Positions 1 to 64,000 of a stretch of DNA of 64,000 nucleotides are shown here, in pieces. Location of the stretch: contig CAMVAF010000003.1 in assembly GCA_947165365.1 (NCBI GenBank), positions 1,678 to 65,677 on the forward strand, in the 5' to 3' direction. Source of the DNA: an uncultured Clostridia bacterium (lineage in GTDB: Bacteria > Bacillota_I > Bacilli_A > RF39 > UBA660). The position numbers and the translations under genes were made by a program. Positions within the stretch are counted from its first letter, which is position 1. Each line of letters starts with the position of its first letter. The notes below the pieces were generated by a model, which made no database searches, was not told the origin of the DNA, and worked only from the letters and a program-made list of their open reading frames with translations.

Positions 1-610
1 TCTTAGAATTTAATGTCATTTCAATATCTAATACCGTTTTTTCTAATTCACTCATTGGATAATAACTAACTGTTGTTGAAGTATCATTACAACGAAAGTG
101 ATTATTATGTCGCTCAATATCTTCTTTACTTACTACTTCATAGAATTTTTCTCTTTCGTTATTAGTTGTATTATCATTATTATAAACAACACCCGGTCCT
201 TCGTTATGATGAGTATTATCTACTATAACTAAATCCTTTTTTAAATCTAACATTGGAAATAATTCTTTAAAATAGTTCTTAATTGTATCAGATACTATTT
301 TCATATAATCAATTTTTTTATTTTTAAAACGATCAGTAAAACGTCCATTAATTAATATTCTAATTGGTGATGTCATTTCACCTCCACCAAATTTAACTTT
401 AGATCCACCACCTAAAATAGATAGTTTATCTATCATATGTCTTAATATTACACCATAATTTTCGAGACAATACTTTGAATATTCAGATGAAATCTTTTCT
501 GCTAATGTATCACATACATTATCTGGATGCCCTTTACCTTTAGTTTCAACTACTTCAAATTTAGTATCATTAATATCACTCTTTTTGTTTGTATAAATAA
601 ATATTTCCAC
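1..610 (-). CDS. archaeal-type S-adenosylmethionine synthetase (MAT, PF01941-like), N-terminal ~203 codons; 3' end off-window
   Basis: Absent from the ORF track because it runs off the edge. The minus-strand frame starts at GTG 610..608 behind the RBS AGAAAGAGGTG. Translation VEIFIYTNKK..VETKGKGHPDNVCDTLAEKIS..ILGGGSKVKFGGGEMTSPIRILINGR..CNDTSTTVSYYPMSELEK matches archaeal MAT motifs (ERKGLGHPDSICD / FGGGxMxSPIxILLSGRA / ANDTSFGVGYAP), not bacterial MetK. Confidence 0.8.
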   Translation of the reverse strand, partial: MEIFIYTNKKSDINDTKFEVVETKGKGHPDNVCDTLAEKISSEYSKYCLENYGVILRHMIDKLSILGGGSKVKFGGGEMTSPIRILINGRFTDRFKNKKIDYMKIVSDTIKNYFKELFPMLDLKKDLVIVDNTHHNEGPGVVYNNDNTTNNEREKFYEVVSKEDIERHNNHFRCNDTSTTVSYYPMSELEKTVLDIEMTLNSK

Positions 611-910
611 TATAACACCTCTTTCTTGATTTATATAATATCATGAAATATATGCAAACACAATAAAAAAATCTATTTATTTGCACTATATTTGATTACT
701 TTTACTAATAAAAAGAATAGTCAAAAAAATAATTTTGATACTATTCCATAAAGTATACTTTTATATTTGGTCATATATGATATTTTTGTAATTTGGACGA
801 ATAAAAGTCACAACTTTAAATCAGATATTTTAAGACCTATTTAGTACTACTTAGTCTTTTTAATTCATTACTAGTTAACAAAAAAGACCTAAAATAGACC
901 GAATTTCATA

Positions 911-1177
911 CTATGATACGAAGTAACAAACGTGGTTATTAGGAAACAATTCCTTAAACTCACTATAAAGTTGACCTGCAAGTGTATTATTATGCGCTAA
1001 TACCAAAGTAGGTTTATTAACTTTCCTAATAACATTAGCAATTGTAAAAGTTTTACCAGTTCCTGTTGCACCAAGAAGTACCTGATTCTTTTCTCCAAAT
1101 TTTATTCCATTTACTAATTTATTAATTGCTTCAGGTTGATCTCCGGAAGGCGTAAATTTACTAACTAGATTAAACAT
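911..1177 (-). pseudogene. uvrB: uvrB remnant (first 88 codons of excinuclease ABC subunit B only)
   Basis: The ORF reads [64 protein letters not shown], a typical UvrB N-terminus with Walker A. It stops exactly where UvrB continues YYDYYQPEAY. No UvrB-like frame is present in 611..910. Confidence 0.85.
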
Positions 1178-1283
1178 ATCACCCGCTCCATTTCGTTTAT
1201 TATTTTATCATTTAAATAAAACAAAAACAAGGTACTTATTATCTTTCCCTTGTTATATTATTTACTAAAATCTATTTAAATAT

Positions 1284-2450
1284 TTAATCATTTTTTAAAA
1301 CAATAAGTGGTATCATTAATTCTTCTTTTGTTAATCCCGTATGATTGCCTTTTGGAAATGAAGTATCTTCTTTATAATCACTATAAAAAGCATAACCTTT
1401 TTTACATAAACTTATATATTCACCTAATGAATCATTAGCATATTTTGTCATTTTTTTACCAAACATATTCCTTTTTATAAATTCTTCTTTTTTAAATAAA
1501 ATTAATTTATTATCAAAATCTTTATGAAATTCTTTTTCAAATTCTTTAATCATATCTTTTTTTACAAAGAAAGTACTTGTTCCCATATCAATAGATGGAT
1601 AAGCATAAAAATATTTATGATATTTATTTAAATCCATATAAACAACATTATTAATAGGAATTTGACCATGATCTGCTATAACTATTATTTCTGTATCGTC
1701 ATTTAATGGAAATAGTTTTTCAATATTTTTTTCTATTTTTTCTACCTCATCATAAACAAGTTTACTATATGGACCATTTTGATGCTCTAATGTATCAACA
1801 TATGGAATATAAAGATAAGTAAAAGTATCTTCTTTACTGTTCGTTTCTTTTTTTATTATATCCATTGCTTCATCATAATCACTATAACCTTTTCTAATAT
1901 TTGATGCAGCACAATAATTTGTATATTTACTATCAAGTAAATGATTAGGTTGTAAAACAGTTGTTTTTCTTTTTAACTCATTAAAAATACTAGGTCTTTT
2001 AAATATTTTTTTTAAATCAATATTTAAATCTTCCTTACTTTGTCTTTCTTTAGTTAAAAGAGTATAATAATTTAAACATAATTTTCGATTATATCCAAAC
2101 CAACCAAAAATTCCCGTGCTAGATGGATATTTGCTAGTTGCAACTGTTGTTAATACACATCCCGTAGCTGTTGGAAAAACCGTTTGTATATCCATTTTTT
2201 TATTATTATAGAATAATCCTTTATTATTCATATTATCTAATAAATCAGACCCCATGCCATCAACAAGAATTAATACAATATGCTTTTTATTTAAAACATA
2301 TTTCTTTAGTTCTTGCATGCTTTTTGTTTCTTTAAAATTCATACCAGAATAATTATAAATTAATCTAACTAAATCAACAATATTAGTTTTATCGTAATCA
2401 GGAATAACAAAACTTTCTTTATTAAATATTTTTTCAAAATTACTCACCAT
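1284..2450 (-). CDS. alkaline-phosphatase-superfamily protein (type I phosphodiesterase/nucleotide pyrophosphatase-like)
   Basis: 388-aa ORF with AP-superfamily motifs LVDGMGSD, FPTATGCVLTT and VIADHGQ. Confidence 0.6.
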   Translation of the reverse strand: MVSNFEKIFNKESFVIPDYDKTNIVDLVRLIYNYSGMNFKETKSMQELKKYVLNKKHIVLILVDGMGSDLLDNMNNKGLFYNNKKMDIQTVFPTATGCVLTTVATSKYPSSTGIFGWFGYNRKLCLNYYTLLTKERQSKEDLNIDLKKIFKRPSIFNELKRKTTVLQPNHLLDSKYTNYCAASNIRKGYSDYDEAMDIIKKETNSKEDTFTYLYIPYVDTLEHQNGPYSKLVYDEVEKIEKNIEKLFPLNDDTEIIVIADHGQIPINNVVYMDLNKYHKYFYAYPSIDMGTSTFFVKKDMIKEFEKEFHKDFDNKLILFKKEEFIKRNMFGKKMTKYANDSLGEYISLCKKGYAFYSDYKEDTSFPKGNHTGLTKEELMIPLIVLKND

Positions 2451-2466
2451 AATAACTCCTTTTTAT

Positions 2467-2706
2467 TTATTCTTTTTCTTTTACAATAGTTTTACCATTA
2501 GAAATAACAGTATCGATATTATAATCATTATCCATAATTATCATATCAGCATCATTATTAATTTTAATACTAACTTTTCGTAATAGTCATAATGCTTTAC
2601 ATAGATTAGTAGTAACAGAACTAATAGTATCGTTAACTAAATATTTTTTTTCGCATATTCAATATTTTAAAAGACCATGAATTATTGAATTATCGTTTTT
2701 TTTCAT
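2467..2706 (-). pseudogene. possible amidohydrolase (NagA-like) C-terminal remnant, broken by stops
   Basis: The minus strand reads MKKNDNSIIHGLLKY* .. LVNDTISSVTTNLCKAL* .. KVSIKINNDADMIIMDNDYNIDTVISNGKTIVKEKE*. The last piece resembles the C-terminal GxDADLVVxDxDxNVxxTIVxGKxV strand of amidohydrolases. Confidence 0.3.
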
Positions 2707-3038
2707 TCTATCACCAACAAAAAGCAACGTAAAGATAGTTAAGTTACTAAAAAAATAATAATACATTCAAAAATAAATCCTGATAAATACTATAACATTT
2801 AATCGGCAAATTTAACTTTTGATTTATATATTAACCATATTTGTACAAAATGTCAATATGACTTATTTTTTGCTTTTTATAATAAAATTCAACTATCTAA
2901 AAATAAGTCACCATTTTCTCATATAAGAATTATCTCAACGATTCATTATAAAAAATAAAATAATAATTTTATAAAAATATGTCAAAATTAATTATTAAAA
3001 CCATAAGTATGATAAACTATAAATGAGAGGTGAAATAT

Positions 3039-3341
3039 ATGAAATTCAAATTACAAAATCGTTGGTTTATTGATAATAATAAAATAAGTATGTCTTTAGT
3101 GAACTTTTACGTTGATATTAAAATATTAGTAGAAGATGGAGAGCTATGTTATAAACTACGGGTATTTGACGATAACAAAGTAGCCTTAACTTTTATTTTT
3201 GAAACATTGGAGAATACAATGACATTTGTAGAAGATGTGGTTAACAAAAATTATTCAACAACTTTATTGGATATAAAAAAAACATACGATGAACAATACG
3301 GTAAAAGTAAAATAATAATTAAAAACAGGTATAATAATTAG
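3039..3341 (+). CDS. hypothetical protein (100 aa)
   Basis: ORF-track frame. ATG at 3039 lies 5 nt after GAGAGGTGA, whereas the track begins at an upstream GTG at 3030. No recognisable motif. Confidence 0.5.
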   Translation: MKFKLQNRWFIDNNKISMSLVNFYVDIKILVEDGELCYKLRVFDDNKVALTFIFETLENTMTFVEDVVNKNYSTTLLDIKKTYDEQYGKSKIIIKNRYNN

Positions 3342-3430
3342 AAAAAATGGAATTATCTATTAAATTATCCACGTAGTTACACCCTTATATCATCACCTAA
3401 CTGATTAATAACTATAATATATTATAAAAA

Positions 3431-3466
3431 TGAATACTCCCCGTAGCTTGCTGTGGGGAGTATTCA
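3431..3466 (-). terminator. rho-independent terminator between convergent genes
   Basis: 12-bp stem TGAATACTCCCC/GGGGAGTATTCA with a 12-nt loop. On the minus strand it is followed by a U-run (UUUUUAUAAU), directly after the stop of 3478..5709. Confidence 0.75.
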
Positions 3467-3477
3467 TTAATCAATAA

Positions 3478-5709
3478 CTATTTACATCTATTTGAAACAT
3501 TTTTTCCTAATCCACCACCAGAGATAGTTGCCTTGGTATTAGTGAAATCAACAACAATAGCACCTGAAGAAGAATTTTCAGTATAGTAAGCATTACACAT
3601 ATTTAATCCCATGTTTTTAAAACAAGAATCATATGTTTTACCATTTTTATATTTTATACTATCATTAGTTATTCGGTAACTATTATCAGAAAATTTATCA
3701 TCAATATTCTCCGTAACTATATAATATTTTGAAGATACTTTCAATGGTTTTAACCCTGTACAATTAAAATTACCATGATGAGGAATTTTATAAACATCCA
3801 ACGTTTGACCATTTTTATATGCAACATCTGCTTTATATTTAATAATATAATTTAAAATATCATAATTATTTATATCACCAGTTAACAAAGCATTATGACC
3901 ATTTACACGAACCAAGTTAACAAGAGAATTTAAATTTTCTCCTGATCCACGATAATCATTTGATGTAAAATAATTAAATGCGTTACTATTAGAATAATTA
4001 ACAATTCTTTGAGTGGTATTGAAGAAATGGATATTCATATTACCTCCTAATTTTACCACTCCACTTTTATTAGCACTTTCTACAAAATCTGAACTACTAT
4101 CAACATATGTAATACCAACTTTTTTCTCTTTAATTTTATTTATTATCGAATCATAACGTTGCTTTGTCGTACTTATAGTTTCTGATTCATGTGCAAGGTC
4201 AGCTTCAGCATCTTTATTAGTATATTTCTTCATATAAACTCTTCCTATTTTATAATTATTTAATAAGTTAACCATATTACCATTATGATCAACATGTGGA
4301 TGTGATATTATAATAAAATCTAATCCTTGACTATTAATATCATATTTATTTAAATAATTTTTTAAAGCCGTCCATCCAGCAGTTTTTCCAGTATCTACTA
4401 AAGCAAAATTACCATTAGATTCCAAAAGTATTGCATCACCATTTGAATTTGTATTTAAATCAATAAAATGCAATCTATAACCCTTAATTGATATTGTTAC
4501 AGTTTTTTCTAAATTATCACTTGATGCTTTAAAAATTACTGTACCTGTTCTTAAAGTTTTTATATTACCATTATTATCAATAGTAGCAATTTTATTATTA
4601 CTACTTGTATATGTTATCTTACTACCTGTATTATTGGTTCCCGTAACTTTTAAAGTTTCTCCCAAAATAATAGTTGTCTTAGGAACAGACACTGAAAGAG
4701 TTGGCGTTATAGTTGCTGTACCAGTTTCTTTATTATTAATAATAATATTTGCAGAAGCTACTTTATTATTATTTGTTTTTGCTGTTATTGTTACAACCCC
4801 TGCTTTTAAACCTTTTACTACACCATTATTATCTACCATAGCAATATCTTGATTACTACTTGACCATATTACATTTTTATTAGTAGCATTACTTGGACTA
4901 ATATTAGCTATTAAATTTACTGTTTCTCCAACATTAATTGTTTTATTTGTTATATTTAAACTTATCCCTGATACCATTATTTCATTTTGAACTTTTGGAC
5001 TCGGTGTTATATTATTCTTTATTACATCTATATTTACACTTCCAACTTTCCCATTTTTCGTTTTTCCTGTTATTATTACTTTTCCTTCTTTTATTCCTTT
5101 TATTATTCCATTTGATACTGTTGCTACTCGATTATCACTACTTGTCCATTCTATATTTTGATTTGTTGTGTTTGATGGATTAAAAACCACTGTTAAAATT
5201 GCACTTTCTCCTATATTTATCTTTAAATAACTTGGCTTTATACTTATGCTTTGTGCTTCAATTATTTGATTTTTATCAGTAACTACTGGTGTTGGGGTTA
5301 TTGTTTCTTTGATATTCGGCGTTGGTGTTAATTGATTATTTTTTGGAGTTGTTTGGGGACTATTTTCAGTTGGTGTTGGAGAGATATCATCATTTGTTTT
5401 AACTATTACTTTATATTCATTTTCTATTTTACCATTCACATATAAACTAATAATCGTTTCTCCCTCACTAATTCCTTTTACCACTCCATTATCTACTGTT
5501 GCTATTTCTTCATTTTTACTTTCCCAAAGAATAAAACCATTTTCGATATTACTTTCTAACTTTTTACTTTCTCCAACAGTTAAATTCTCTACTAAAAGAT
5601 TATTTTTATTAGTATGTACATTCATCTTAATAACAAAAAATAATGAAACTACAATTGCTATTATTAAAAATATAGCAGGAAAAACACTTCCCTTTATTTT
5701 ATCAATCAT
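3478..5709 (-). CDS. membrane-anchored surface protein: Big_2 (bacterial Ig-like) repeats plus C-terminal metallo-beta-lactamase-fold domain
   Basis: N-terminal TM (VFPAIFLIIAIVVSLFFVI). Repeated ~80-aa units have a GxxxxLxxxxxPxNATNxxxxWxSSNxxxAxVxxxGxxxGxxxGxxxIT pattern. MBL motif IIISHPHVDHNGN. RBS AGAGGTGA. Confidence 0.7.
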   Translation of the reverse strand: MIDKIKGSVFPAIFLIIAIVVSLFFVIKMNVHTNKNNLLVENLTVGESKKLESNIENGFILWESKNEEIATVDNGVVKGISEGETIISLYVNGKIENEYKVIVKTNDDISPTPTENSPQTTPKNNQLTPTPNIKETITPTPVVTDKNQIIEAQSISIKPSYLKINIGESAILTVVFNPSNTTNQNIEWTSSDNRVATVSNGIIKGIKEGKVIITGKTKNGKVGSVNIDVIKNNITPSPKVQNEIMVSGISLNITNKTINVGETVNLIANISPSNATNKNVIWSSSNQDIAMVDNNGVVKGLKAGVVTITAKTNNNKVASANIIINNKETGTATITPTLSVSVPKTTIILGETLKVTGTNNTGSKITYTSSNNKIATIDNNGNIKTLRTGTVIFKASSDNLEKTVTISIKGYRLHFIDLNTNSNGDAILLESNGNFALVDTGKTAGWTALKNYLNKYDINSQGLDFIIISHPHVDHNGNMVNLLNNYKIGRVYMKKYTNKDAEADLAHESETISTTKQRYDSIINKIKEKKVGITYVDSSSDFVESANKSGVVKLGGNMNIHFFNTTQRIVNYSNSNAFNYFTSNDYRGSGENLNSLVNLVRVNGHNALLTGDINNYDILNYIIKYKADVAYKNGQTLDVYKIPHHGNFNCTGLKPLKVSSKYYIVTENIDDKFSDNSYRITNDSIKYKNGKTYDSCFKNMGLNMCNAYYTENSSSGAIVVDFTNTKATISGGGLGKNVSNRCK

Positions 5710-5859
5710 CTCATCACCTCTATGATAAATAAATTATAACACACCCTATAGAAAAAAAACAATTACAAAGCTAAATTTAATATTCATTTAATAAAACTTA
5801 ATTAAAATAACTATGTTAATTGATTTTATTAACAAATACATTTATGAAAGGAAGATGTT

Positions 5860-7506
5860 ATGTATATTTTAAAAAATGCTATTACAAGTATCAAAAGAAA
5901 TAAAGGAAGGAATATTTTAATAGGAATAATTATTATTGTAATTTCAGCTGCTTCTGCCATAACTCTAGCTATAAGAGAAAGTGCAACTAAAATAGTTACT
6001 GCTTATGAAAATAAGAATCCCTTAACAGCAACAATTGGAATGAATCGAGAAAACCTAATGAAAAATCTAAGAGATGGTAACAAATCTCAAGAAGAAATGA
6101 TTAATGCTTTTAATGAAATTGAAAGTATTACCGAAGATCAAATTAAAGAATATGGACATAGTTCTAATTTAAAAAGTTACTATTATACTTATGAATTATC
6201 CGTAGATGCTAAGGATATTAAAGAAGCAACTGATAGTTTAGTTAAAGAAACCACAACTACGAAAACAGAAACTACAACGACCACAAGAAAAACACCAAGT
6301 GGAAATTCAAATGGTGGAAGAATGCCACCAGGAGGATTTGGTGGATCAACTTCAACTACCAGAAGAAAAACAACTACAACAAAAACCGAAAAAATCTTTA
6401 ATGAAAAAGCCCAAGATGGAGCCTTTACACTAATAGGATATAATTCATATGAAGATATGAAAGACTTTATTAATGGAAATTACCAAATAACTTCTGGAGA
6501 AGTATCCAGTGATTTTACAAGTAATACCTGTGTTATTAGCGAAGAATTAGCAACTCTTAATAATTTATCGGTAGGAAGTACTATAACAATCATTGATCCT
6601 AAAACGACTTCAAATACTTATACTCTAGAGATTACAGGAATTTATAAAGAAAACACTGATTCATCACAAAATATGAGTACCATGTTTACAAGTTCTGCTA
6701 ATAATATTATTACAAACACTACATTTATTAAAACAATTTTAGAGAAAAATAGTAATATAAAGCCAACAATCACCCCTACTTTTATTTTAAATGATAAAGA
6801 TAGTATTGAAAACTTTACCAATGAAGTAAATGAAAAAGGATTAAGTGAATATTATAAGATTACCACTAATTTACAGGATATTGAATCAGCTACAGAATCT
6901 GTTAATAATGTAAAAACTTTCGCTACAACCTTTCTTATAATAACTTTAATTATTGGTGGTGTTGTCTTAATAGTTATTAATATGATTAATATCAGAGAAA
7001 GAAAATATGAAATAGGTGTATTAAGAACTATTGGTATGAAAAAAAGTAAAGTATCTATCCAGTTTATGTTAGAATTACTTATTGTTACCCTATTTGGATT
7101 ACTAATTGGAGCTGGAATTGGTTCTATAACTTCTGTTCCTATCGCTAATTCCTTAATGGCGAATGAAATAGAAACTGCTAATAGTAAATATGATAATATT
7201 GAAAAAAACTTTGGATTAAATAATCGAAAAGAAAATCAAACGACCACTGAAGAAAAACAAAATACTGAAGAATCTAATAAAACTGTTGAAGAAGAAAAAG
7301 AAACAAAAGAACCTGTTAATATGAAAGATTATCAATTTGGTATTGCTAAAGTCAATGAAATAGAAAGTATTGATGCTATTGTTGATTTTAATGTTCTAAT
7401 TAAACTACTTGGAATAGGAATTATCTTAACACTAATTTCATCCCTTGCTAGTATGATAGCAATTGCCAGATTTTCACCATTAACAATATTAAAGGAGAGA
7501 AGCTAA
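5860..7506 (+). CDS. ABC transporter permease, FtsX/MacB-type
   Basis: N-terminal TM, a large extracytoplasmic region with a Thr-rich low-complexity stretch, and a C-terminal FtsX-like 3-TM bundle (ERKYEIGVLRTIGMKK..). The stop overlaps the start of the ATPase gene. Confidence 0.75.
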   Translation: MYILKNAITSIKRNKGRNILIGIIIIVISAASAITLAIRESATKIVTAYENKNPLTATIGMNRENLMKNLRDGNKSQEEMINAFNEIESITEDQIKEYGHSSNLKSYYYTYELSVDAKDIKEATDSLVKETTTTKTETTTTTRKTPSGNSNGGRMPPGGFGGSTSTTRRKTTTTKTEKIFNEKAQDGAFTLIGYNSYEDMKDFINGNYQITSGEVSSDFTSNTCVISEELATLNNLSVGSTITIIDPKTTSNTYTLEITGIYKENTDSSQNMSTMFTSSANNIITNTTFIKTILEKNSNIKPTITPTFILNDKDSIENFTNEVNEKGLSEYYKITTNLQDIESATESVNNVKTFATTFLIITLIIGGVVLIVINMINIRERKYEIGVLRTIGMKKSKVSIQFMLELLIVTLFGLLIGAGIGSITSVPIANSLMANEIETANSKYDNIEKNFGLNNRKENQTTTEEKQNTEESNKTVEEEKETKEPVNMKDYQFGIAKVNEIESIDAIVDFNVLIKLLGIGIILTLISSLASMIAIARFSPLTILKERS

Positions 7507-8168
7507 TGGAAAATATTTTAAAAGTATCTAATGTTAGTTATCGATATAAAGATGCTAATAAAGATGATTATGTATTAAAAAATATTAATTATAATTTTCA
7601 AAAAGGAAAAGTTTATGCCATTAAAGGAAAAAGTGGTAGTGGAAAAACAACCCTACTATCCCTAATTAGTGGTCTTGAAAAAAAATATGAAGGAGAAATT
7701 TTTTATAAAGATAAAAATCTAAAAAAAATAGATTTGGATAATTATCGTAATCATGATATTGGAATAGTCTTTCAAAGTTATAACCTCCTACCTCATCTTA
7801 CTGCTTCAGAAAACATTATTTTATCCATGGATATCAGTAAAATCAAAGAAAAAAACAAAAAAGAACTAGCTATTAAATTAATGGAAAAAGTAGGACTAAA
7901 TAAAAATCAAAGTTCAAGAAGAGTATTAAAATTATCCGGTGGTGAACAACAAAGAGTAGCTATTGCTAGAAGCCTTTCTTATAATCCAGAAATTATTATT
8001 GCTGATGAACCAACAGGTAATCTAGATAAAGAAACAGAAACCGAAATATTAAATATTTTTAATGATCTAGCTCATAAAGATGATAAATGTATAATTATTG
8101 TTACTCACTCCCAAAATGTATGTGATAGATCAGATTATGTTTATGAACTAAAGAAAAATGAGACTTAA
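7506..8168 (+). CDS. ABC transporter ATP-binding protein
   Basis: Walker A GKSGSGKTT, ABC signature LSGGEQQR, Walker B IIIADEPT. Confidence 0.9.
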   Translation: MENILKVSNVSYRYKDANKDDYVLKNINYNFQKGKVYAIKGKSGSGKTTLLSLISGLEKKYEGEIFYKDKNLKKIDLDNYRNHDIGIVFQSYNLLPHLTASENIILSMDISKIKEKNKKELAIKLMEKVGLNKNQSSRRVLKLSGGEQQRVAIARSLSYNPEIIIADEPTGNLDKETETEILNIFNDLAHKDDKCIIIVTHSQNVCDRSDYVYELKKNET

Positions 8169-8177
8169 AATCTCATT

Positions 8178-8969
8178 TTATTTTTTATAAATATATATTA
8201 CATCAAATGATAAACAACCAATAATTTCTAAAACAATCATTATCAAAATAACTTTTCTTATTTTTTCATTACATAATAATATATCTCTTGTTATACTACT
8301 TAATTTACTATTATATCTTCCAAGATAATTATTAATATTTACTAGATATCTATCATTATTTTTATTATTATCCCCTCTTGTAATAAAAGAAATATTTTCA
8401 TTATCATTAACAATTTCAATAACCCGATGAATACTTAAATATTTAAAATTATCTAAATCATTTCCTGTTTCATATTTAAATAAAATTAAATCACTTTCTT
8501 TAATATCATTAATATCTACCTTATCATAAAGAATAGCATCTCCTGTAGTAAACAATGGACTCATACTATCACTTTGAATTATCACTATTCCATAATCTTT
8601 GTGATTTTCATATTTCTTTGGAATAATATATCCTTGATATAAAACATAGAACAAAATAATTAAAAAGATATTTACAATCAATAAAAATAAATATTTCCAT
8701 TTTTTGATAATATTATCTTTTTTATCAATAATATTAATAATTGCTTTATCTTCATCATGAATTATATCACCTGTCAATAATTTTAAAACTGATACATTAA
8801 GTTCTTTTGATAATGGTATTAATAAAGAAATATCAGGAGCACCTCTTCCATTTTCCCACTTTGATATTGCTCTATCTGTTACCCCTATTTTTTCTGCTAA
8901 TTCACTTTGTGTCAATCCTCTTTCATTTCTAATTTTCTTAATTAATTTTCCTACTTTTTCTTGATTCAT
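8178..8969 (-). CDS. XRE-type HTH domain fused through a TM helix to a SipW/Sec11-type (S26B) signal peptidase domain
   Basis: N-terminus LTQSELAEKIGVTDRAISKWENGRGAPDISLL (HTH_3), then TM YLFLLIVNIFLIILFYVLY. Peptidase motifs are SDSMSP (Ser), HRV (His) and RGDNN. A second TM lies at the C-terminus. Confidence 0.65.
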   Translation of the reverse strand: MNQEKVGKLIKKIRNERGLTQSELAEKIGVTDRAISKWENGRGAPDISLLIPLSKELNVSVLKLLTGDIIHDEDKAIINIIDKKDNIIKKWKYLFLLIVNIFLIILFYVLYQGYIIPKKYENHKDYGIVIIQSDSMSPLFTTGDAILYDKVDINDIKESDLILFKYETGNDLDNFKYLSIHRVIEIVNDNENISFITRGDNNKNNDRYLVNINNYLGRYNSKLSSITRDILLCNEKIRKVILIMIVLEIIGCLSFDVIYIYKK

Positions 8970-9043
8970 TCTTCCTCCTTTATCTTCATATTAATATAAT
9001 AATAAAAATAAAACAACAAACGAATCGTAGAATTAAGAATATT

Positions 9044-9778
9044 TTATTTTGTTTTTACATAGGAAACATTTCCATATGTCCTTTTATCACTTACTTCATG
9101 ATAACTTGAACTAATAAATTCATATAAAGATTTAGGACTACATTCATGTCCATTAATTAAATTATTATATTCATCATCAGTTAATGAGTATAAACCAACC
9201 GCAATTTCTTTTTTACCATCACATTCTATTAAAGAAGGATTTTCTATATCAAAAATAAGATGCTTTGTAGGATCATTACACATTTCTTTATTTAACATAA
9301 CAAAAGCATGAGACTCATTTTGAAAATCTTCTGATGTAAGATATGATAAAACTAAGGATGGTTTTCTCGTTATATAATTCATCTCATACATTTTTTTTAA
9401 AATTATATAAGCAGCAATTGATTTTTCACTACACTTAGCAATATTTTTTCCTTTTAAAGAAGATAACTTTGTCCCAATAATCATTCCCTCTTCATCAGTA
9501 ACATAATTACTAAAATAAGTTTCTTCTCTTGATTTATTATTTTCATTTTTTGAATAAAAATAATTATATACATCATTATAAATCATCGTAATGAGAGAAA
9601 TAAGATTCTTATTATCTTTTAATTTCTCACTAAACATATTCATATCATTTATAAACTCTTTATCAATAATAATTGTTCCAAAACCAACAATGGTATTTTC
9701 AAAAATACAATTTTCACCAATAGTTTGATTAACTATTGTAGGAATATTGTTCAAACTTTTTTCTATTTTATTAATCAC
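9044..9778 (-). CDS. hypothetical protein (possible transglutaminase-like Cys/His fold)
   Basis: The track ORF starts at 9805 without an RBS. GTG at 9778 sits 6 nt after GGAGG. ..AKCSEKSIAAYIILKK..(35 aa)..ESHAFVML is reminiscent of a transglutaminase-core Cys..His arrangement, but this is a weak match. Confidence 0.45.
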   Translation of the reverse strand: MINKIEKSLNNIPTIVNQTIGENCIFENTIVGFGTIIIDKEFINDMNMFSEKLKDNKNLISLITMIYNDVYNYFYSKNENNKSREETYFSNYVTDEEGMIIGTKLSSLKGKNIAKCSEKSIAAYIILKKMYEMNYITRKPSLVLSYLTSEDFQNESHAFVMLNKEMCNDPTKHLIFDIENPSLIECDGKKEIAVGLYSLTDDEYNNLINGHECSPKSLYEFISSSYHEVSDKRTYGNVSYVKTK

Positions 9779-9849
9779 TATAATCCTCCAAGATAATAAC
9801 ATCATACCAAAAATAAAATAAATTTACAATCATTAAAAAAAATCTAAAA

Positions 9850-10479
9850 TTAATTAGATTCTTTTTCTTTTAATAATTCATCAACATAATCAATTGCTAT
9901 TTGAATTTTATCCTCCAAAAGTTCACATACTGGAGCTACTTTATAATTATGATGTTTCTCCCAAGATAATTTAATATTATTATCAACATCAATAGCTTCC
10001 TCTGGATCTTCAAATCTTGCTTTATTATTACTATTAGAATATCTATTTTCCATGTCAGCAGCTACTGTAATCATATGAATAACTAAATCATATTCTTTTA
10101 ATAAATCTTCATTTTTTAAATTGTTTTCTTCTAACATTTTGTTATAATTTTCTTCCCCTAAATAAGCTCTAACATCAACTGAACCACGATCACACAAGAT
10201 AACTATTTTTGTATCATCATTATAAAATTTAATGAAATCTTTTAATCTTTTCTCTTTAAATAATTGTAAATTAAGTATTTCATTTTCAAAATCATAGACA
10301 CTAACAGCATTTTTTCCAAAAGGTCTAATACCATTTTTAATAGTTTCCGTAGCACATTCATTAACTATTAAAACATGATATCCCATTTCAACTAGATGTT
10401 CTTCAATTCGTGAAATTGTTGTAGTCTTGCCGGCACAGGGACCACCTGTTAAAGCAATCTTGGCAATTAAATTTCCCAT
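9850..10479 (-). CDS. P-loop NTPase (AAA_28/NadR-kinase-like)
   Basis: Walker A GGPCAGKTT at the N-terminus. 209 aa, cytoplasmic. Confidence 0.55.
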   Translation of the reverse strand: MGNLIAKIALTGGPCAGKTTTISRIEEHLVEMGYHVLIVNECATETIKNGIRPFGKNAVSVYDFENEILNLQLFKEKRLKDFIKFYNDDTKIVILCDRGSVDVRAYLGEENYNKMLEENNLKNEDLLKEYDLVIHMITVAADMENRYSNSNNKARFEDPEEAIDVDNNIKLSWEKHHNYKVAPVCELLEDKIQIAIDYVDELLKEKESN

Positions 10480-10577
10480 ATTTACTCCTTAATCCAAATC
10501 AATACTATTATAAACTTATTTAAAATAATGTCAATATTTTTATATAATTTGTTAATAAAAATCCTTATATATCTTCA

Positions 10578-11072
10578 TTATTCATTAAATATAATTATTT
10601 TATGATTCTTTATTGTATTTTTAACATCAATTACTCTTTGATTAGATGATCCTTTATATTTTAAAGTAGAATCATATTTTTCAATTTCAAATCTTCCATC
10701 TACTAAAACATCTAAATAATTAATTATTTCTTTATCTTTAATATATTCTTCAAATAAATATCCACTCCATAACCAGATGGTTTTATCTGGATATTTCTCT
10801 TTAAATGATTTACAAAGTTTTACAGTACCAGAAATGTTAACTGGATGTAAAGGTTCGCCGCCTAATATTGACAAGCCTGAGATAACATCGTTATCACATA
10901 ATTCTAATATATGATTAATTGTTATATCATTAAATTCTTTACCACCATTAAAATCCCAGGTATCACTATTAAAGCATCCATCACAATGAAAATGACACCC
11001 CTGAAAGAAAATAGACACCCTAACTCCTGGTCCATTAGAGATATCCATCTTTCTTATTTTATTATAATGCAT
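10578..11072 (-). CDS. nrdG: anaerobic ribonucleoside-triphosphate reductase activating protein
   Basis: Radical-SAM cluster motif GCHFHCDGCFN. Small size and a position directly downstream of nrdD. Confidence 0.85.
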   Translation of the reverse strand: MHYNKIRKMDISNGPGVRVSIFFQGCHFHCDGCFNSDTWDFNGGKEFNDITINHILELCDNDVISGLSILGGEPLHPVNISGTVKLCKSFKEKYPDKTIWLWSGYLFEEYIKDKEIINYLDVLVDGRFEIEKYDSTLKYKGSSNQRVIDVKNTIKNHKIIIFNE

Positions 11073-11074
11073 AA

Positions 11075-13267
11075 TTATTCATCATCCTTATTATCTAAAT
11101 GAATTACGCGTTCTTTAATTTCTTGGGTTCTTCCCTTATTCCAAAAGTTACTTCCAATATATCCACAAGTACGTCTTGCAACATTTAGTTTAGCATGATC
11201 TTTATTTCCACATTGTGGGCAATACCACTCTAGATTATCATCAATTAATATTTCACCAGTATATCCACATTCCATACAATAATCACTCTTAGTATTAAGT
11301 TCAGCATACATAATATTATTATAAATGAACTTAATAACTTCCATAACAGAATCTAAGTTATTTTCAAGATGAGCAGTTTCAATATAACTTATTGCACCAC
11401 CTGGAGATAATTTTTGAAATTCACTCTCTAACTTTAATTTGGTAAAAGCATCAATTTCTTCAAAAACAGGTACATGATAAGAATTAGTTATATAATCACG
11501 ATCAGTTATTCCTTTAATTACACCAAATCTTTCTCTTAAACACTTAGCAAACTTATATGTTGCTGATTCAATTGGAGTACCATAAACAGAATAATCAATA
11601 TCTTCTTCCCCCTTCCATGTTTTACATTTATCATTCATATACTGTAGTACTTTAAGTCCAAATTCTTTACCTTTACCATTATCTGTATGAGAATTACCTG
11701 TCATATATTTAACACATTCATAAAGTCCTGCATAACCAAGACTAATAGTTGAATAACCATGATGTAATAATTCATGAATACTTTCACCTTTATCAAGTCT
11801 TGCTAAAGCTCCATGTTGCCATAGAATAGGAGCAACATCACTTGTAGCGTGACTTAACCTTTCATGTCGAAGTTTTAAAGCACGATGACACATATCAAGT
11901 CTTTCATCAAATATCTTCCAGAAACTATCCATATCACCACCACTTGATAAAGCAACATCAGGAAGACTAATTGTTACAACACCTTGATTAAATCTACCAT
12001 AATATTTTCCTTTTCCAGGAACATAATTTTTCGCTTTAGCAACATTACCTAAACTAATACTTCTATCTGGTGTTAAGAAGCTCCTACATCCCATACAAGG
12101 ATAACAGTCACCTTCTCCATATTCGTTTTTCTTTAATTCTTTCATTATCTTTTCACTGATATAGTCGGGTACCATTCTTTTAGCCGTACATTTAGCTGCT
12201 AATTTCGTTAAATAATAGTATTTTCCTTTAGGATTGATATTATCTTCTTCTAAGATATACAAAAGTTTGGGAAAAGCTGGAGTTACATAAACACCTTTTT
12301 CATTTTTCATACCAAGAATTCTTTGATTTAAAAATTCTTCAATAATCATAGCAAGTTCCTCTTTGTATTCATCTGTTTCTCCTAAATACATACACACTGA
12401 TAAGAAAGGAGCTTGACCATTAGTATTAGTCATAGAATTTACTTGATATTGAAATGTTTGAACACCATCTACTATTTCTTTCTTAAGATCTTCCATCACA
12501 AACTTATCTATTTGTTCCTTAGAAAGTTTTCTTGATTTATATAACTTTTCATATCTTTTTTTAGAATCTCTTACAAAAGGAGCTAAATGAGTTAATGAAA
12601 TAGTAGCTCCTCCATATTGAGCTGATGTAACTGCCGTAATAATTTGTGTTGCAATCGTCATTGCTGTTAAAAATCTATGAGGTTTTTCAATCATAACTCC
12701 ATTTATTGTCGTACCATTTTGAAGCATATCATCAAGATTAATCAAATCACAGTTATGTAGGGCATTCTGAGCAAAATAATCTGCATCATGAAAATGAATG
12801 ATTCCCGCATCATGAGCACTAACAATATCTTCGGGAAGTAAAAATCTTCTTGTAATATCAGTACTAGTAATACCAGCTAAATAATCCCTTTGGGTAGTAA
12901 CAACTTTAGCATTTTTATTAGAATTTTCTGTATTCCAATATTCGTTTTCTCCATCAATTAATTCTTTAATTGAAAGATCAGTAGTATTACTTTTTCTTAC
13001 AAGTTCCCTATGGTATCGATATGTAATATATTCTTTAGCAAGCTTATATTTACCAATACTCATTAATCTTTCTTCAATAATATCTTGAATATCTTCAACA
13101 AGCATTCTTTTTTTCTTTAATCCTTCAATATATTTAATAATATTCTTTATTTGAACATCACTAATCATTTCATCTTCAACTACATCTCTATTAGCTCTTT
13201 TAATAGCATTAAATATTTTATCAGGACAATAATCTACTATTTGTCCATCTCTTTTTATAATCTTCAT
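11075..13267 (-). CDS. nrdD: anaerobic ribonucleoside-triphosphate reductase
   Basis: MKIIKRDGQIVDY ATP-cone start, C-terminal Zn-ribbon CMECG..CPQCG and glycyl-radical motif RRTCGYIG. ATG at 13267 follows GAAGGTAGGA. The track's extension to 13333 has no RBS. Confidence 0.9.
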   Translation of the reverse strand: MKIIKRDGQIVDYCPDKIFNAIKRANRDVVEDEMISDVQIKNIIKYIEGLKKKRMLVEDIQDIIEERLMSIGKYKLAKEYITYRYHRELVRKSNTTDLSIKELIDGENEYWNTENSNKNAKVVTTQRDYLAGITSTDITRRFLLPEDIVSAHDAGIIHFHDADYFAQNALHNCDLINLDDMLQNGTTINGVMIEKPHRFLTAMTIATQIITAVTSAQYGGATISLTHLAPFVRDSKKRYEKLYKSRKLSKEQIDKFVMEDLKKEIVDGVQTFQYQVNSMTNTNGQAPFLSVCMYLGETDEYKEELAMIIEEFLNQRILGMKNEKGVYVTPAFPKLLYILEEDNINPKGKYYYLTKLAAKCTAKRMVPDYISEKIMKELKKNEYGEGDCYPCMGCRSFLTPDRSISLGNVAKAKNYVPGKGKYYGRFNQGVVTISLPDVALSSGGDMDSFWKIFDERLDMCHRALKLRHERLSHATSDVAPILWQHGALARLDKGESIHELLHHGYSTISLGYAGLYECVKYMTGNSHTDNGKGKEFGLKVLQYMNDKCKTWKGEEDIDYSVYGTPIESATYKFAKCLRERFGVIKGITDRDYITNSYHVPVFEEIDAFTKLKLESEFQKLSPGGAISYIETAHLENNLDSVMEVIKFIYNNIMYAELNTKSDYCMECGYTGEILIDDNLEWYCPQCGNKDHAKLNVARRTCGYIGSNFWNKGRTQEIKERVIHLDNKDDE

Positions 13268-13422
13268 ACTTTTCCTACCTTCTAGTTCATAATAGCATAA
13301 ATAAAAATAAAAATATTGTTGCAAATGCAACAAATTTAACTATTATTTTTAACACCTATATTTTATAAGAAAAAGTTATTTCAACATTTACAAAATTATA
13401 CATATTATTATACAAAATTTGA

Positions 13423-13449
13423 CAAAAAAAGAAGAAATAAATTCTTCTT
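13423..13449 (-). terminator. rho-independent terminator after the M23 peptidase gene
   Basis: Stem AAGAAGAA/TTCTTCTT (13429-36/13442-49), followed by a U-run on the minus strand. It lies 7 nt after the stop at 13456. Confidence 0.6.
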
Positions 13450-13455
13450 AATAAT

Positions 13456-14694
13456 CTAATATGTTGTTGTTCTATTACTGAATCTAACACCTTTCTTAGG
13501 AAAATTAACCATCGATCTAGGATTAACCAAATGACTAGTAAATTTAGAATAAGTGTTACATTTTGATTCATCTAAATATAAACATTTTCCTATTGTTAAA
13601 TGCAAATGTCTTCCTGTTGAACAATTATCCCATGGAGTATATCCACCCCAAGATGCATTTTTATTATTTCCACCAGCTGATGCAATTTTAGTATTTTGAT
13701 CAACATAATCACCAGTTTTAACATAAACTTGATATAAATGCTGATAAACTGAAGTATAATATTTTCCATTTATATTATGATGAATAAAAACCATTGTACC
13801 ACCACAATCTTGTCTTTTTTGAGCATTAGGCCAAGGTATATGCCAATTAATAGCTGCTACAGTACCTGGGGCAACTGCATAAACATCATAACTACCACCA
13901 GTTAAATCAATTCCCGTATGAAGTCTATAAACATGTTTTGTAGGATGGTATCTCAATCCATATTCACTTGATACATATCCTGAATTAAGTGGTCTAACCA
14001 TTTTACCTGCAAAAGGAATCTTACCACAAGTATTAATATCTTCATTATCTTTACAACCTATTTTTTCATAGTGGTCAATACGACTTTTTAAAAGTTTAAT
14101 TTCCGATTCTGCACTGATACTAGCATCCAATGCTTCATCTAAATTATCACCAAGTTTAACAAGTTCATCTGCTAAATTATCTTGTTCTTTATTAAGATTT
14201 GTAATTTGAATCTTTAAATCTTCTGTTTTTTGTTTAAACTTAACAATTGTATTATTATATTCTTCAATTAAGGTATCATTATAATCAACCATTTGTTCTG
14301 AGACAGCACTACGAATTATCAAGTCTTCCACTGATTTAGAACCAAAGATATATTCAAGATAAGCATTTTCACTATTTTGAATTTGAATATATGCAATAAC
14401 ATCTTTTATTTCAACTTCTTTTTCTTTAGTTTTTTTCTCAAGTTCTACAATCTCATCTTCTGTTTTTTTAATATTATCTTGATCCTTTATAATTGTTTCG
14501 GATATTTCTTTTACTCTTGAATTAACATTAGATATTTCTTTTTCGGTTAACTTTTTCTTATTTTTAGCAGCATTTAATTCTTCCTGATACTTAGCAAGTT
14601 CATTTTTAAGGTCTTTTACGGTTTTAGCAGAAACATTAACATTAATCATAAATAAAAATATCAAAACAAATATATATTTAAATATTCTTTTCAT
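13456..14694 (-). CDS. secreted coiled-coil + M23 (LytM-type) peptidoglycan metalloendopeptidase
   Basis: Signal peptide IFVLIFLFMINVNVSA and a long Lys/Glu heptad region. M23 motifs HTGIDL and GRHLHLTI. Confidence 0.8.
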   Translation of the reverse strand: MKRIFKYIFVLIFLFMINVNVSAKTVKDLKNELAKYQEELNAAKNKKKLTEKEISNVNSRVKEISETIIKDQDNIKKTEDEIVELEKKTKEKEVEIKDVIAYIQIQNSENAYLEYIFGSKSVEDLIIRSAVSEQMVDYNDTLIEEYNNTIVKFKQKTEDLKIQITNLNKEQDNLADELVKLGDNLDEALDASISAESEIKLLKSRIDHYEKIGCKDNEDINTCGKIPFAGKMVRPLNSGYVSSEYGLRYHPTKHVYRLHTGIDLTGGSYDVYAVAPGTVAAINWHIPWPNAQKRQDCGGTMVFIHHNINGKYYTSVYQHLYQVYVKTGDYVDQNTKIASAGGNNKNASWGGYTPWDNCSTGRHLHLTIGKCLYLDESKCNTYSKFTSHLVNPRSMVNFPKKGVRFSNRTTTY

Positions 14695-14797
14695 ATCATT
14701 TATCACAACCTTAATAAAAGTATATCATATTTTTTAAATAAATAAACATTTTTCATTAAAATTTCACAAAAAAAGAAGGATTTCTCCTTCTTTATTA

Positions 14798-15982
14798 CTA
14801 TTTATCAATTTTAGAAACTGTACCAGCACCAACAGTTCTTCCACCTTCACGGATAGAGAATTTAGTACCTTGTTCTAGAGCAATTGGGTGAATTAATTCA
14901 ACATGAATGTTAACATTATCACCTGGCATTACCATTTCAGTTCCTTCTGGTAATGTAATAACTCCAGTTACGTCAGTTGTTCTAAAATAGAATTGTGGAC
15001 GATAGTTTGCAAAGAATGGTGTATGACGTCCTCCTTCTTCTTTAGAAAGTACATAAACTTCTGCTTCGAAAGTAGTATGAGGTGTAACAGTACCTGGCTT
15101 AGCAAGAACTTGTCCACGTTCTACTTGTTCTCTTGAGATACCACGAAGTAATACTCCAGCATTATCTCCAGCTTCAGCATAGTCTAATTGTTTTCTAAAC
15201 ATTTCAATTCCTGTAACAACAGTTTTTTGAGTGTCACGAATACCAACGATTTCAACTTCATCATTAAGTTTTAATTGACCTCTTTCAACACGTCCTGTTA
15301 CAACAGTACCACGACCAGTGATTGTGAATACATCTTCGATACTCATTAAGAATGGTTTATCATTGTCTCTTACTGGAGTATCAATCCATGTATCAACTGC
15401 ATCCATTAACTTATCAATAGCTTCAACGTATTTAGCGTCGCCTTCCAAAGCTTTAAGAGCAGAACCACGAATAATTGGAGTGTTATCTCCGTCGTATCCA
15501 TATTCATTTAATAGATCACGGATTTCCATTTCAACTAATTCTAGTAATTCTTCATCATCAACCATATCACATTTGTTCATGAATACTACCATTTTTGGTA
15601 CACCAACTTGACGAGCAAGTAAGATATGTTCACGAGTTTGTGCCATAGGTCCATCAGTAGCAGCAATAACAAGGATTGCGCCATCCATTTGAGCAGCACC
15701 TGTAATCATGTTTTTAACATAATCAGCATGTCCTGGACAGTCTACGTGTGCATAGTGACGAGTAGCTGTTTGATACTCAACGTGAGCGGTATTAATTGTA
15801 ATACCTCTTTCTCTTTCTTCTGGTGCCTTATCAATGTTTGCATAATCAACGAATTGACCACCAAATTTTTCTGCTTGTCTTTTTGTGATAGCAGCAGTTA
15901 ATGTAGTTTTACCATGGTCAACATGTCCTAAAGTACCAATGTTAACATGTGGTTTACTACGATCAAATTTTTCTTTTGCCAT
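14798..15982 (-). CDS. tuf: elongation factor Tu
   Basis: [33 protein letters not shown].. ATG at 15982 follows AAAAGGAGGA. The track's upstream extension is itself the RBS. Confidence 0.98.
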
Positions 15983-16095
15983 AATTATTTCCTCCTTTTT
16001 CAAATTACACTATTTATTTTATCTAACAATTGAAATTTTTTCAACTATTTTTAATAAAATACCTAATTATTAGCAATATTTTTTACACTTTTTTA

Positions 16096-18165
16096 TTAAT
16101 TTCCTGATTTTTTAATTATTTCTTCAGAAATATTCTTTGGAACTTCTTCATAATGATCAAAGATCATTTGGAATGTTCCACGTCCTTGAGTATTACTTCT
16201 TAATGCGGTTGCATAACCAAACATTTCAGAAAGTGGTACCATTGCGCATAATGCAATAGCATTTCCACGAGATTCTTGACTTACAGGTCTTCCACGACGA
16301 GATGGAATATCACCCATAACTGTACCAAAATATTCTTCTGGAACAACAATATCAACTTTCATGATAGGTTCAAGGATAACTGGACGACATTTGTTTTTCA
16401 TTTCTTTAACAGCGAAACTTGCAGCAATCTTAAATGCCATTTCATTTGAGTCAACCTCATGATATGATCCATCATGTAATGTACATTTAACATCTATCAT
16501 AGGGTATCCTGCAAGTACACCACCAGCAAGGGCTTCTTGAAGTCCTTTATCAACAACTGGAATATATTCTCTTGGAACTACTCCACCAACAACTTCATCA
16601 ACAAATTCATATCCTTTATCTGGATTTGGTTCAAACTTAACCCAAACATGTCCATATTGTCCACGTCCACCAGATTGTTTAATGTATTTTCCTTCACAGT
16701 CTCCAACTTGCCTAATTGTTTCACGATAAGCAACTTGAGGTTTACCGATATTAGCTTCAACATTAAATTCTCTTCTCATACGGTCAACCAATACATCCAA
16801 GTGAAGTTCTCCCATACCAGCAATAACAGTTTGACCTGTTTCTTGGTCAGTATGTACTTTGAAGGTTGGATCTTCTTCAGCTAATTTTTGAAGAGCAATA
16901 CCCATTTTCTCTTGATCAGCTTTTGATTTTGGTTCAACAGCAAGTTCAATAACTGGTTCTGGGAATTCCATTTGTTCTAGAATTACTGGTTTCTTTTCAT
17001 CACATAATGTATCACCAGTAGTAGTATTTTTAAGACCAACAGCAGCTGCAATATCACCTGTATAAACATCAGTTATTTCAGTTCTATTATTAGCATGCAT
17101 TAAAAGAATTCTACCAATTCTTTCTTTAGCATCTTTAGTACTATTAAGCACATAACTACCACTTGATAAGTGACCAGAATAAACTCTAAAGAATGTTAAA
17201 CGTCCAACAAATGGGTCAGTCATAACTTTAAATGCAAGGGCACTAAATGGTTCATCATCCTTTGGATGTCTTTGACATGGATTACCATTTAAGTCAACTC
17301 CGTCAATACTTGCTACATCAACTGGACTTGGAAGATAATCGATTACAGCATCAAGTAAAGGTTTTACACCCATATTTCCTAAAGCTGTTCCACACATTAC
17401 TGGGAAGAATTTAGCTTCCAAAGTTCCTTTTCTTATAGCTCTTTTAATCATTTCAACTGTTACTTCCCCACCATCAAGATAGGTCATCATCATTTCATCA
17501 TCATATTCAGCAACAGCATCAATTAATTCTTCTCTTTTTTCTTTAACTAAATCTACTAAATCACTAGGAATTTCGATATCTTTAGCATTTTCTTCTTCTT
17601 TACCATCAAATTCAATAGCTTTCATTGTAACTAAATCAATAACTCCACGGAATTCTGATTCAGCCCCAATTGGCCATTCGATAGGTTTAGCATTAACACC
17701 TAAACGGTCTTTAATACTCTTTAGGCTATATTCAAAACTTGCCCCCATTTTGTCCATTTTATTTGCAAAAATAATTCTTGGAACATGAAATTCTGATGCT
17801 TGTCTCCAAACTGTTTCAGTTTGAGGTTCAACACCTGCTTGAGCATCTAGTAGTGCTACAGCACCATCAAGTACTCTTAAACTACGACTAACTTCAACAG
17901 TAAAATCTACGTGTCCTGGAGTATCAATGATATTAAAACGATACTTTTTCCAGTAAGCAGTTGTAGCAGCACTGGTAATTGTAATACCTCTTTCTTGTTC
18001 TTGTTCCATCCAGTCCATTTGTGATTCACCATCATGAGTTTCCCCAATTTTATGAATCTTCTTTGTATGGAATAAAACTCTTTCAGTAGTAGTTGTTTTA
18101 CCAGCATCAATATGAGCCATGATTCCAAAATTTCTTGTCATCTCTAATGACGTTTCACGAGCCAT
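16096..18165 (-). CDS. fusA: elongation factor G
   Basis: [36 protein letters not shown]; 689 aa; str-operon position. Confidence 0.98.
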
Positions 18166-18179
18166 AACTTAATTCCTTT

Positions 18180-18647
18180 CTACCAACGATAATGTGCGAA
18201 AGCCTTATTAGCTTCTGCCATTCTATGTGTGTCTTCACGTTTTTTAACAGCATTACCTGTACCATTACTTGCATCAATTATTTCATCAGCAAGATTTTGA
18301 GCCATTGTATGACCATTTCTTAGTCTTGCATAATTAACTAACCAACGAAGTCCTAAAGTTTGACTTCTAGTAGCTGATACTTCAACTGGTACTTGATAAT
18401 TACTTCCACCAACTCTTTTTGATTTAACTTCAAGTTGTGGTTTAATATTTTCAAGTGCTTTTTCAAATACACTTACAGGATCTTCTCCTGTTTTATCTTT
18501 AACGATATCAAATGCTTCATATAAAATCTTTTCAGCAACACCTTTTTTACCATCTAACATAATTCTATTAACTAGTTTTGTAACTACTTTAGACTTATAT
18601 ATTGGATCTGGTAAAACATCACGTATTTCTGCACGTCTTTTACGCAT
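18180..18647 (-). CDS. rpsG: 30S ribosomal protein S7
   Basis: [27 protein letters not shown].. ends ..AFAHYRW. ATG at 18647 follows GAAGGGAGGA. Confidence 0.97.
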
Positions 18648-18675
18648 TTCAATTCCTCCCTTCAAATACTAATTA

Positions 18676-19092
18676 TTATTTTTTCTTTTCTTTTTTAGTT
18701 CCGTATTTACTACGACCTTGTTTTCTATCTTTAACTCCTTGTGTATCAAGTGTTCCACGGATTATATGATAACGTACACCGATTAAATCTGGTACACGTC
18801 CACCACGAATCAATACAACACTATGTTCTTGTAAATTATGTCCTTCTCCTGGAATATAACAAGTTACTTCCATACCATTAGATAATTTAACACGAGCATA
18901 TTTACGAAGAGCTGAGTTAGGTTTCTTTGGAGTCATTGTTCCAACACGTACACAAACACCTCTTTTTTGTGGAGAATTAATTTTTGTTTGTTTCTTTTGA
19001 ATATTATTTACTCCAACTAATAATACTGGTGATTTTGGTTTTCTAACCTTATTACCTCTTCTTTTTTTAACTAATTGATTAATTGTAGGCAT
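18676..19092 (-). CDS. rpsL: 30S ribosomal protein S12
   Basis: [43 protein letters not shown].. Confidence 0.97.
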
Positions 19093-19185
19093 AAATACTC
19101 CTTTCTAACACATATCCTGGTGTGTCATTTTCTTTATTAAACTTAGGCTTTGCCAAGCAAAACCTAAAATTCATAAACATGAATA

Positions 19186-19214
19186 ATGATACAATATCAT
19201 TTATTTATTGTCAA
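19186..19214 (-). promoter_or_regulatory. sigma-A-type promoter for the str operon
   Basis: On the minus strand: TTGACA (19214..19209), a 17-nt spacer, then TATCAT (19191..19186). About 90 nt upstream of rpsL. Confidence 0.55.
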
Positions 19215-19290
19215 GTTTTTTATTAAATATTTTTTATTTTTTCTTAAATTTTTGTATATTTTAAAGATATCACATCCCTTTTTTATATGC

Positions 19291-19316
19291 AAAAAAAAGC
19301 AAACACATGTTTGCTT
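19291..19316 (-). terminator. rho-independent terminator closing the accessory locus
   Basis: Stem AAGCAAAC/GTTTGCTT followed by an 8-U run on the minus strand. It lies 13 nt after the stop at 19329. Confidence 0.65.
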
Positions 19317-19328
19317 AATTATCAATCT

Positions 19329-20555
19329 CTATGGTGTAACTGGATTAGCACTTGGTTCATTAACTTCAAATCCTAAGTTAAAAATTAATGTTCCACCAGA
19401 TGCATTATTTTCACAATCTATATCTTGTCCTTCAATCCACATATAAATACGAAGTTTTGTAACACCAGGTTTTAAAGTCATTAATTCAGTATGAGTTCCA
19501 CTAGCAGCAGTATCATTATCAGATGCAATTAATTTATTAATAGTAACATTTTCAAATAAAGATGAATAATTTGTAGCAGTTGCATCTCCCCATTTAACAC
19601 CCGTTGTAGCATTAGTAGAATAATCAGCTTGATTAGCAGCAATAGGAGCTTTAACACCAGAATACGCAAGTGCAGGTTGATATGTTACACTAGAATCATT
19701 TGCTGTATTATACTCAGCAGTTGTAGCATATGTTGTAATACCATAAACATTGCTTGCATGATTTACTCCCGTACCAGTATGAATATCATAATTTGGTTCA
19801 ATAAATATTGCAGATGTACCAGCATTTAAAGCTTGCATCGTTGCTGTTGTTGAACTTGAATCAGTATTACCTTCATCAATAATTGCAATACGTGAAGCAT
19901 ATTCAATATCAGTATCAATACCACTATTTACAGTATAACCTTTAACACTAGTATTCTTTGTTAAATATAGAGTTGTATTTTCACTAAAATCAGATTTAAT
20001 AAATACATCAAAAGCTAAATAGTTACCACTTGATCCATTACGATCGTTTTCTTCTGTAGCAGTTAAAATATAATTACCTAAACTATTATTGGTAACATTA
20101 CCAAGATACATCTTTAATCCTTGTAAACTCTTAGTATTTTCACCACCAACTTTATATCCATTAACTGCAGCTACAGTATTAACAGTTGACACTGGATTAA
20201 GAATAGTTCCTGAATTTACTCTTGTAGGTACTTGATTAACAGCATCAGCATATGTAGAACTTGCAGCAAGTAATTCAGAAGATGTAACTAAAGACTTCCA
20301 ATTTATAGCATCAGTTGAAATTTGAATACCTGATCCACTAGCAACAGTAACATCCAAATCAGTAACTGATACAACATAGTTTGCCGTAAACCATGCATAA
20401 ACTGATGTACTTAATAATACTACTGTTAACAAAAGAAATAAAAGTAATACTAAGCTTTTTCTTCCCTTCTTATTACGGTGCATTAAAACATACCAAAAAC
20501 CCTTTTCTTGTTTTTTTCTGTTATCACTTTTCTTTACTAATAACTCTTCTTTCAT
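19329..20555 (-). CDS. exported TasA/camelysin-like protein, class 1 (SipW-cognate-type signal)
   Basis: ATG at 20555 follows AAGGGAGAG. Basic N-terminus, hydrophobic helix, then TSVYAWFTAN. Paralog of 34348..35346, sharing IxISTDAxxWKS, NQVP, EPNYDxHTxTGV and IYMWxEGQDxDxENNAS. Confidence 0.6.
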   Translation of the reverse strand: MKEELLVKKSDNRKKQEKGFWYVLMHRNKKGRKSLVLLLFLLLTVVLLSTSVYAWFTANYVVSVTDLDVTVASGSGIQISTDAINWKSLVTSSELLAASSTYADAVNQVPTRVNSGTILNPVSTVNTVAAVNGYKVGGENTKSLQGLKMYLGNVTNNSLGNYILTATEENDRNGSSGNYLAFDVFIKSDFSENTTLYLTKNTSVKGYTVNSGIDTDIEYASRIAIIDEGNTDSSSTTATMQALNAGTSAIFIEPNYDIHTGTGVNHASNVYGITTYATTAEYNTANDSSVTYQPALAYSGVKAPIAANQADYSTNATTGVKWGDATATNYSSLFENVTINKLIASDNDTAASGTHTELMTLKPGVTKLRIYMWIEGQDIDCENNASGGTLIFNLGFEVNEPSANPVTP

Positions 20556-20632
20556 ACATCTCTCCCTTATAATATATAATGTTATCATATTTTTTTGTCG
20601 AATTCAATACTTTTTTTAAAATTCCTTAATAT

Positions 20633-21217
20633 TTAATCAGTTGATAAAACTTGATGAGATTTTATATTTATCTCTATCATTTCAAATAAATCTTGATAGT
20701 TAGAATCATTATAACCAACTGGAAAAGTTAATAATAAAACATAACTATTTGTTTGATTTTCACTATAATTAAAATACTCTGAATTTGTTTCTATTATTCT
20801 AAAAAAAGTCCCATCACTATCCGTTATAACTTGATTACTTGTAACAATACTTGTATTATTATTTACCGTAGTTCCTTTAAATAAATCATAAGTAATAGGA
20901 ATATTAGTTGTTGTCCTAATTGATAAATCATATTTAAGATTAGTCTCCGTTCTTCTTTCTTCATTAAAGTTGCTAATAGTAAAATAATATAAATATTGAT
21001 TATTACTAGGTATAATCTCTGGTAGACTTACTGTTTCAGAAATAACCGTATCTTCAAGTAAATATATCGCATGAGGAATAATTATATCCCCTTCTTTTTC
21101 AGTTTCAAAACGAGAAAAAGTAAATGGTATCAAGCATAATAATAGTATTAAAACAATAAGTAATATTGTTATTTTATTAAATTCAATAATCTTTTTTCTA
21201 TTAAATATTGACATCAT
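20633..21217 (-). CDS. exported protein, SipW-cognate-like signal (class 2)
   Basis: The TM/signal ILLIVLILLLCLIPFTFSRFETEKEG resembles the xFxxFE(T/S) cleavage context of 21976..22554. The start overlaps the sipW stop. Confidence 0.5.
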   Translation of the reverse strand: MMSIFNRKKIIEFNKITILLIVLILLLCLIPFTFSRFETEKEGDIIIPHAIYLLEDTVISETVSLPEIIPSNNQYLYYFTISNFNEERRTETNLKYDLSIRTTTNIPITYDLFKGTTVNNNTSIVTSNQVITDSDGTFFRIIETNSEYFNYSENQTNSYVLLLTFPVGYNDSNYQDLFEMIEINIKSHQVLSTD

Positions 21218-21954
21218 TTCACCTTATTTTTTATCTCATTTATATCAATTATTTGCGTTGCATCTAATACTTTTTTAGATTTTTTAACTTCTTTTTTTAT
21301 CTCAGCTATATCTATAACTTGCGTAGCATCTAATACTTTTTTCTTTTTAGAAGGTACTTCTTTAACTTTAACTATTTCAGTATCTTTATCTTTTTTCTTT
21401 TCTTCTTTTTCTTTTATTTCTTTTTTATCTTTTTCCTTATCCTCTTTAATAACCTTTTCTTTATTTCCATTATATGAAAATAATAAACTTAAACAAAATA
21501 GTGATACAAAGATTAAAATAATAACTTTAGGAGATAATAAAACTTCTTTAATTGCTTTAACATTTGGTATAATCTTGGTAACTTTACCTAAAACTAAACT
21601 TTTATCAATAGGATTATCATTAGTATTATTATTATCACCTTTTGTTATGATATAATCATCATTCTTTTCAATAACACGGTGAGTTACAAAATCCTTACCA
21701 GATATATAAGTTACGACATCACCTTCATTATAATCACTATTTATTTTTACAATGACAACATCACCTTCATTTATATAATCTTTCATACTTCCAGTTGCTA
21801 CTTGAAAATATGTATATCCAAAGATATTAACATATTTTTTTTGCATTATTTTTAAACTTATAAAACTATATAAACAAAAAAGAATAATCAAGATGACGAT
21901 AGTTATTAAAATATTAACTATAATATTCACAATCTTATGAGATTTATTTAACAT
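21214..21954 (-). CDS. sipW: SipW/Sec11-type signal peptidase I (S26B) with repetitive Lys-rich C-terminal tail
   Basis: TM, then ATGSMKDYINEGDVVIVK (Ser), THRVIE (His), TKGDNNNTND and a second TM. The tail contains KKVLDATQ(V/I)IDIxEIK twice. Confidence 0.8.
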   Translation of the reverse strand: MLNKSHKIVNIIVNILITIVILIILFCLYSFISLKIMQKKYVNIFGYTYFQVATGSMKDYINEGDVVIVKINSDYNEGDVVTYISGKDFVTHRVIEKNDDYIITKGDNNNTNDNPIDKSLVLGKVTKIIPNVKAIKEVLLSPKVIILIFVSLFCLSLLFSYNGNKEKVIKEDKEKDKKEIKEKEEKKKDKDTEIVKVKEVPSKKKKVLDATQVIDIAEIKKEVKKSKKVLDATQIIDINEIKNKVK

Positions 21955-21975
21955 ATCATCACCTCTTTTTATTCT

Positions 21976-22554
21976 TTAATTATTTGTAATTGTTTCCCCT
22001 AAATATTGACTAAATTTAATATTCGTAGCGATATTAATTTCTTTTTCACCAGTAACCCCAAACATAGAATCAATTTCATTATTTTCTTCATCATTTTCCC
22101 ATTCAATATATACTCTAATATGATGAACAGAACTATTATTAATAGGTATAATACCCGTATAAGTACCATTATTATTAACTAAAGTATTGCCACCCAACTC
22201 TTCAATATTAACTATTTTTATTTTATCATTTTCTAATCCTGTTAAATCAAAAGTAATATCATATCTAATAGATACCGATGTATTATTAGGATCAATATCA
22301 ATATCAAAAAAAGCTCCAACACCAGGTGCAATTAATCCTTCTTTAACATTGGAATCACTATTAATATTATAATTATTAACCGTAAAATGAACAGGATCTT
22401 TAGCCAGACTATTATTAACCTTAATTTGCCATTTAGCAATATTATTATCCACTGTTATAACATTATTTGTTTCAAATAAACCAAAAGTACTACTGATTTC
22501 CATAATAGTTAAAGAAAGAAATAATAATACGACTAAAAGTAGTATTTTTCGCAT
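21976..22554 (-). CDS. exported TasA-like/CPF_0494-like protein (class 2)
   Basis: The signal ends STFGLFETNN. IAKWQIKVNN and LIAPGVGAFFDIDID are shared with the paralog at 36331..36915. Confidence 0.55.
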   Translation of the reverse strand: MRKILLLVVLLFLSLTIMEISSTFGLFETNNVITVDNNIAKWQIKVNNSLAKDPVHFTVNNYNINSDSNVKEGLIAPGVGAFFDIDIDPNNTSVSIRYDITFDLTGLENDKIKIVNIEELGGNTLVNNNGTYTGIIPINNSSVHHIRVYIEWENDEENNEIDSMFGVTGEKEINIATNIKFSQYLGETITNN

Positions 22555-22557
22555 AAA

Positions 22558-23103
22558 TTACTCTTCTCTTACTTCTTTAAGAGTCTTTTTAAATTCCTTA
22601 ACAATAACATAAACTTCATATAAAAATACAATTAGAAATGGTAAAATAACTAAGAATAAAAATCCCCATCTTGATGTCATTGTCTTTAAAACACTACCAA
22701 CAAATCCCATCTTACTACTACCATTTACATTTCCAATTAAATATTCACTAGAAAAAGCTTTATCTTCATTACTTTCATTTTTATATGAGAATGTGTGTTC
22801 TTTTTCATTAACATATTTATTATCTGTAACTTTAGCAAGAGTTACCGTATTTTTATTAAATGATGTATCATAAAATAATACTGGTTCACCATTACCGATA
22901 CTATTTAAATCAGGATATTTAACAATAACTAAATCTCCCTTCTTATAATAATTTAATACATCATTTTCCATAACAACAAGTGATGTATCACCAATTTCCA
23001 CAACACCCTTATCATTTGTTTTCAATAAACAAAAAGTTGCAAATGCACAAATAACTAAATATGCAAATAAAATTGTTTTAAAAATATTTCCTATAACCTT
23101 CAT
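22558..23103 (-). CDS. SipW-shaped membrane protein lacking catalytic Ser/His (pseudo-peptidase)
   Basis: It has the same N-TM / beta-core / C-TM layout as the SipWs. KKGDLVIVK, LIGNV and the C-terminal TM GFLFLVILPFLIVFLYEVYVI align with SipW-B (GFFFIIFVPFIIFVFCEVISV). GSMxP is replaced by TSLVVM, HRV by LAKV, and GDNN is absent. Confidence 0.55.
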   Translation of the reverse strand: MKVIGNIFKTILFAYLVICAFATFCLLKTNDKGVVEIGDTSLVVMENDVLNYYKKGDLVIVKYPDLNSIGNGEPVLFYDTSFNKNTVTLAKVTDNKYVNEKEHTFSYKNESNEDKAFSSEYLIGNVNGSSKMGFVGSVLKTMTSRWGFLFLVILPFLIVFLYEVYVIVKEFKKTLKEVREE

Positions 23104-23150
23104 ACTATCACCATTAAAAGTATAACATAAACAAAAATCTTATGCAATAA

Positions 23151-23681
23151 CTATTTCCCTTCTAAAATCTCTCTTGCTTTTAAAATAAAATCAATATCAT
23201 CAAAATTAATATTAATATCATTCATATAATGATAATTAACAATATTATCTATAACTTTAATAAAATTATCGATATTTCCTTCTTCTAAATAATCTAAATT
23301 AATATTAAATCCTAATAATTTATATTTATCAACGACAATAGAATTTAATTTCTCTAAATCACTATATCCTTCATTATTAATTAATGTAACATATGGACTA
23401 TGAATAAATATATTAATTTCTTTTAAAATATCATTTAGATCCATTTCAATTTGATATTTAGAAGATACCCTTTTTAAAAATAAATAACTACTAATACCAA
23501 GTTCTAAATAAATAGATAACTTACTATTATCATCAATATAATTATATATTCGATCCTTGATAATATCTAAATCATATTCACTATATAAATTTAATAAATC
23601 ATTTAAAAGTAAATCATTTTTATTATGTGGCACTAGTGTTGTCGCTGCGGATTTATATATTAAGAAATTCATTACTATCAT
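23151..23681 (-). CDS. hypothetical cytoplasmic protein
   Basis: 176-aa ORF overlapping the stop of the upstream gene. No TM segment and no motif recognised. Confidence 0.5.
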   Translation of the reverse strand: MIVMNFLIYKSAATTLVPHNKNDLLLNDLLNLYSEYDLDIIKDRIYNYIDDNSKLSIYLELGISSYLFLKRVSSKYQIEMDLNDILKEINIFIHSPYVTLINNEGYSDLEKLNSIVVDKYKLLGFNINLDYLEEGNIDNFIKVIDNIVNYHYMNDININFDDIDFILKAREILEGK

Positions 23682-24747
23682 TATCCATTATCTTCTTAGC
23701 TTTATTATTATTCTTTTTTATTTCATTAGATATTTTATCAATATCTTTAAGTTTATTTTTTAAAACACTTTTATAATCATTTTTATTATTATATAATTCA
23801 TGACATTCATCTATTATATAATGATATTTACTAATCATTTGATATTCCCTAAGAGAATTTCTTAAATTAACAAATAAACTTTTTTTATCATTAACAATCG
23901 AATTTTCTGTATAATCATTAATCATTTTGTCTATTTTAACTTTATCATAATCTTTAATATCTAATTCATTATTTAAAAACATATCTAAATATCTTTTTCT
24001 TGATTTACTAATTAAATTATCATAATCAATAATTCTTTTTTGATATTCTTTATTAAAGTTATCTAAATAATTAGAACTTTTCTTTCTAAATATACTAAAT
24101 CCACTATTCTTTTTATCTTCATATTTAGAAAATTTATTTAACTTTTGATTTTCAATATAACTTATAAATTTCTTATTATTTTTAAAATATAAATCATAGA
24201 AATTAACCACAAGATATTTTAAGATATTAGGACATTTCCAATATAATTTTTCAAAATACTCATGTATTTTATTACTATCTTTTTCTTTAAGTAAGAAATC
24301 AATATATTCACTAGCGTAAACATTAAAATCAAATGATTCTTTATTCAAAACAATACCAACATCATTAAATACTTTAATAATATTTAAAATATTTTCATTA
24401 ATAATATCAAGATTTTCATTTTCATATGAATTAATTATATCTAACATTTTATCTAAATTAAGTATTTCCATTGGTGAAGTTAAACTATTAAGATAATTAA
24501 AATCATTTAACAATTCAGTAGTATTATTACCAATATTATCATCTTTTATATCACATAAACTATAATATCTTTTTTCTATTTCAGCTAATACATTATCATT
24601 AATACCTTGATATTCATTAATTAATGATGTTACTTTTTCTAAATAATTTTTTCTATTTCTTAAATTGTTTTTAGGTAATACACTTAATATTTCTTTATCA
24701 TTTTCTATTTTATTTTTAACATCATCTAACATACTATTCACCATCAT
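23653..24747 (-). CDS. hypothetical cytoplasmic protein
   Basis: 364-aa Asn/Lys-rich ORF with no TM and no motif recognised. In-operon position. Confidence 0.55.
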   Translation of the reverse strand: MMVNSMLDDVKNKIENDKEILSVLPKNNLRNRKNYLEKVTSLINEYQGINDNVLAEIEKRYYSLCDIKDDNIGNNTTELLNDFNYLNSLTSPMEILNLDKMLDIINSYENENLDIINENILNIIKVFNDVGIVLNKESFDFNVYASEYIDFLLKEKDSNKIHEYFEKLYWKCPNILKYLVVNFYDLYFKNNKKFISYIENQKLNKFSKYEDKKNSGFSIFRKKSSNYLDNFNKEYQKRIIDYDNLISKSRKRYLDMFLNNELDIKDYDKVKIDKMINDYTENSIVNDKKSLFVNLRNSLREYQMISKYHYIIDECHELYNNKNDYKSVLKNKLKDIDKISNEIKKNNNKAKKIMDNDSNEFLNI

Positions 24748-24838
24748 GAAAACTTTCTTTATCTTTTGTTAATTCTTTTATATAGTCACTTACTAATTTA
24801 TATATATCTAATAAATCACTATTTGAAATATCATTCAT
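24734..24838 (-). CDS. small ORF (34 aa), translationally coupled to 23653..24747
   Basis: Not in the track. ATG at 24838 lies 2 nt after GGAAGGTGAAG. It reads MNDISNSDLLDIYKLVSDYIKELTKDKESFHDGE*, and the stop overlaps the next start by 14 nt. Confidence 0.4.
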   Translation of the reverse strand: MNDISNSDLLDIYKLVSDYIKELTKDKESFHDGE

Positions 24839-24888
24839 ATCTTCACCTTCCAAGTATTTATAAAAAAATTATATCATAAAACAAAATA

Positions 24889-24913
24889 AAAATACATATT
24901 TTACATGTATTTT
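24889..24913 (-). terminator. possible weak terminator/attenuator after the giant gene
   Basis: AT-only 9-bp stem AAAATACAT/ATGTATTTT abutting the stop codon, U-rich downstream. A GATATAAT -10-like element follows. Confidence 0.3.
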
Positions 24914-27900
24914 TATTTAATAACAAAGTATTGATAGATATTTCCAACATTTACATCACCATCATATAAGTATATTACTAGCTTATATGTTCCGGTTTTC
25001 AAATTATCTTTTAAGGTATAATTATTACTTACATTAGAACCTGGATTAGTAAAGAATTTATATACTTTATTATCACTTGTAGTATTTAGTGTTCCATCAA
25101 GATAATCTTTAATATCTACAAGGTTATATGATAAATCATATATATTATTATAAGTTCTTCTAAATAGTGCAATACGAAGATTTGGATTATCTAGAGTAGA
25201 TGAATATAAAATATTGAAATTAAAATCTTTATTACCATCTAAATTATTTCCTGTTTCATGATCAATAATTAAATATTTATCATCGATATCAATATCTAAT
25301 CCATAATTCTTTTCCATTATTTTAAATGGAACATCACATTCATCAGATGATTCTATACCATAGTATATACCATCAGGTGAATAAAATGATTCTACTTTTA
25401 AAGTATAATTTCCACCAGATAAGTTACCATCAGTAGTATCAATAAGAATAGCTGAATAAACATTAGCAACTTTCTCTGCTAAATTAATTCTTACTGTACC
25501 ATCACTTCTTGGATAATGAGTTATTCCATTATATATAAATGATACCCCCATTAAATCCACACCATTTACTTGATTATTATTTTCATCAAATATTGTTAAT
25601 TTAATACCTAATTTATTATCATAATATGTGGTATCGATAATATTATTGTTACTATTATCTTTCTTTTGTTCAAAAGAAGTTGTTACTCTTAATGTAGTAT
25701 CATTACCTATATGAATAACATTATTATTTAACTCGGCATCTACATGAATAATACCATCAGAATTATAATATAAATCATATTTCATACTATCATGTTGGGT
25801 ACCTAAAACAGAATAAACAGTTTGTTCTGTAGAAGTTCTAATTTCCATTAACAATGATGTTTCTAAATAATTACTTGCTATTTCAGCATCACAGAAATCA
25901 ACGATAAAGATAAATTCTTCCACTGCCATTTTGTTTTCCAAATTATAATAAATATTTTTTAATGTTTCTTCATCATAAGTATTATTAGTACTAGAACTTC
26001 CCATTTTAATAAATTTACTTAAATCATAGGAATATGTTAAATATAAATTATATTTATTAATAATATCAACATTATCTTGAGCGTTTGTAATATAGTAATA
26101 ATATTCAGGACTTGTACCACTTGCAAAATCAATCATTGTTATTTTAGTATTTACAGGTAATAACTTATCTGATACTAAAGCATGATGATATCCATTACGA
26201 TAAATAGAATTCTCTGAATTTACATATAATGCATAATAAGCACTTAAACTACTTTTTGATGTAATTCTTGTAGGACTTGATGAGAAGAATTCATATTGTC
26301 GTCCTGGTGTCATAGCAGCTTCATAGAAATCACCTTGATATATCGCTCTTGATAAATTAACAACTATATCTATACGTGTTGTTTCTTTTTCCAAATCATT
26401 AATTGGAGTTATAGCAAGTAATTTAATCGTTACATAACCTAAATTACCATCAGTTGCTAAATTCTTTGAGTGATATAAATAAAATAGTAAACTAGGAGCC
26501 ATTGATGAGTTTTCTGTATAGTATGTTGTTGTACCTGATATATTATTAGCACTTTCAGTTAAGAAGTCAGTTGATCCTAAAGTAATCCATCCTTCAGTAC
26601 CTGGTCTTATGGATAAACCAAGTTTATTATCAGCATCATTGGAATTACTTGCAATTCTTGGAATACTATTAGGAGATACAAGTGATACTTCACTATTTAA
26701 ATTTTCATATTGAAATCCTACTACAGAAAAATAAGTGTTAGCCGTTGTATAATCAATTAAAGGAAGTTCATATGTACCTAGTGTTGAATATTTAGAAGCA
26801 ACAAGGTCTACTTCATAAGAAGTTACTGATGTACCAATAATCCACATATAGTAGCTTGAATCTTCTGGTGTTGGCACAATATATTTAACTTCTAATGTAT
26901 TTTCTTCCCCTTCTTCCGTTGATGCAAAATTAGAATAGAAACCATCTACCTCGATATTATGATTATCTTCATGTAATCCTAAAACATAAGTTCCTCCAGA
27001 GAAATAATAAATATCATTATCATCAGCATGATCACCATAATTATAACTAGTGTCATACATCGCAACTACGATTTCTCCTGTTCTTTCTTTTTTATACATT
27101 CCTAAGAAAGTCATTCCATCTACTTCACCATATGATGTGATATTTTGATTTGTTGCAATATTTAAGATTTTATCTTCTAACATATAGATTCGATTATTAA
27201 CATTTTTTACTACTGTACCATTATCTTCATCAATTACAACACTTGCTAAAGTATTATTATCTTTTAAACTTCTAAATTTCTTAAGAAGATTAGCCCCATT
27301 TTGGAAATATATTGTACTATTGTTAACTAAATCCAATTCATCAATACGACTTACACTAAATAAGACACTAGAGTATTCATTAGTTCTATCAGTTGCTCCA
27401 GATAGTTCAATATTAGTATTATTTAAAACAACTAAATCCGCTCTTTGAATGGAAATATTTTCTTTAACATCATTTAAACTACCATAATTACTTATATATA
27501 TTCTACTATAACCAGTAGTACTAGATGCATTTCCACTTCCAAAGATGGAACCAGATATATCAAAATGATCATGACTACTTCCATCAATATTAATAATAAT
27601 ACCTACTGTTACACTAATAAATGAGTAGTCATAATCTTCTGATCCACTAGCGTTAGCTTCTCCTCCACCAAAGACAGTTCCCCCAATATAAATATCTCCT
27701 TTTGAAAGAGTACTAGAATCTAAATTAGCATTATTATTTAAAACAGCATTATAACCAATATTTACTGTGGTATCACCATATAGAACTGATGTATTAGCGC
27801 CACCATAAACATTGCCACCTATTCTTCCACCAATAATATTTACAGATCCCTTGGAATTATTATTGGTAACAATACCAGTATAAGCAGCATTTCCACCACC

Positions 27901-30900
27901 AAAGACATGATTTAAAATATTAGTATTTCCTTCTACTAAGATATAAGTATCTTTAACCACTGTGGCACTAGCACCATTTCCACCAGCATAAGCACTTCCA
28001 TTAATAGTAGTTCCATTAATTAAAACATTAGTATTTCCTAATACTTTAGCGTTATTTCCACCGCCAAAAATATTATTAGATATTGTACCATTTGCTAATT
28101 TAACACTAGTATTTCCTGATACATCAGCGTTATTTCCACCACCATAGATATTAGATACTGTAGCATTTTGATAATCAATAAAGGTATTAGTTGTGGTACC
28201 ACCAGCGTTATTTCCACCATAAATATCAGTATAAGTTCCACCTGTTATATTAACATTTGCTGTTGTTACTACACCACTTGTATTACTTCCACCATAAACA
28301 TAATTGGCTTTTCCTTTAATTAAATTAACGTTTGATGTAGTACAAGATGCTTCCATACCACCACCATAGATAGCGGATACTTGATTATTAGATACTGTAT
28401 TAAAATTAATATTTGATGTTCCATGATTTGCTCTTGATCCACCACCATAAATAGTATTAATAGTCCCATCATTAATATTTAGATTACTAACAGTTGTACT
28501 TCCACCAGCATTATTACCACCATAAATAGTTGTTATTGTTCCACCATCAATAGTTATATTACTATTATTAACAACACCACTTGTATTACTTCCACCATAG
28601 ATATTACTTATTGTTCCACTATTCATTTGGATATTACTACTACCTGTTACATCAGCAGATTCTCCACCACCATAAACATTGGTTAAAGAATTATTTATTG
28701 TAACGTTAGTTTTACCAGTACTTGCTTGTAAACCTCCACCATAGATAGTATTAATAGTACCACCATTCATTGTTACAAAAGATTCTGTAGTACTTCCACC
28801 TACATTATTACCACCATAGATATTAGAAGATGTTCCAGAGTTTACTAAAACATTACTTATCGGTACAACACCACTTGTATTACTTCCACCAAAAATTTTG
28901 GTTGTCGTACTTCCTGCTAATTTAACATTGGTTTTGGTAATAATACCAGCCTCATTTCCACCACCATAAGTATTAGTAACTGTTCCCCCATTTAAATTAA
29001 CATTAGTCGTATCAGTTAAAGCTTTATTACCACCACCATAGACATTACTTGCTGTACCATTATTGATATTAACAATGGTTGTTGTTGTTTGGGCTTCATT
29101 TCCACCACCATAAATAGTATCAACATTAGATCCATTTAATAAAACATTACTATTTATTGTTTTTCCACCAATATTATTACCACCATAAACAGTAGTAGCT
29201 CTACCTCCTGTTAAAGTAATATTGGTTGCTAATACTTCACCTAATTCATTACTTCCACCATAAATATTAGTGAAATTACCATTTTGTAAATAAATATTAG
29301 TTACATCAGCTCCACTTTTATTACTACCACCAAAAGTATTAGTAGCAGTACCACCTTGTAAATAAACATTGGTATTAGAAACAGTAGCTAAATTACCACC
29401 ACCAAAGACATTGGTTATATTAGATTTATCTTTAACATAAACTGTAACATTACTACTTAGTGAATCAGCTTCATTTCCACCACCATAGACATTACCTATT
29501 TTAGCATCAGTATTATATCCACCAGTAGTAACCGTAATATTACCATAAGCTCCACCACCAGAATTATTTCCACCATAGAAGTTTTTAGTAAAGTCTCCTT
29601 CTTTAATATTTAGAGAACAACTTCCCATAATGTTACCTAGAGTACTATCTAGTTTATTTCCCATACTTCCACAATAAGTATCACCATCTATTGTAATAGT
29701 AGGAGTACTTGAAGTATCATCAATATCAAATTGAATATTACCAATTACTGTTCCTAAGGCACTTCCACCATAGGAATCTCCTTTAATCATGACTTTATTA
29801 TTATCTTCTATAGAAACACTTATATTACCAGCAATTGATGTTTCTTCACCATATCCACCACCAAATAAACTTCCATGATTATTATCATCATAATTAATAG
29901 TACCACCTAAAATATTGATTGTAACATCACCTGCAACATTACCTTTTTCACAAGATCCACCATAAAGAGTCTTTTTAATCTCTCCTCCTGTCATATTGAT
30001 TGTTACATCACCATTTAATCTATTGGTTGCCGTTTGAACAAAGTTTGTAGAAACATTCTGTGTTTTAAAAGTTAAACTATTAACCGAAGTATTAGTTCTT
30101 GTTAATACCCAGTTATTATTAAATCCTAAATAAAAGGTATCTTCTATTTCATTGTAATTAACATTATATTTTCCAAAGTAAAAGTTAGTTCCTGATGATG
30201 CTGTAGTAGTTGTTGTCCAACCATTATTATATGTTAAATAATATGTTCTAAAGAAAGCTCCATAATAGAAGTTTCTTCCATCACTTTGCCAGTAAGTTGG
30301 ATTATTACCTAAAGTTAAATTATAGTTAAACCAACCACTTGATTCCATATATAAATATAATCCAGTATTTACATTTTTAATGGCATATTCCCCATTATCT
30401 TCTTCAATAATCCATAAATTATTTGAAGGAATACTATTGCTACTTAAAGTAATATTAGATAAATTATTATTGGTAATTGCCATTGAATTAGCAGTATTAG
30501 AATTAGAATTCGTTAATAAGATTTCTTCATTGGTAATCATTGATGTACTAAAGTTATAAGATACTGTATAATCATTAAAATAACTTGCTTGTTTATAGAA
30601 TGATTTATTACTTGTATCATATTGCCATACCTCTGGATTAGTATCTAATTTTAATGTTGGATTATTTAAACCTGTTTCATGAGTTAAATACATATTATTA
30701 CCAACATTCTTAATAGTATAACCATTATCTTGACTAGTAATTGTCCAAAAACTTCTTAAAGGCGCACTTGTGGTTGTTCCTAAAACACTATTGGTAATAG
30801 AATTATTATTTAAAGATAAAGCATTCATTGTTGAACCATTTTCTTTAACAATCAAGTATCCATTACCAGATGTGATATTTTCATGATTAACATAGGATAC

Positions 30901-33900
30901 TGTCTCTCCCATTCCTTCTTGAATAGTAACACTTCCTATACCATTTTTATTAGCGCCACCATAGACACTTCCATAAATCGTACCACCAGAAATATCTAAA
31001 TGAACATCATCGGTAACATTACCATAATTTCCCCCACCGTAGACACTTCCATATATTTTGGCATCACCACTTATATAAACATTTGTTTTAAGTACTTGAC
31101 CAGAATTTGGAACATCACTATTACCATTACCAGCTCCTAATACAGAACCATAACGAACTCCATATAATTCACCAGAATTATTGGTTCCTATACTTGCATT
31201 TCCACCTATATGAACATAACTATTACCTTGTAATTTACCACTTTGTTGTCCTGTGGAATCAGTAGCAAAGACTCCATTACTACCACCAGATACACTATAT
31301 TCAATACTACCACCAGTAACAGAAATATATCGATTACCATATGTTGTTGATACACCAGCTCCTCCTACAATATTAGAAATAGTACCACCTTTTACATAAA
31401 TCTTTGTAGGAACCGTGTTTTGGTAATTCTCATAAAGACGAAGACCACCAACAATATTCGAAATATAGCCTCCTTCCATTACCAAAACTCTTGGTGAAAT
31501 ATCAGTAGTATAATTCGTGGCATTAACAGTTAGTCCACCAACATAAAGTCCTGAGTAAGCTCTATTATCATCACCCGGATTATTATTAAAATAATCATAT
31601 CCTATGTTACCACTTTTAACATTAATTAAATAAGCTGGATTACTAGAATTAGTTTTACCAACAATACCATAATTATTAGAACTACCTGCACGATAATATA
31701 TTTGAAGACGATTATGAACATTTGATACTCGATCATAATCATTACCTAAAACAAAAGTCATTTTACCATAATAGTCAACTGTATTATAATTACTATAATT
31801 TCCGTCATTGGCAATACGAACACCCATAACTGATGAATATCTTCCTGTTTCAATAACAAAACGATATTCATTATTATGATTATTACTACTTCCAAGAGAT
31901 GTACTATCACTTCCACCATAAGCAAAACTAAAAATAGATGCCGAATTATTAGTCAAAGAAGTAGTATTCATTCCTCTTCCTATTCTAACATTATGATAAT
32001 TTCCTTCTAAAGCTGCATATGTTCCACTATAATTAGTTGTTGTTGTATCATTACTAATAGCATTAAATCCATCAGCTTTAATACTTAAATATTCCATTTG
32101 TAAATCATTATAAGCAGATACAAAATCATATCCATTATTAACATCATCTGTTAAATCAATAGAAGCATTATTACGATAATCAATGTGATTATAAAGACTG
32201 GTAATAGTTACCGCAAGATTATTATTATTTGTATTATAATTATTAGTACCAATATTACCAGTATTAGTAGTTCTTATTTCTCTATCAATAGTATATGTTG
32301 CAAAATTTAACTGATTATTAGAATCAATATCACTTATTTCAAAACGATTATTATATCTTACATAATAATTAACTATATTATTAACATAATTACTTTCAAC
32401 AGTTTTTAAAGTTATTGTCGTATTATCCCCTAAAGTATCAACTAAACCCCAATTATTATTATCAAATGATAAATATACATTAGTATTTTGGTAACTACTA
32501 TTAGTTACTCTTGTTGTAAAATATAACTCTGTGCCTTGATTAGCATTAGTTGTTGTAGACCAAGCTCCATTGTTATATCGAAGATAATATCTATTATTAT
32601 AATTTCTTTGATAATAAAGATAATGATTAGTAGAATCATAAGTCCATGTTCTTGAATTAGCATTAGTCGATAATGTACCATTATTACTACAATATAAATA
32701 CCTATTATTACTAGCATTTCTTATGGTATAACCACCATTATAATTACTCAATAACCAAGAACTAGTATTTGTTGGTTCATTATCTGTCATATCAAAATAA
32801 GTTAAATTATTACCATTCACTGATAGAGCAATTAAGTTATTATTATCACCATTTGTAATATAATAATTACTTCCACTATTAATATAATTAGCATGATTAT
32901 AGGAATAAGTTATATAATTAATTAATGTTTGTCTATAAAATGCATGATTAGTATTATCATAATTCCAAGTTGTAAGATAATTAGAAAAATTTAGAGAAGC
33001 TCCATTATTACCACTATCAACACTTGATAAATAATTATTACCATTTTTTATGGTGTATCCACCATTTTCATTAGTAATTGTCCATAATGCATTATTATTA
33101 AAATTACGATTATTAAAATTACTATTAGTCAAATTATTATTTAAAGAATTATTCTCTGATCCACTAGTTATTAAATATTCTTCTCCACTTGTAATACTAT
33201 TTACATCATTATAAGTATATTCATAATAAGATAAATCAATTGGTACATAGAATTTTCTTAAATTATTATCATATTTCCATAATGTACTGGTATTAGACAT
33301 ATTTAAAGTTACATTACTACCATTAACACTATACGATAAATATCTATTAGTATCATAATTTTGAATGGTATATGAACCATTTTCTTCTCTAATTATCCAT
33401 TTGGTATTATCAAGGGGCTCCACTGTTTCGGATAAAGTAGTATAACTAACACCATTATTATCAGTTAAAGCATATCGTGTATTTCCATTTTTATATTCAA
33501 TAATATGAGGTGTATCATCAAAATTTGTTTTATCATTATAATTAACAGTTATATCGTAAGTATGAGTTACAGTTTGAGAGTAATTTGGACTCATCGCAAT
33601 ATCACCAGTTAAAACAATGATATTTCTTTCACGATCATCTGGATTTGTACTATTACTTTCTAAAATAGAGAACGCTCTTCCCCAGGAAGCAACAGCATCA
33701 TCTTCTATACTACCATCAAAATTATCATCACCTAAACTACCTTTTAAATAAACAACATGAGCATCTATCCAATTAGCATAAATATTAACTACTTGATTAT
33801 TCCCTGATTTAACTACCTTGATTGTTTGAACATTAGTATTATTATTTTTAGTAATGACACCATCAAAACTTTCCCAGCCACCAAAAGCTTTATTAGTTGG

Positions 33901-34329
33901 ACGATCACTAAATGGATTATCAATAAGTTCGATGGTCATTTCATTATTAACAACTGGATAATATTTATAATATACAAATTTATTTTGTTTTTCAGTTAAG
34001 GAAACATAACCACATAAAGTATCATCACAATTATTAACACTACTATCATATCCATGATAAATAATTGTTACACTGGATAAATTACTATCACTATATGAAA
34101 CAGTATTAGAATTAATATCGCCAACATAATTCATTCCTAAATAATAATTATAGTCACTCTCTAAATCATTAACATAAACAGTATCTCCTGTAATATGAGA
34201 ACCTGTATCAGTTACATCTTCAGAAAATGTCTTAAATAAATTTATTGATAAAAAAAGGATAATAGCAATAACGAAAAAAATTACTATTAAACGATTAAAT
34301 AAACTTTTATTTTTAATAATCTTTTTCAT
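24913..34329 (-). CDS. giant secreted/surface protein (3138 aa): SipW-cognate-like signal, ricin-B-like lectin modules, two beta-helix repeat regions, ~850-aa unassigned C-terminal region
   Basis: Single uninterrupted ORF behind the RBS AAGGAGGA. N-terminal LIVIFFVIAIILFLSINLFKTFSEDV. Five units follow the pattern WxIxxxNGxYTIxNxxxNxYL..(T/V)W(x)YD..FY. There are more than 25 YGG(G/S/N)N units. No LPXTG at the C-terminus. Confidence 0.85.
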   Translation of the reverse strand: MKKIIKNKSLFNRLIVIFFVIAIILFLSINLFKTFSEDVTDTGSHITGDTVYVNDLESDYNYYLGMNYVGDINSNTVSYSDSNLSSVTIIYHGYDSSVNNCDDTLCGYVSLTEKQNKFVYYKYYPVVNNEMTIELIDNPFSDRPTNKAFGGWESFDGVITKNNNTNVQTIKVVKSGNNQVVNIYANWIDAHVVYLKGSLGDDNFDGSIEDDAVASWGRAFSILESNSTNPDDRERNIIVLTGDIAMSPNYSQTVTHTYDITVNYNDKTNFDDTPHIIEYKNGNTRYALTDNNGVSYTTLSETVEPLDNTKWIIREENGSYTIQNYDTNRYLSYSVNGSNVTLNMSNTSTLWKYDNNLRKFYVPIDLSYYEYTYNDVNSITSGEEYLITSGSENNSLNNNLTNSNFNNRNFNNNALWTITNENGGYTIKNGNNYLSSVDSGNNGASLNFSNYLTTWNYDNTNHAFYRQTLINYITYSYNHANYINSGSNYYITNGDNNNLIALSVNGNNLTYFDMTDNEPTNTSSWLLSNYNGGYTIRNASNNRYLYCSNNGTLSTNANSRTWTYDSTNHYLYYQRNYNNRYYLRYNNGAWSTTTNANQGTELYFTTRVTNSSYQNTNVYLSFDNNNWGLVDTLGDNTTITLKTVESNYVNNIVNYYVRYNNRFEISDIDSNNQLNFATYTIDREIRTTNTGNIGTNNYNTNNNNLAVTITSLYNHIDYRNNASIDLTDDVNNGYDFVSAYNDLQMEYLSIKADGFNAISNDTTTTNYSGTYAALEGNYHNVRIGRGMNTTSLTNNSASIFSFAYGGSDSTSLGSSNNHNNEYRFVIETGRYSSVMGVRIANDGNYSNYNTVDYYGKMTFVLGNDYDRVSNVHNRLQIYYRAGSSNNYGIVGKTNSSNPAYLINVKSGNIGYDYFNNNPGDDNRAYSGLYVGGLTVNATNYTTDISPRVLVMEGGYISNIVGGLRLYENYQNTVPTKIYVKGGTISNIVGGAGVSTTYGNRYISVTGGSIEYSVSGGSNGVFATDSTGQQSGKLQGNSYVHIGGNASIGTNNSGELYGVRYGSVLGAGNGNSDVPNSGQVLKTNVYISGDAKIYGSVYGGGNYGNVTDDVHLDISGGTIYGSVYGGANKNGIGSVTIQEGMGETVSYVNHENITSGNGYLIVKENGSTMNALSLNNNSITNSVLGTTTSAPLRSFWTITSQDNGYTIKNVGNNMYLTHETGLNNPTLKLDTNPEVWQYDTSNKSFYKQASYFNDYTVSYNFSTSMITNEEILLTNSNSNTANSMAITNNNLSNITLSSNSIPSNNLWIIEEDNGEYAIKNVNTGLYLYMESSGWFNYNLTLGNNPTYWQSDGRNFYYGAFFRTYYLTYNNGWTTTTTASSGTNFYFGKYNVNYNEIEDTFYLGFNNNWVLTRTNTSVNSLTFKTQNVSTNFVQTATNRLNGDVTINMTGGEIKKTLYGGSCEKGNVAGDVTINILGGTINYDDNNHGSLFGGGYGEETSIAGNISVSIEDNNKVMIKGDSYGGSALGTVIGNIQFDIDDTSSTPTITIDGDTYCGSMGNKLDSTLGNIMGSCSLNIKEGDFTKNFYGGNNSGGGAYGNITVTTGGYNTDAKIGNVYGGGNEADSLSSNVTVYVKDKSNITNVFGGGNLATVSNTNVYLQGGTATNTFGGSNKSGADVTNIYLQNGNFTNIYGGSNELGEVLATNITLTGGRATTVYGGNNIGGKTINSNVLLNGSNVDTIYGGGNEAQTTTTIVNINNGTASNVYGGGNKALTDTTNVNLNGGTVTNTYGGGNEAGIITKTNVKLAGSTTTKIFGGSNTSGVVPISNVLVNSGTSSNIYGGNNVGGSTTESFVTMNGGTINTIYGGGLQASTGKTNVTINNSLTNVYGGGESADVTGSSNIQMNSGTISNIYGGSNTSGVVNNSNITIDGGTITTIYGGNNAGGSTTVSNLNINDGTINTIYGGGSRANHGTSNINFNTVSNNQVSAIYGGGMEASCTTSNVNLIKGKANYVYGGSNTSGVVTTANVNITGGTYTDIYGGNNAGGTTTNTFIDYQNATVSNIYGGGNNADVSGNTSVKLANGTISNNIFGGGNNAKVLGNTNVLINGTTINGSAYAGGNGASATVVKDTYILVEGNTNILNHVFGGGNAAYTGIVTNNNSKGSVNIIGGRIGGNVYGGANTSVLYGDTTVNIGYNAVLNNNANLDSSTLSKGDIYIGGTVFGGGEANASGSEDYDYSFISVTVGIIINIDGSSHDHFDISGSIFGSGNASSTTGYSRIYISNYGSLNDVKENISIQRADLVVLNNTNIELSGATDRTNEYSSVLFSVSRIDELDLVNNSTIYFQNGANLLKKFRSLKDNNTLASVVIDEDNGTVVKNVNNRIYMLEDKILNIATNQNITSYGEVDGMTFLGMYKKERTGEIVVAMYDTSYNYGDHADDNDIYYFSGGTYVLGLHEDNHNIEVDGFYSNFASTEEGEENTLEVKYIVPTPEDSSYYMWIIGTSVTSYEVDLVASKYSTLGTYELPLIDYTTANTYFSVVGFQYENLNSEVSLVSPNSIPRIASNSNDADNKLGLSIRPGTEGWITLGSTDFLTESANNISGTTTYYTENSSMAPSLLFYLYHSKNLATDGNLGYVTIKLLAITPINDLEKETTRIDIVVNLSRAIYQGDFYEAAMTPGRQYEFFSSSPTRITSKSSLSAYYALYVNSENSIYRNGYHHALVSDKLLPVNTKITMIDFASGTSPEYYYYITNAQDNVDIINKYNLYLTYSYDLSKFIKMGSSSTNNTYDEETLKNIYYNLENKMAVEEFIFIVDFCDAEIASNYLETSLLMEIRTSTEQTVYSVLGTQHDSMKYDLYYNSDGIIHVDAELNNNVIHIGNDTTLRVTTSFEQKKDNSNNNIIDTTYYDNKLGIKLTIFDENNNQVNGVDLMGVSFIYNGITHYPRSDGTVRINLAEKVANVYSAILIDTTDGNLSGGNYTLKVESFYSPDGIYYGIESSDECDVPFKIMEKNYGLDIDIDDKYLIIDHETGNNLDGNKDFNFNILYSSTLDNPNLRIALFRRTYNNIYDLSYNLVDIKDYLDGTLNTTSDNKVYKFFTNPGSNVSNNYTLKDNLKTGTYKLVIYLYDGDVNVGNIYQYFVIK
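27770..29470 (-). repeat. tandem ~24-codon beta-helix-type coding repeats (xNVxLxGGTxxNIYGG[GSN]Nxxxxx)
   Basis: I count about 23 consecutive units. YGGSNTSGVV recurs every fourth unit, followed by YGGNNxGGxT and YGGGxxA, which indicates a ~4-unit (~290-bp) super-repeat. Confidence 0.8.
30060..30750 (-). repeat. lectin block B of the giant protein (two ricin-B-like units plus YYLTYNNGWTTTTTASSGTNFYF and FYLGFNNNWVLT..LTFKTQN)
   Basis: WTITSQDNGYTIKNVGNNMYL..VWQYD; WIIEEDNGEYAIKNVNTGLYL..YWQSD. The segment order is the same as in block A. Confidence 0.6.
32400..33400 (-). repeat. lectin block A of the giant protein (three ricin-B-like units plus YYLRYNNGAWSTTTNANQGTELYF and VYLSFDNNNWGLV..ITLKTVE segments)
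   Basis: WIIREENGSYTIQNYDTNRYL..LWKYD; WTITNENGGYTIKNGNNYL..TWNYD; WLLSNYNGGYTIRNASNNRYL..TWTYD. The block is duplicated as block B. Confidence 0.6.
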
Positions 34330-34347
34330 TAGTTATCCTCCTTCTTT

Positions 34348-35346
34348 TTATGGATTTAAAGTAAATTGCAAATTATATCTGATATCACCAAAAGATGCAT
34401 TATTTTCACTATCAACATCTTGTCCTTCTAACCACATATATATTTTTACTTTAGTTATACCTCTTTTAATATCAAATAATTCTTGATTAGTATCATTATT
34501 TTTTTTCGTATAAACTTTAACATTTACAGGTTTAAAATAATTGGGATAATTTATACTATTAGCATTTCTAATATCAATATTTTGAGAAAGTAATATCGGA
34601 TTAATTAAACCATCATAAGGAATAATTTCTCCGTTTTCTTCAGTAGTTACAATATTAAATGTGGATAAGGCATTTGATACACCAGTTCTTGTATGAACAT
34701 CATAATTAGGTTCCCAAATATAGACATCATCATTTCTTCCACCATTTAAATTTTGCGCGACATTGATATTCGCATCTTGCGATACATTACCTTCCAATAC
34801 AAAAGCAACTCTTGCGGAATTTTCAATACCTAAACTTTCTTCACCTAAATAAGTTACAAATGAATCACTACTTAAAAATAATTTTCGATCAACACTAGTT
34901 CGAAAGAATACATCAAATGATATAAAACTTCCCAAACAATCTTCCCCACTACATCTTGTTTCTACTTGTCTTTTACTAGATAAAATGTATTCACCAGAAG
35001 CAACATTCTCTAAGTTACCATAAAACATATATAAATATCCATTATTATCCGTTATTCCCGCCGTTGACATTGGCATGACATTAGATGGAACTTGATTAGT
35101 ACTATTTCCATATGTTTTATAAGCTTCTACTATATCATTAACACTTAAAACACTTTTCCAATCCAAAGCATCAGTTGATATTTCAATACCACCATCTGTT
35201 TCAACATGAACATCAACAAATTCAATATCCGTAATTCTATTAGTAGAAAACCAAGCATAAGTTGATGTTGCTAAAAATATTCCAACAATAAAAAACCATA
35301 ATAGCAAAAACAAAAACTTTCTTCTTTTTTTCTTTTCTTCCTTCAT
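34348..35346 (-). CDS. exported TasA/camelysin-like protein, class 1
   Basis: The signal ends TSTYAWFSTN. It shares IEISTDALDWKS, NQVP, EPNYDVHTRTGV and IYMWLEGQDVDSENNAS with 19329..20555. The gap to the giant gene is 18 nt. Confidence 0.6.
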   Translation of the reverse strand: MKEEKKKRRKFLFLLLWFFIVGIFLATSTYAWFSTNRITDIEFVDVHVETDGGIEISTDALDWKSVLSVNDIVEAYKTYGNSTNQVPSNVMPMSTAGITDNNGYLYMFYGNLENVASGEYILSSKRQVETRCSGEDCLGSFISFDVFFRTSVDRKLFLSSDSFVTYLGEESLGIENSARVAFVLEGNVSQDANINVAQNLNGGRNDDVYIWEPNYDVHTRTGVSNALSTFNIVTTEENGEIIPYDGLINPILLSQNIDIRNANSINYPNYFKPVNVKVYTKKNNDTNQELFDIKRGITKVKIYMWLEGQDVDSENNASFGDIRYNLQFTLNP

Positions 35347-35354
35347 GATGTCAC

Positions 35355-36134
35355 CTATTCTTTCTCATCCGGAATAGTTCGAATATCGGCATTAACACTA
35401 TTTTTATTATTGTTAATATAAGTTCTTGTTTCTTCATCAAAATGTTCATCAGTGATATTCATGCCAATTTTTATTTCACCACCTAAAAGATTATCCACAC
35501 ATTCAGGATCATCCCCTTCAAGCCAAATAACTACAGTCATTTTATCTATTTCCCCAGGTTTTAATTTAGATCTATTTTCAAGAACGGGAACATCATTTTT
35601 ATAAAAAACTTTGGTGCCTTTTTCTGCTTCTCCAGTTAAAGGATTAGCTTTCGCATAAACCGTTTCAGTATCATTTAAAACAATCATAATTCTAATCGCT
35701 TCATCAACATTTTTAATAACATCTTGAATAACTACTTTATACCAATAATCTTGTATTTCAACACCTTGATTATCAATATAGAAAGTATAAGCAATATAAT
35801 TATCACCATTGTGTCCACCACCTGAAAAATCTTTAATATTTTTAGGTAACCAATCAATTGATATATTATCCATAAATTTAAGTTCATCAGCATATAACTT
35901 ACGAACATGTTTATGAACTTCTTTTTCTGTATAAATAGCAAGACCTGATTCAAGTCTAAAGTTAGGATCAAGTGTTACGGTAAAACTTCCTCCATTATAA
36001 GCTAAACTTAAAACGACAAATAAACTCATTAAGAAAATAATCGAAACTACTATGATAATACGATACTTTTTAGCTCTTTTCTTTCTATTTTTTATCTTAT
36101 CCGCTGTATAAACAACATATCCTTCTTTTGCCAT
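35355..36134 (-). CDS. membrane-anchored/exported protein distantly related to class 1
   Basis: TM IIIVVSIIFLMSLFVVLSL. The C-terminal VVIWLEGDDPECVDNLLGGEIKIGMNI matches the class-1 terminal motif. RBS GGAG. Confidence 0.5.
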   Translation of the reverse strand: MAKEGYVVYTADKIKNRKKRAKKYRIIIVVSIIFLMSLFVVLSLAYNGGSFTVTLDPNFRLESGLAIYTEKEVHKHVRKLYADELKFMDNISIDWLPKNIKDFSGGGHNGDNYIAYTFYIDNQGVEIQDYWYKVVIQDVIKNVDEAIRIMIVLNDTETVYAKANPLTGEAEKGTKVFYKNDVPVLENRSKLKPGEIDKMTVVIWLEGDDPECVDNLLGGEIKIGMNITDEHFDEETRTYINNNKNSVNADIRTIPDEKE

Positions 36135-36226
36135 AATCTACTCCATACTATAAACATTTTACCATATTAGCAAGGTATTTTCAAGAAAAATGACAAATTA
36201 TTCATATAAATCAAGAAGTTATCCCT

Positions 36227-36290
36227 TTTACAATTTATTTTACATATTTTTACATTTATATTTTACAATATTTTATCAATTATATTTACA
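36227..36290. promoter_or_regulatory. array of five TTTACA direct repeats in the divergent control region
   Basis: TTTACA begins at 36227, 36239, 36249, 36262 and 36285, between 35355..36134 (-) and 36331..36915 (+). Confidence 0.3.
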
Positions 36291-36330
36291 TCATTTTTTT
36301 AAAATGGTAAACTACAATTAGGAGGAAGTA

Positions 36331-36915
36331 ATGAGATATAATAAAAAAATAATCTTTTTAATATTTTGTGTATCTATTTTGCTATGTATTTTGACAATGC
36401 AAGAAACATATGCTAAATATTCAACCTCCAATAATGCTACATCAAATATGTCAATAGCAAGATGGCGTATTCTTGTAAATAATTTTGATGTAAGAAATGA
36501 TTTATCAACAGAAACAGTTATTCAACCAGTATTTAGTGGTAATAATAATATAAGCGATGGTTATATCGCTCCTACGGCTAATGGTTACTTTGATATTTTA
36601 ATTGATGCAACTGAAACTGACGTAACATTTGATTATCAAATATCACTTAATCAAAATGCCAGTAATGAAGTTGTTGATTTAGCTATCACTGGTTATTCTA
36701 TAGATAATGGTGAAGTAGTTAATTATAATAACAGTAATATAATTGGAACTATAAATAAGACTGATGCAAATAAAACAAAACAAATTAGAGTATTTGTTAC
36801 ATGGAATGATGGTGAAGGTTCCACAATGAATAATGAAGCTGATACCAATACAACTGGTGATAACGCTACTGCTAAAATGGATGTTAACTTACATTTCATT
36901 CAAAAAGCAAATTAA
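36331..36915 (+). CDS. exported TasA-like/CPF_0494-like protein (class 2), the only plus-strand gene of the locus
   Basis: RBS AGGAGGAAG. The signal ends QETYAKYSTSNN. IARWRILVNN and YIAPTANGYFDILID make it a paralog of 21976..22554. Confidence 0.6.
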   Translation: MRYNKKIIFLIFCVSILLCILTMQETYAKYSTSNNATSNMSIARWRILVNNFDVRNDLSTETVIQPVFSGNNNISDGYIAPTANGYFDILIDATETDVTFDYQISLNQNASNEVVDLAITGYSIDNGEVVNYNNSNIIGTINKTDANKTKQIRVFVTWNDGEGSTMNNEADTNTTGDNATAKMDVNLHFIQKAN

Positions 36916-36943
36916 AATAAGTTCAAAATGAACTTATTTTTTT
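36914..36943. terminator. bidirectional terminator between convergent genes
   Basis: 12-bp palindromic stem AAAATAAGTTCA/TGAACTTATTTT flanked by A- and T-runs. It abuts both stop codons. Confidence 0.7.
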
Positions 36944-37556
36944 AATTCGTTTGATCAATATGAATCGTTAAATTGATAGAAATACTTGGCATATCAGTAT
37001 GTGTATGATTATAAGTATAGGCATTTTCGCCCCACAAGGTATCAACGCTATCTTCATTTTCTTCAAAATTCCAGATAACTTCTACTGCAAAAATAGAAGA
37101 TGCAGAAGGAGCTATAATATCATGATTAACACCAATTTGTATTTTAAAAGGGAAATCATTTTCTAACATATTAATAATATCATCACTAGTTAATGTTTCA
37201 GAAACAGTATATGTCGTATCAAGAATTCTTACAGAATTAATTTCAAAACTAACTAAGGCATTGGTATCACCATTATTAGTCATAATAACTTCATCATGAT
37301 AATTATTCATTCCAGGATAAATATCATCAATATCAAATGTTAATGATTGCATAATACTTTGATCATCCTGGGTAAAAGTAATATTCCAAGCTCTCACTTT
37401 AGCCCCCATTTCAGTATCAACATGACTAGAAAAAACAAACCAAGCATATGTATTAAATGAAAGCAAAACAATAAGAATTAAGAGTGTTTTTAAACCTAAA
37501 GTTTTTTTAAGTTTTTTTAAGACAATTTTAATTTCTTTTTTTTTCACAAAAATCAA
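36942..37556 (-). CDS. exported TasA-like protein (class 3)
   Basis: The signal ends FNTYAWFVFSS. DIYPGMNNYHDEVIMTNNGDTNALVSF resembles the TasA LxPGDxxxxxFxxxNxGS strand. The start codon is ambiguous (TTG 37556 or GTG 37547). Confidence 0.55.
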   Translation of the reverse strand: MIFVKKKEIKIVLKKLKKTLGLKTLLILIVLLSFNTYAWFVFSSHVDTEMGAKVRAWNITFTQDDQSIMQSLTFDIDDIYPGMNNYHDEVIMTNNGDTNALVSFEINSVRILDTTYTVSETLTSDDIINMLENDFPFKIQIGVNHDIIAPSASSIFAVEVIWNFEENEDSVDTLWGENAYTYNHTHTDMPSISINLTIHIDQTN

Positions 37557-38128
37557 CTCTCACTTTTTTCTTTATCAATTTCATTCTTAACACTTATAAC
37601 TTCACAAAAAACAAAGATAATAAAGGGAACAAAAATAATAAAGAAGAAACCTACGGTATTGTTAATAATATGACTTATAAGACTTAATATTGTTAATTTA
37701 GTAACAAATTTACCAACTATTTGATTAGCAGTAATTTCTTTATCTTCTATTTGATTAGCATCACCTTTTGTTATAAAATACAAAACATTATCTCTTTTTT
37801 CTTTTTTAATAATTCTATGAGTTACTATTTTACCAGAAAAACTACCTTCATTTCCATTATAAACAACAATATCACCAGTATTTAAACTTTCTGGATCTAC
37901 TTTTTTAGATAAAATCATATCTTTAACTTTTAATGTTGGATCCATACTTCCAGTTACTACAGTATAAACACCATATCCTCCTAAATTAACATTATTAGAT
38001 GATACTTTTTGAACAACAATAACCAAAAGTAAACAAATTACAATCACCATTGCTATCGTTTTAAATACTTTAATTAATATTTTTAAAACTTTATTATTCT
38101 CTATCTTTTCTTTCAAATTCTTCATCAT
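37553..38128 (-). CDS. sipW: SipW/Sec11-type signal peptidase I (S26B)
   Basis: TM, then VVTGSMDPTLKVKDMIL (Ser), THRIIK (His), TKGDANQIED and a C-terminal TM. It overlaps the upstream gene by 35 nt. Confidence 0.8.
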   Translation of the reverse strand: MMKNLKEKIENNKVLKILIKVFKTIAMVIVICLLLVIVVQKVSSNNVNLGGYGVYTVVTGSMDPTLKVKDMILSKKVDPESLNTGDIVVYNGNEGSFSGKIVTHRIIKKEKRDNVLYFITKGDANQIEDKEITANQIVGKFVTKLTILSLISHIINNTVGFFFIIFVPFIIFVFCEVISVKNEIDKEKSES

Positions 38129-39257
38129 TATCCTCCAATTTTAAATCCATAATTTTATCCATATATTTATTTATAGCATTATGATATATTTCTTTAATCT
38201 TATTATCACTAGCCACATATTTATTTTTAATTACAACAAATTGTTTAGCAACAATTTCACTTAATTGTTCCTCTGATATCTTATTATCAATATCAATTAT
38301 TTTTTCAACAATATTACCAACTAATCTTTCTTTTAATTCTTCTTTAGATACAGATAAATCTTTAAATTTATTTTCATCTATAGAATTAAGTACTAAATAG
38401 TCAAGTAAAAAACTCTCATCATAATATTGTTTTAATTTACCATTATCATCATAATCTTTTTTTTCTTTATCCTCTTTATTTGTTTCATCAGAAAAATGCT
38501 CTTGTAAATAATTCCATAACTTTACCGCATATTGAAAATTAACATTTTTTAAAATAACATTGGTTTTTTTAATAGGTGATGTTACTAAAGTAATATGTAA
38601 TTTATGAATCATTTTATATACTTCGGAACTTTTAAGATCTCTTATTCGCATTTCTACTTTGTTAATTCTTTCTTCAATATTTAATCCATCTTCCATAATA
38701 TTACTATTAGTATCAATTAAACTATCAATCGAAAAATTAATATTAACATTTTCTCTTCCTACTTTCGAAAAAGCATTATATTCAACTTTTTTTTGACATT
38801 TATTTTTATTCGCTAAGACAATTTTTTGCTTTTTACGACTAATAAATAAAGACATATTTTCAATTAAACTATAGATAAAACGGTTTTCATATGTATTAAA
38901 ACTTTCCTCTTTATTGATATTTAATATTTTCGATGGTTTAACATCTCCTGTCTTCTTATCATAATCTTGAATTAAATTAGTGTTTCTTGATAAATGTTTA
39001 ATACTATCTACCGTTATTCTTCTTGCAAGTTCTATCTTAACAACATCTTCTTCATTAATTATAAAACGATTAGGATTTCTCAAAATATTATCTATATAAA
39101 CAATCGTATCTTCGATAATATCAAGCCACTCATAGTCAGCGTTTACTCTATCAATATCAAGACTTACATGAACTTTTGAATCAACATTATTAGAAAATTT
39201 ATTAATAATATTACTATCTGTACTATTATACAAATCAATGATATTTCCTTCCTGCAT
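38094..39257 (-). CDS. McrC/DUF2357-like partner protein without recognisable nuclease motif
   Basis: Immediately downstream of the McrB-like gene. The N-terminal half (..NPNRFIINEEDVVKIELARRITVDSIKHL.., ..FNTYENRFIYSLIENM..) resembles McrC/DUF2357 N-domains. No PD-(D/E)xK or DAKY-type motif is seen in the C-terminal half. RBS GGAGGGTG. Confidence 0.4.
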   Translation of the reverse strand: MQEGNIIDLYNSTDSNIINKFSNNVDSKVHVSLDIDRVNADYEWLDIIEDTIVYIDNILRNPNRFIINEEDVVKIELARRITVDSIKHLSRNTNLIQDYDKKTGDVKPSKILNINKEESFNTYENRFIYSLIENMSLFISRKKQKIVLANKNKCQKKVEYNAFSKVGRENVNINFSIDSLIDTNSNIMEDGLNIEERINKVEMRIRDLKSSEVYKMIHKLHITLVTSPIKKTNVILKNVNFQYAVKLWNYLQEHFSDETNKEDKEKKDYDDNGKLKQYYDESFLLDYLVLNSIDENKFKDLSVSKEELKERLVGNIVEKIIDIDNKISEEQLSEIVAKQFVVIKNKYVASDNKIKEIYHNAINKYMDKIMDLKLEDNDEEFERKDRE

Positions 39258-39275
39258 AATATCACACCCTCCATA

Positions 39276-40796
39276 TTATGATAATTTTTTAAGTCTTAAA
39301 ACGTATTCCTCACATTCTTTCATTTTACCTTTACCAAATGTTTTATCTAGAAATTCAACAAATCCATCTATCTCATCACGAATATAAGAAACATTTAACT
39401 GTTCAAATTTACGAAGAATCTTACGAGCGATAAAATAGTCAACGCCATTTATTTCTTCTCCACCACAAGCTACATATATTGGTACAAATTTTTTCATATG
39501 CATAACAATACGGTTACCAAAAGCAATACGGAAATGTTGGATAACATAATTGTCCATTTCTTCAATCTTATCAAGCATTTCTTTAGACATTGGATGATCC
39601 CTCATACCTTGTTGAAATAAAGAATCAAGATAAGAATAATTAATATCTTGTGCTTCCGTATCAATTGGTTCAAAAACTTCTCCCTTATCATTAATATCTA
39701 GTGGCATTGCACGGTCATATACTTTATCAGTAACCATGAATGTTGAATCATCATTATTAATGGTTCCAATATACCACATATTAGGTGGTATTTTTAGTTT
39801 TCCATCCATTAACTTTTTAGGATCATTTGGCCAAGAACTAGAAACAAGTTCAACAATCCACTCATCTTTATTAGGCATTTCAAGAATAGATAACATCTCC
39901 GCAAAATAATATTCTACACGAGAGATATTCATCTCATCCAGAATAACAGTATAAACATCATCTGTATATCCTGCAAGATACATTTCTTTTAAAACTTCGG
40001 TTTCATTAAATTTCTTAGTAAATTCATTAAAGTATCCAAATAATTCCGTTCGATCTCTCCATGATGGTTGAACAGAGGCTACACAAGAGTCATGCTTTAA
40101 AAATTTTCCCCAAGCATAAGCAAGAGATGTTTTACCAGTACCAGAAATACCTTGCAAAATAACAAGTTTTGTACTAGCTAAAGAAGATATAAATAATCTT
40201 ATCATCTCTGTTTTATAATAAAGTCTTAATTTCGAAGCCGCAAAATTACGGAATAATTCTACTAATTCTTCTAATGTAAAAGAATTATTATAATTTTGAA
40301 TTTTGTAATTGGCCATTAATTCATCAATATTATTAAGTTTTGCAAAACGTATTCCATCTGCATTTTGATTTTCATTATTTTCACTTGTTTCAACTTCTGA
40401 ATCTTCGCCAGGTTTAAGTCCAAGTTGTGATACTTTCATCGCTAGAATATCTTGTTTTTCTTTCATTAATACTTGAACATCTTTATTTAAAGTTGCAATC
40501 TCTTCAAGCATTGATTCTTGTTCAACCAAAGTTTTTCTAAAACGAATATATTTACGTATCAAATAAAATATTAAAAATCCTATGGAACCAAGTAATATTA
40601 AAAGAATTAATACCGCAATAACAACAAATATCCATTCAGCACCATTAAAATCATCACGATAAAAAGACACAATTTGAGCATAATCAACAACATTAAAAAT
40701 CTCAATAATACCAGTATATAGACCTTTAATAATTGTTAAAAAGCCACCAAAAAACTGTCTTAAAAATTCAAATAAAAACCGAAAAAAAGTCTGCAT
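39276..40796 (-). CDS. membrane-anchored McrB-family (AAA_5) NTPase with coiled-coil linker
   Basis: N-terminal hydrophobic segments (FFRFLFEFLRQFFGGFLTII.., WIFVVIAVLILLILLGSIGFLIFYLI), then the heptad-like TLVEQESMLEEIATLNKDVQVLMKEKQD. Walker A LQGISGTGKTS, then VQPSWRDRTELFGY. The McrB hallmark VILDEMNISRVEYYFAEMLSILE is present, as are WYIGTINNDDSTF and DKVYDRAM. Confidence 0.7.
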   Translation of the reverse strand: MQTFFRFLFEFLRQFFGGFLTIIKGLYTGIIEIFNVVDYAQIVSFYRDDFNGAEWIFVVIAVLILLILLGSIGFLIFYLIRKYIRFRKTLVEQESMLEEIATLNKDVQVLMKEKQDILAMKVSQLGLKPGEDSEVETSENNENQNADGIRFAKLNNIDELMANYKIQNYNNSFTLEELVELFRNFAASKLRLYYKTEMIRLFISSLASTKLVILQGISGTGKTSLAYAWGKFLKHDSCVASVQPSWRDRTELFGYFNEFTKKFNETEVLKEMYLAGYTDDVYTVILDEMNISRVEYYFAEMLSILEMPNKDEWIVELVSSSWPNDPKKLMDGKLKIPPNMWYIGTINNDDSTFMVTDKVYDRAMPLDINDKGEVFEPIDTEAQDINYSYLDSLFQQGMRDHPMSKEMLDKIEEMDNYVIQHFRIAFGNRIVMHMKKFVPIYVACGGEEINGVDYFIARKILRKFEQLNVSYIRDEIDGFVEFLDKTFGKGKMKECEEYVLRLKKLS

Positions 40797-40798
40797 AA

Positions 40799-48898: not shown

Positions 48899-50686
48899 TT
48901 ATTTAACTTCCTCAAATTGCGAATTATAAAGATCAGCATAAAAACCTTTTTTCTTTAATAATTCTTCATGACTTCCTTGTTCAATAATATTACCATCATT
49001 AATAACTAATATCATATCAGCATTTTTTATCGTAGATAATCGGTGAGCAATAATAAATGATGTCTTATCTTTTGTAAGATTATCCATTGCACGAGCAACT
49101 AACTCTTCTGTTCTTGTATCTACATTACTAGTAGCTTCATCTAATATCAAATATGGCTTATCACTGATCATCGCACGAGCAATCGTTAATAATTGTTTTT
49201 CACCACTTGATAAAGTATCAACATCACTAAGAACTGTATCATAATCCTTTGGTAAAGTTTTAATAAAATGATGTAAACCAACCCTTTTACAAGCAGATAC
49301 TATTTCATCAGAAGTAACATTATCATTATTATATCTAATATTTTCTTTAATTGTACCATTAAAAACCCAAGTATCTTGCAAAACCATATTGAATAAATCA
49401 TGAACATTTTCTCTTGTTAAATCCTTAATAGAATGACCATCAATTATAATATCACCATCACTTATATTATAAAATTTCATTAATAAATTAACAATAGTTG
49501 TTTTACCAGCACCAGTAGGACCTACAATAGCAATCTTACTATTACTTGGTATTTTAGCATTAAAGTTTTTAATTATTAACTTATCACTATCATATCCAAA
49601 AGAAACATTTTTAAATTCTATATTACCTTTAGCATCTGATATTTCAAGTTTTTCTTGAAAAGCAGACTCATCATCCATTTCTTTTTCTTCTAAAAATTCA
49701 AATACCCTTTCACCAGCAGCTGCTGCACTTTGAAACCCCGTTAAACTTTGAGCAATATTCATCAAAGGTTGTGTAAATAATCTAATATAAATCATAAAAG
49801 CAACAATAACACCAAAGGATATTGTATTATTAATAACTAATATCGCTCCAACAACACAAACCAAAACATAACCAAAATTACCAATAAAACCCATTAATGG
49901 ATGCATAAGTCCCGATAAAAACTGACTCTTTCTTCCATTTTCAAATAAACGATTATTAATTTTATCAAATTCTTTATTAGTTTCATCTTCAGCATTATAT
50001 ACTTTAACAATATTATGTGATGAAAAGACTTCTTCTATATGACCATTCATATCACCAAGAGATTCTTGAACTTCATTAAAATATTTTTGACTCTTAACCA
50101 AAATAATTGCAACAAAAATAAACCCAAATAAACTAGCAAAAACAGAAATCAAAGCTAAAATCCAATTTGTATAAAACATCATAAATAATGCCCCTAATAA
50201 CATTGTTAAAGAACTTACCAATCCACTTAAACTTTGATTCATAGTCCATCCAATAGTATCAACATCATTTGTAACTCGAGATAACACATCTCCAACTGTT
50301 GTTTTATCAAAATAAGCAAGTGGTAATCTATTAATTTTTTTATCTATATCTTTCCTCATCATTAATTGAAATTTATTATTAACAACTGTCATTATAAAAC
50401 CTTGAATATAATTAAAGATAGCACTTACACCATACATTATCGCTAAAACTAAACCAATATTCTTTACTTTATCCAAATCTATTCCCGTCATTAATCCCTT
50501 TTGAATAGTATTTGTTATATCCTTTAATTTATCAGGTCCAACAATAGATAATACACTTGACACAAAAGAAAGAATCAAAGAAATTATAATCAATAATAAA
50601 AATGGTTTATTATATTTAATAATTTTCTTTATCGAACCAGTAAAATCTTTAGCCTTATTATTTATATTACCTCTCCTATTATGCAT
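48899..50686 (-). CDS. ABC exporter, fused permease/ATPase (heterodimer partner 2)
   Basis: Six-TM domain plus an NBD with GPTGAGKTT, LSSGEKQ and LILDEATS. ATG at 50686 follows GGAGAGGAGG. Confidence 0.85.
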   Translation of the reverse strand: MHNRRGNINNKAKDFTGSIKKIIKYNKPFLLLIIISLILSFVSSVLSIVGPDKLKDITNTIQKGLMTGIDLDKVKNIGLVLAIMYGVSAIFNYIQGFIMTVVNNKFQLMMRKDIDKKINRLPLAYFDKTTVGDVLSRVTNDVDTIGWTMNQSLSGLVSSLTMLLGALFMMFYTNWILALISVFASLFGFIFVAIILVKSQKYFNEVQESLGDMNGHIEEVFSSHNIVKVYNAEDETNKEFDKINNRLFENGRKSQFLSGLMHPLMGFIGNFGYVLVCVVGAILVINNTISFGVIVAFMIYIRLFTQPLMNIAQSLTGFQSAAAAGERVFEFLEEKEMDDESAFQEKLEISDAKGNIEFKNVSFGYDSDKLIIKNFNAKIPSNSKIAIVGPTGAGKTTIVNLLMKFYNISDGDIIIDGHSIKDLTRENVHDLFNMVLQDTWVFNGTIKENIRYNNDNVTSDEIVSACKRVGLHHFIKTLPKDYDTVLSDVDTLSSGEKQLLTIARAMISDKPYLILDEATSNVDTRTEELVARAMDNLTKDKTSFIIAHRLSTIKNADMILVINDGNIIEQGSHEELLKKKGFYADLYNSQFEEVK

Positions 50687-52439
50687 TTTTAAAAGCCTCC
50701 TCTCCAAGTTGTGAAAGAGCGATTTCTTTGTACACCTTACATGTTTTTAAAAGTTCATCATGTTTACCTATACCAACACATTTACCATCATCCAATACAA
50801 GAATTTTATCAGCATCCATAATAGTACCAATTCTACTTGCCACAATTATTTTAGTAGCACCACTACACTCTTTATTTAATTCTTTTCTTAAAGCATAATC
50901 TGTTTTAAAATCAAGTGCTGAAAAAGCATCATCAAAAATATATATTTCAGGATTTCTTGCAATTGCCCTTGCAATAGATAATCTTTGCTTTTGCCCACCT
51001 GATACATTAGTACCACCTTGAGCTATTTCACTATCTAAATCTTTTTCCATCTTTTTCACAAATGAAGAACTTTGAGAAACATCAAGAGCTTTCCAAGCAT
51101 CAGCTTTTGATATTTCTTTTTCTTCTGTTTTACCAAATCTTAAATTACTTAAAACCGTTCCTTTAAACAAAACTGCCTTTTGAGATACATATCCAATTTT
51201 ATTATGTAATTTTTCTAATGACATATTTTTAACATTAATACCATCGACCAATACTTCTCCACTGGATACATCGTAAAATCTTGGTATTAAATTAATAACA
51301 GTTGATTTTCCACTTCCAGTTCCACCTATAATAGCAAGTGTTTCTCCTTTATTAACCTTAAAACTGATATTTTCTAAAATACTTTCATCGGCATCAGGAT
51401 ATTTAAAGGAAACATTACGAAATTCAATTTCTCCCACCTTATCATGATTTATATTATTAATTTCACCATCTTTAATATTGGAATCTGTATCTAATATCTC
51501 ATTTATTCTACCCATTGATACAGCAGCTCTTGGATATATTACAAATAACATTACTAAAAACATAAAAGACATAATTACCTGTACAGCATAACTAGAAAAA
51601 ACAACCATATTACTAAAAACACCGATTTTATCCATCATATTAGTGCCATTAATAAGACCTGCCCCTACCCAATATATAGCTAAAGATAAACTTGACATAA
51701 CAAGACTCATTACTGGATTCATTAAAGACATAATTTTACCAACAAACAAATGAGTATTAGTAAGTTCCATATTGGCATTATTAAATTTATTTTCTTCATA
51801 ATTTTCAGCATTATAAGCTCTTACAACTTTAATACCAGTTAAATTTTCTCTTGTAATTCTATTCAAATTATCAGTTAACTTTTGAATCTTTTTAAATTTT
51901 GGTATAGCAAAAACAACAATAATAGATACCATACTTAATACAATAAAAACACCAATCGCTGTAATTAAAGAAAATTGCCATTCTTTACCAACTATTTTTA
52001 ATATTGCCATAACAGCCATAATAGGAGCTCTTGCAAGCATCTGTGTTCCCATAACAACAAAGTTTTTTACCTGTGTAACATCATTTGTATCTCTCGTAAT
52101 TAAACTGCTTGTAGAAAACCTTTTAATTTCTTCCATTCCAAAACTTTGTACTTTACGAAATATTTTACTTCGCATATTCCTTTCAAATGATGTTCCAACA
52201 TAAGAAGAAAAATATCCAATAACAATTGAAATAACTAAACTACCAAGTGCACATAAAATCATCCAAATACTTTCATTTAAAACACTTGATACACTATTAT
52301 TAGTTGTAATAATAGTAGTTATTTTTGACATATAATCAGGAATCCTTAATTCTAACCATACCTGTAATATCATAAATAAAATACATAGTATGGCAAAATA
52401 TACTTCTTTTTTAGACATATTTTTTAACATTTTTATCAT
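50679..52439 (-). CDS. ABC exporter, fused permease/ATPase (heterodimer partner 1)
   Basis: TM domain plus an NBD with GGTGSGKST, VSGGQKQR and IYIFDDAFS. It overlaps the partner gene by 8 nt. Confidence 0.85.
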   Translation of the reverse strand: MIKMLKNMSKKEVYFAILCILFMILQVWLELRIPDYMSKITTIITTNNSVSSVLNESIWMILCALGSLVISIVIGYFSSYVGTSFERNMRSKIFRKVQSFGMEEIKRFSTSSLITRDTNDVTQVKNFVVMGTQMLARAPIMAVMAILKIVGKEWQFSLITAIGVFIVLSMVSIIVVFAIPKFKKIQKLTDNLNRITRENLTGIKVVRAYNAENYEENKFNNANMELTNTHLFVGKIMSLMNPVMSLVMSSLSLAIYWVGAGLINGTNMMDKIGVFSNMVVFSSYAVQVIMSFMFLVMLFVIYPRAAVSMGRINEILDTDSNIKDGEINNINHDKVGEIEFRNVSFKYPDADESILENISFKVNKGETLAIIGGTGSGKSTVINLIPRFYDVSSGEVLVDGINVKNMSLEKLHNKIGYVSQKAVLFKGTVLSNLRFGKTEEKEISKADAWKALDVSQSSSFVKKMEKDLDSEIAQGGTNVSGGQKQRLSIARAIARNPEIYIFDDAFSALDFKTDYALRKELNKECSGATKIIVASRIGTIMDADKILVLDDGKCVGIGKHDELLKTCKVYKEIALSQLGEEAFKNA

Positions 52440-52570
52440 AAAATCCTTCTTTCTATTACTTTTATTATCATATGTATTTGAATTAATAAATTAACTACAT
52501 AAATAAAATTCTTTAAACATTATAACACATCATATAATATTATTAAAGAAAAAAATAGAAGAAAATTCTT

Positions 52571-54754
52571 CTATTTACTATTTATAATAGTACAATAATT
52601 TCTTATTGCAGCATCTTGTAATGATTGTGATTTATTACATGTACCTAAATATGCATTATTATCATTAGAATTACTTATTTTAATTCTCGAAATATTTTCT
52701 TTTGGTAAATCAAATTGATATAATGGTTTTTCACTCCAAATATCACTTTTTATAGTTTTAGTATAATTTTGGGAATAACTATTCCAGTTCCATGGTATCT
52801 TTCTTGCACTATTTACAAATGGATTAGTAACATCAATAATTCGATATTTAACTTCATCTTCATAAACTTCTATTTCACATTTATTATTATTAATAGTTGC
52901 AATTACTTTGCTTGGAGATGATGATTTATAAATATTAATAGATGTCTTTATTTTATAATTATTGCCATTAGTTAAATCCGTTTTCAATTCAGTATAAACC
53001 ATTTGACCACCATCTACAGCACCATTTGTTTCTGTCTTAGCAACCTCTTTAGAACCATCATTTTTATCAAAATATACCTGTTTAGGTTTTAATAAAGATT
53101 CTTGAGTTAGTTTATATGAAAAATCATATACAGTTTTTCCATTCTTTAATTTATGACTCTTTGTATATTTAGGTTTACCATTATCTAAATAAATATTTTC
53201 CTCTTCCTCTGTTAAAAGTTCAACTGTTTTAACTTTTTTATTTTTTTTATACTTATATTCAAAAGATAATTTTCCATCATAGTTAAATAAATATTTTCCA
53301 TTCTCAACAATATTTAAATACTGATCTTCATAAGACTTAGAAATATTATCTAATTCATCTTTATGAGCACCATACCACGCATACTCTCTTTTAAAATCAT
53401 CATTTTCTCTTCCAGAAAACATTGACTCAGCTCTCCTTAAAAGATCAAGTATTTTCTGATATGTTTTATTATATATATCACTATTAAATTTTCCTTCACA
53501 ACTTCTTTCATGATGCATATCCACATTAAATTCAAAACCTTGCCCCGGTTGAAGAACAGCAATTTTTTCATCTTCAACACCATTAACTTTTACTTTTTCA
53601 AATTTATTTGGATTATAATTTGCCGATGCATTCTCAGTACATTGAATTTCATAAAATGTTGAATCATTAGTATTACATTTTATATCTTCATTAAAAGGAA
53701 CAAAAACATCTTTTTGACTACAATATTTAGCATTTTGTTGTTCACTAAATTCACTAGGAGGCGCAACAGAACAAATAGCTGGTTTTTGTGTTTCACATAA
53801 TTTTTCATTCATATCAGAACCTTCTACTTTATATAATTGCCATCCTGCTGACTTACCACCAGGTAATTGTGAATTACATCTTTGTTTGCCATCCTTATCT
53901 TTTCCACAAACACAAGCATTTCCAGATTTTGTACATGAATATCCTACATGATCCCACTTATATTCATAGTTATCTTCCGTTCCAAATAATGTTTTAGAAC
54001 TACTCTTTTGTCGTCTCCAACATCCCATTACTTTAGGTTCATCTTCAGCAGGCTTATAATTATGAGCAGCTTCACTTGCAGCCCCACAACAACGATTATA
54101 TCTTACTGAGTAAATCCAAATACCATCATAAGACTCACCTCCATATGATGCACACCCACCATTATTATACATAGACTCTCCTTTGCCAGGTAAAACATTA
54201 GAACTTCGAACATTTACTGATGTCGCTTTCCACGAAGCAAACGTTTCAAAGCTACTTGATATAGAACCTTCTTTTGCACCTCTACAAGTAACAGTACCAC
54301 TTCCACAAGTACCTTTACCAGTAGCAGCAACATTAACACTATAATGTTTTATCCAATTAGTTTTAGTACCAGTATCCTCAGGAACTTCACATCTATAACC
54401 ATAAAATCCCCCATTAGCTTCACATCGTGGTTCAGTAGTACCACTGGCACCATGACAACCATAATAACATTTTTCAGCAGGTTTTACACAATCATCATAA
54501 GAATTATGGGCAGAATCACAGCAATAATCAGATTTTCCATGCCGTGTACCACCACCATCACATTCTCCACCACTTTCCTTTATAGAACTAGCATTTGCAA
54601 CTGTTCCAGAAGCACTACACGTAACATCACCCTTCAAAGTTGCATGACCACTAAAAACCGTTTGATTCCCTGTTATATAAGCCGCTGCCAAACACTCCTT
54701 TGGAATAAATATCATCATTAAAATAAATATTAATATATATATCTTTTTCATCAT
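52571..54754 (-). CDS. secreted Cys-rich protein (727 aa), function unknown
   Basis: Signal peptide IYILIFILMMIFIPKECLAAA. About 26 Cys by hand count fall in the first ~420 residues, in Gly/Ser/Cys-rich sequence. The C-terminal ~300 aa are Cys-poor. No sorting signal. Confidence 0.7.
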   Translation of the reverse strand: MMKKIYILIFILMMIFIPKECLAAAYITGNQTVFSGHATLKGDVTCSASGTVANASSIKESGGECDGGGTRHGKSDYCCDSAHNSYDDCVKPAEKCYYGCHGASGTTEPRCEANGGFYGYRCEVPEDTGTKTNWIKHYSVNVAATGKGTCGSGTVTCRGAKEGSISSSFETFASWKATSVNVRSSNVLPGKGESMYNNGGCASYGGESYDGIWIYSVRYNRCCGAASEAAHNYKPAEDEPKVMGCWRRQKSSSKTLFGTEDNYEYKWDHVGYSCTKSGNACVCGKDKDGKQRCNSQLPGGKSAGWQLYKVEGSDMNEKLCETQKPAICSVAPPSEFSEQQNAKYCSQKDVFVPFNEDIKCNTNDSTFYEIQCTENASANYNPNKFEKVKVNGVEDEKIAVLQPGQGFEFNVDMHHERSCEGKFNSDIYNKTYQKILDLLRRAESMFSGRENDDFKREYAWYGAHKDELDNISKSYEDQYLNIVENGKYLFNYDGKLSFEYKYKKNKKVKTVELLTEEEENIYLDNGKPKYTKSHKLKNGKTVYDFSYKLTQESLLKPKQVYFDKNDGSKEVAKTETNGAVDGGQMVYTELKTDLTNGNNYKIKTSINIYKSSSPSKVIATINNNKCEIEVYEDEVKYRIIDVTNPFVNSARKIPWNWNSYSQNYTKTIKSDIWSEKPLYQFDLPKENISRIKISNSNDNNAYLGTCNKSQSLQDAAIRNYCTIINSK

Positions 54755-55416
54755 AACTCATACTTCTTTCTTCTAACTAGAATAAATACTACTATACCAA
54801 TTACTAAAACTGAACCTACACCTATACCTATAAATAATAGTGTATTATCACTTTTATTTTCTACTACTGGTTCAGTAGTTTCATTTTCTTTTTCATATTT
54901 TTCTAATTCTTTATAATATTTAGTATTAGTTACTTCTTCTTCAGTAAATTCTTGACAATATTTAAAATTAGGATTTGTTAAACAATAATCTTTATCATAA
55001 AATTGATTATAATACGGAAGCTTTATTTGCTTTACAGCAACTGTTTTTGTAGAACACTTATCTGGAGTATATGCTTTCATTGTTATTGATACCTTTTCTC
55101 CTTGTTTAAATCCCGATATTTTACCATTACCATTACCATCATTAATTATTTCTTTATAATCCAATGAATAAAAATCATTTATTATTAATGCTTTTAAATC
55201 TTTGGTTAAACCCTTAATAGTTATGGTAAATTCTGGATATATATAATCTGGAACATCTTTATCCTTTTTCATCTCATAAGTATAATCAAATTCCATCTTA
55301 TTAACCATTTCTTTTAAATTATTCATTTTCTCTGTTGTACATGGTTCTAATTCAATAGCAGCACTTACATTTACTGTAAACATCATCATAATTAATAAAC
55401 AAAATATCTTTTTCAT
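54751..55416 (-). CDS. secreted protein with C-terminal TM anchor
   Basis: ATG at 55416 follows TAGGAGAG. Signal FCLLIMMMFTVNVSA. The C-terminus is LLFIGIGVGSVLVIGIVVFILVRRKK. Confidence 0.6.
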   Translation of the reverse strand: MKKIFCLLIMMMFTVNVSAAIELEPCTTEKMNNLKEMVNKMEFDYTYEMKKDKDVPDYIYPEFTITIKGLTKDLKALIINDFYSLDYKEIINDGNGNGKISGFKQGEKVSITMKAYTPDKCSTKTVAVKQIKLPYYNQFYDKDYCLTNPNFKYCQEFTEEEVTNTKYYKELEKYEKENETTEPVVENKSDNTLLFIGIGVGSVLVIGIVVFILVRRKKYEL

Positions 55417-55497
55417 ATACTCTCCTATCAATAACATAATTATACAATATATTTTTTAAAAAAACTAGATAAAAATAATTATTTATCTAGTTTTTAT

Positions 55498-56049
55498 TTA
55501 ATCAATCCTAAATAATTTACAAAAAATTATTAATTGCTTGTCTTTCTTTTTACTACAAGTAGTCAATATTAAAGTAGTATCTTTACTATTTTTATTAATT
55601 TCAATTGTTCCATCTTTTTCTTCTTCATAGATATTATCTACAATATAGTGATATTTCTTATTATTATAATATATTTCAATATTATCATTAATATCCAATT
55701 TATCAAGATTTTTAAAATAACCTAAATAAGAATTTCCTGAATGAGCTGCTATAATCATGGTACTATTCTTTTTATCAGGTAAAGTATTATTAAGTAAAGT
55801 TATATTTTTATTTACATTATTTTCTTTACTATTATAATTATAAAAACCCATTTTAAAGTTTATTTTCGGTATATTTAAAACTCCAATAATGTCATCTTTC
55901 ATATTATTCTTAACCACAGGTTTACTAATATAATTATTAGCATCGACATTATTTACTGTTTTCTTGACATTATCATATATAAAATAATTTACTATTAAAC
56001 TAAATCCTAAAACAATAATAATGATATTAATAGTCCTTTTTATTTTCAT
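55498..56049 (-). CDS. sortase
   Basis: N-terminal TM, active-site His (IIAAHSG) and the TLILTTCS Cys motif. It overlaps the adhesin 3' end by 23 nt. Confidence 0.8.
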   Translation of the reverse strand: MKIKRTINIIIIVLGFSLIVNYFIYDNVKKTVNNVDANNYISKPVVKNNMKDDIIGVLNIPKINFKMGFYNYNSKENNVNKNITLLNNTLPDKKNSTMIIAAHSGNSYLGYFKNLDKLDINDNIEIYYNNKKYHYIVDNIYEEEKDGTIEINKNSKDTTLILTTCSKKKDKQLIIFCKLFRID

Positions 56050-58414
56050 AAAACATTTTCCCTATACCAAAAATAATCATCATTATTGAAGTGAATAAAA
56101 CATTTTCCATATCACTTCTTCCTGTTTTAGGAACTATTATTTCTTTCTTTTCATTAGTCATTTTAACATTGGTTACTTGGTCATTAAAAATACTAAAATA
56201 TATTTTTTGATTTGTTAATTTATATAATGAATTAGCACTTTTCTCAATAATATAATAATTACCTACTTTAAAATTATTAATAGTAATATTACCATTTTCA
56301 TTAGTTACTTTATTAATTAATAGATTATCATTTTCATCATATATTTCAATTTCTGTATCAGATATACCTTCTTTTGTCACCAAATCAATTTTATTGAAAT
56401 CAAGAATACCTTTCTTTAAATAATTAATAATTTTAATTTCTTTAACATCATGATAATTATCTCTTGTAATATTAAATTTATAAATATCATTATTTTCTAT
56501 ATAATCATTATTATCATTAACCTCTTTTATATAATAATTACCTATTTCTAAATTATTAATAGTTAACTTACCATCATTATTAGTTTTATAGGTATTCATT
56601 AATCTATTATCACTATTATATAATTCAAACTTAATACCATTAAATGGTACTATAGTATAGTCTATATTATTATCGTTAATCATCATTTCTTCTTTTAATT
56701 TAATTATTGATACACTTCCTAATACTTTATGATTTTTCATTGCTACCATAGTATCTTCATTATTTTTTATCGTAAATTTAATCTTTTCATTATTTAATTC
56801 ATAATAATCATTAGGTTTTATTTCTTTGATATAGTATTCTCCAATCATTAAATTATTAATTATAATATTTCCATTATCATCAGTTTCTTTTTCTATTAAT
56901 AATTTATTATTTTCATCATAAATACCAATTATAGTATTAGAAATACCTTCATTTGTTTTACTATCAATTTTTTTAAATATTAAATTACCTTTACCAAGAA
57001 AATTTTCAATATCTTTATTTATTTCAATATTATGATATTGATTCTCTTGAATAATATCTATTTTTATTTTATCTTGTTTAAGATAACCATCTAATTTATT
57101 TTCTTCTTCTAAATAGTAAGTACCCTTTTTTATTTTATCAAAAGTAAGATTCCCATCTTGATTAGTTAAACCTTCTTTAATTATATTATTATCATTATCA
57201 TATAAAGTAAATTTAATATTAGAAAGATTTATTTTTTCATAATTAATCCTATTATCCATTATATTCATTTTTTCCCCAATTTTGTGGATATTTATTTTTC
57301 CATAAAAATTATTATTAACTAAATATAAATCCATTACATTGCCATATTCTGGATACCATGTTATATCACTATCTTTATTAACACTAAATTTAAGTGGTTC
57401 ACTATTCCATAAATATCCATCTACCAACTGATTTTCTACTTCTATTAATTCATAATTACCATAAATCGGATTATTAGTAAAAATCATTCCTTCATTATCG
57501 GTTTCATAAACACAGTCAACAGTATCGCAGATATATAGATTTCTATCTATATTTCTTATCATTAATTTAATACCAGCTTGTTTAATTCTTTCACCATTAT
57601 CATCTACCTTATATACTCTAACTCGACTACCTAAAGCTTTTAACTTAATTGTAATTTCATCATTTTTCATAATTCTTAGTCTTGCCAGTTTTTGAGTTGT
57701 TGTTTTATCTTTTCCTACATAAACTACAAGTGGCAAATCATCATATTTTTTAAATGATAATTTTATTTCCGTAGTTCCTGCATATTTTGGTATTACATGT
57801 AAACAATTATCTTTAATAAATACTTCATTTCCACTATCTAGAACTACTTCATAATTATTTAAAACGTTATTTTCATCTTTAATAACTATTTCTTTATTAA
57901 TTAAACCACCTGTTATAGTAGTAGGTAATGTAGGTTTCTTTTTATGATTACTAACTAACTCTAATATTTCTTTTTTTTCTTTAGTAATATCTATAGGATC
58001 ACCTTTTTCATTTTGTAAAGTCCAAAATGTGACTTTTTGATCACTAGTAGCTTCCCATATCAACGCTTGAGCAGCCATACTATATTTTATATTATCATGA
58101 CCTGGATATTCTCTTCCGTAATAACCATATAAAGCAATATTTTCTTTTTCTTCATCACTTAAATTAAGAGATATATAATTATCCTTATCAATATAGTCAA
58201 AAGTAGTAATTTGTTTGGTTGGCTCAATGCAATAAACTATTGTATCACCAACATGATAAACAGAAAACTGACTAGACTTATAAAAATCCTTCCCTTTTCT
58301 TGCATAATAAATACCTTTTTGTTTTTCCAAAGTTAATTTATAATTTGTTTGGGCATATACTTGTTTTTCTATTAACACAATGATAAAAACAAGTATCATT
58401 AATACTTTTTTCAT
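56027..58414 (-). CDS. cell-wall-anchored adhesin: putative thioester (TQXA-type) domain plus CnaB/SpaA-type repeats plus VPKTG sorting signal
   Basis: Signal peptide. VYCIEP (candidate thioester Cys) and AAQALIWEA (candidate Gln, compare the TQxA(I/V)W motif). At least four units follow the pattern FxLYDxxNxxxxxxxTxxDGxLxxxxLxxGxYYxxE. The C-terminus is VPKTG, then a hydrophobic stretch, then KKDY. Confidence 0.7.
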   Translation of the reverse strand: MKKVLMILVFIIVLIEKQVYAQTNYKLTLEKQKGIYYARKGKDFYKSSQFSVYHVGDTIVYCIEPTKQITTFDYIDKDNYISLNLSDEEKENIALYGYYGREYPGHDNIKYSMAAQALIWEATSDQKVTFWTLQNEKGDPIDITKEKKEILELVSNHKKKPTLPTTITGGLINKEIVIKDENNVLNNYEVVLDSGNEVFIKDNCLHVIPKYAGTTEIKLSFKKYDDLPLVVYVGKDKTTTQKLARLRIMKNDEITIKLKALGSRVRVYKVDDNGERIKQAGIKLMIRNIDRNLYICDTVDCVYETDNEGMIFTNNPIYGNYELIEVENQLVDGYLWNSEPLKFSVNKDSDITWYPEYGNVMDLYLVNNNFYGKINIHKIGEKMNIMDNRINYEKINLSNIKFTLYDNDNNIIKEGLTNQDGNLTFDKIKKGTYYLEEENKLDGYLKQDKIKIDIIQENQYHNIEINKDIENFLGKGNLIFKKIDSKTNEGISNTIIGIYDENNKLLIEKETDDNGNIIINNLMIGEYYIKEIKPNDYYELNNEKIKFTIKNNEDTMVAMKNHKVLGSVSIIKLKEEMMINDNNIDYTIVPFNGIKFELYNSDNRLMNTYKTNNDGKLTINNLEIGNYYIKEVNDNNDYIENNDIYKFNITRDNYHDVKEIKIINYLKKGILDFNKIDLVTKEGISDTEIEIYDENDNLLINKVTNENGNITINNFKVGNYYIIEKSANSLYKLTNQKIYFSIFNDQVTNVKMTNEKKEIIVPKTGRSDMENVLFTSIMMIIFGIGKMFYENKKDY

Positions 58415-58569
58415 AATCCTCCTTCAAAAACAAAATATTAATGTCACTATAAAGTGTACCCCAAACACCAATAAATTTGTTTAGTTAATATCATAGCACA
58501 GACAAAATAAAAAAAAAGACCCATATTTAAGAACATATTCATGTACACAAATAAGGTATAATTACTCAG

Positions 58570-58599
58570 AAAAAAACTAATGTTATAAAAACACTAGTT
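58570..58599 (-). terminator. rho-independent terminator after the small HTH gene
   Basis: On the minus strand: AACUAGUGUU-UUUAU-AACAUUAGUU (10 bp including one G-U) followed by a U7 run. Confidence 0.65.
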
Positions 58600-58605
58600 A
58601 TATTA

Positions 58606-58854
58606 TTACTTCTTATAAACATACTCAATAACATCACTAATACTACAATTAAATACAAAACATATTTTTGATAAAACACTAGTATCATATCTCATCATTT
58701 GATTATCAGCATATTTTTTTATAACTTCTGGTCTAATATTAGATAATCTTGACAATTGATATAAAGTTATTTTTTTTGATTTCATTAATTTATAAAGATT
58801 ACATCTAATTCTCCCATATTTTGTATCCCATAATATTATTTTTTCTGTGATCAA
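58606..58854 (-). CDS. small XRE/Cro-like HTH protein
   Basis: TTG start 4 nt after AAGGAGGA. ITLYQLSRLSNIRPEVIKKYADNQ..SVLSKICFVFNCSISDVIEY has an HTH_26-like pattern. Confidence 0.6.
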   Translation of the reverse strand: MITEKIILWDTKYGRIRCNLYKLMKSKKITLYQLSRLSNIRPEVIKKYADNQMMRYDTSVLSKICFVFNCSISDVIEYVYKK

Positions 58855-59026
58855 ATTATCCTCCTTTTTATAAAAAAATGAACAGTATTACTTTACTGCT
58901 CACTCCTAAATCATATCACTATTCTTTTATTATTAAAAGGATAAATTTAAAATTATTGACCAAAATTTACAAAATTTGTGTTTTTTTTTACAATTTTATT
59001 GTATACTTAATATAGAAGGAGGATAT

Positions 59027-59653
59027 ATGAAAAAGTACATTGCTGAGTTTACAGGAACACTTATGCTTACCCTAATCGCTTGTGGTATTGCTGTTACAAC
59101 AGGAAACTATTTAGGAATTGCACTTGCTTTTGGTTTAGTAGTAGTTGCATGTGCCTACTCTATTGGAAACGTATCAGGTGCTCACATTAACCCTGCAGTT
59201 TCACTAGGTTTTGCTCTAACTGGTCAAATGAGTTGGGCAGAATTTGGAAAATACGCTTGTGCCCAAGTACTAGGTGCCATTGCTGGTAGTGGAATTTTAA
59301 GTATTATAACTGAAAGTACCAAAACACTTGGTGCTAATGGTTATGATGGTAGTGTTTGGATTGCTTTACTTGTAGAAGTAATTTTAACATTCATCTTTGT
59401 TTTAACTATCTTAGGTGTTACTGATAAAAAAGAAAATACTCATGTAACAGGTATTGTTATTGGTTTAACTCTAACTCTAGTACATTTATTTGGTATCCAT
59501 TTTACTGGAACATCAGTAAACCCTGCTAGAAGTATAGGACCAGCCTTATTCCAAGGTGGCGAAGCTCTAAATCAAATTTGGGTATTTATTTTAGCTCCTA
59601 TGATTGGCGCAGCACTTGCAGCATATTTCTTTAAGTACATCTTAAAAAAATAA
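59027..59653 (+). CDS. aqpZ: aquaporin (MIP family)
   Basis: Two NPA boxes (HINPAVS, SVNPARS) and six hydrophobic segments. ATG at 59027 follows GAAGGAGGA. Confidence 0.85.
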   Translation: MKKYIAEFTGTLMLTLIACGIAVTTGNYLGIALAFGLVVVACAYSIGNVSGAHINPAVSLGFALTGQMSWAEFGKYACAQVLGAIAGSGILSIITESTKTLGANGYDGSVWIALLVEVILTFIFVLTILGVTDKKENTHVTGIVIGLTLTLVHLFGIHFTGTSVNPARSIGPALFQGGEALNQIWVFILAPMIGAALAAYFFKYILKK

Positions 59654-59698
59654 TAAGTATTTATCTTATTATATGAAAATAAATTAGTTTTTGCTAAT

Positions 59699-60067
59699 TT
59701 ATTTTTTTACAATATTATTCAAACTACTTATTGTTTTTACTAAACGTTTATTAATTTCTTCTAATCGTTCTATTTCATGATGATTATCTAAAAGTATATT
59801 TTTTATCTTTTTTAAATAATCAATTGGTCTCATCATATAATCAGTACCATAGATAATCATTCCATTAGCACATTCATATTCTTTACCATCGTCCCCAATT
59901 ACTTTATATATCCAAACATAAAATGGATCCTTTTTATATGTTAAATTTTTAGATTTATAACTATATATAATTGTACCCATAATAAAGTCATTTTCACTTT
60001 GTTCATAAATATCAGAAACATTTCGAAAGATTAATACTTTTTCACCATTCTTTAGTCTTTCTTCCAT
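59699..60067 (-). CDS. hypothetical protein
   Basis: ORF-track frame. The most plausible start is the internal ATG at 60067. No motif recognised. Confidence 0.45.
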   Translation of the reverse strand: MEERLKNGEKVLIFRNVSDIYEQSENDFIMGTIIYSYKSKNLTYKKDPFYVWIYKVIGDDGKEYECANGMIIYGTDYMMRPIDYLKKIKNILLDNHHEIERLEEINKRLVKTISSLNNIVKK

Positions 60068-60120
60068 AATAACCCCACTTGAAAACATATTATACCACAA
60101 AAAAAGATATTTGCATATCT

Positions 60121-62160
60121 TTAATTGGTTATTTCTTTAAAATAATTATATTTTAATACTAAATCATTCTTCTTAACTAAATAATCTACATAACTATTTT
60201 TTTCTTCTAATAAGTCATGATTAATCTTTTTATTATTTTTCACTTCTCCATCTTCTACATAATATGTTCCATCATACCATGACATATCAGGAAATATAGC
60301 AATAGGCTTATAATCATTTGCAAAAACATCTTTTCCTAAATACCATTTTTCATTATAATTAACACCCATTAAATTCAAAAACGTAGGTAAAATATTAAGT
60401 GGTGTAGTAACTTTATTAACCTCTTCCTTCTTCATACCAGCACTCCAAATAAACAATGGTGTATGATTAATCAAATTAGTATCAATATCTTTCCCATGTT
60501 TTTTTAATATTTCATTATCAGATACAGTATATAAATAATGATCCCCATAAACAAAAATTATTGTATTATTATATAAACCATTATCTTTTAAACCTTTAAG
60601 TAATAAACCAACCATATTATCCGTTTCTTTAGCTTGTCTCTTAATACAGTCTACTTCATCATACTTAAGATTTTCAAGAAATACCATTTGTTCATCAGTA
60701 TCCATTTTCTCTAATTTCTTTTCATAATCTTTTTTTAATAATTGATGACAAACACCCTTGCTTGAATCAAATGGTAAATGATTACTATAACTAATAATAT
60801 AATTAATAAATTTACCAGTATTTTTAAACATTTCATCATAAAAAGTTTTATTTAAAACAAGTTCTCTATCTAACTGATATGAATTATCATCATAATCACC
60901 TAAATCTTTTAAACCCAAATAATTATCATATCCCCAATTAGAATAATTAATACCTCTGCTATAATACTCTCTCGTATTCATATGAAAAGCTTTAATACCA
61001 TAATCATGTTGTTTCATTAAATTTGCCATAGAATAAGGAAAATCATTCTTATTCAAAGTATATGCATTCATTGGATATGTAAAAGGAGTAGTATAACCAA
61101 CATTTACCATAAATTCTGAATTAAAAGTACTACCACCACCAGTATAAAAAGAATAATGTTTCTTAAAGTTAATAGAATTATCAATAAGTTTGTATGTATT
61201 AGGCATTATATCTTTTGTCAAAATCCAATCATCAATTCCTTCAAGTTGTAAAAATATTACATTCTTACCCTTAAATTTACCAGTATATTTATTTTTATGA
61301 AAACTATCATTATTATTACTAAACACTTCACTTAAGAAATTATTTTCTGTATCACTTTTTTTCTCTTCCCCTTTTAAATAATTAATATAAAAATCTCTTA
61401 CTGTATATTCATATATTCCCGTAATACTAAAACATTTATTACTATCATTAAAATTATTATATACATTTCTAGGATTTTTCCATGTATCCCATGTAAGTTC
61501 CACATTAGCAGAACCTAAAAACATCTTACTTACAACATGAAGAATCAAAAAAACAACAGAAACTTTAATTAATTTTTTCTTATTATAAGATGTTCTTTTA
61601 GGATATTTTTTTATTGCCAAAATATAAATTACTATCAAAATAACCGCAACAATATACACAAAAATATTAGTATTCTTTAAAGCGTCTAAGAAATAATCAC
61701 TACCTTCACCAGCTAAAGCCATCAAAGAAAAACTAAAATAATTATGCATTGTTCCATAATAAACAGATTGAACTAAATATAAAATAAAGAAAATAAAGAA
61801 ACATCCACTATAGAATATTTTTCCATATCTCTTTTTTATATTTATAGATATTCCAATTATCAAAATAATATAAGCAACCGAAAATAATCTAGGAGTAATT
61901 TTAAACAAACTATAAAAACTAACATCATAGCCAAAAATTCTTGTTGCAATATCAATAATCATAAATGGTAAAGCCAACAAAAGTATATTAAAAACATTAT
62001 TTTTAAGACAATAATTCCATAAACTTATTGACCATCCTTTAATTTTTTTCATTTTTCCTTTTTCTTTAAAGAAAGATTTTAATTCATCCTTAAACCTTGC
62101 AAAACCCTTCTTAACTCTTTTTCTTTTATTAATAACATTATCCTTTATTTTTACAATCAT
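60121..62160 (-). CDS. LTA-synthase-family (sulfatase-fold) membrane protein
   Basis: Multi-TM N-terminal half plus an extracellular sulfatase-like domain (NVIFLQLEGID, GGGSTFNSEF, YGDHY). ATG at 62160 lies downstream of the promoter below. Confidence 0.75.
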   Translation of the reverse strand: MIVKIKDNVINKRKRVKKGFARFKDELKSFFKEKGKMKKIKGWSISLWNYCLKNNVFNILLLALPFMIIDIATRIFGYDVSFYSLFKITPRLFSVAYIILIIGISINIKKRYGKIFYSGCFFIFFILYLVQSVYYGTMHNYFSFSLMALAGEGSDYFLDALKNTNIFVYIVAVILIVIYILAIKKYPKRTSYNKKKLIKVSVVFLILHVVSKMFLGSANVELTWDTWKNPRNVYNNFNDSNKCFSITGIYEYTVRDFYINYLKGEEKKSDTENNFLSEVFSNNNDSFHKNKYTGKFKGKNVIFLQLEGIDDWILTKDIMPNTYKLIDNSINFKKHYSFYTGGGSTFNSEFMVNVGYTTPFTYPMNAYTLNKNDFPYSMANLMKQHDYGIKAFHMNTREYYSRGINYSNWGYDNYLGLKDLGDYDDNSYQLDRELVLNKTFYDEMFKNTGKFINYIISYSNHLPFDSSKGVCHQLLKKDYEKKLEKMDTDEQMVFLENLKYDEVDCIKRQAKETDNMVGLLLKGLKDNGLYNNTIIFVYGDHYLYTVSDNEILKKHGKDIDTNLINHTPLFIWSAGMKKEEVNKVTTPLNILPTFLNLMGVNYNEKWYLGKDVFANDYKPIAIFPDMSWYDGTYYVEDGEVKNNKKINHDLLEEKNSYVDYLVKKNDLVLKYNYFKEITN

Positions 62161-62182
62161 ACTGCCACCACTTCTCTTACAC

Positions 62183-62211
62183 ATTATACTATTTATATAA
62201 AAAAAAATCAA
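62183..62211 (-). promoter_or_regulatory. sigma-A-type promoter for the LtaS-like gene
   Basis: On the minus strand: TTGATT (62211..62206), a 17-nt spacer, then TATAAT (62188..62183). Confidence 0.55.
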
Positions 62212-62230
62212 TATTCACTGATAATGAATA

Positions 62231-62377
62231 CCAATTTCAAGTTTAAAGAAAATCTAGAATTACATTTTAAGTAATAACATAAATATTATCAGTATTTACG
62301 CCAGAGATTATCATTTAGAGTATCTTCTCTCAAAACAATTGTTGTACTTAGTGGCTGACAAAAAAATCTTTCTTACC
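62231..62377. repeat. intergenic repeat, copy A
   Basis: It shares with copy B the 19/19 core AAATATTATCAGTATTTAC (62281-99). It also shares TTATCATTTxGAG, a CAAACAATTGTT palindrome-containing block and a TTTCTTACC end. Confidence 0.6.
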
Positions 62378-62523
62378 CCATAAAGAGAGAATAAATAATT
62401 ATAGAGTCCATTAAATTGTAATTATTTATCCAACTTTATCATACTAAGTAATTACATTATACTATAAAAATAAAGTTATTTCAATATAAAAATAAACAAA
62501 AAAAGATATCCTCTGATAAAGAA

Positions 62524-62702
62524 CATCATTTCGAGTTTAGAAAAAGTTGTAACAGTTAGTATTAACATCGACAGTTAACACAAAACTTAAAATAAATATT
62601 ATCAGTATTTACTACAACATCTTATCATTTGAGTTTTCTTTCTCACAAACAATTGTTTTGTCTTGAGGCGATAATGACTACACAAAAGTAGTTTTTCTTA
62701 CC
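62524..62702. repeat. intergenic repeat, copy B (diverged, with small insertions)
   Basis: The core lies at 62594-62612. Block order is the same as in copy A, about 300 bp away and in direct orientation. Confidence 0.6.
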
Positions 62703-62734
62703 AACAAATACAAATAAAATGATAGAAACCTACA

Positions 62735-62878
62735 GTACCTAAATAAAAGGTACAGCTATTAAAAAATAGCAAATAGTCACAACGGACTATACACAAAACG
62801 GTAAACATACCGTAAGAATATCAACAAGGATATTCCAATAGTTCAACAAAGGAACTACAAGATTCTAATAAAAGAATC
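62735..62878. other. array of five short stem-loops with A-rich loops (possible structured RNA or protein-binding platform)
   Basis: GTACC-UAAAUAAAA-GGUAC (62735-53); ACGG-UAAACAUA-CCGU (62798-813); GAAUAUC-AACAAG-GAUAUUC (62816-35); UAGUUC-AACAAAG-GAACUA (62839-57); GAUUC-UAAUAAAA-GAAUC (62861-78). Confidence 0.3.
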
Positions 62879-63042
62879 AAAAAACAAAAAGTAGATTTAA
62901 CTATCTTGGTACTTATTATTATCAAGACACTACTATTATATGCTATTTTTTTTAAAAATGCAATACTTTTTTTAAAATTTTTTTATTTTTTTTAAAATTT
63001 AATTTTTTTTAAAGAAATTAGATAAAAAAATAATAAAAATCA

Positions 63043-63071
63043 TTGACATCAATAATATAAACATGTATAAT
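63043..63071 (+). promoter_or_regulatory. consensus sigma-A promoter for tRNA-Ala
   Basis: TTGACA (63043-48), a 17-nt spacer, then TATAAT (63066-71). It is preceded by about 100 bp of T8/A4 tracts. The tRNA starts 21 nt after the -10 element. Confidence 0.7.
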
Positions 63072-63091
63072 CTTAATTGCAAGTCGAAATT

Positions 63092-63167
63092 GGGGCATTA
63101 GCTCAGCTGGGAGAGCGTCACGTTTGCACCGTGAAGGTCAGCGGTTCGATCCCGCTATGCTCCACCA
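63092..63167 (+). tRNA. tRNA-Ala (anticodon UGC), CCA encoded
   Basis: GGGGCAUUAGCUCAGCUGGGAGAGC.. The anticodon loop UUUGCAC gives UGC. G3:U70 lies in the acceptor stem, GGUUCGAUCC forms the T-arm, and the 3' end is ACCA. Confidence 0.95.
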
Positions 63168-63177
63168 TTTTGATATT

Positions 63178-63203
63178 AACTAACAGAAATGTTAGTTTTT
63201 TTG
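63178..63203 (+). terminator. rho-independent terminator after the tRNA
   Basis: AACTAACA-GAAA-TGTTAGTT followed by a T-run. Confidence 0.7.
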
Positions 63204-63228
63204 TTAAAAAAAAATACTAAAAAGTATT

Positions 63229-63777
63229 TTAAATTTCACGATATAAATTTTTATTTTTAAAAGGATTTTCTTTATCAATTCTATCAACAAACAAAATACC
63301 ATTTAAATGATCAAGTTCATGCTGAAAAGCAATTGCTAACTCTTCTCTTCCTCTAACTCTTATTTTATTACCATCCATATCATATGCTTCCAATGTAACT
63401 CTAGCACTTCTTGGAACAATTCCTACTGTTTCTCTATTAATTGAAAGACATCCTTCCCCTTCACCAACATAAATCATTTCTTCACTTGATGAAACTATTT
63501 TAGGATTTATTAAAACATAATTGTCAAATTTCCCCTCATCATATTCGTGAACAACAACAAAATATCTTTTTTTAATACCAAGTTGAATAGCAGCAAGTCC
63601 CATACCTGGTCTTAAATCATATTTTTCTGCAAGTTCAGGTATTTGACTATTTGTAAGCATCTCTATAATATCATTAATAGTTTTTTTATCTTCCTTAGAT
63701 AAAGGAAATGTAACATCTTCACTTTTTTCTCTTAATATTTTCTCTTTTTCATCTAAGATATCACTCATTTTTAACAT
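63229..63777 (-). CDS. def: peptide deformylase
   Basis: Motifs GLAAIQLG, EGCLS and HELDHLNG. RBS AGGTGAAG. Confidence 0.93.
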   Translation of the reverse strand: MLKMSDILDEKEKILREKSEDVTFPLSKEDKKTINDIIEMLTNSQIPELAEKYDLRPGMGLAAIQLGIKKRYFVVVHEYDEGKFDNYVLINPKIVSSSEEMIYVGEGEGCLSINRETVGIVPRSARVTLEAYDMDGNKIRVRGREELAIAFQHELDHLNGILFVDRIDKENPFKNKNLYREI

Positions 63778-63829
63778 ACTTCTTCACCTGCCGTTAATTA
63801 TATCACAAAACAAGAAAAAAAGAAAGTTT

Positions 63830-63859
63830 ATTGACTATTTATCATATATATTGTATGAT
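63830..63859 (+). promoter_or_regulatory. possible sigma-A promoter
   Basis: TTGACT (63830-35), an 18-nt spacer, then TATGAT (63854-59). Confidence 0.4.
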
Positions 63860-63884
63860 TTAATTAATAAAAAAGGAGAGAAAT

Positions 63885-64000
63885 ATGGATATAATATCAT
63901 TAATATTAATATTATTAGCTACTTTAATTTCAGGTGGTGCATCATTATTCATTAGAATAAACTACAAAAAATATAAACAAATTAATCTAAATAAAAAAAT
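63885..64000 (+). CDS. partial ORF (5' end), possibly YugP-type membrane zinc metallopeptidase
   Basis: ATG at 63885 follows AAAAGGAGAG. MDIISLILILLATLISGGASLFIRINYKKYKQINLNKK resembles the TM helix + xxFxKY start of the YugP family. Only 38 codons are visible. Confidence 0.35.
   Translation, partial: MDIISLILILLATLISGGASLFIRINYKKYKQINLNKK

Follow-up and report, generated by a model that had tools for sequence, protein, structure and literature searches.

A 3138-residue surface protein encoded beside SipW-type signal peptidases: a candidate for a giant adhesin or for the end subunit of a fibre assembled without sortase

Results

The giant ORF belongs to a conserved 18-gene cluster

The window analysed here is a 64,000-nucleotide stretch of an uncultured Clostridia bacterium (GTDB lineage RF39; UBA660; assembly GCA_947165365.1, contig CAMVAF010000003.1, positions 1,678 to 65,677), and it contains a giant gene that belongs to a conserved cluster of 18 genes (Table 1). 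As originally predicted, the 3138-codon frame is uninterrupted. The same 3138-codon ORF is found in an independent assembly, MAG RUG12925 (L001), with 96.7% amino-acid identity. DNA repeats within the Gly-rich region are 60–75% identical, a single 52-nt pair reaching 87%, and because of this low identity a collapse of the assembly is unlikely. A strong AGGAGG Shine-Dalgarno sequence lies 7 nt 5' of the ATG, 18 nt past the stop codon of the upstream gene for a 332-aa protein, and the giant is translationally coupled to this gene.

The homologues P0002 and P0003 (3136 and 3143 aa) share 85% and 79% identity with the giant, more than 250 homologues are 2300–3300 aa long, and at 50% identity the family falls into at least 358 clusters. 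The source names that we saw for the family and for the homologues of its companion AAA+ protein read "hypothetical protein" and none was informative, and Pfam leaves more than 90% of the giant uncovered. Gene order is maintained in five divergent lineages, fully in the loci L003, L004, L005, and L006 and in part in L002, and the linkage of a SipW-type peptidase to the giant is retained in L002, L003, L004, and L006.

Table 1 Features of the giant protein and of the surrounding cluster (window positions)
Feature	Position	Strand	Evidence or remark
Giant ORF, including stop codon	24913..34329	-	3138 aa, ~345 kDa by residue count
aa 1-40: basic n-region, hydrophobic helix (aa ~14-31), aromatic motif L-F-K-T-F-S-E-D	34210..34329	-	Putative SipW-type signal or signal anchor
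aa 41-300: conserved all-beta N-domain with one helix	33430..34209	-	30-58% identity across family; AF2 pLDDT mostly 65-93
aa 301-700: block A, units at aa 311, 416, 525 and a further trefoil-like stretch	32230..33429	-	Pfam sub-threshold; AF2 and Foldseek
aa 701-1150: conserved middle part with the first of the Gly-rich repeat regions (GG turns aa 931-1124)	30880..32229	-	
aa 1151-1435: block B, units at aa 1196, 1306	30025..30879	-	Pfam sub-threshold; family-profile match
aa 1436-2285: long Gly-rich solenoid-type repeat region	27475..30024	-	~28 repeats of 24-25 aa
aa 2286-3138: ~seven Ig-like beta-sandwich domains	24916..27474	-	Conserved end ...Y-x-x-I-K; AF2 and Foldseek
419-aa paralogue of the 332-aa protein	19329..20588	-	38% identity; VYAWFT motif
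194-aa small predicted secreted protein	20633..21217	-	TFSRFE motif
Second SipW-type signal peptidase I, 246 aa, Lys/Glu-rich tail	21214..21954	-	TIGR02228 74.7 bits; Peptidase_S24
192-aa small predicted secreted protein	21976..22554	-	TFGLFE motif
Degenerate SipW-like paralogue, 181 aa, lacking the GSM serine box	22558..23103	-	TIGR02228 26.8 bits, under cut-off
Cytoplasmic Lys/Glu/Asn-rich protein, here split (364 + 176 aa)	23151..24747	-	Single 507-536-aa gene elsewhere
332-aa predicted secreted protein, candidate major fibre subunit	34348..35346	-	Invariant (S/T)TYAWF(S/T)xNR behind hydrophobic helix
259-aa membrane-anchored protein	35355..36134	-	Conserved in cluster
194-aa small predicted secreted protein, sole + strand cluster gene	36331..36915	+	TYAKYS motif; weak TapA N-terminus match
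204-aa small predicted secreted protein	36942..37556	-	TYAWF motif
Archaeal/ER-type (SipW-type) signal peptidase I, 191 aa	37553..38128	-	GSM...H...GD boxes; TIGR02228 91.9 bits; Peptidase_S26
387-aa DUF2357 protein (McrC-N-like partner), no recognisable nuclease	38094..39257	-	PF09823 44.9 bits
506-aa McrB-like AAA+ protein, N-terminal hydrophobic helices	39276..40796	-	PDB McrB 6ut6 E=5e-4 (best PDB match); AAA_5 weak
Genes for proteins of 329 aa and 309 aa, both conserved in the cluster and assigned to no family	40799..42732	-	
Second degenerate SipW-like paralogue, 161 aa	42734..43219	-	NF046067 19.3 bits; orthologue in L003

SipW-type peptidases, motif-bearing proteins, and an McrB-like AAA+ protein accompany the giant

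Two of the four SipW-related proteins score above the TIGR02228 cut-off of 51.85 bits. Because the Bacillus SipW equivalog NF046067 remains below its own cut-off (82 against 190), we classify the cluster peptidases as SipW type and not as SipW orthologues. Six further cluster proteins (192–419 aa) share the N-terminal aromatic motif of the giant. The 332-aa protein has no Pfam or PDB sequence match, neither it nor the smaller cluster proteins matched Peptidase_M73 or TasA structures by sequence, and PF12389 (Peptidase_M73) found no match in the giant or in any other protein of the window. In L004, neighbours do match Peptidase_M73 (TasA/camelysin family). The signal motif and the genomic context suggest that the 332-aa and the smaller proteins may be TasA-like.

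The AAA+ protein is the most conserved product of the cluster, with 76% and 73% identity to its counterparts in L003 and L004 compared with ~43% for the giant, and its homologues of equal length, none of them named, number over 8000; PADLOC reported a partial match to the candidate defence model PDC-M26A. Its gene adjoins the DUF2357 gene in L003, L004, and L006; the DUF2357 gene is also present in L005, in which the AAA+ gene probably lies just past the edge of the locus. As in McrBC-type AAA+ GTPase/DUF2357 pairs, the AAA+ core aligns to McrB and the partner has the McrC N-terminal type DUF2357 domain; here, however, the AAA+ protein is membrane-anchored, its partner lacks a recognisable nuclease, and both genes sit within a secretion/fibre cluster with which they are co-conserved.

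The N-terminus carries a family-wide aromatic motif

The giant begins with MKKIIKNKSLFNRLIVIFFVIAIILFLSINLFKTFSEDV, in which FKTFSE (aa 32–37) lies right behind the hydrophobic core. The resemblance of NLFKTFSEDV to the xFxxFSD context of TasA and CalY, noted in the original prediction, holds: the motif is present as described, is kept in more than 100 homologues of the giant, and within the window is specific to the cluster, being absent from 13 of 13 other N-terminally hydrophobic proteins encoded outside it. Several of the exported non-cluster proteins have visible classical sites with Ala at −1, while the giant has no Ala at this position, nor small residues at the canonical −1/−3 positions near the motif. 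Curated SipW-cognate signal models reported no match at E<=10 for the giant and eight other N-termini, with the reservation that TIGR04088 was possibly absent from the release; the one related match was a weak one of the TapA model TIGR04087 (16.4 bits) to the N-terminus of the 194-aa protein encoded on the + strand. In the AF2 model, a helix spanning aa 8–36 continues through the motif, and pLDDT falls below 50 at aa 33–40. The protein has no hydrophobic window outside aa 7–37, making the N-terminal segment its sole hydrophobic segment. The N-domain that follows had no match in a Pfam search and belongs to no named family.

Lectin-like beta-trefoils are inserted in the rod

All five of the predicted beta-trefoil-like units were recovered, each with the pattern W-x-I...G-x-Y-x-I-x-N ... 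W-x-Y-D ... F-Y; a strict regular expression matched four of them (0.0025 expected per shuffle) and the fifth differs by a one-residue deletion. Whether they are ricin-type lectin modules, as had been proposed, was borne out for the fold and in part for the sequence. The AF2 model of aa 1–720 has a mean pLDDT of 83.7, with 10-residue block means mostly 80–95 over aa 300–700, and the Foldseek matches to this model were fascin (6.5e-7), MTX (2vsa, 9.7e-7), and HA33 (2e-6), which are tandem beta-trefoils; all 50 matches listed were trefoil proteins and TasA was not among them. By sequence, block A scored 18.1 and 19.0 bits with RicinB_lectin_2, 15.7 with CCL2-like, and 17–20 with Fascin, and block B 23 bits with RicinB_lectin_2 as a block and 18.2 and 17.6 per unit. 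Consequently, no unit of the giant reaches a Pfam gathering threshold (PF14200, 17.6–23 against 25.6 bits; Fascin, 20.4 against 23.1 bits), while the block B region of the orthologue P0014 exceeds it at 28.3 bits and a profile of the giant family matched the ricin-B-like lectin MpL (4ion, E=0.0012) at block B. The units share with R-type lectins (botulinum HA33, MTX, MpL) the tandem fold, a W...G-Y-x-I-x-N...YL...W-x-Y-D pattern resembling R-type sub-repeats, and a PF14200 similarity that runs from sub-threshold to threshold; they differ from them in their short length (~105–110 aa) and in the QxW sugar-site motif, which is not retained: every unit retains its Trp (LWKYD, TWNYD, TWTYD, VWQYD, YWQSD) but the Gln position is unconserved, and sugar binding is putative. 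We conclude that, as modelled, the units are beta-trefoils at the level of fold and that they appear ricin-B-like, just under threshold, at the level of sequence. Block A is present only in the close clade P0002–P0029, and the trefoil blocks are clade-specific accessory inserts.

Gly-rich repeats of putative solenoid type precede a C-terminal Ig-like array

The two GG-rich stretches lie at aa ~931–1124 and ~1448–2221, in agreement with the predicted positions of ~30900..31500 and ~27480..30020, and both are built of regular 24–25-residue repeats. In the long region the consensus is YGG(G/S/N)N-x6-8-N(V/I)xLxxGxxxN(I/V) and the DNA consists of diverged repeats at 72–75 nt spacing. Searches of Pfam, NCBIfam, and PDB sequences with aa 880–1150 and 1430–2290 found no match, including none of PbH1, Pmp, autotransporter, or pectate-lyase type; the periodicity with its YGGxN turn fits a solenoid, putatively a beta-helix.

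The ~850-aa C-terminal part, for which the original prediction could name no motif, is instead modelled confidently as an all-beta array of Ig-like sandwiches (mean pLDDT 86.6). Foldseek matched it to the Ig-like domains of PrgB (8beg, 6.8e-16), integrin alpha legs (~1e-12), macroglobulin domains, and extender repeats from a large protein of adhesion (6xi3). This array is the most conserved segment of the giant family, is C-terminal throughout the 358 clusters, and is the conserved core of the family. In agreement with the prediction of a protein without a known wall anchor, we found no LPXTG-like motif near the C-terminus, which ends in ...NIYQYFVIK, no C-terminal hydrophobic segment, and no Pfam match to an SLH or choline-binding anchor. 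The giant thus resembles Gram-positive fibrillar adhesins, such as those with the Ig-like stalk of PrgB and large repeat adhesins, in that adhesive modules accompany a rod or stalk built from repeated beta domains. It differs from them in lacking LPXTG, SLH, or another wall anchor, in having the Ig-like array at the C-terminus as its most conserved part, and in carrying its adhesive-type modules within the putative solenoid rod and not at the tip. We conclude that the giant is a real extracellular, fibrillar surface protein, a long rod with lectin-like knobs, and that it is not a TasA-type subunit.

Discussion

Among the matrix fibres that Firmicutes build without sortase, those of SipW/TasA type are the best understood, and TasA and CalY have aromatic motifs (TWAAFND and TFAYFSD, respectively) after their hydrophobic core. 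To our knowledge, all known substrates of this pathway are small, and its largest known operon partner is BsaC. The cluster described here shares several properties with tapA-sipW-tasA of B. subtilis and with the CalY/TasA and sipW-bsaABC systems of B. cereus and C. perfringens: a dedicated archaeal/ER-type peptidase beside its substrates, an aromatic motif right behind the hydrophobic core (here TYAWFS and FKTFSE), assembly that is sortase-independent (here proposed), and the same type of signal on a non-subunit protein, as in the accessory proteins TapA and BsaC. In contrast to these systems, it has two predicted active and two degenerate peptidase paralogues, seven motif-bearing proteins, an McrB-like AAA+ protein, a DUF2357 protein, and several genes without an assigned family; no protein of the window matches Peptidase_M73/TasA by sequence; and one motif-bearing protein, at 3138 aa, is ~12 times the size of TasA. 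TasA itself is a 26 kDa protein (PMC9674648), and BsaC, the larger non-pilin cargo of the C. perfringens sipW operon, is one of 70 kDa (PMC11580942).

We give about even chances to the reading that the giant is processed by SipW and serves as an adhesin or as the end subunit of a TasA-like fibre made without sortase; cleavage by SipW, glycan binding, and a docking or tip role in the fibre are inferred here. According to this model, Sec would export the giant, and a cluster SipW-type peptidase, not the housekeeping signal peptidase, would recognise and cut its signal. The freed N-terminal strand would then dock on the co-encoded TasA-like subunits by donor-strand complementation, by analogy with TapA, which docks in this way on TasA, and the giant would become the terminal, nucleating, or tip subunit of the fibre. 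The trefoil modules along the rod could bind carbohydrates on the host, feed particles, or other microbes and, because they differ by clade, probably set specificity, while the invariant C-terminal array would have a conserved structural or docking role. In support of the SipW-processed fibre are the reproducibility of the ORF, the operon coupling, the SipW-type peptidases within the cluster and the gene order in L002–L006, the family-wide and cluster-specific motif, the invariant TYAWF of the 332-aa family, the Peptidase_M73 matches of neighbours in L004, the evidence for trefoil and Ig-like domains, the lack of LPXTG and of a second hydrophobic segment, and the precedent of BsaC as a larger cargo. 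Against it are the lack of a match to curated signal models, the small proteins without a TasA/M73 match, the sub-threshold trefoils and their loss of the canonical QxW motif, and the modelled helix through the motif, which suits an uncleaved anchor equally well.

That the giant is an ordinary Sec-secreted large adhesin cut by the housekeeping signal peptidase I, with its proximity to SipW coincidental, is very improbable: many large Gram-positive adhesins mix beta-solenoid, lectin, and Ig-like modules and curated SipW-signal models found no match, but the giant stays beside SipW-type peptidases in five lineages, its aromatic motif is family-wide and cluster-specific, and the Ala at −1 of several other exported proteins in the window is missing from it. 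Unlikely, but deserving serious consideration, is an uncleaved signal anchor that would make the giant a membrane-tethered, stand-alone surface fibril with the Ig-like array distal. The motif would then be an element for recognition or retention, not a signal for cleavage and donor-strand exchange, and might be recognised, for example, by the two catalytically degenerate SipW-like paralogues. A single, strongly hydrophobic segment of ~18 residues, its continuous helix, the missing small residues at −1/−3, the conservation in the cluster of two SipW-like proteins without the serine box, and the lack of any other anchor all fit such a tether. However, two apparently active SipW-type peptidases are conserved alongside, the six other proteins with the motif have a size and context that suit secreted fibre subunits, and the equivalent motif in TasA spans the cleavage site (PMC9674648).

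In the membrane-anchored McrB-like AAA+ protein we see a hint of a new assembly machine. The giant could be a cargo or component of an undescribed envelope machine powered by this protein and DUF2357, in which the SipW/TasA-like parts are only one module and the NTPase is the motor that extracts, extrudes, or assembles the giant and the small subunits across the wall; we regard this as rather unlikely. Against it, a physical or functional coupling of the AAA+ protein to the giant is hypothetical, McrB/DUF2357 pairs usually act in restriction or defence, the AAA+ domain has a partial match to PDC-M26A, and a literature search found no precedent. Pointing toward such a machine are the conservation of the AAA+ protein, the highest in the cluster, its N-terminal hydrophobic helices and best PDB match to McrB, its many unnamed same-length homologues, its linkage to DUF2357, SipW, and the giant in L003, L004, and L006, and the finding in C. 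perfringens that secretion of SipW-operon proteins depends on the type IV pilus genes as a powered apparatus of its own (PMC11580942). The fullest version would make the giant the chief cargo of a novel, sortase-free kind of surface-fibre assembly in Gram-positive bacteria. In it, the membrane-anchored McrB-like AAA+ NTPase with its nuclease-less DUF2357 partner would act together with TasA-like subunits and with SipW-type peptidases, two of them active and two pseudo, in exporting, processing, and polymerising a ~50 nm lectin-studded fibre. We rate this version as similarly doubtful. If true, it would mark the first TasA-type pathway driven by an NTPase and give an McrBC-like motor a role outside defence; functional coupling of the AAA+/DUF2357 pair, if real, would be a new use of an McrB-like motor.

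Returning to the SipW-processed fibre, a ~345 kDa protein with the same class of signal would extend the range handled by the SipW/TasA pathway. Lectin inserts that are specific to clades, set on a scaffold that does not vary, suggest a modular tuning of host or substrate specificity. The system as a whole occurs widely in metagenomes and is entirely uncharacterised, and the giant would be a candidate adhesin for abundant uncultured low-GC Bacilli/Erysipelotrichaceae of the gut and rumen, the surface biology of which is almost unknown.

Integrity and family of the giant protein

The gene for the giant, a protein of 3138 residues, starts 18 nt past the stop of the upstream gene with an AGGAGG Shine-Dalgarno sequence in front of it, and no terminator-like site was found downstream. 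The closest genome record to the window, which has a G+C content of ~25%, is the rumen MAG "uncultured Erysipelotrichaceae bacterium RUG12925" (L001). This independently assembled genome also contains a 3138-codon ORF with 96.7% amino-acid identity to the giant, and two more homologues have 3136 aa (85% identity) and 3143 aa (79% identity). Because the DNA repeats within the Gly-rich region of the gene are only 60-75% identical to each other and L001 agrees, a collapsed assembly was rejected and a frameshifted one has no support, and the uninterrupted ORF of the original prediction holds. Of note, the sole near-perfect DNA repeat of the gene is a 15-nt tandem repeat of 3.3 copies, which encodes the Asn-rich linker NNNLTNSNFNNRNFNNN that joins trefoil unit 1 to unit 2 and is a possible site of length variation.

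Searches with the whole giant against Pfam, NCBIfam, and PDB sequences gave no match above threshold, and its domains were detected by segment-wise and per-unit scans. The family has >250 homologues, which are 2300-3300 aa long and originate from MAGs of Bacilli and Clostridia; "hypothetical protein" is the only source name that any of them carries, and a look-up of cluster members yielded no product names. The most conserved segment consists of the C-terminal 860 residues, which are 31-66% identical once the closest homologues are set aside, and its length is constant in the family (841-878 aa). With an E-value limit of 1e-10, an exhaustive search with this segment retrieved 358 clusters defined at 50% identity, and the segment is almost always located at the very C-terminus of proteins of 2300-4700 aa.

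Domain architecture

The giant has a modular architecture. The hydrophobic N-terminus is followed by a conserved beta-rich N-domain (aa 41-300) that belongs to no named family; a similarity to Flg_new, suggested by its motif NPFxxRPxxxGFGGW, received no support from Pfam and was dropped. Two blocks (aa 301-700 and aa 1151-1435) contain the five lectin-like units, which begin at aa 311, 416, 525, 1196, and 1306 and follow a pattern for which 0.0025 matches per shuffle are expected. Further trefoil-like sub-repeats follow units 3 and 5 and, thus, five is a count of units and not of complete trefoils. The best Pfam match of each single unit was a beta-trefoil lectin family (RicinB_lectin_2, 17.6-19.0 bits, or CCL2-like, 15.7 bits), while the blocks matched Fascin (20.4 bits) and RicinB_lectin_2 (23 bits). 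All of these scores are slightly below the Pfam gathering scores; the orthologue P0014 is above threshold with 28.3 bits, and the family profile matched the ricin-B-like lectin 4ion (E=0.0012). AlphaFold2 modeled aa 1-720 with a mean pLDDT of 83.7, and in this model the giant resembles the tandem beta-trefoils of fascin, mosquitocidal holotoxin, and botulinum HA33 (E ~1e-6 to 1e-7). Based on this model, the predicted trefoil assignment stands at the level of the fold, but at the level of the family the giant is only a borderline ricin-B lectin by sequence. Because the trefoil blocks are confined to a close clade, with block B also present in a few other family members, they are accessory inserts on a conserved scaffold, and this restriction would fit a specificity-determining role.

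The two Gly-rich regions suspected of forming beta-helices were located at aa ~931-1124 and ~1448-2221 and consist of regular repeats of 24-25 residues with the consensus YGG(G/S/N)N ... N(V/I)xL ... GxxxN(I/V), of which the long region has ~28 copies. These repeats matched no sequence model in Pfam, NCBIfam, or PDB. They would most naturally be read as a beta-solenoid. For the C-terminal ~850 residues, in which the original prediction could name no motif, structural modeling gave a confident all-beta array (aa 2286-3138; mean pLDDT 86.6). Its closest structures are Ig-like stalk domains (PrgB, 6.8e-16; also integrin alpha legs and macroglobulin domains), and the array has about seven domains.

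N-terminal signal and signal peptidases

In the first 40 residues of the giant, a basic n-region leads into one strongly hydrophobic helix, after which comes L-F-K-T-F-S-E-D. This helix is the only hydrophobic segment of the protein and its C-terminus has no LPXTG-like match, confirming that known wall anchors are absent. The motif after the helix is conserved in the family as (F/Y/L)-x-x-(T/S)-(F/Y)-S-(E/D) or close variants (YFRTFSD, FFHTYSD, YLKSYSE, INSFSET, PTFSEK); because its place is after the hydrophobic helix and not before it, a type IV pilin (class III) signal was ruled out. Among the 26 ORFs in the window with an N-terminal hydrophobic segment, the giant and six other proteins (YAWFS, YAWFT, TYAWF, YAKYS, FGLFE, FSRFE) carry an aromatic motif and all of them lie within the cluster, as opposed to 0 of 13 such ORFs outside it; one more regex match, situated in the membrane helix of a peptidase itself, is spurious. 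In four exported proteins that are not encoded in the cluster, Ala occupies position -1 of a classical signal-peptidase I site (VNVSA|K, ECLAA|A, VNVSA|A, KQVYA|Q), which provides an internal contrast to the aromatic-motif signals.

The cluster encodes two archaeal/ER-type, SipW-type signal peptidases (TIGR02228, 91.9 and 74.7 bits; cut-off 51.85). Two degenerate SipW-like paralogues without the GSM serine box score far under cut-off. They are conserved beside the two apparently active peptidases and could act either as pseudo-peptidase subunits or as receptors that recognise the signal motif common to the cluster proteins. In the family of the 332-aa protein encoded directly upstream of the giant, (S/T)TYAWF(S/T)xNR is invariant. 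Sequence searches did not link this family to TasA: a PDB profile search gave only a chance histone match, and when 26 aligned sequences were scanned with Pfam, Peptidase_M73 had no match in the 330-aa family. Peptidase_M73 is matched by neighbours of the giant homologue in the metagenomic locus L004; the only match in the 26-sequence scan was a 496-aa L004 protein that is poorly aligned, with 14% identity to the window protein.

The conserved gene cluster

The giant is part of an 18-gene cluster of ~24 kb flanked by rpsL-rpsG-fusA and tyrS. Near gene-for-gene order is retained in L003 (Bacilli MAG), L004 (JGI metagenome contig), and L006 (Clostridia MAG), and partial order in L002 and L005, the latter being the most divergent member. 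A phage tail fibre or prophage origin was set aside because of this location and the synteny in five lineages; no phage genes were found near the cluster. The genes adjoining the cluster in L002 and L004 show that these organisms are walled and that at least some are spore-forming.

We note three local differences between the window and related loci. Two overlapping ORFs in the window correspond to a single gene of 507-536 aa in L001-L004, and at their junction the window carries a ~37-nt insertion relative to L001; this split reflects either pseudogene formation by frameshift or a sequencing/assembly error. In L001, the giant is separated from the next gene by an extra gene that the window lacks. 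Finally, the far end of the cluster in L001 abuts a 233-aa gene and tyrS, both of which are on the opposite side in the window, which suggests that one of the two assemblies contains either a rearrangement or a misjoined contig.

Features of the giant gene, its cluster, and related loci
Feature	Position	Strand	Remark
Giant	24913..34329	-	3138 aa
15-nt tandem repeat	33093..33141		within giant gene
Conserved cluster	19329..43219		
Degenerate SipW-like paralogue	22558..23103	-	26.8 bits
Degenerate SipW-like paralogue	42734..43219	-	19.3 bits
Split gene	23151..24747	-	364-aa and 176-aa ORFs, ~29 nt overlap
DUF2357 protein, McrC-N-like	38094..39257	-	no visible nuclease
McrB-like AAA+ protein	39276..40796	-	506 aa; N-terminal hydrophobic helices and McrB-like AAA+ core
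Exported ORF outside cluster	13456..14706		Ala at -1
Exported ORF outside cluster	52571..54754		Ala at -1
Exported ORF outside cluster	54751..55437		Ala at -1
Exported ORF outside cluster	56027..58414		Ala at -1
Extra gene in L001	L001 19481..20815	+	444 aa; GGTTYAFFN N-terminal motif
spoIIAA-spoIIAB-sigF	L002 16870..18405		adjoins cluster
FemAB gene	L004 20071..21288		adjoins cluster

A model for the giant and its alternatives

SipW of B. subtilis cleaves the signals off TasA and TapA, TasA polymerises via a new N-terminal strand (residues 28-38), and the first donor strand for TasA is thought to come from TapA (PMC9674648). Our working model is that the giant would be exported by Sec and cleaved near FKTFSE by a SipW-type peptidase, that its new N-terminal strand would, like that of TapA, dock onto TasA-like subunits encoded in the same cluster, and that the lectin-like modules would be displayed along a rod with an estimated length of ~50 nm (~37 solenoid turns x 0.48 nm plus the ~seven Ig-like domains). 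The giant would behave like a TapA/BsaC-type accessory protein of a sipW operon combined with a fibrillar adhesin. Because it does not match Peptidase_M73, it does not belong to the TasA family itself. Overall, we give this model about even chances. The predicted SipW-cognate-like N-terminus is supported by a motif that is family-wide and cluster-specific and by the co-encoded peptidases, but curated SipW-cognate signal models gave nothing relevant with nine N-termini (E<=10), except for a TapA match of one neighbour (16 bits). This blank scan counts against the giant as a SipW substrate, as do the AlphaFold2 model, in which the N-terminal helix extends through the motif, and the small cluster proteins, which have no sequence match to Peptidase_M73 or TasA. 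That the helix is an uncleaved signal anchor and the giant a stand-alone surface fibril is, in our assessment, rather unlikely, and an ordinary Sec-exported adhesin processed by signal peptidase I is highly improbable.

The most conserved cluster gene encodes the AAA+ protein (73-76% identity between lineages, compared with ~43% for the giant), which has >8000 unnamed homologues of equal length and McrB as its best PDB match (5e-4); it is always adjoined by the DUF2357 protein. This pair may be a defence module, as the AAA+ core partly matches the PADLOC candidate-defence model PDC-M26A. The AAA+ gene is tightly co-conserved with the fibre genes, which argues for functional coupling between them. 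The giant could also be cargo of a new AAA+-driven machine, a proposal that overlaps with our working model and that we consider unlikely. A literature search found no paper on this cluster or the giant's protein family. We conclude that the cluster is a real and widespread system that lacks annotation, and that its NTPase partner, which was not expected, could add to its significance.
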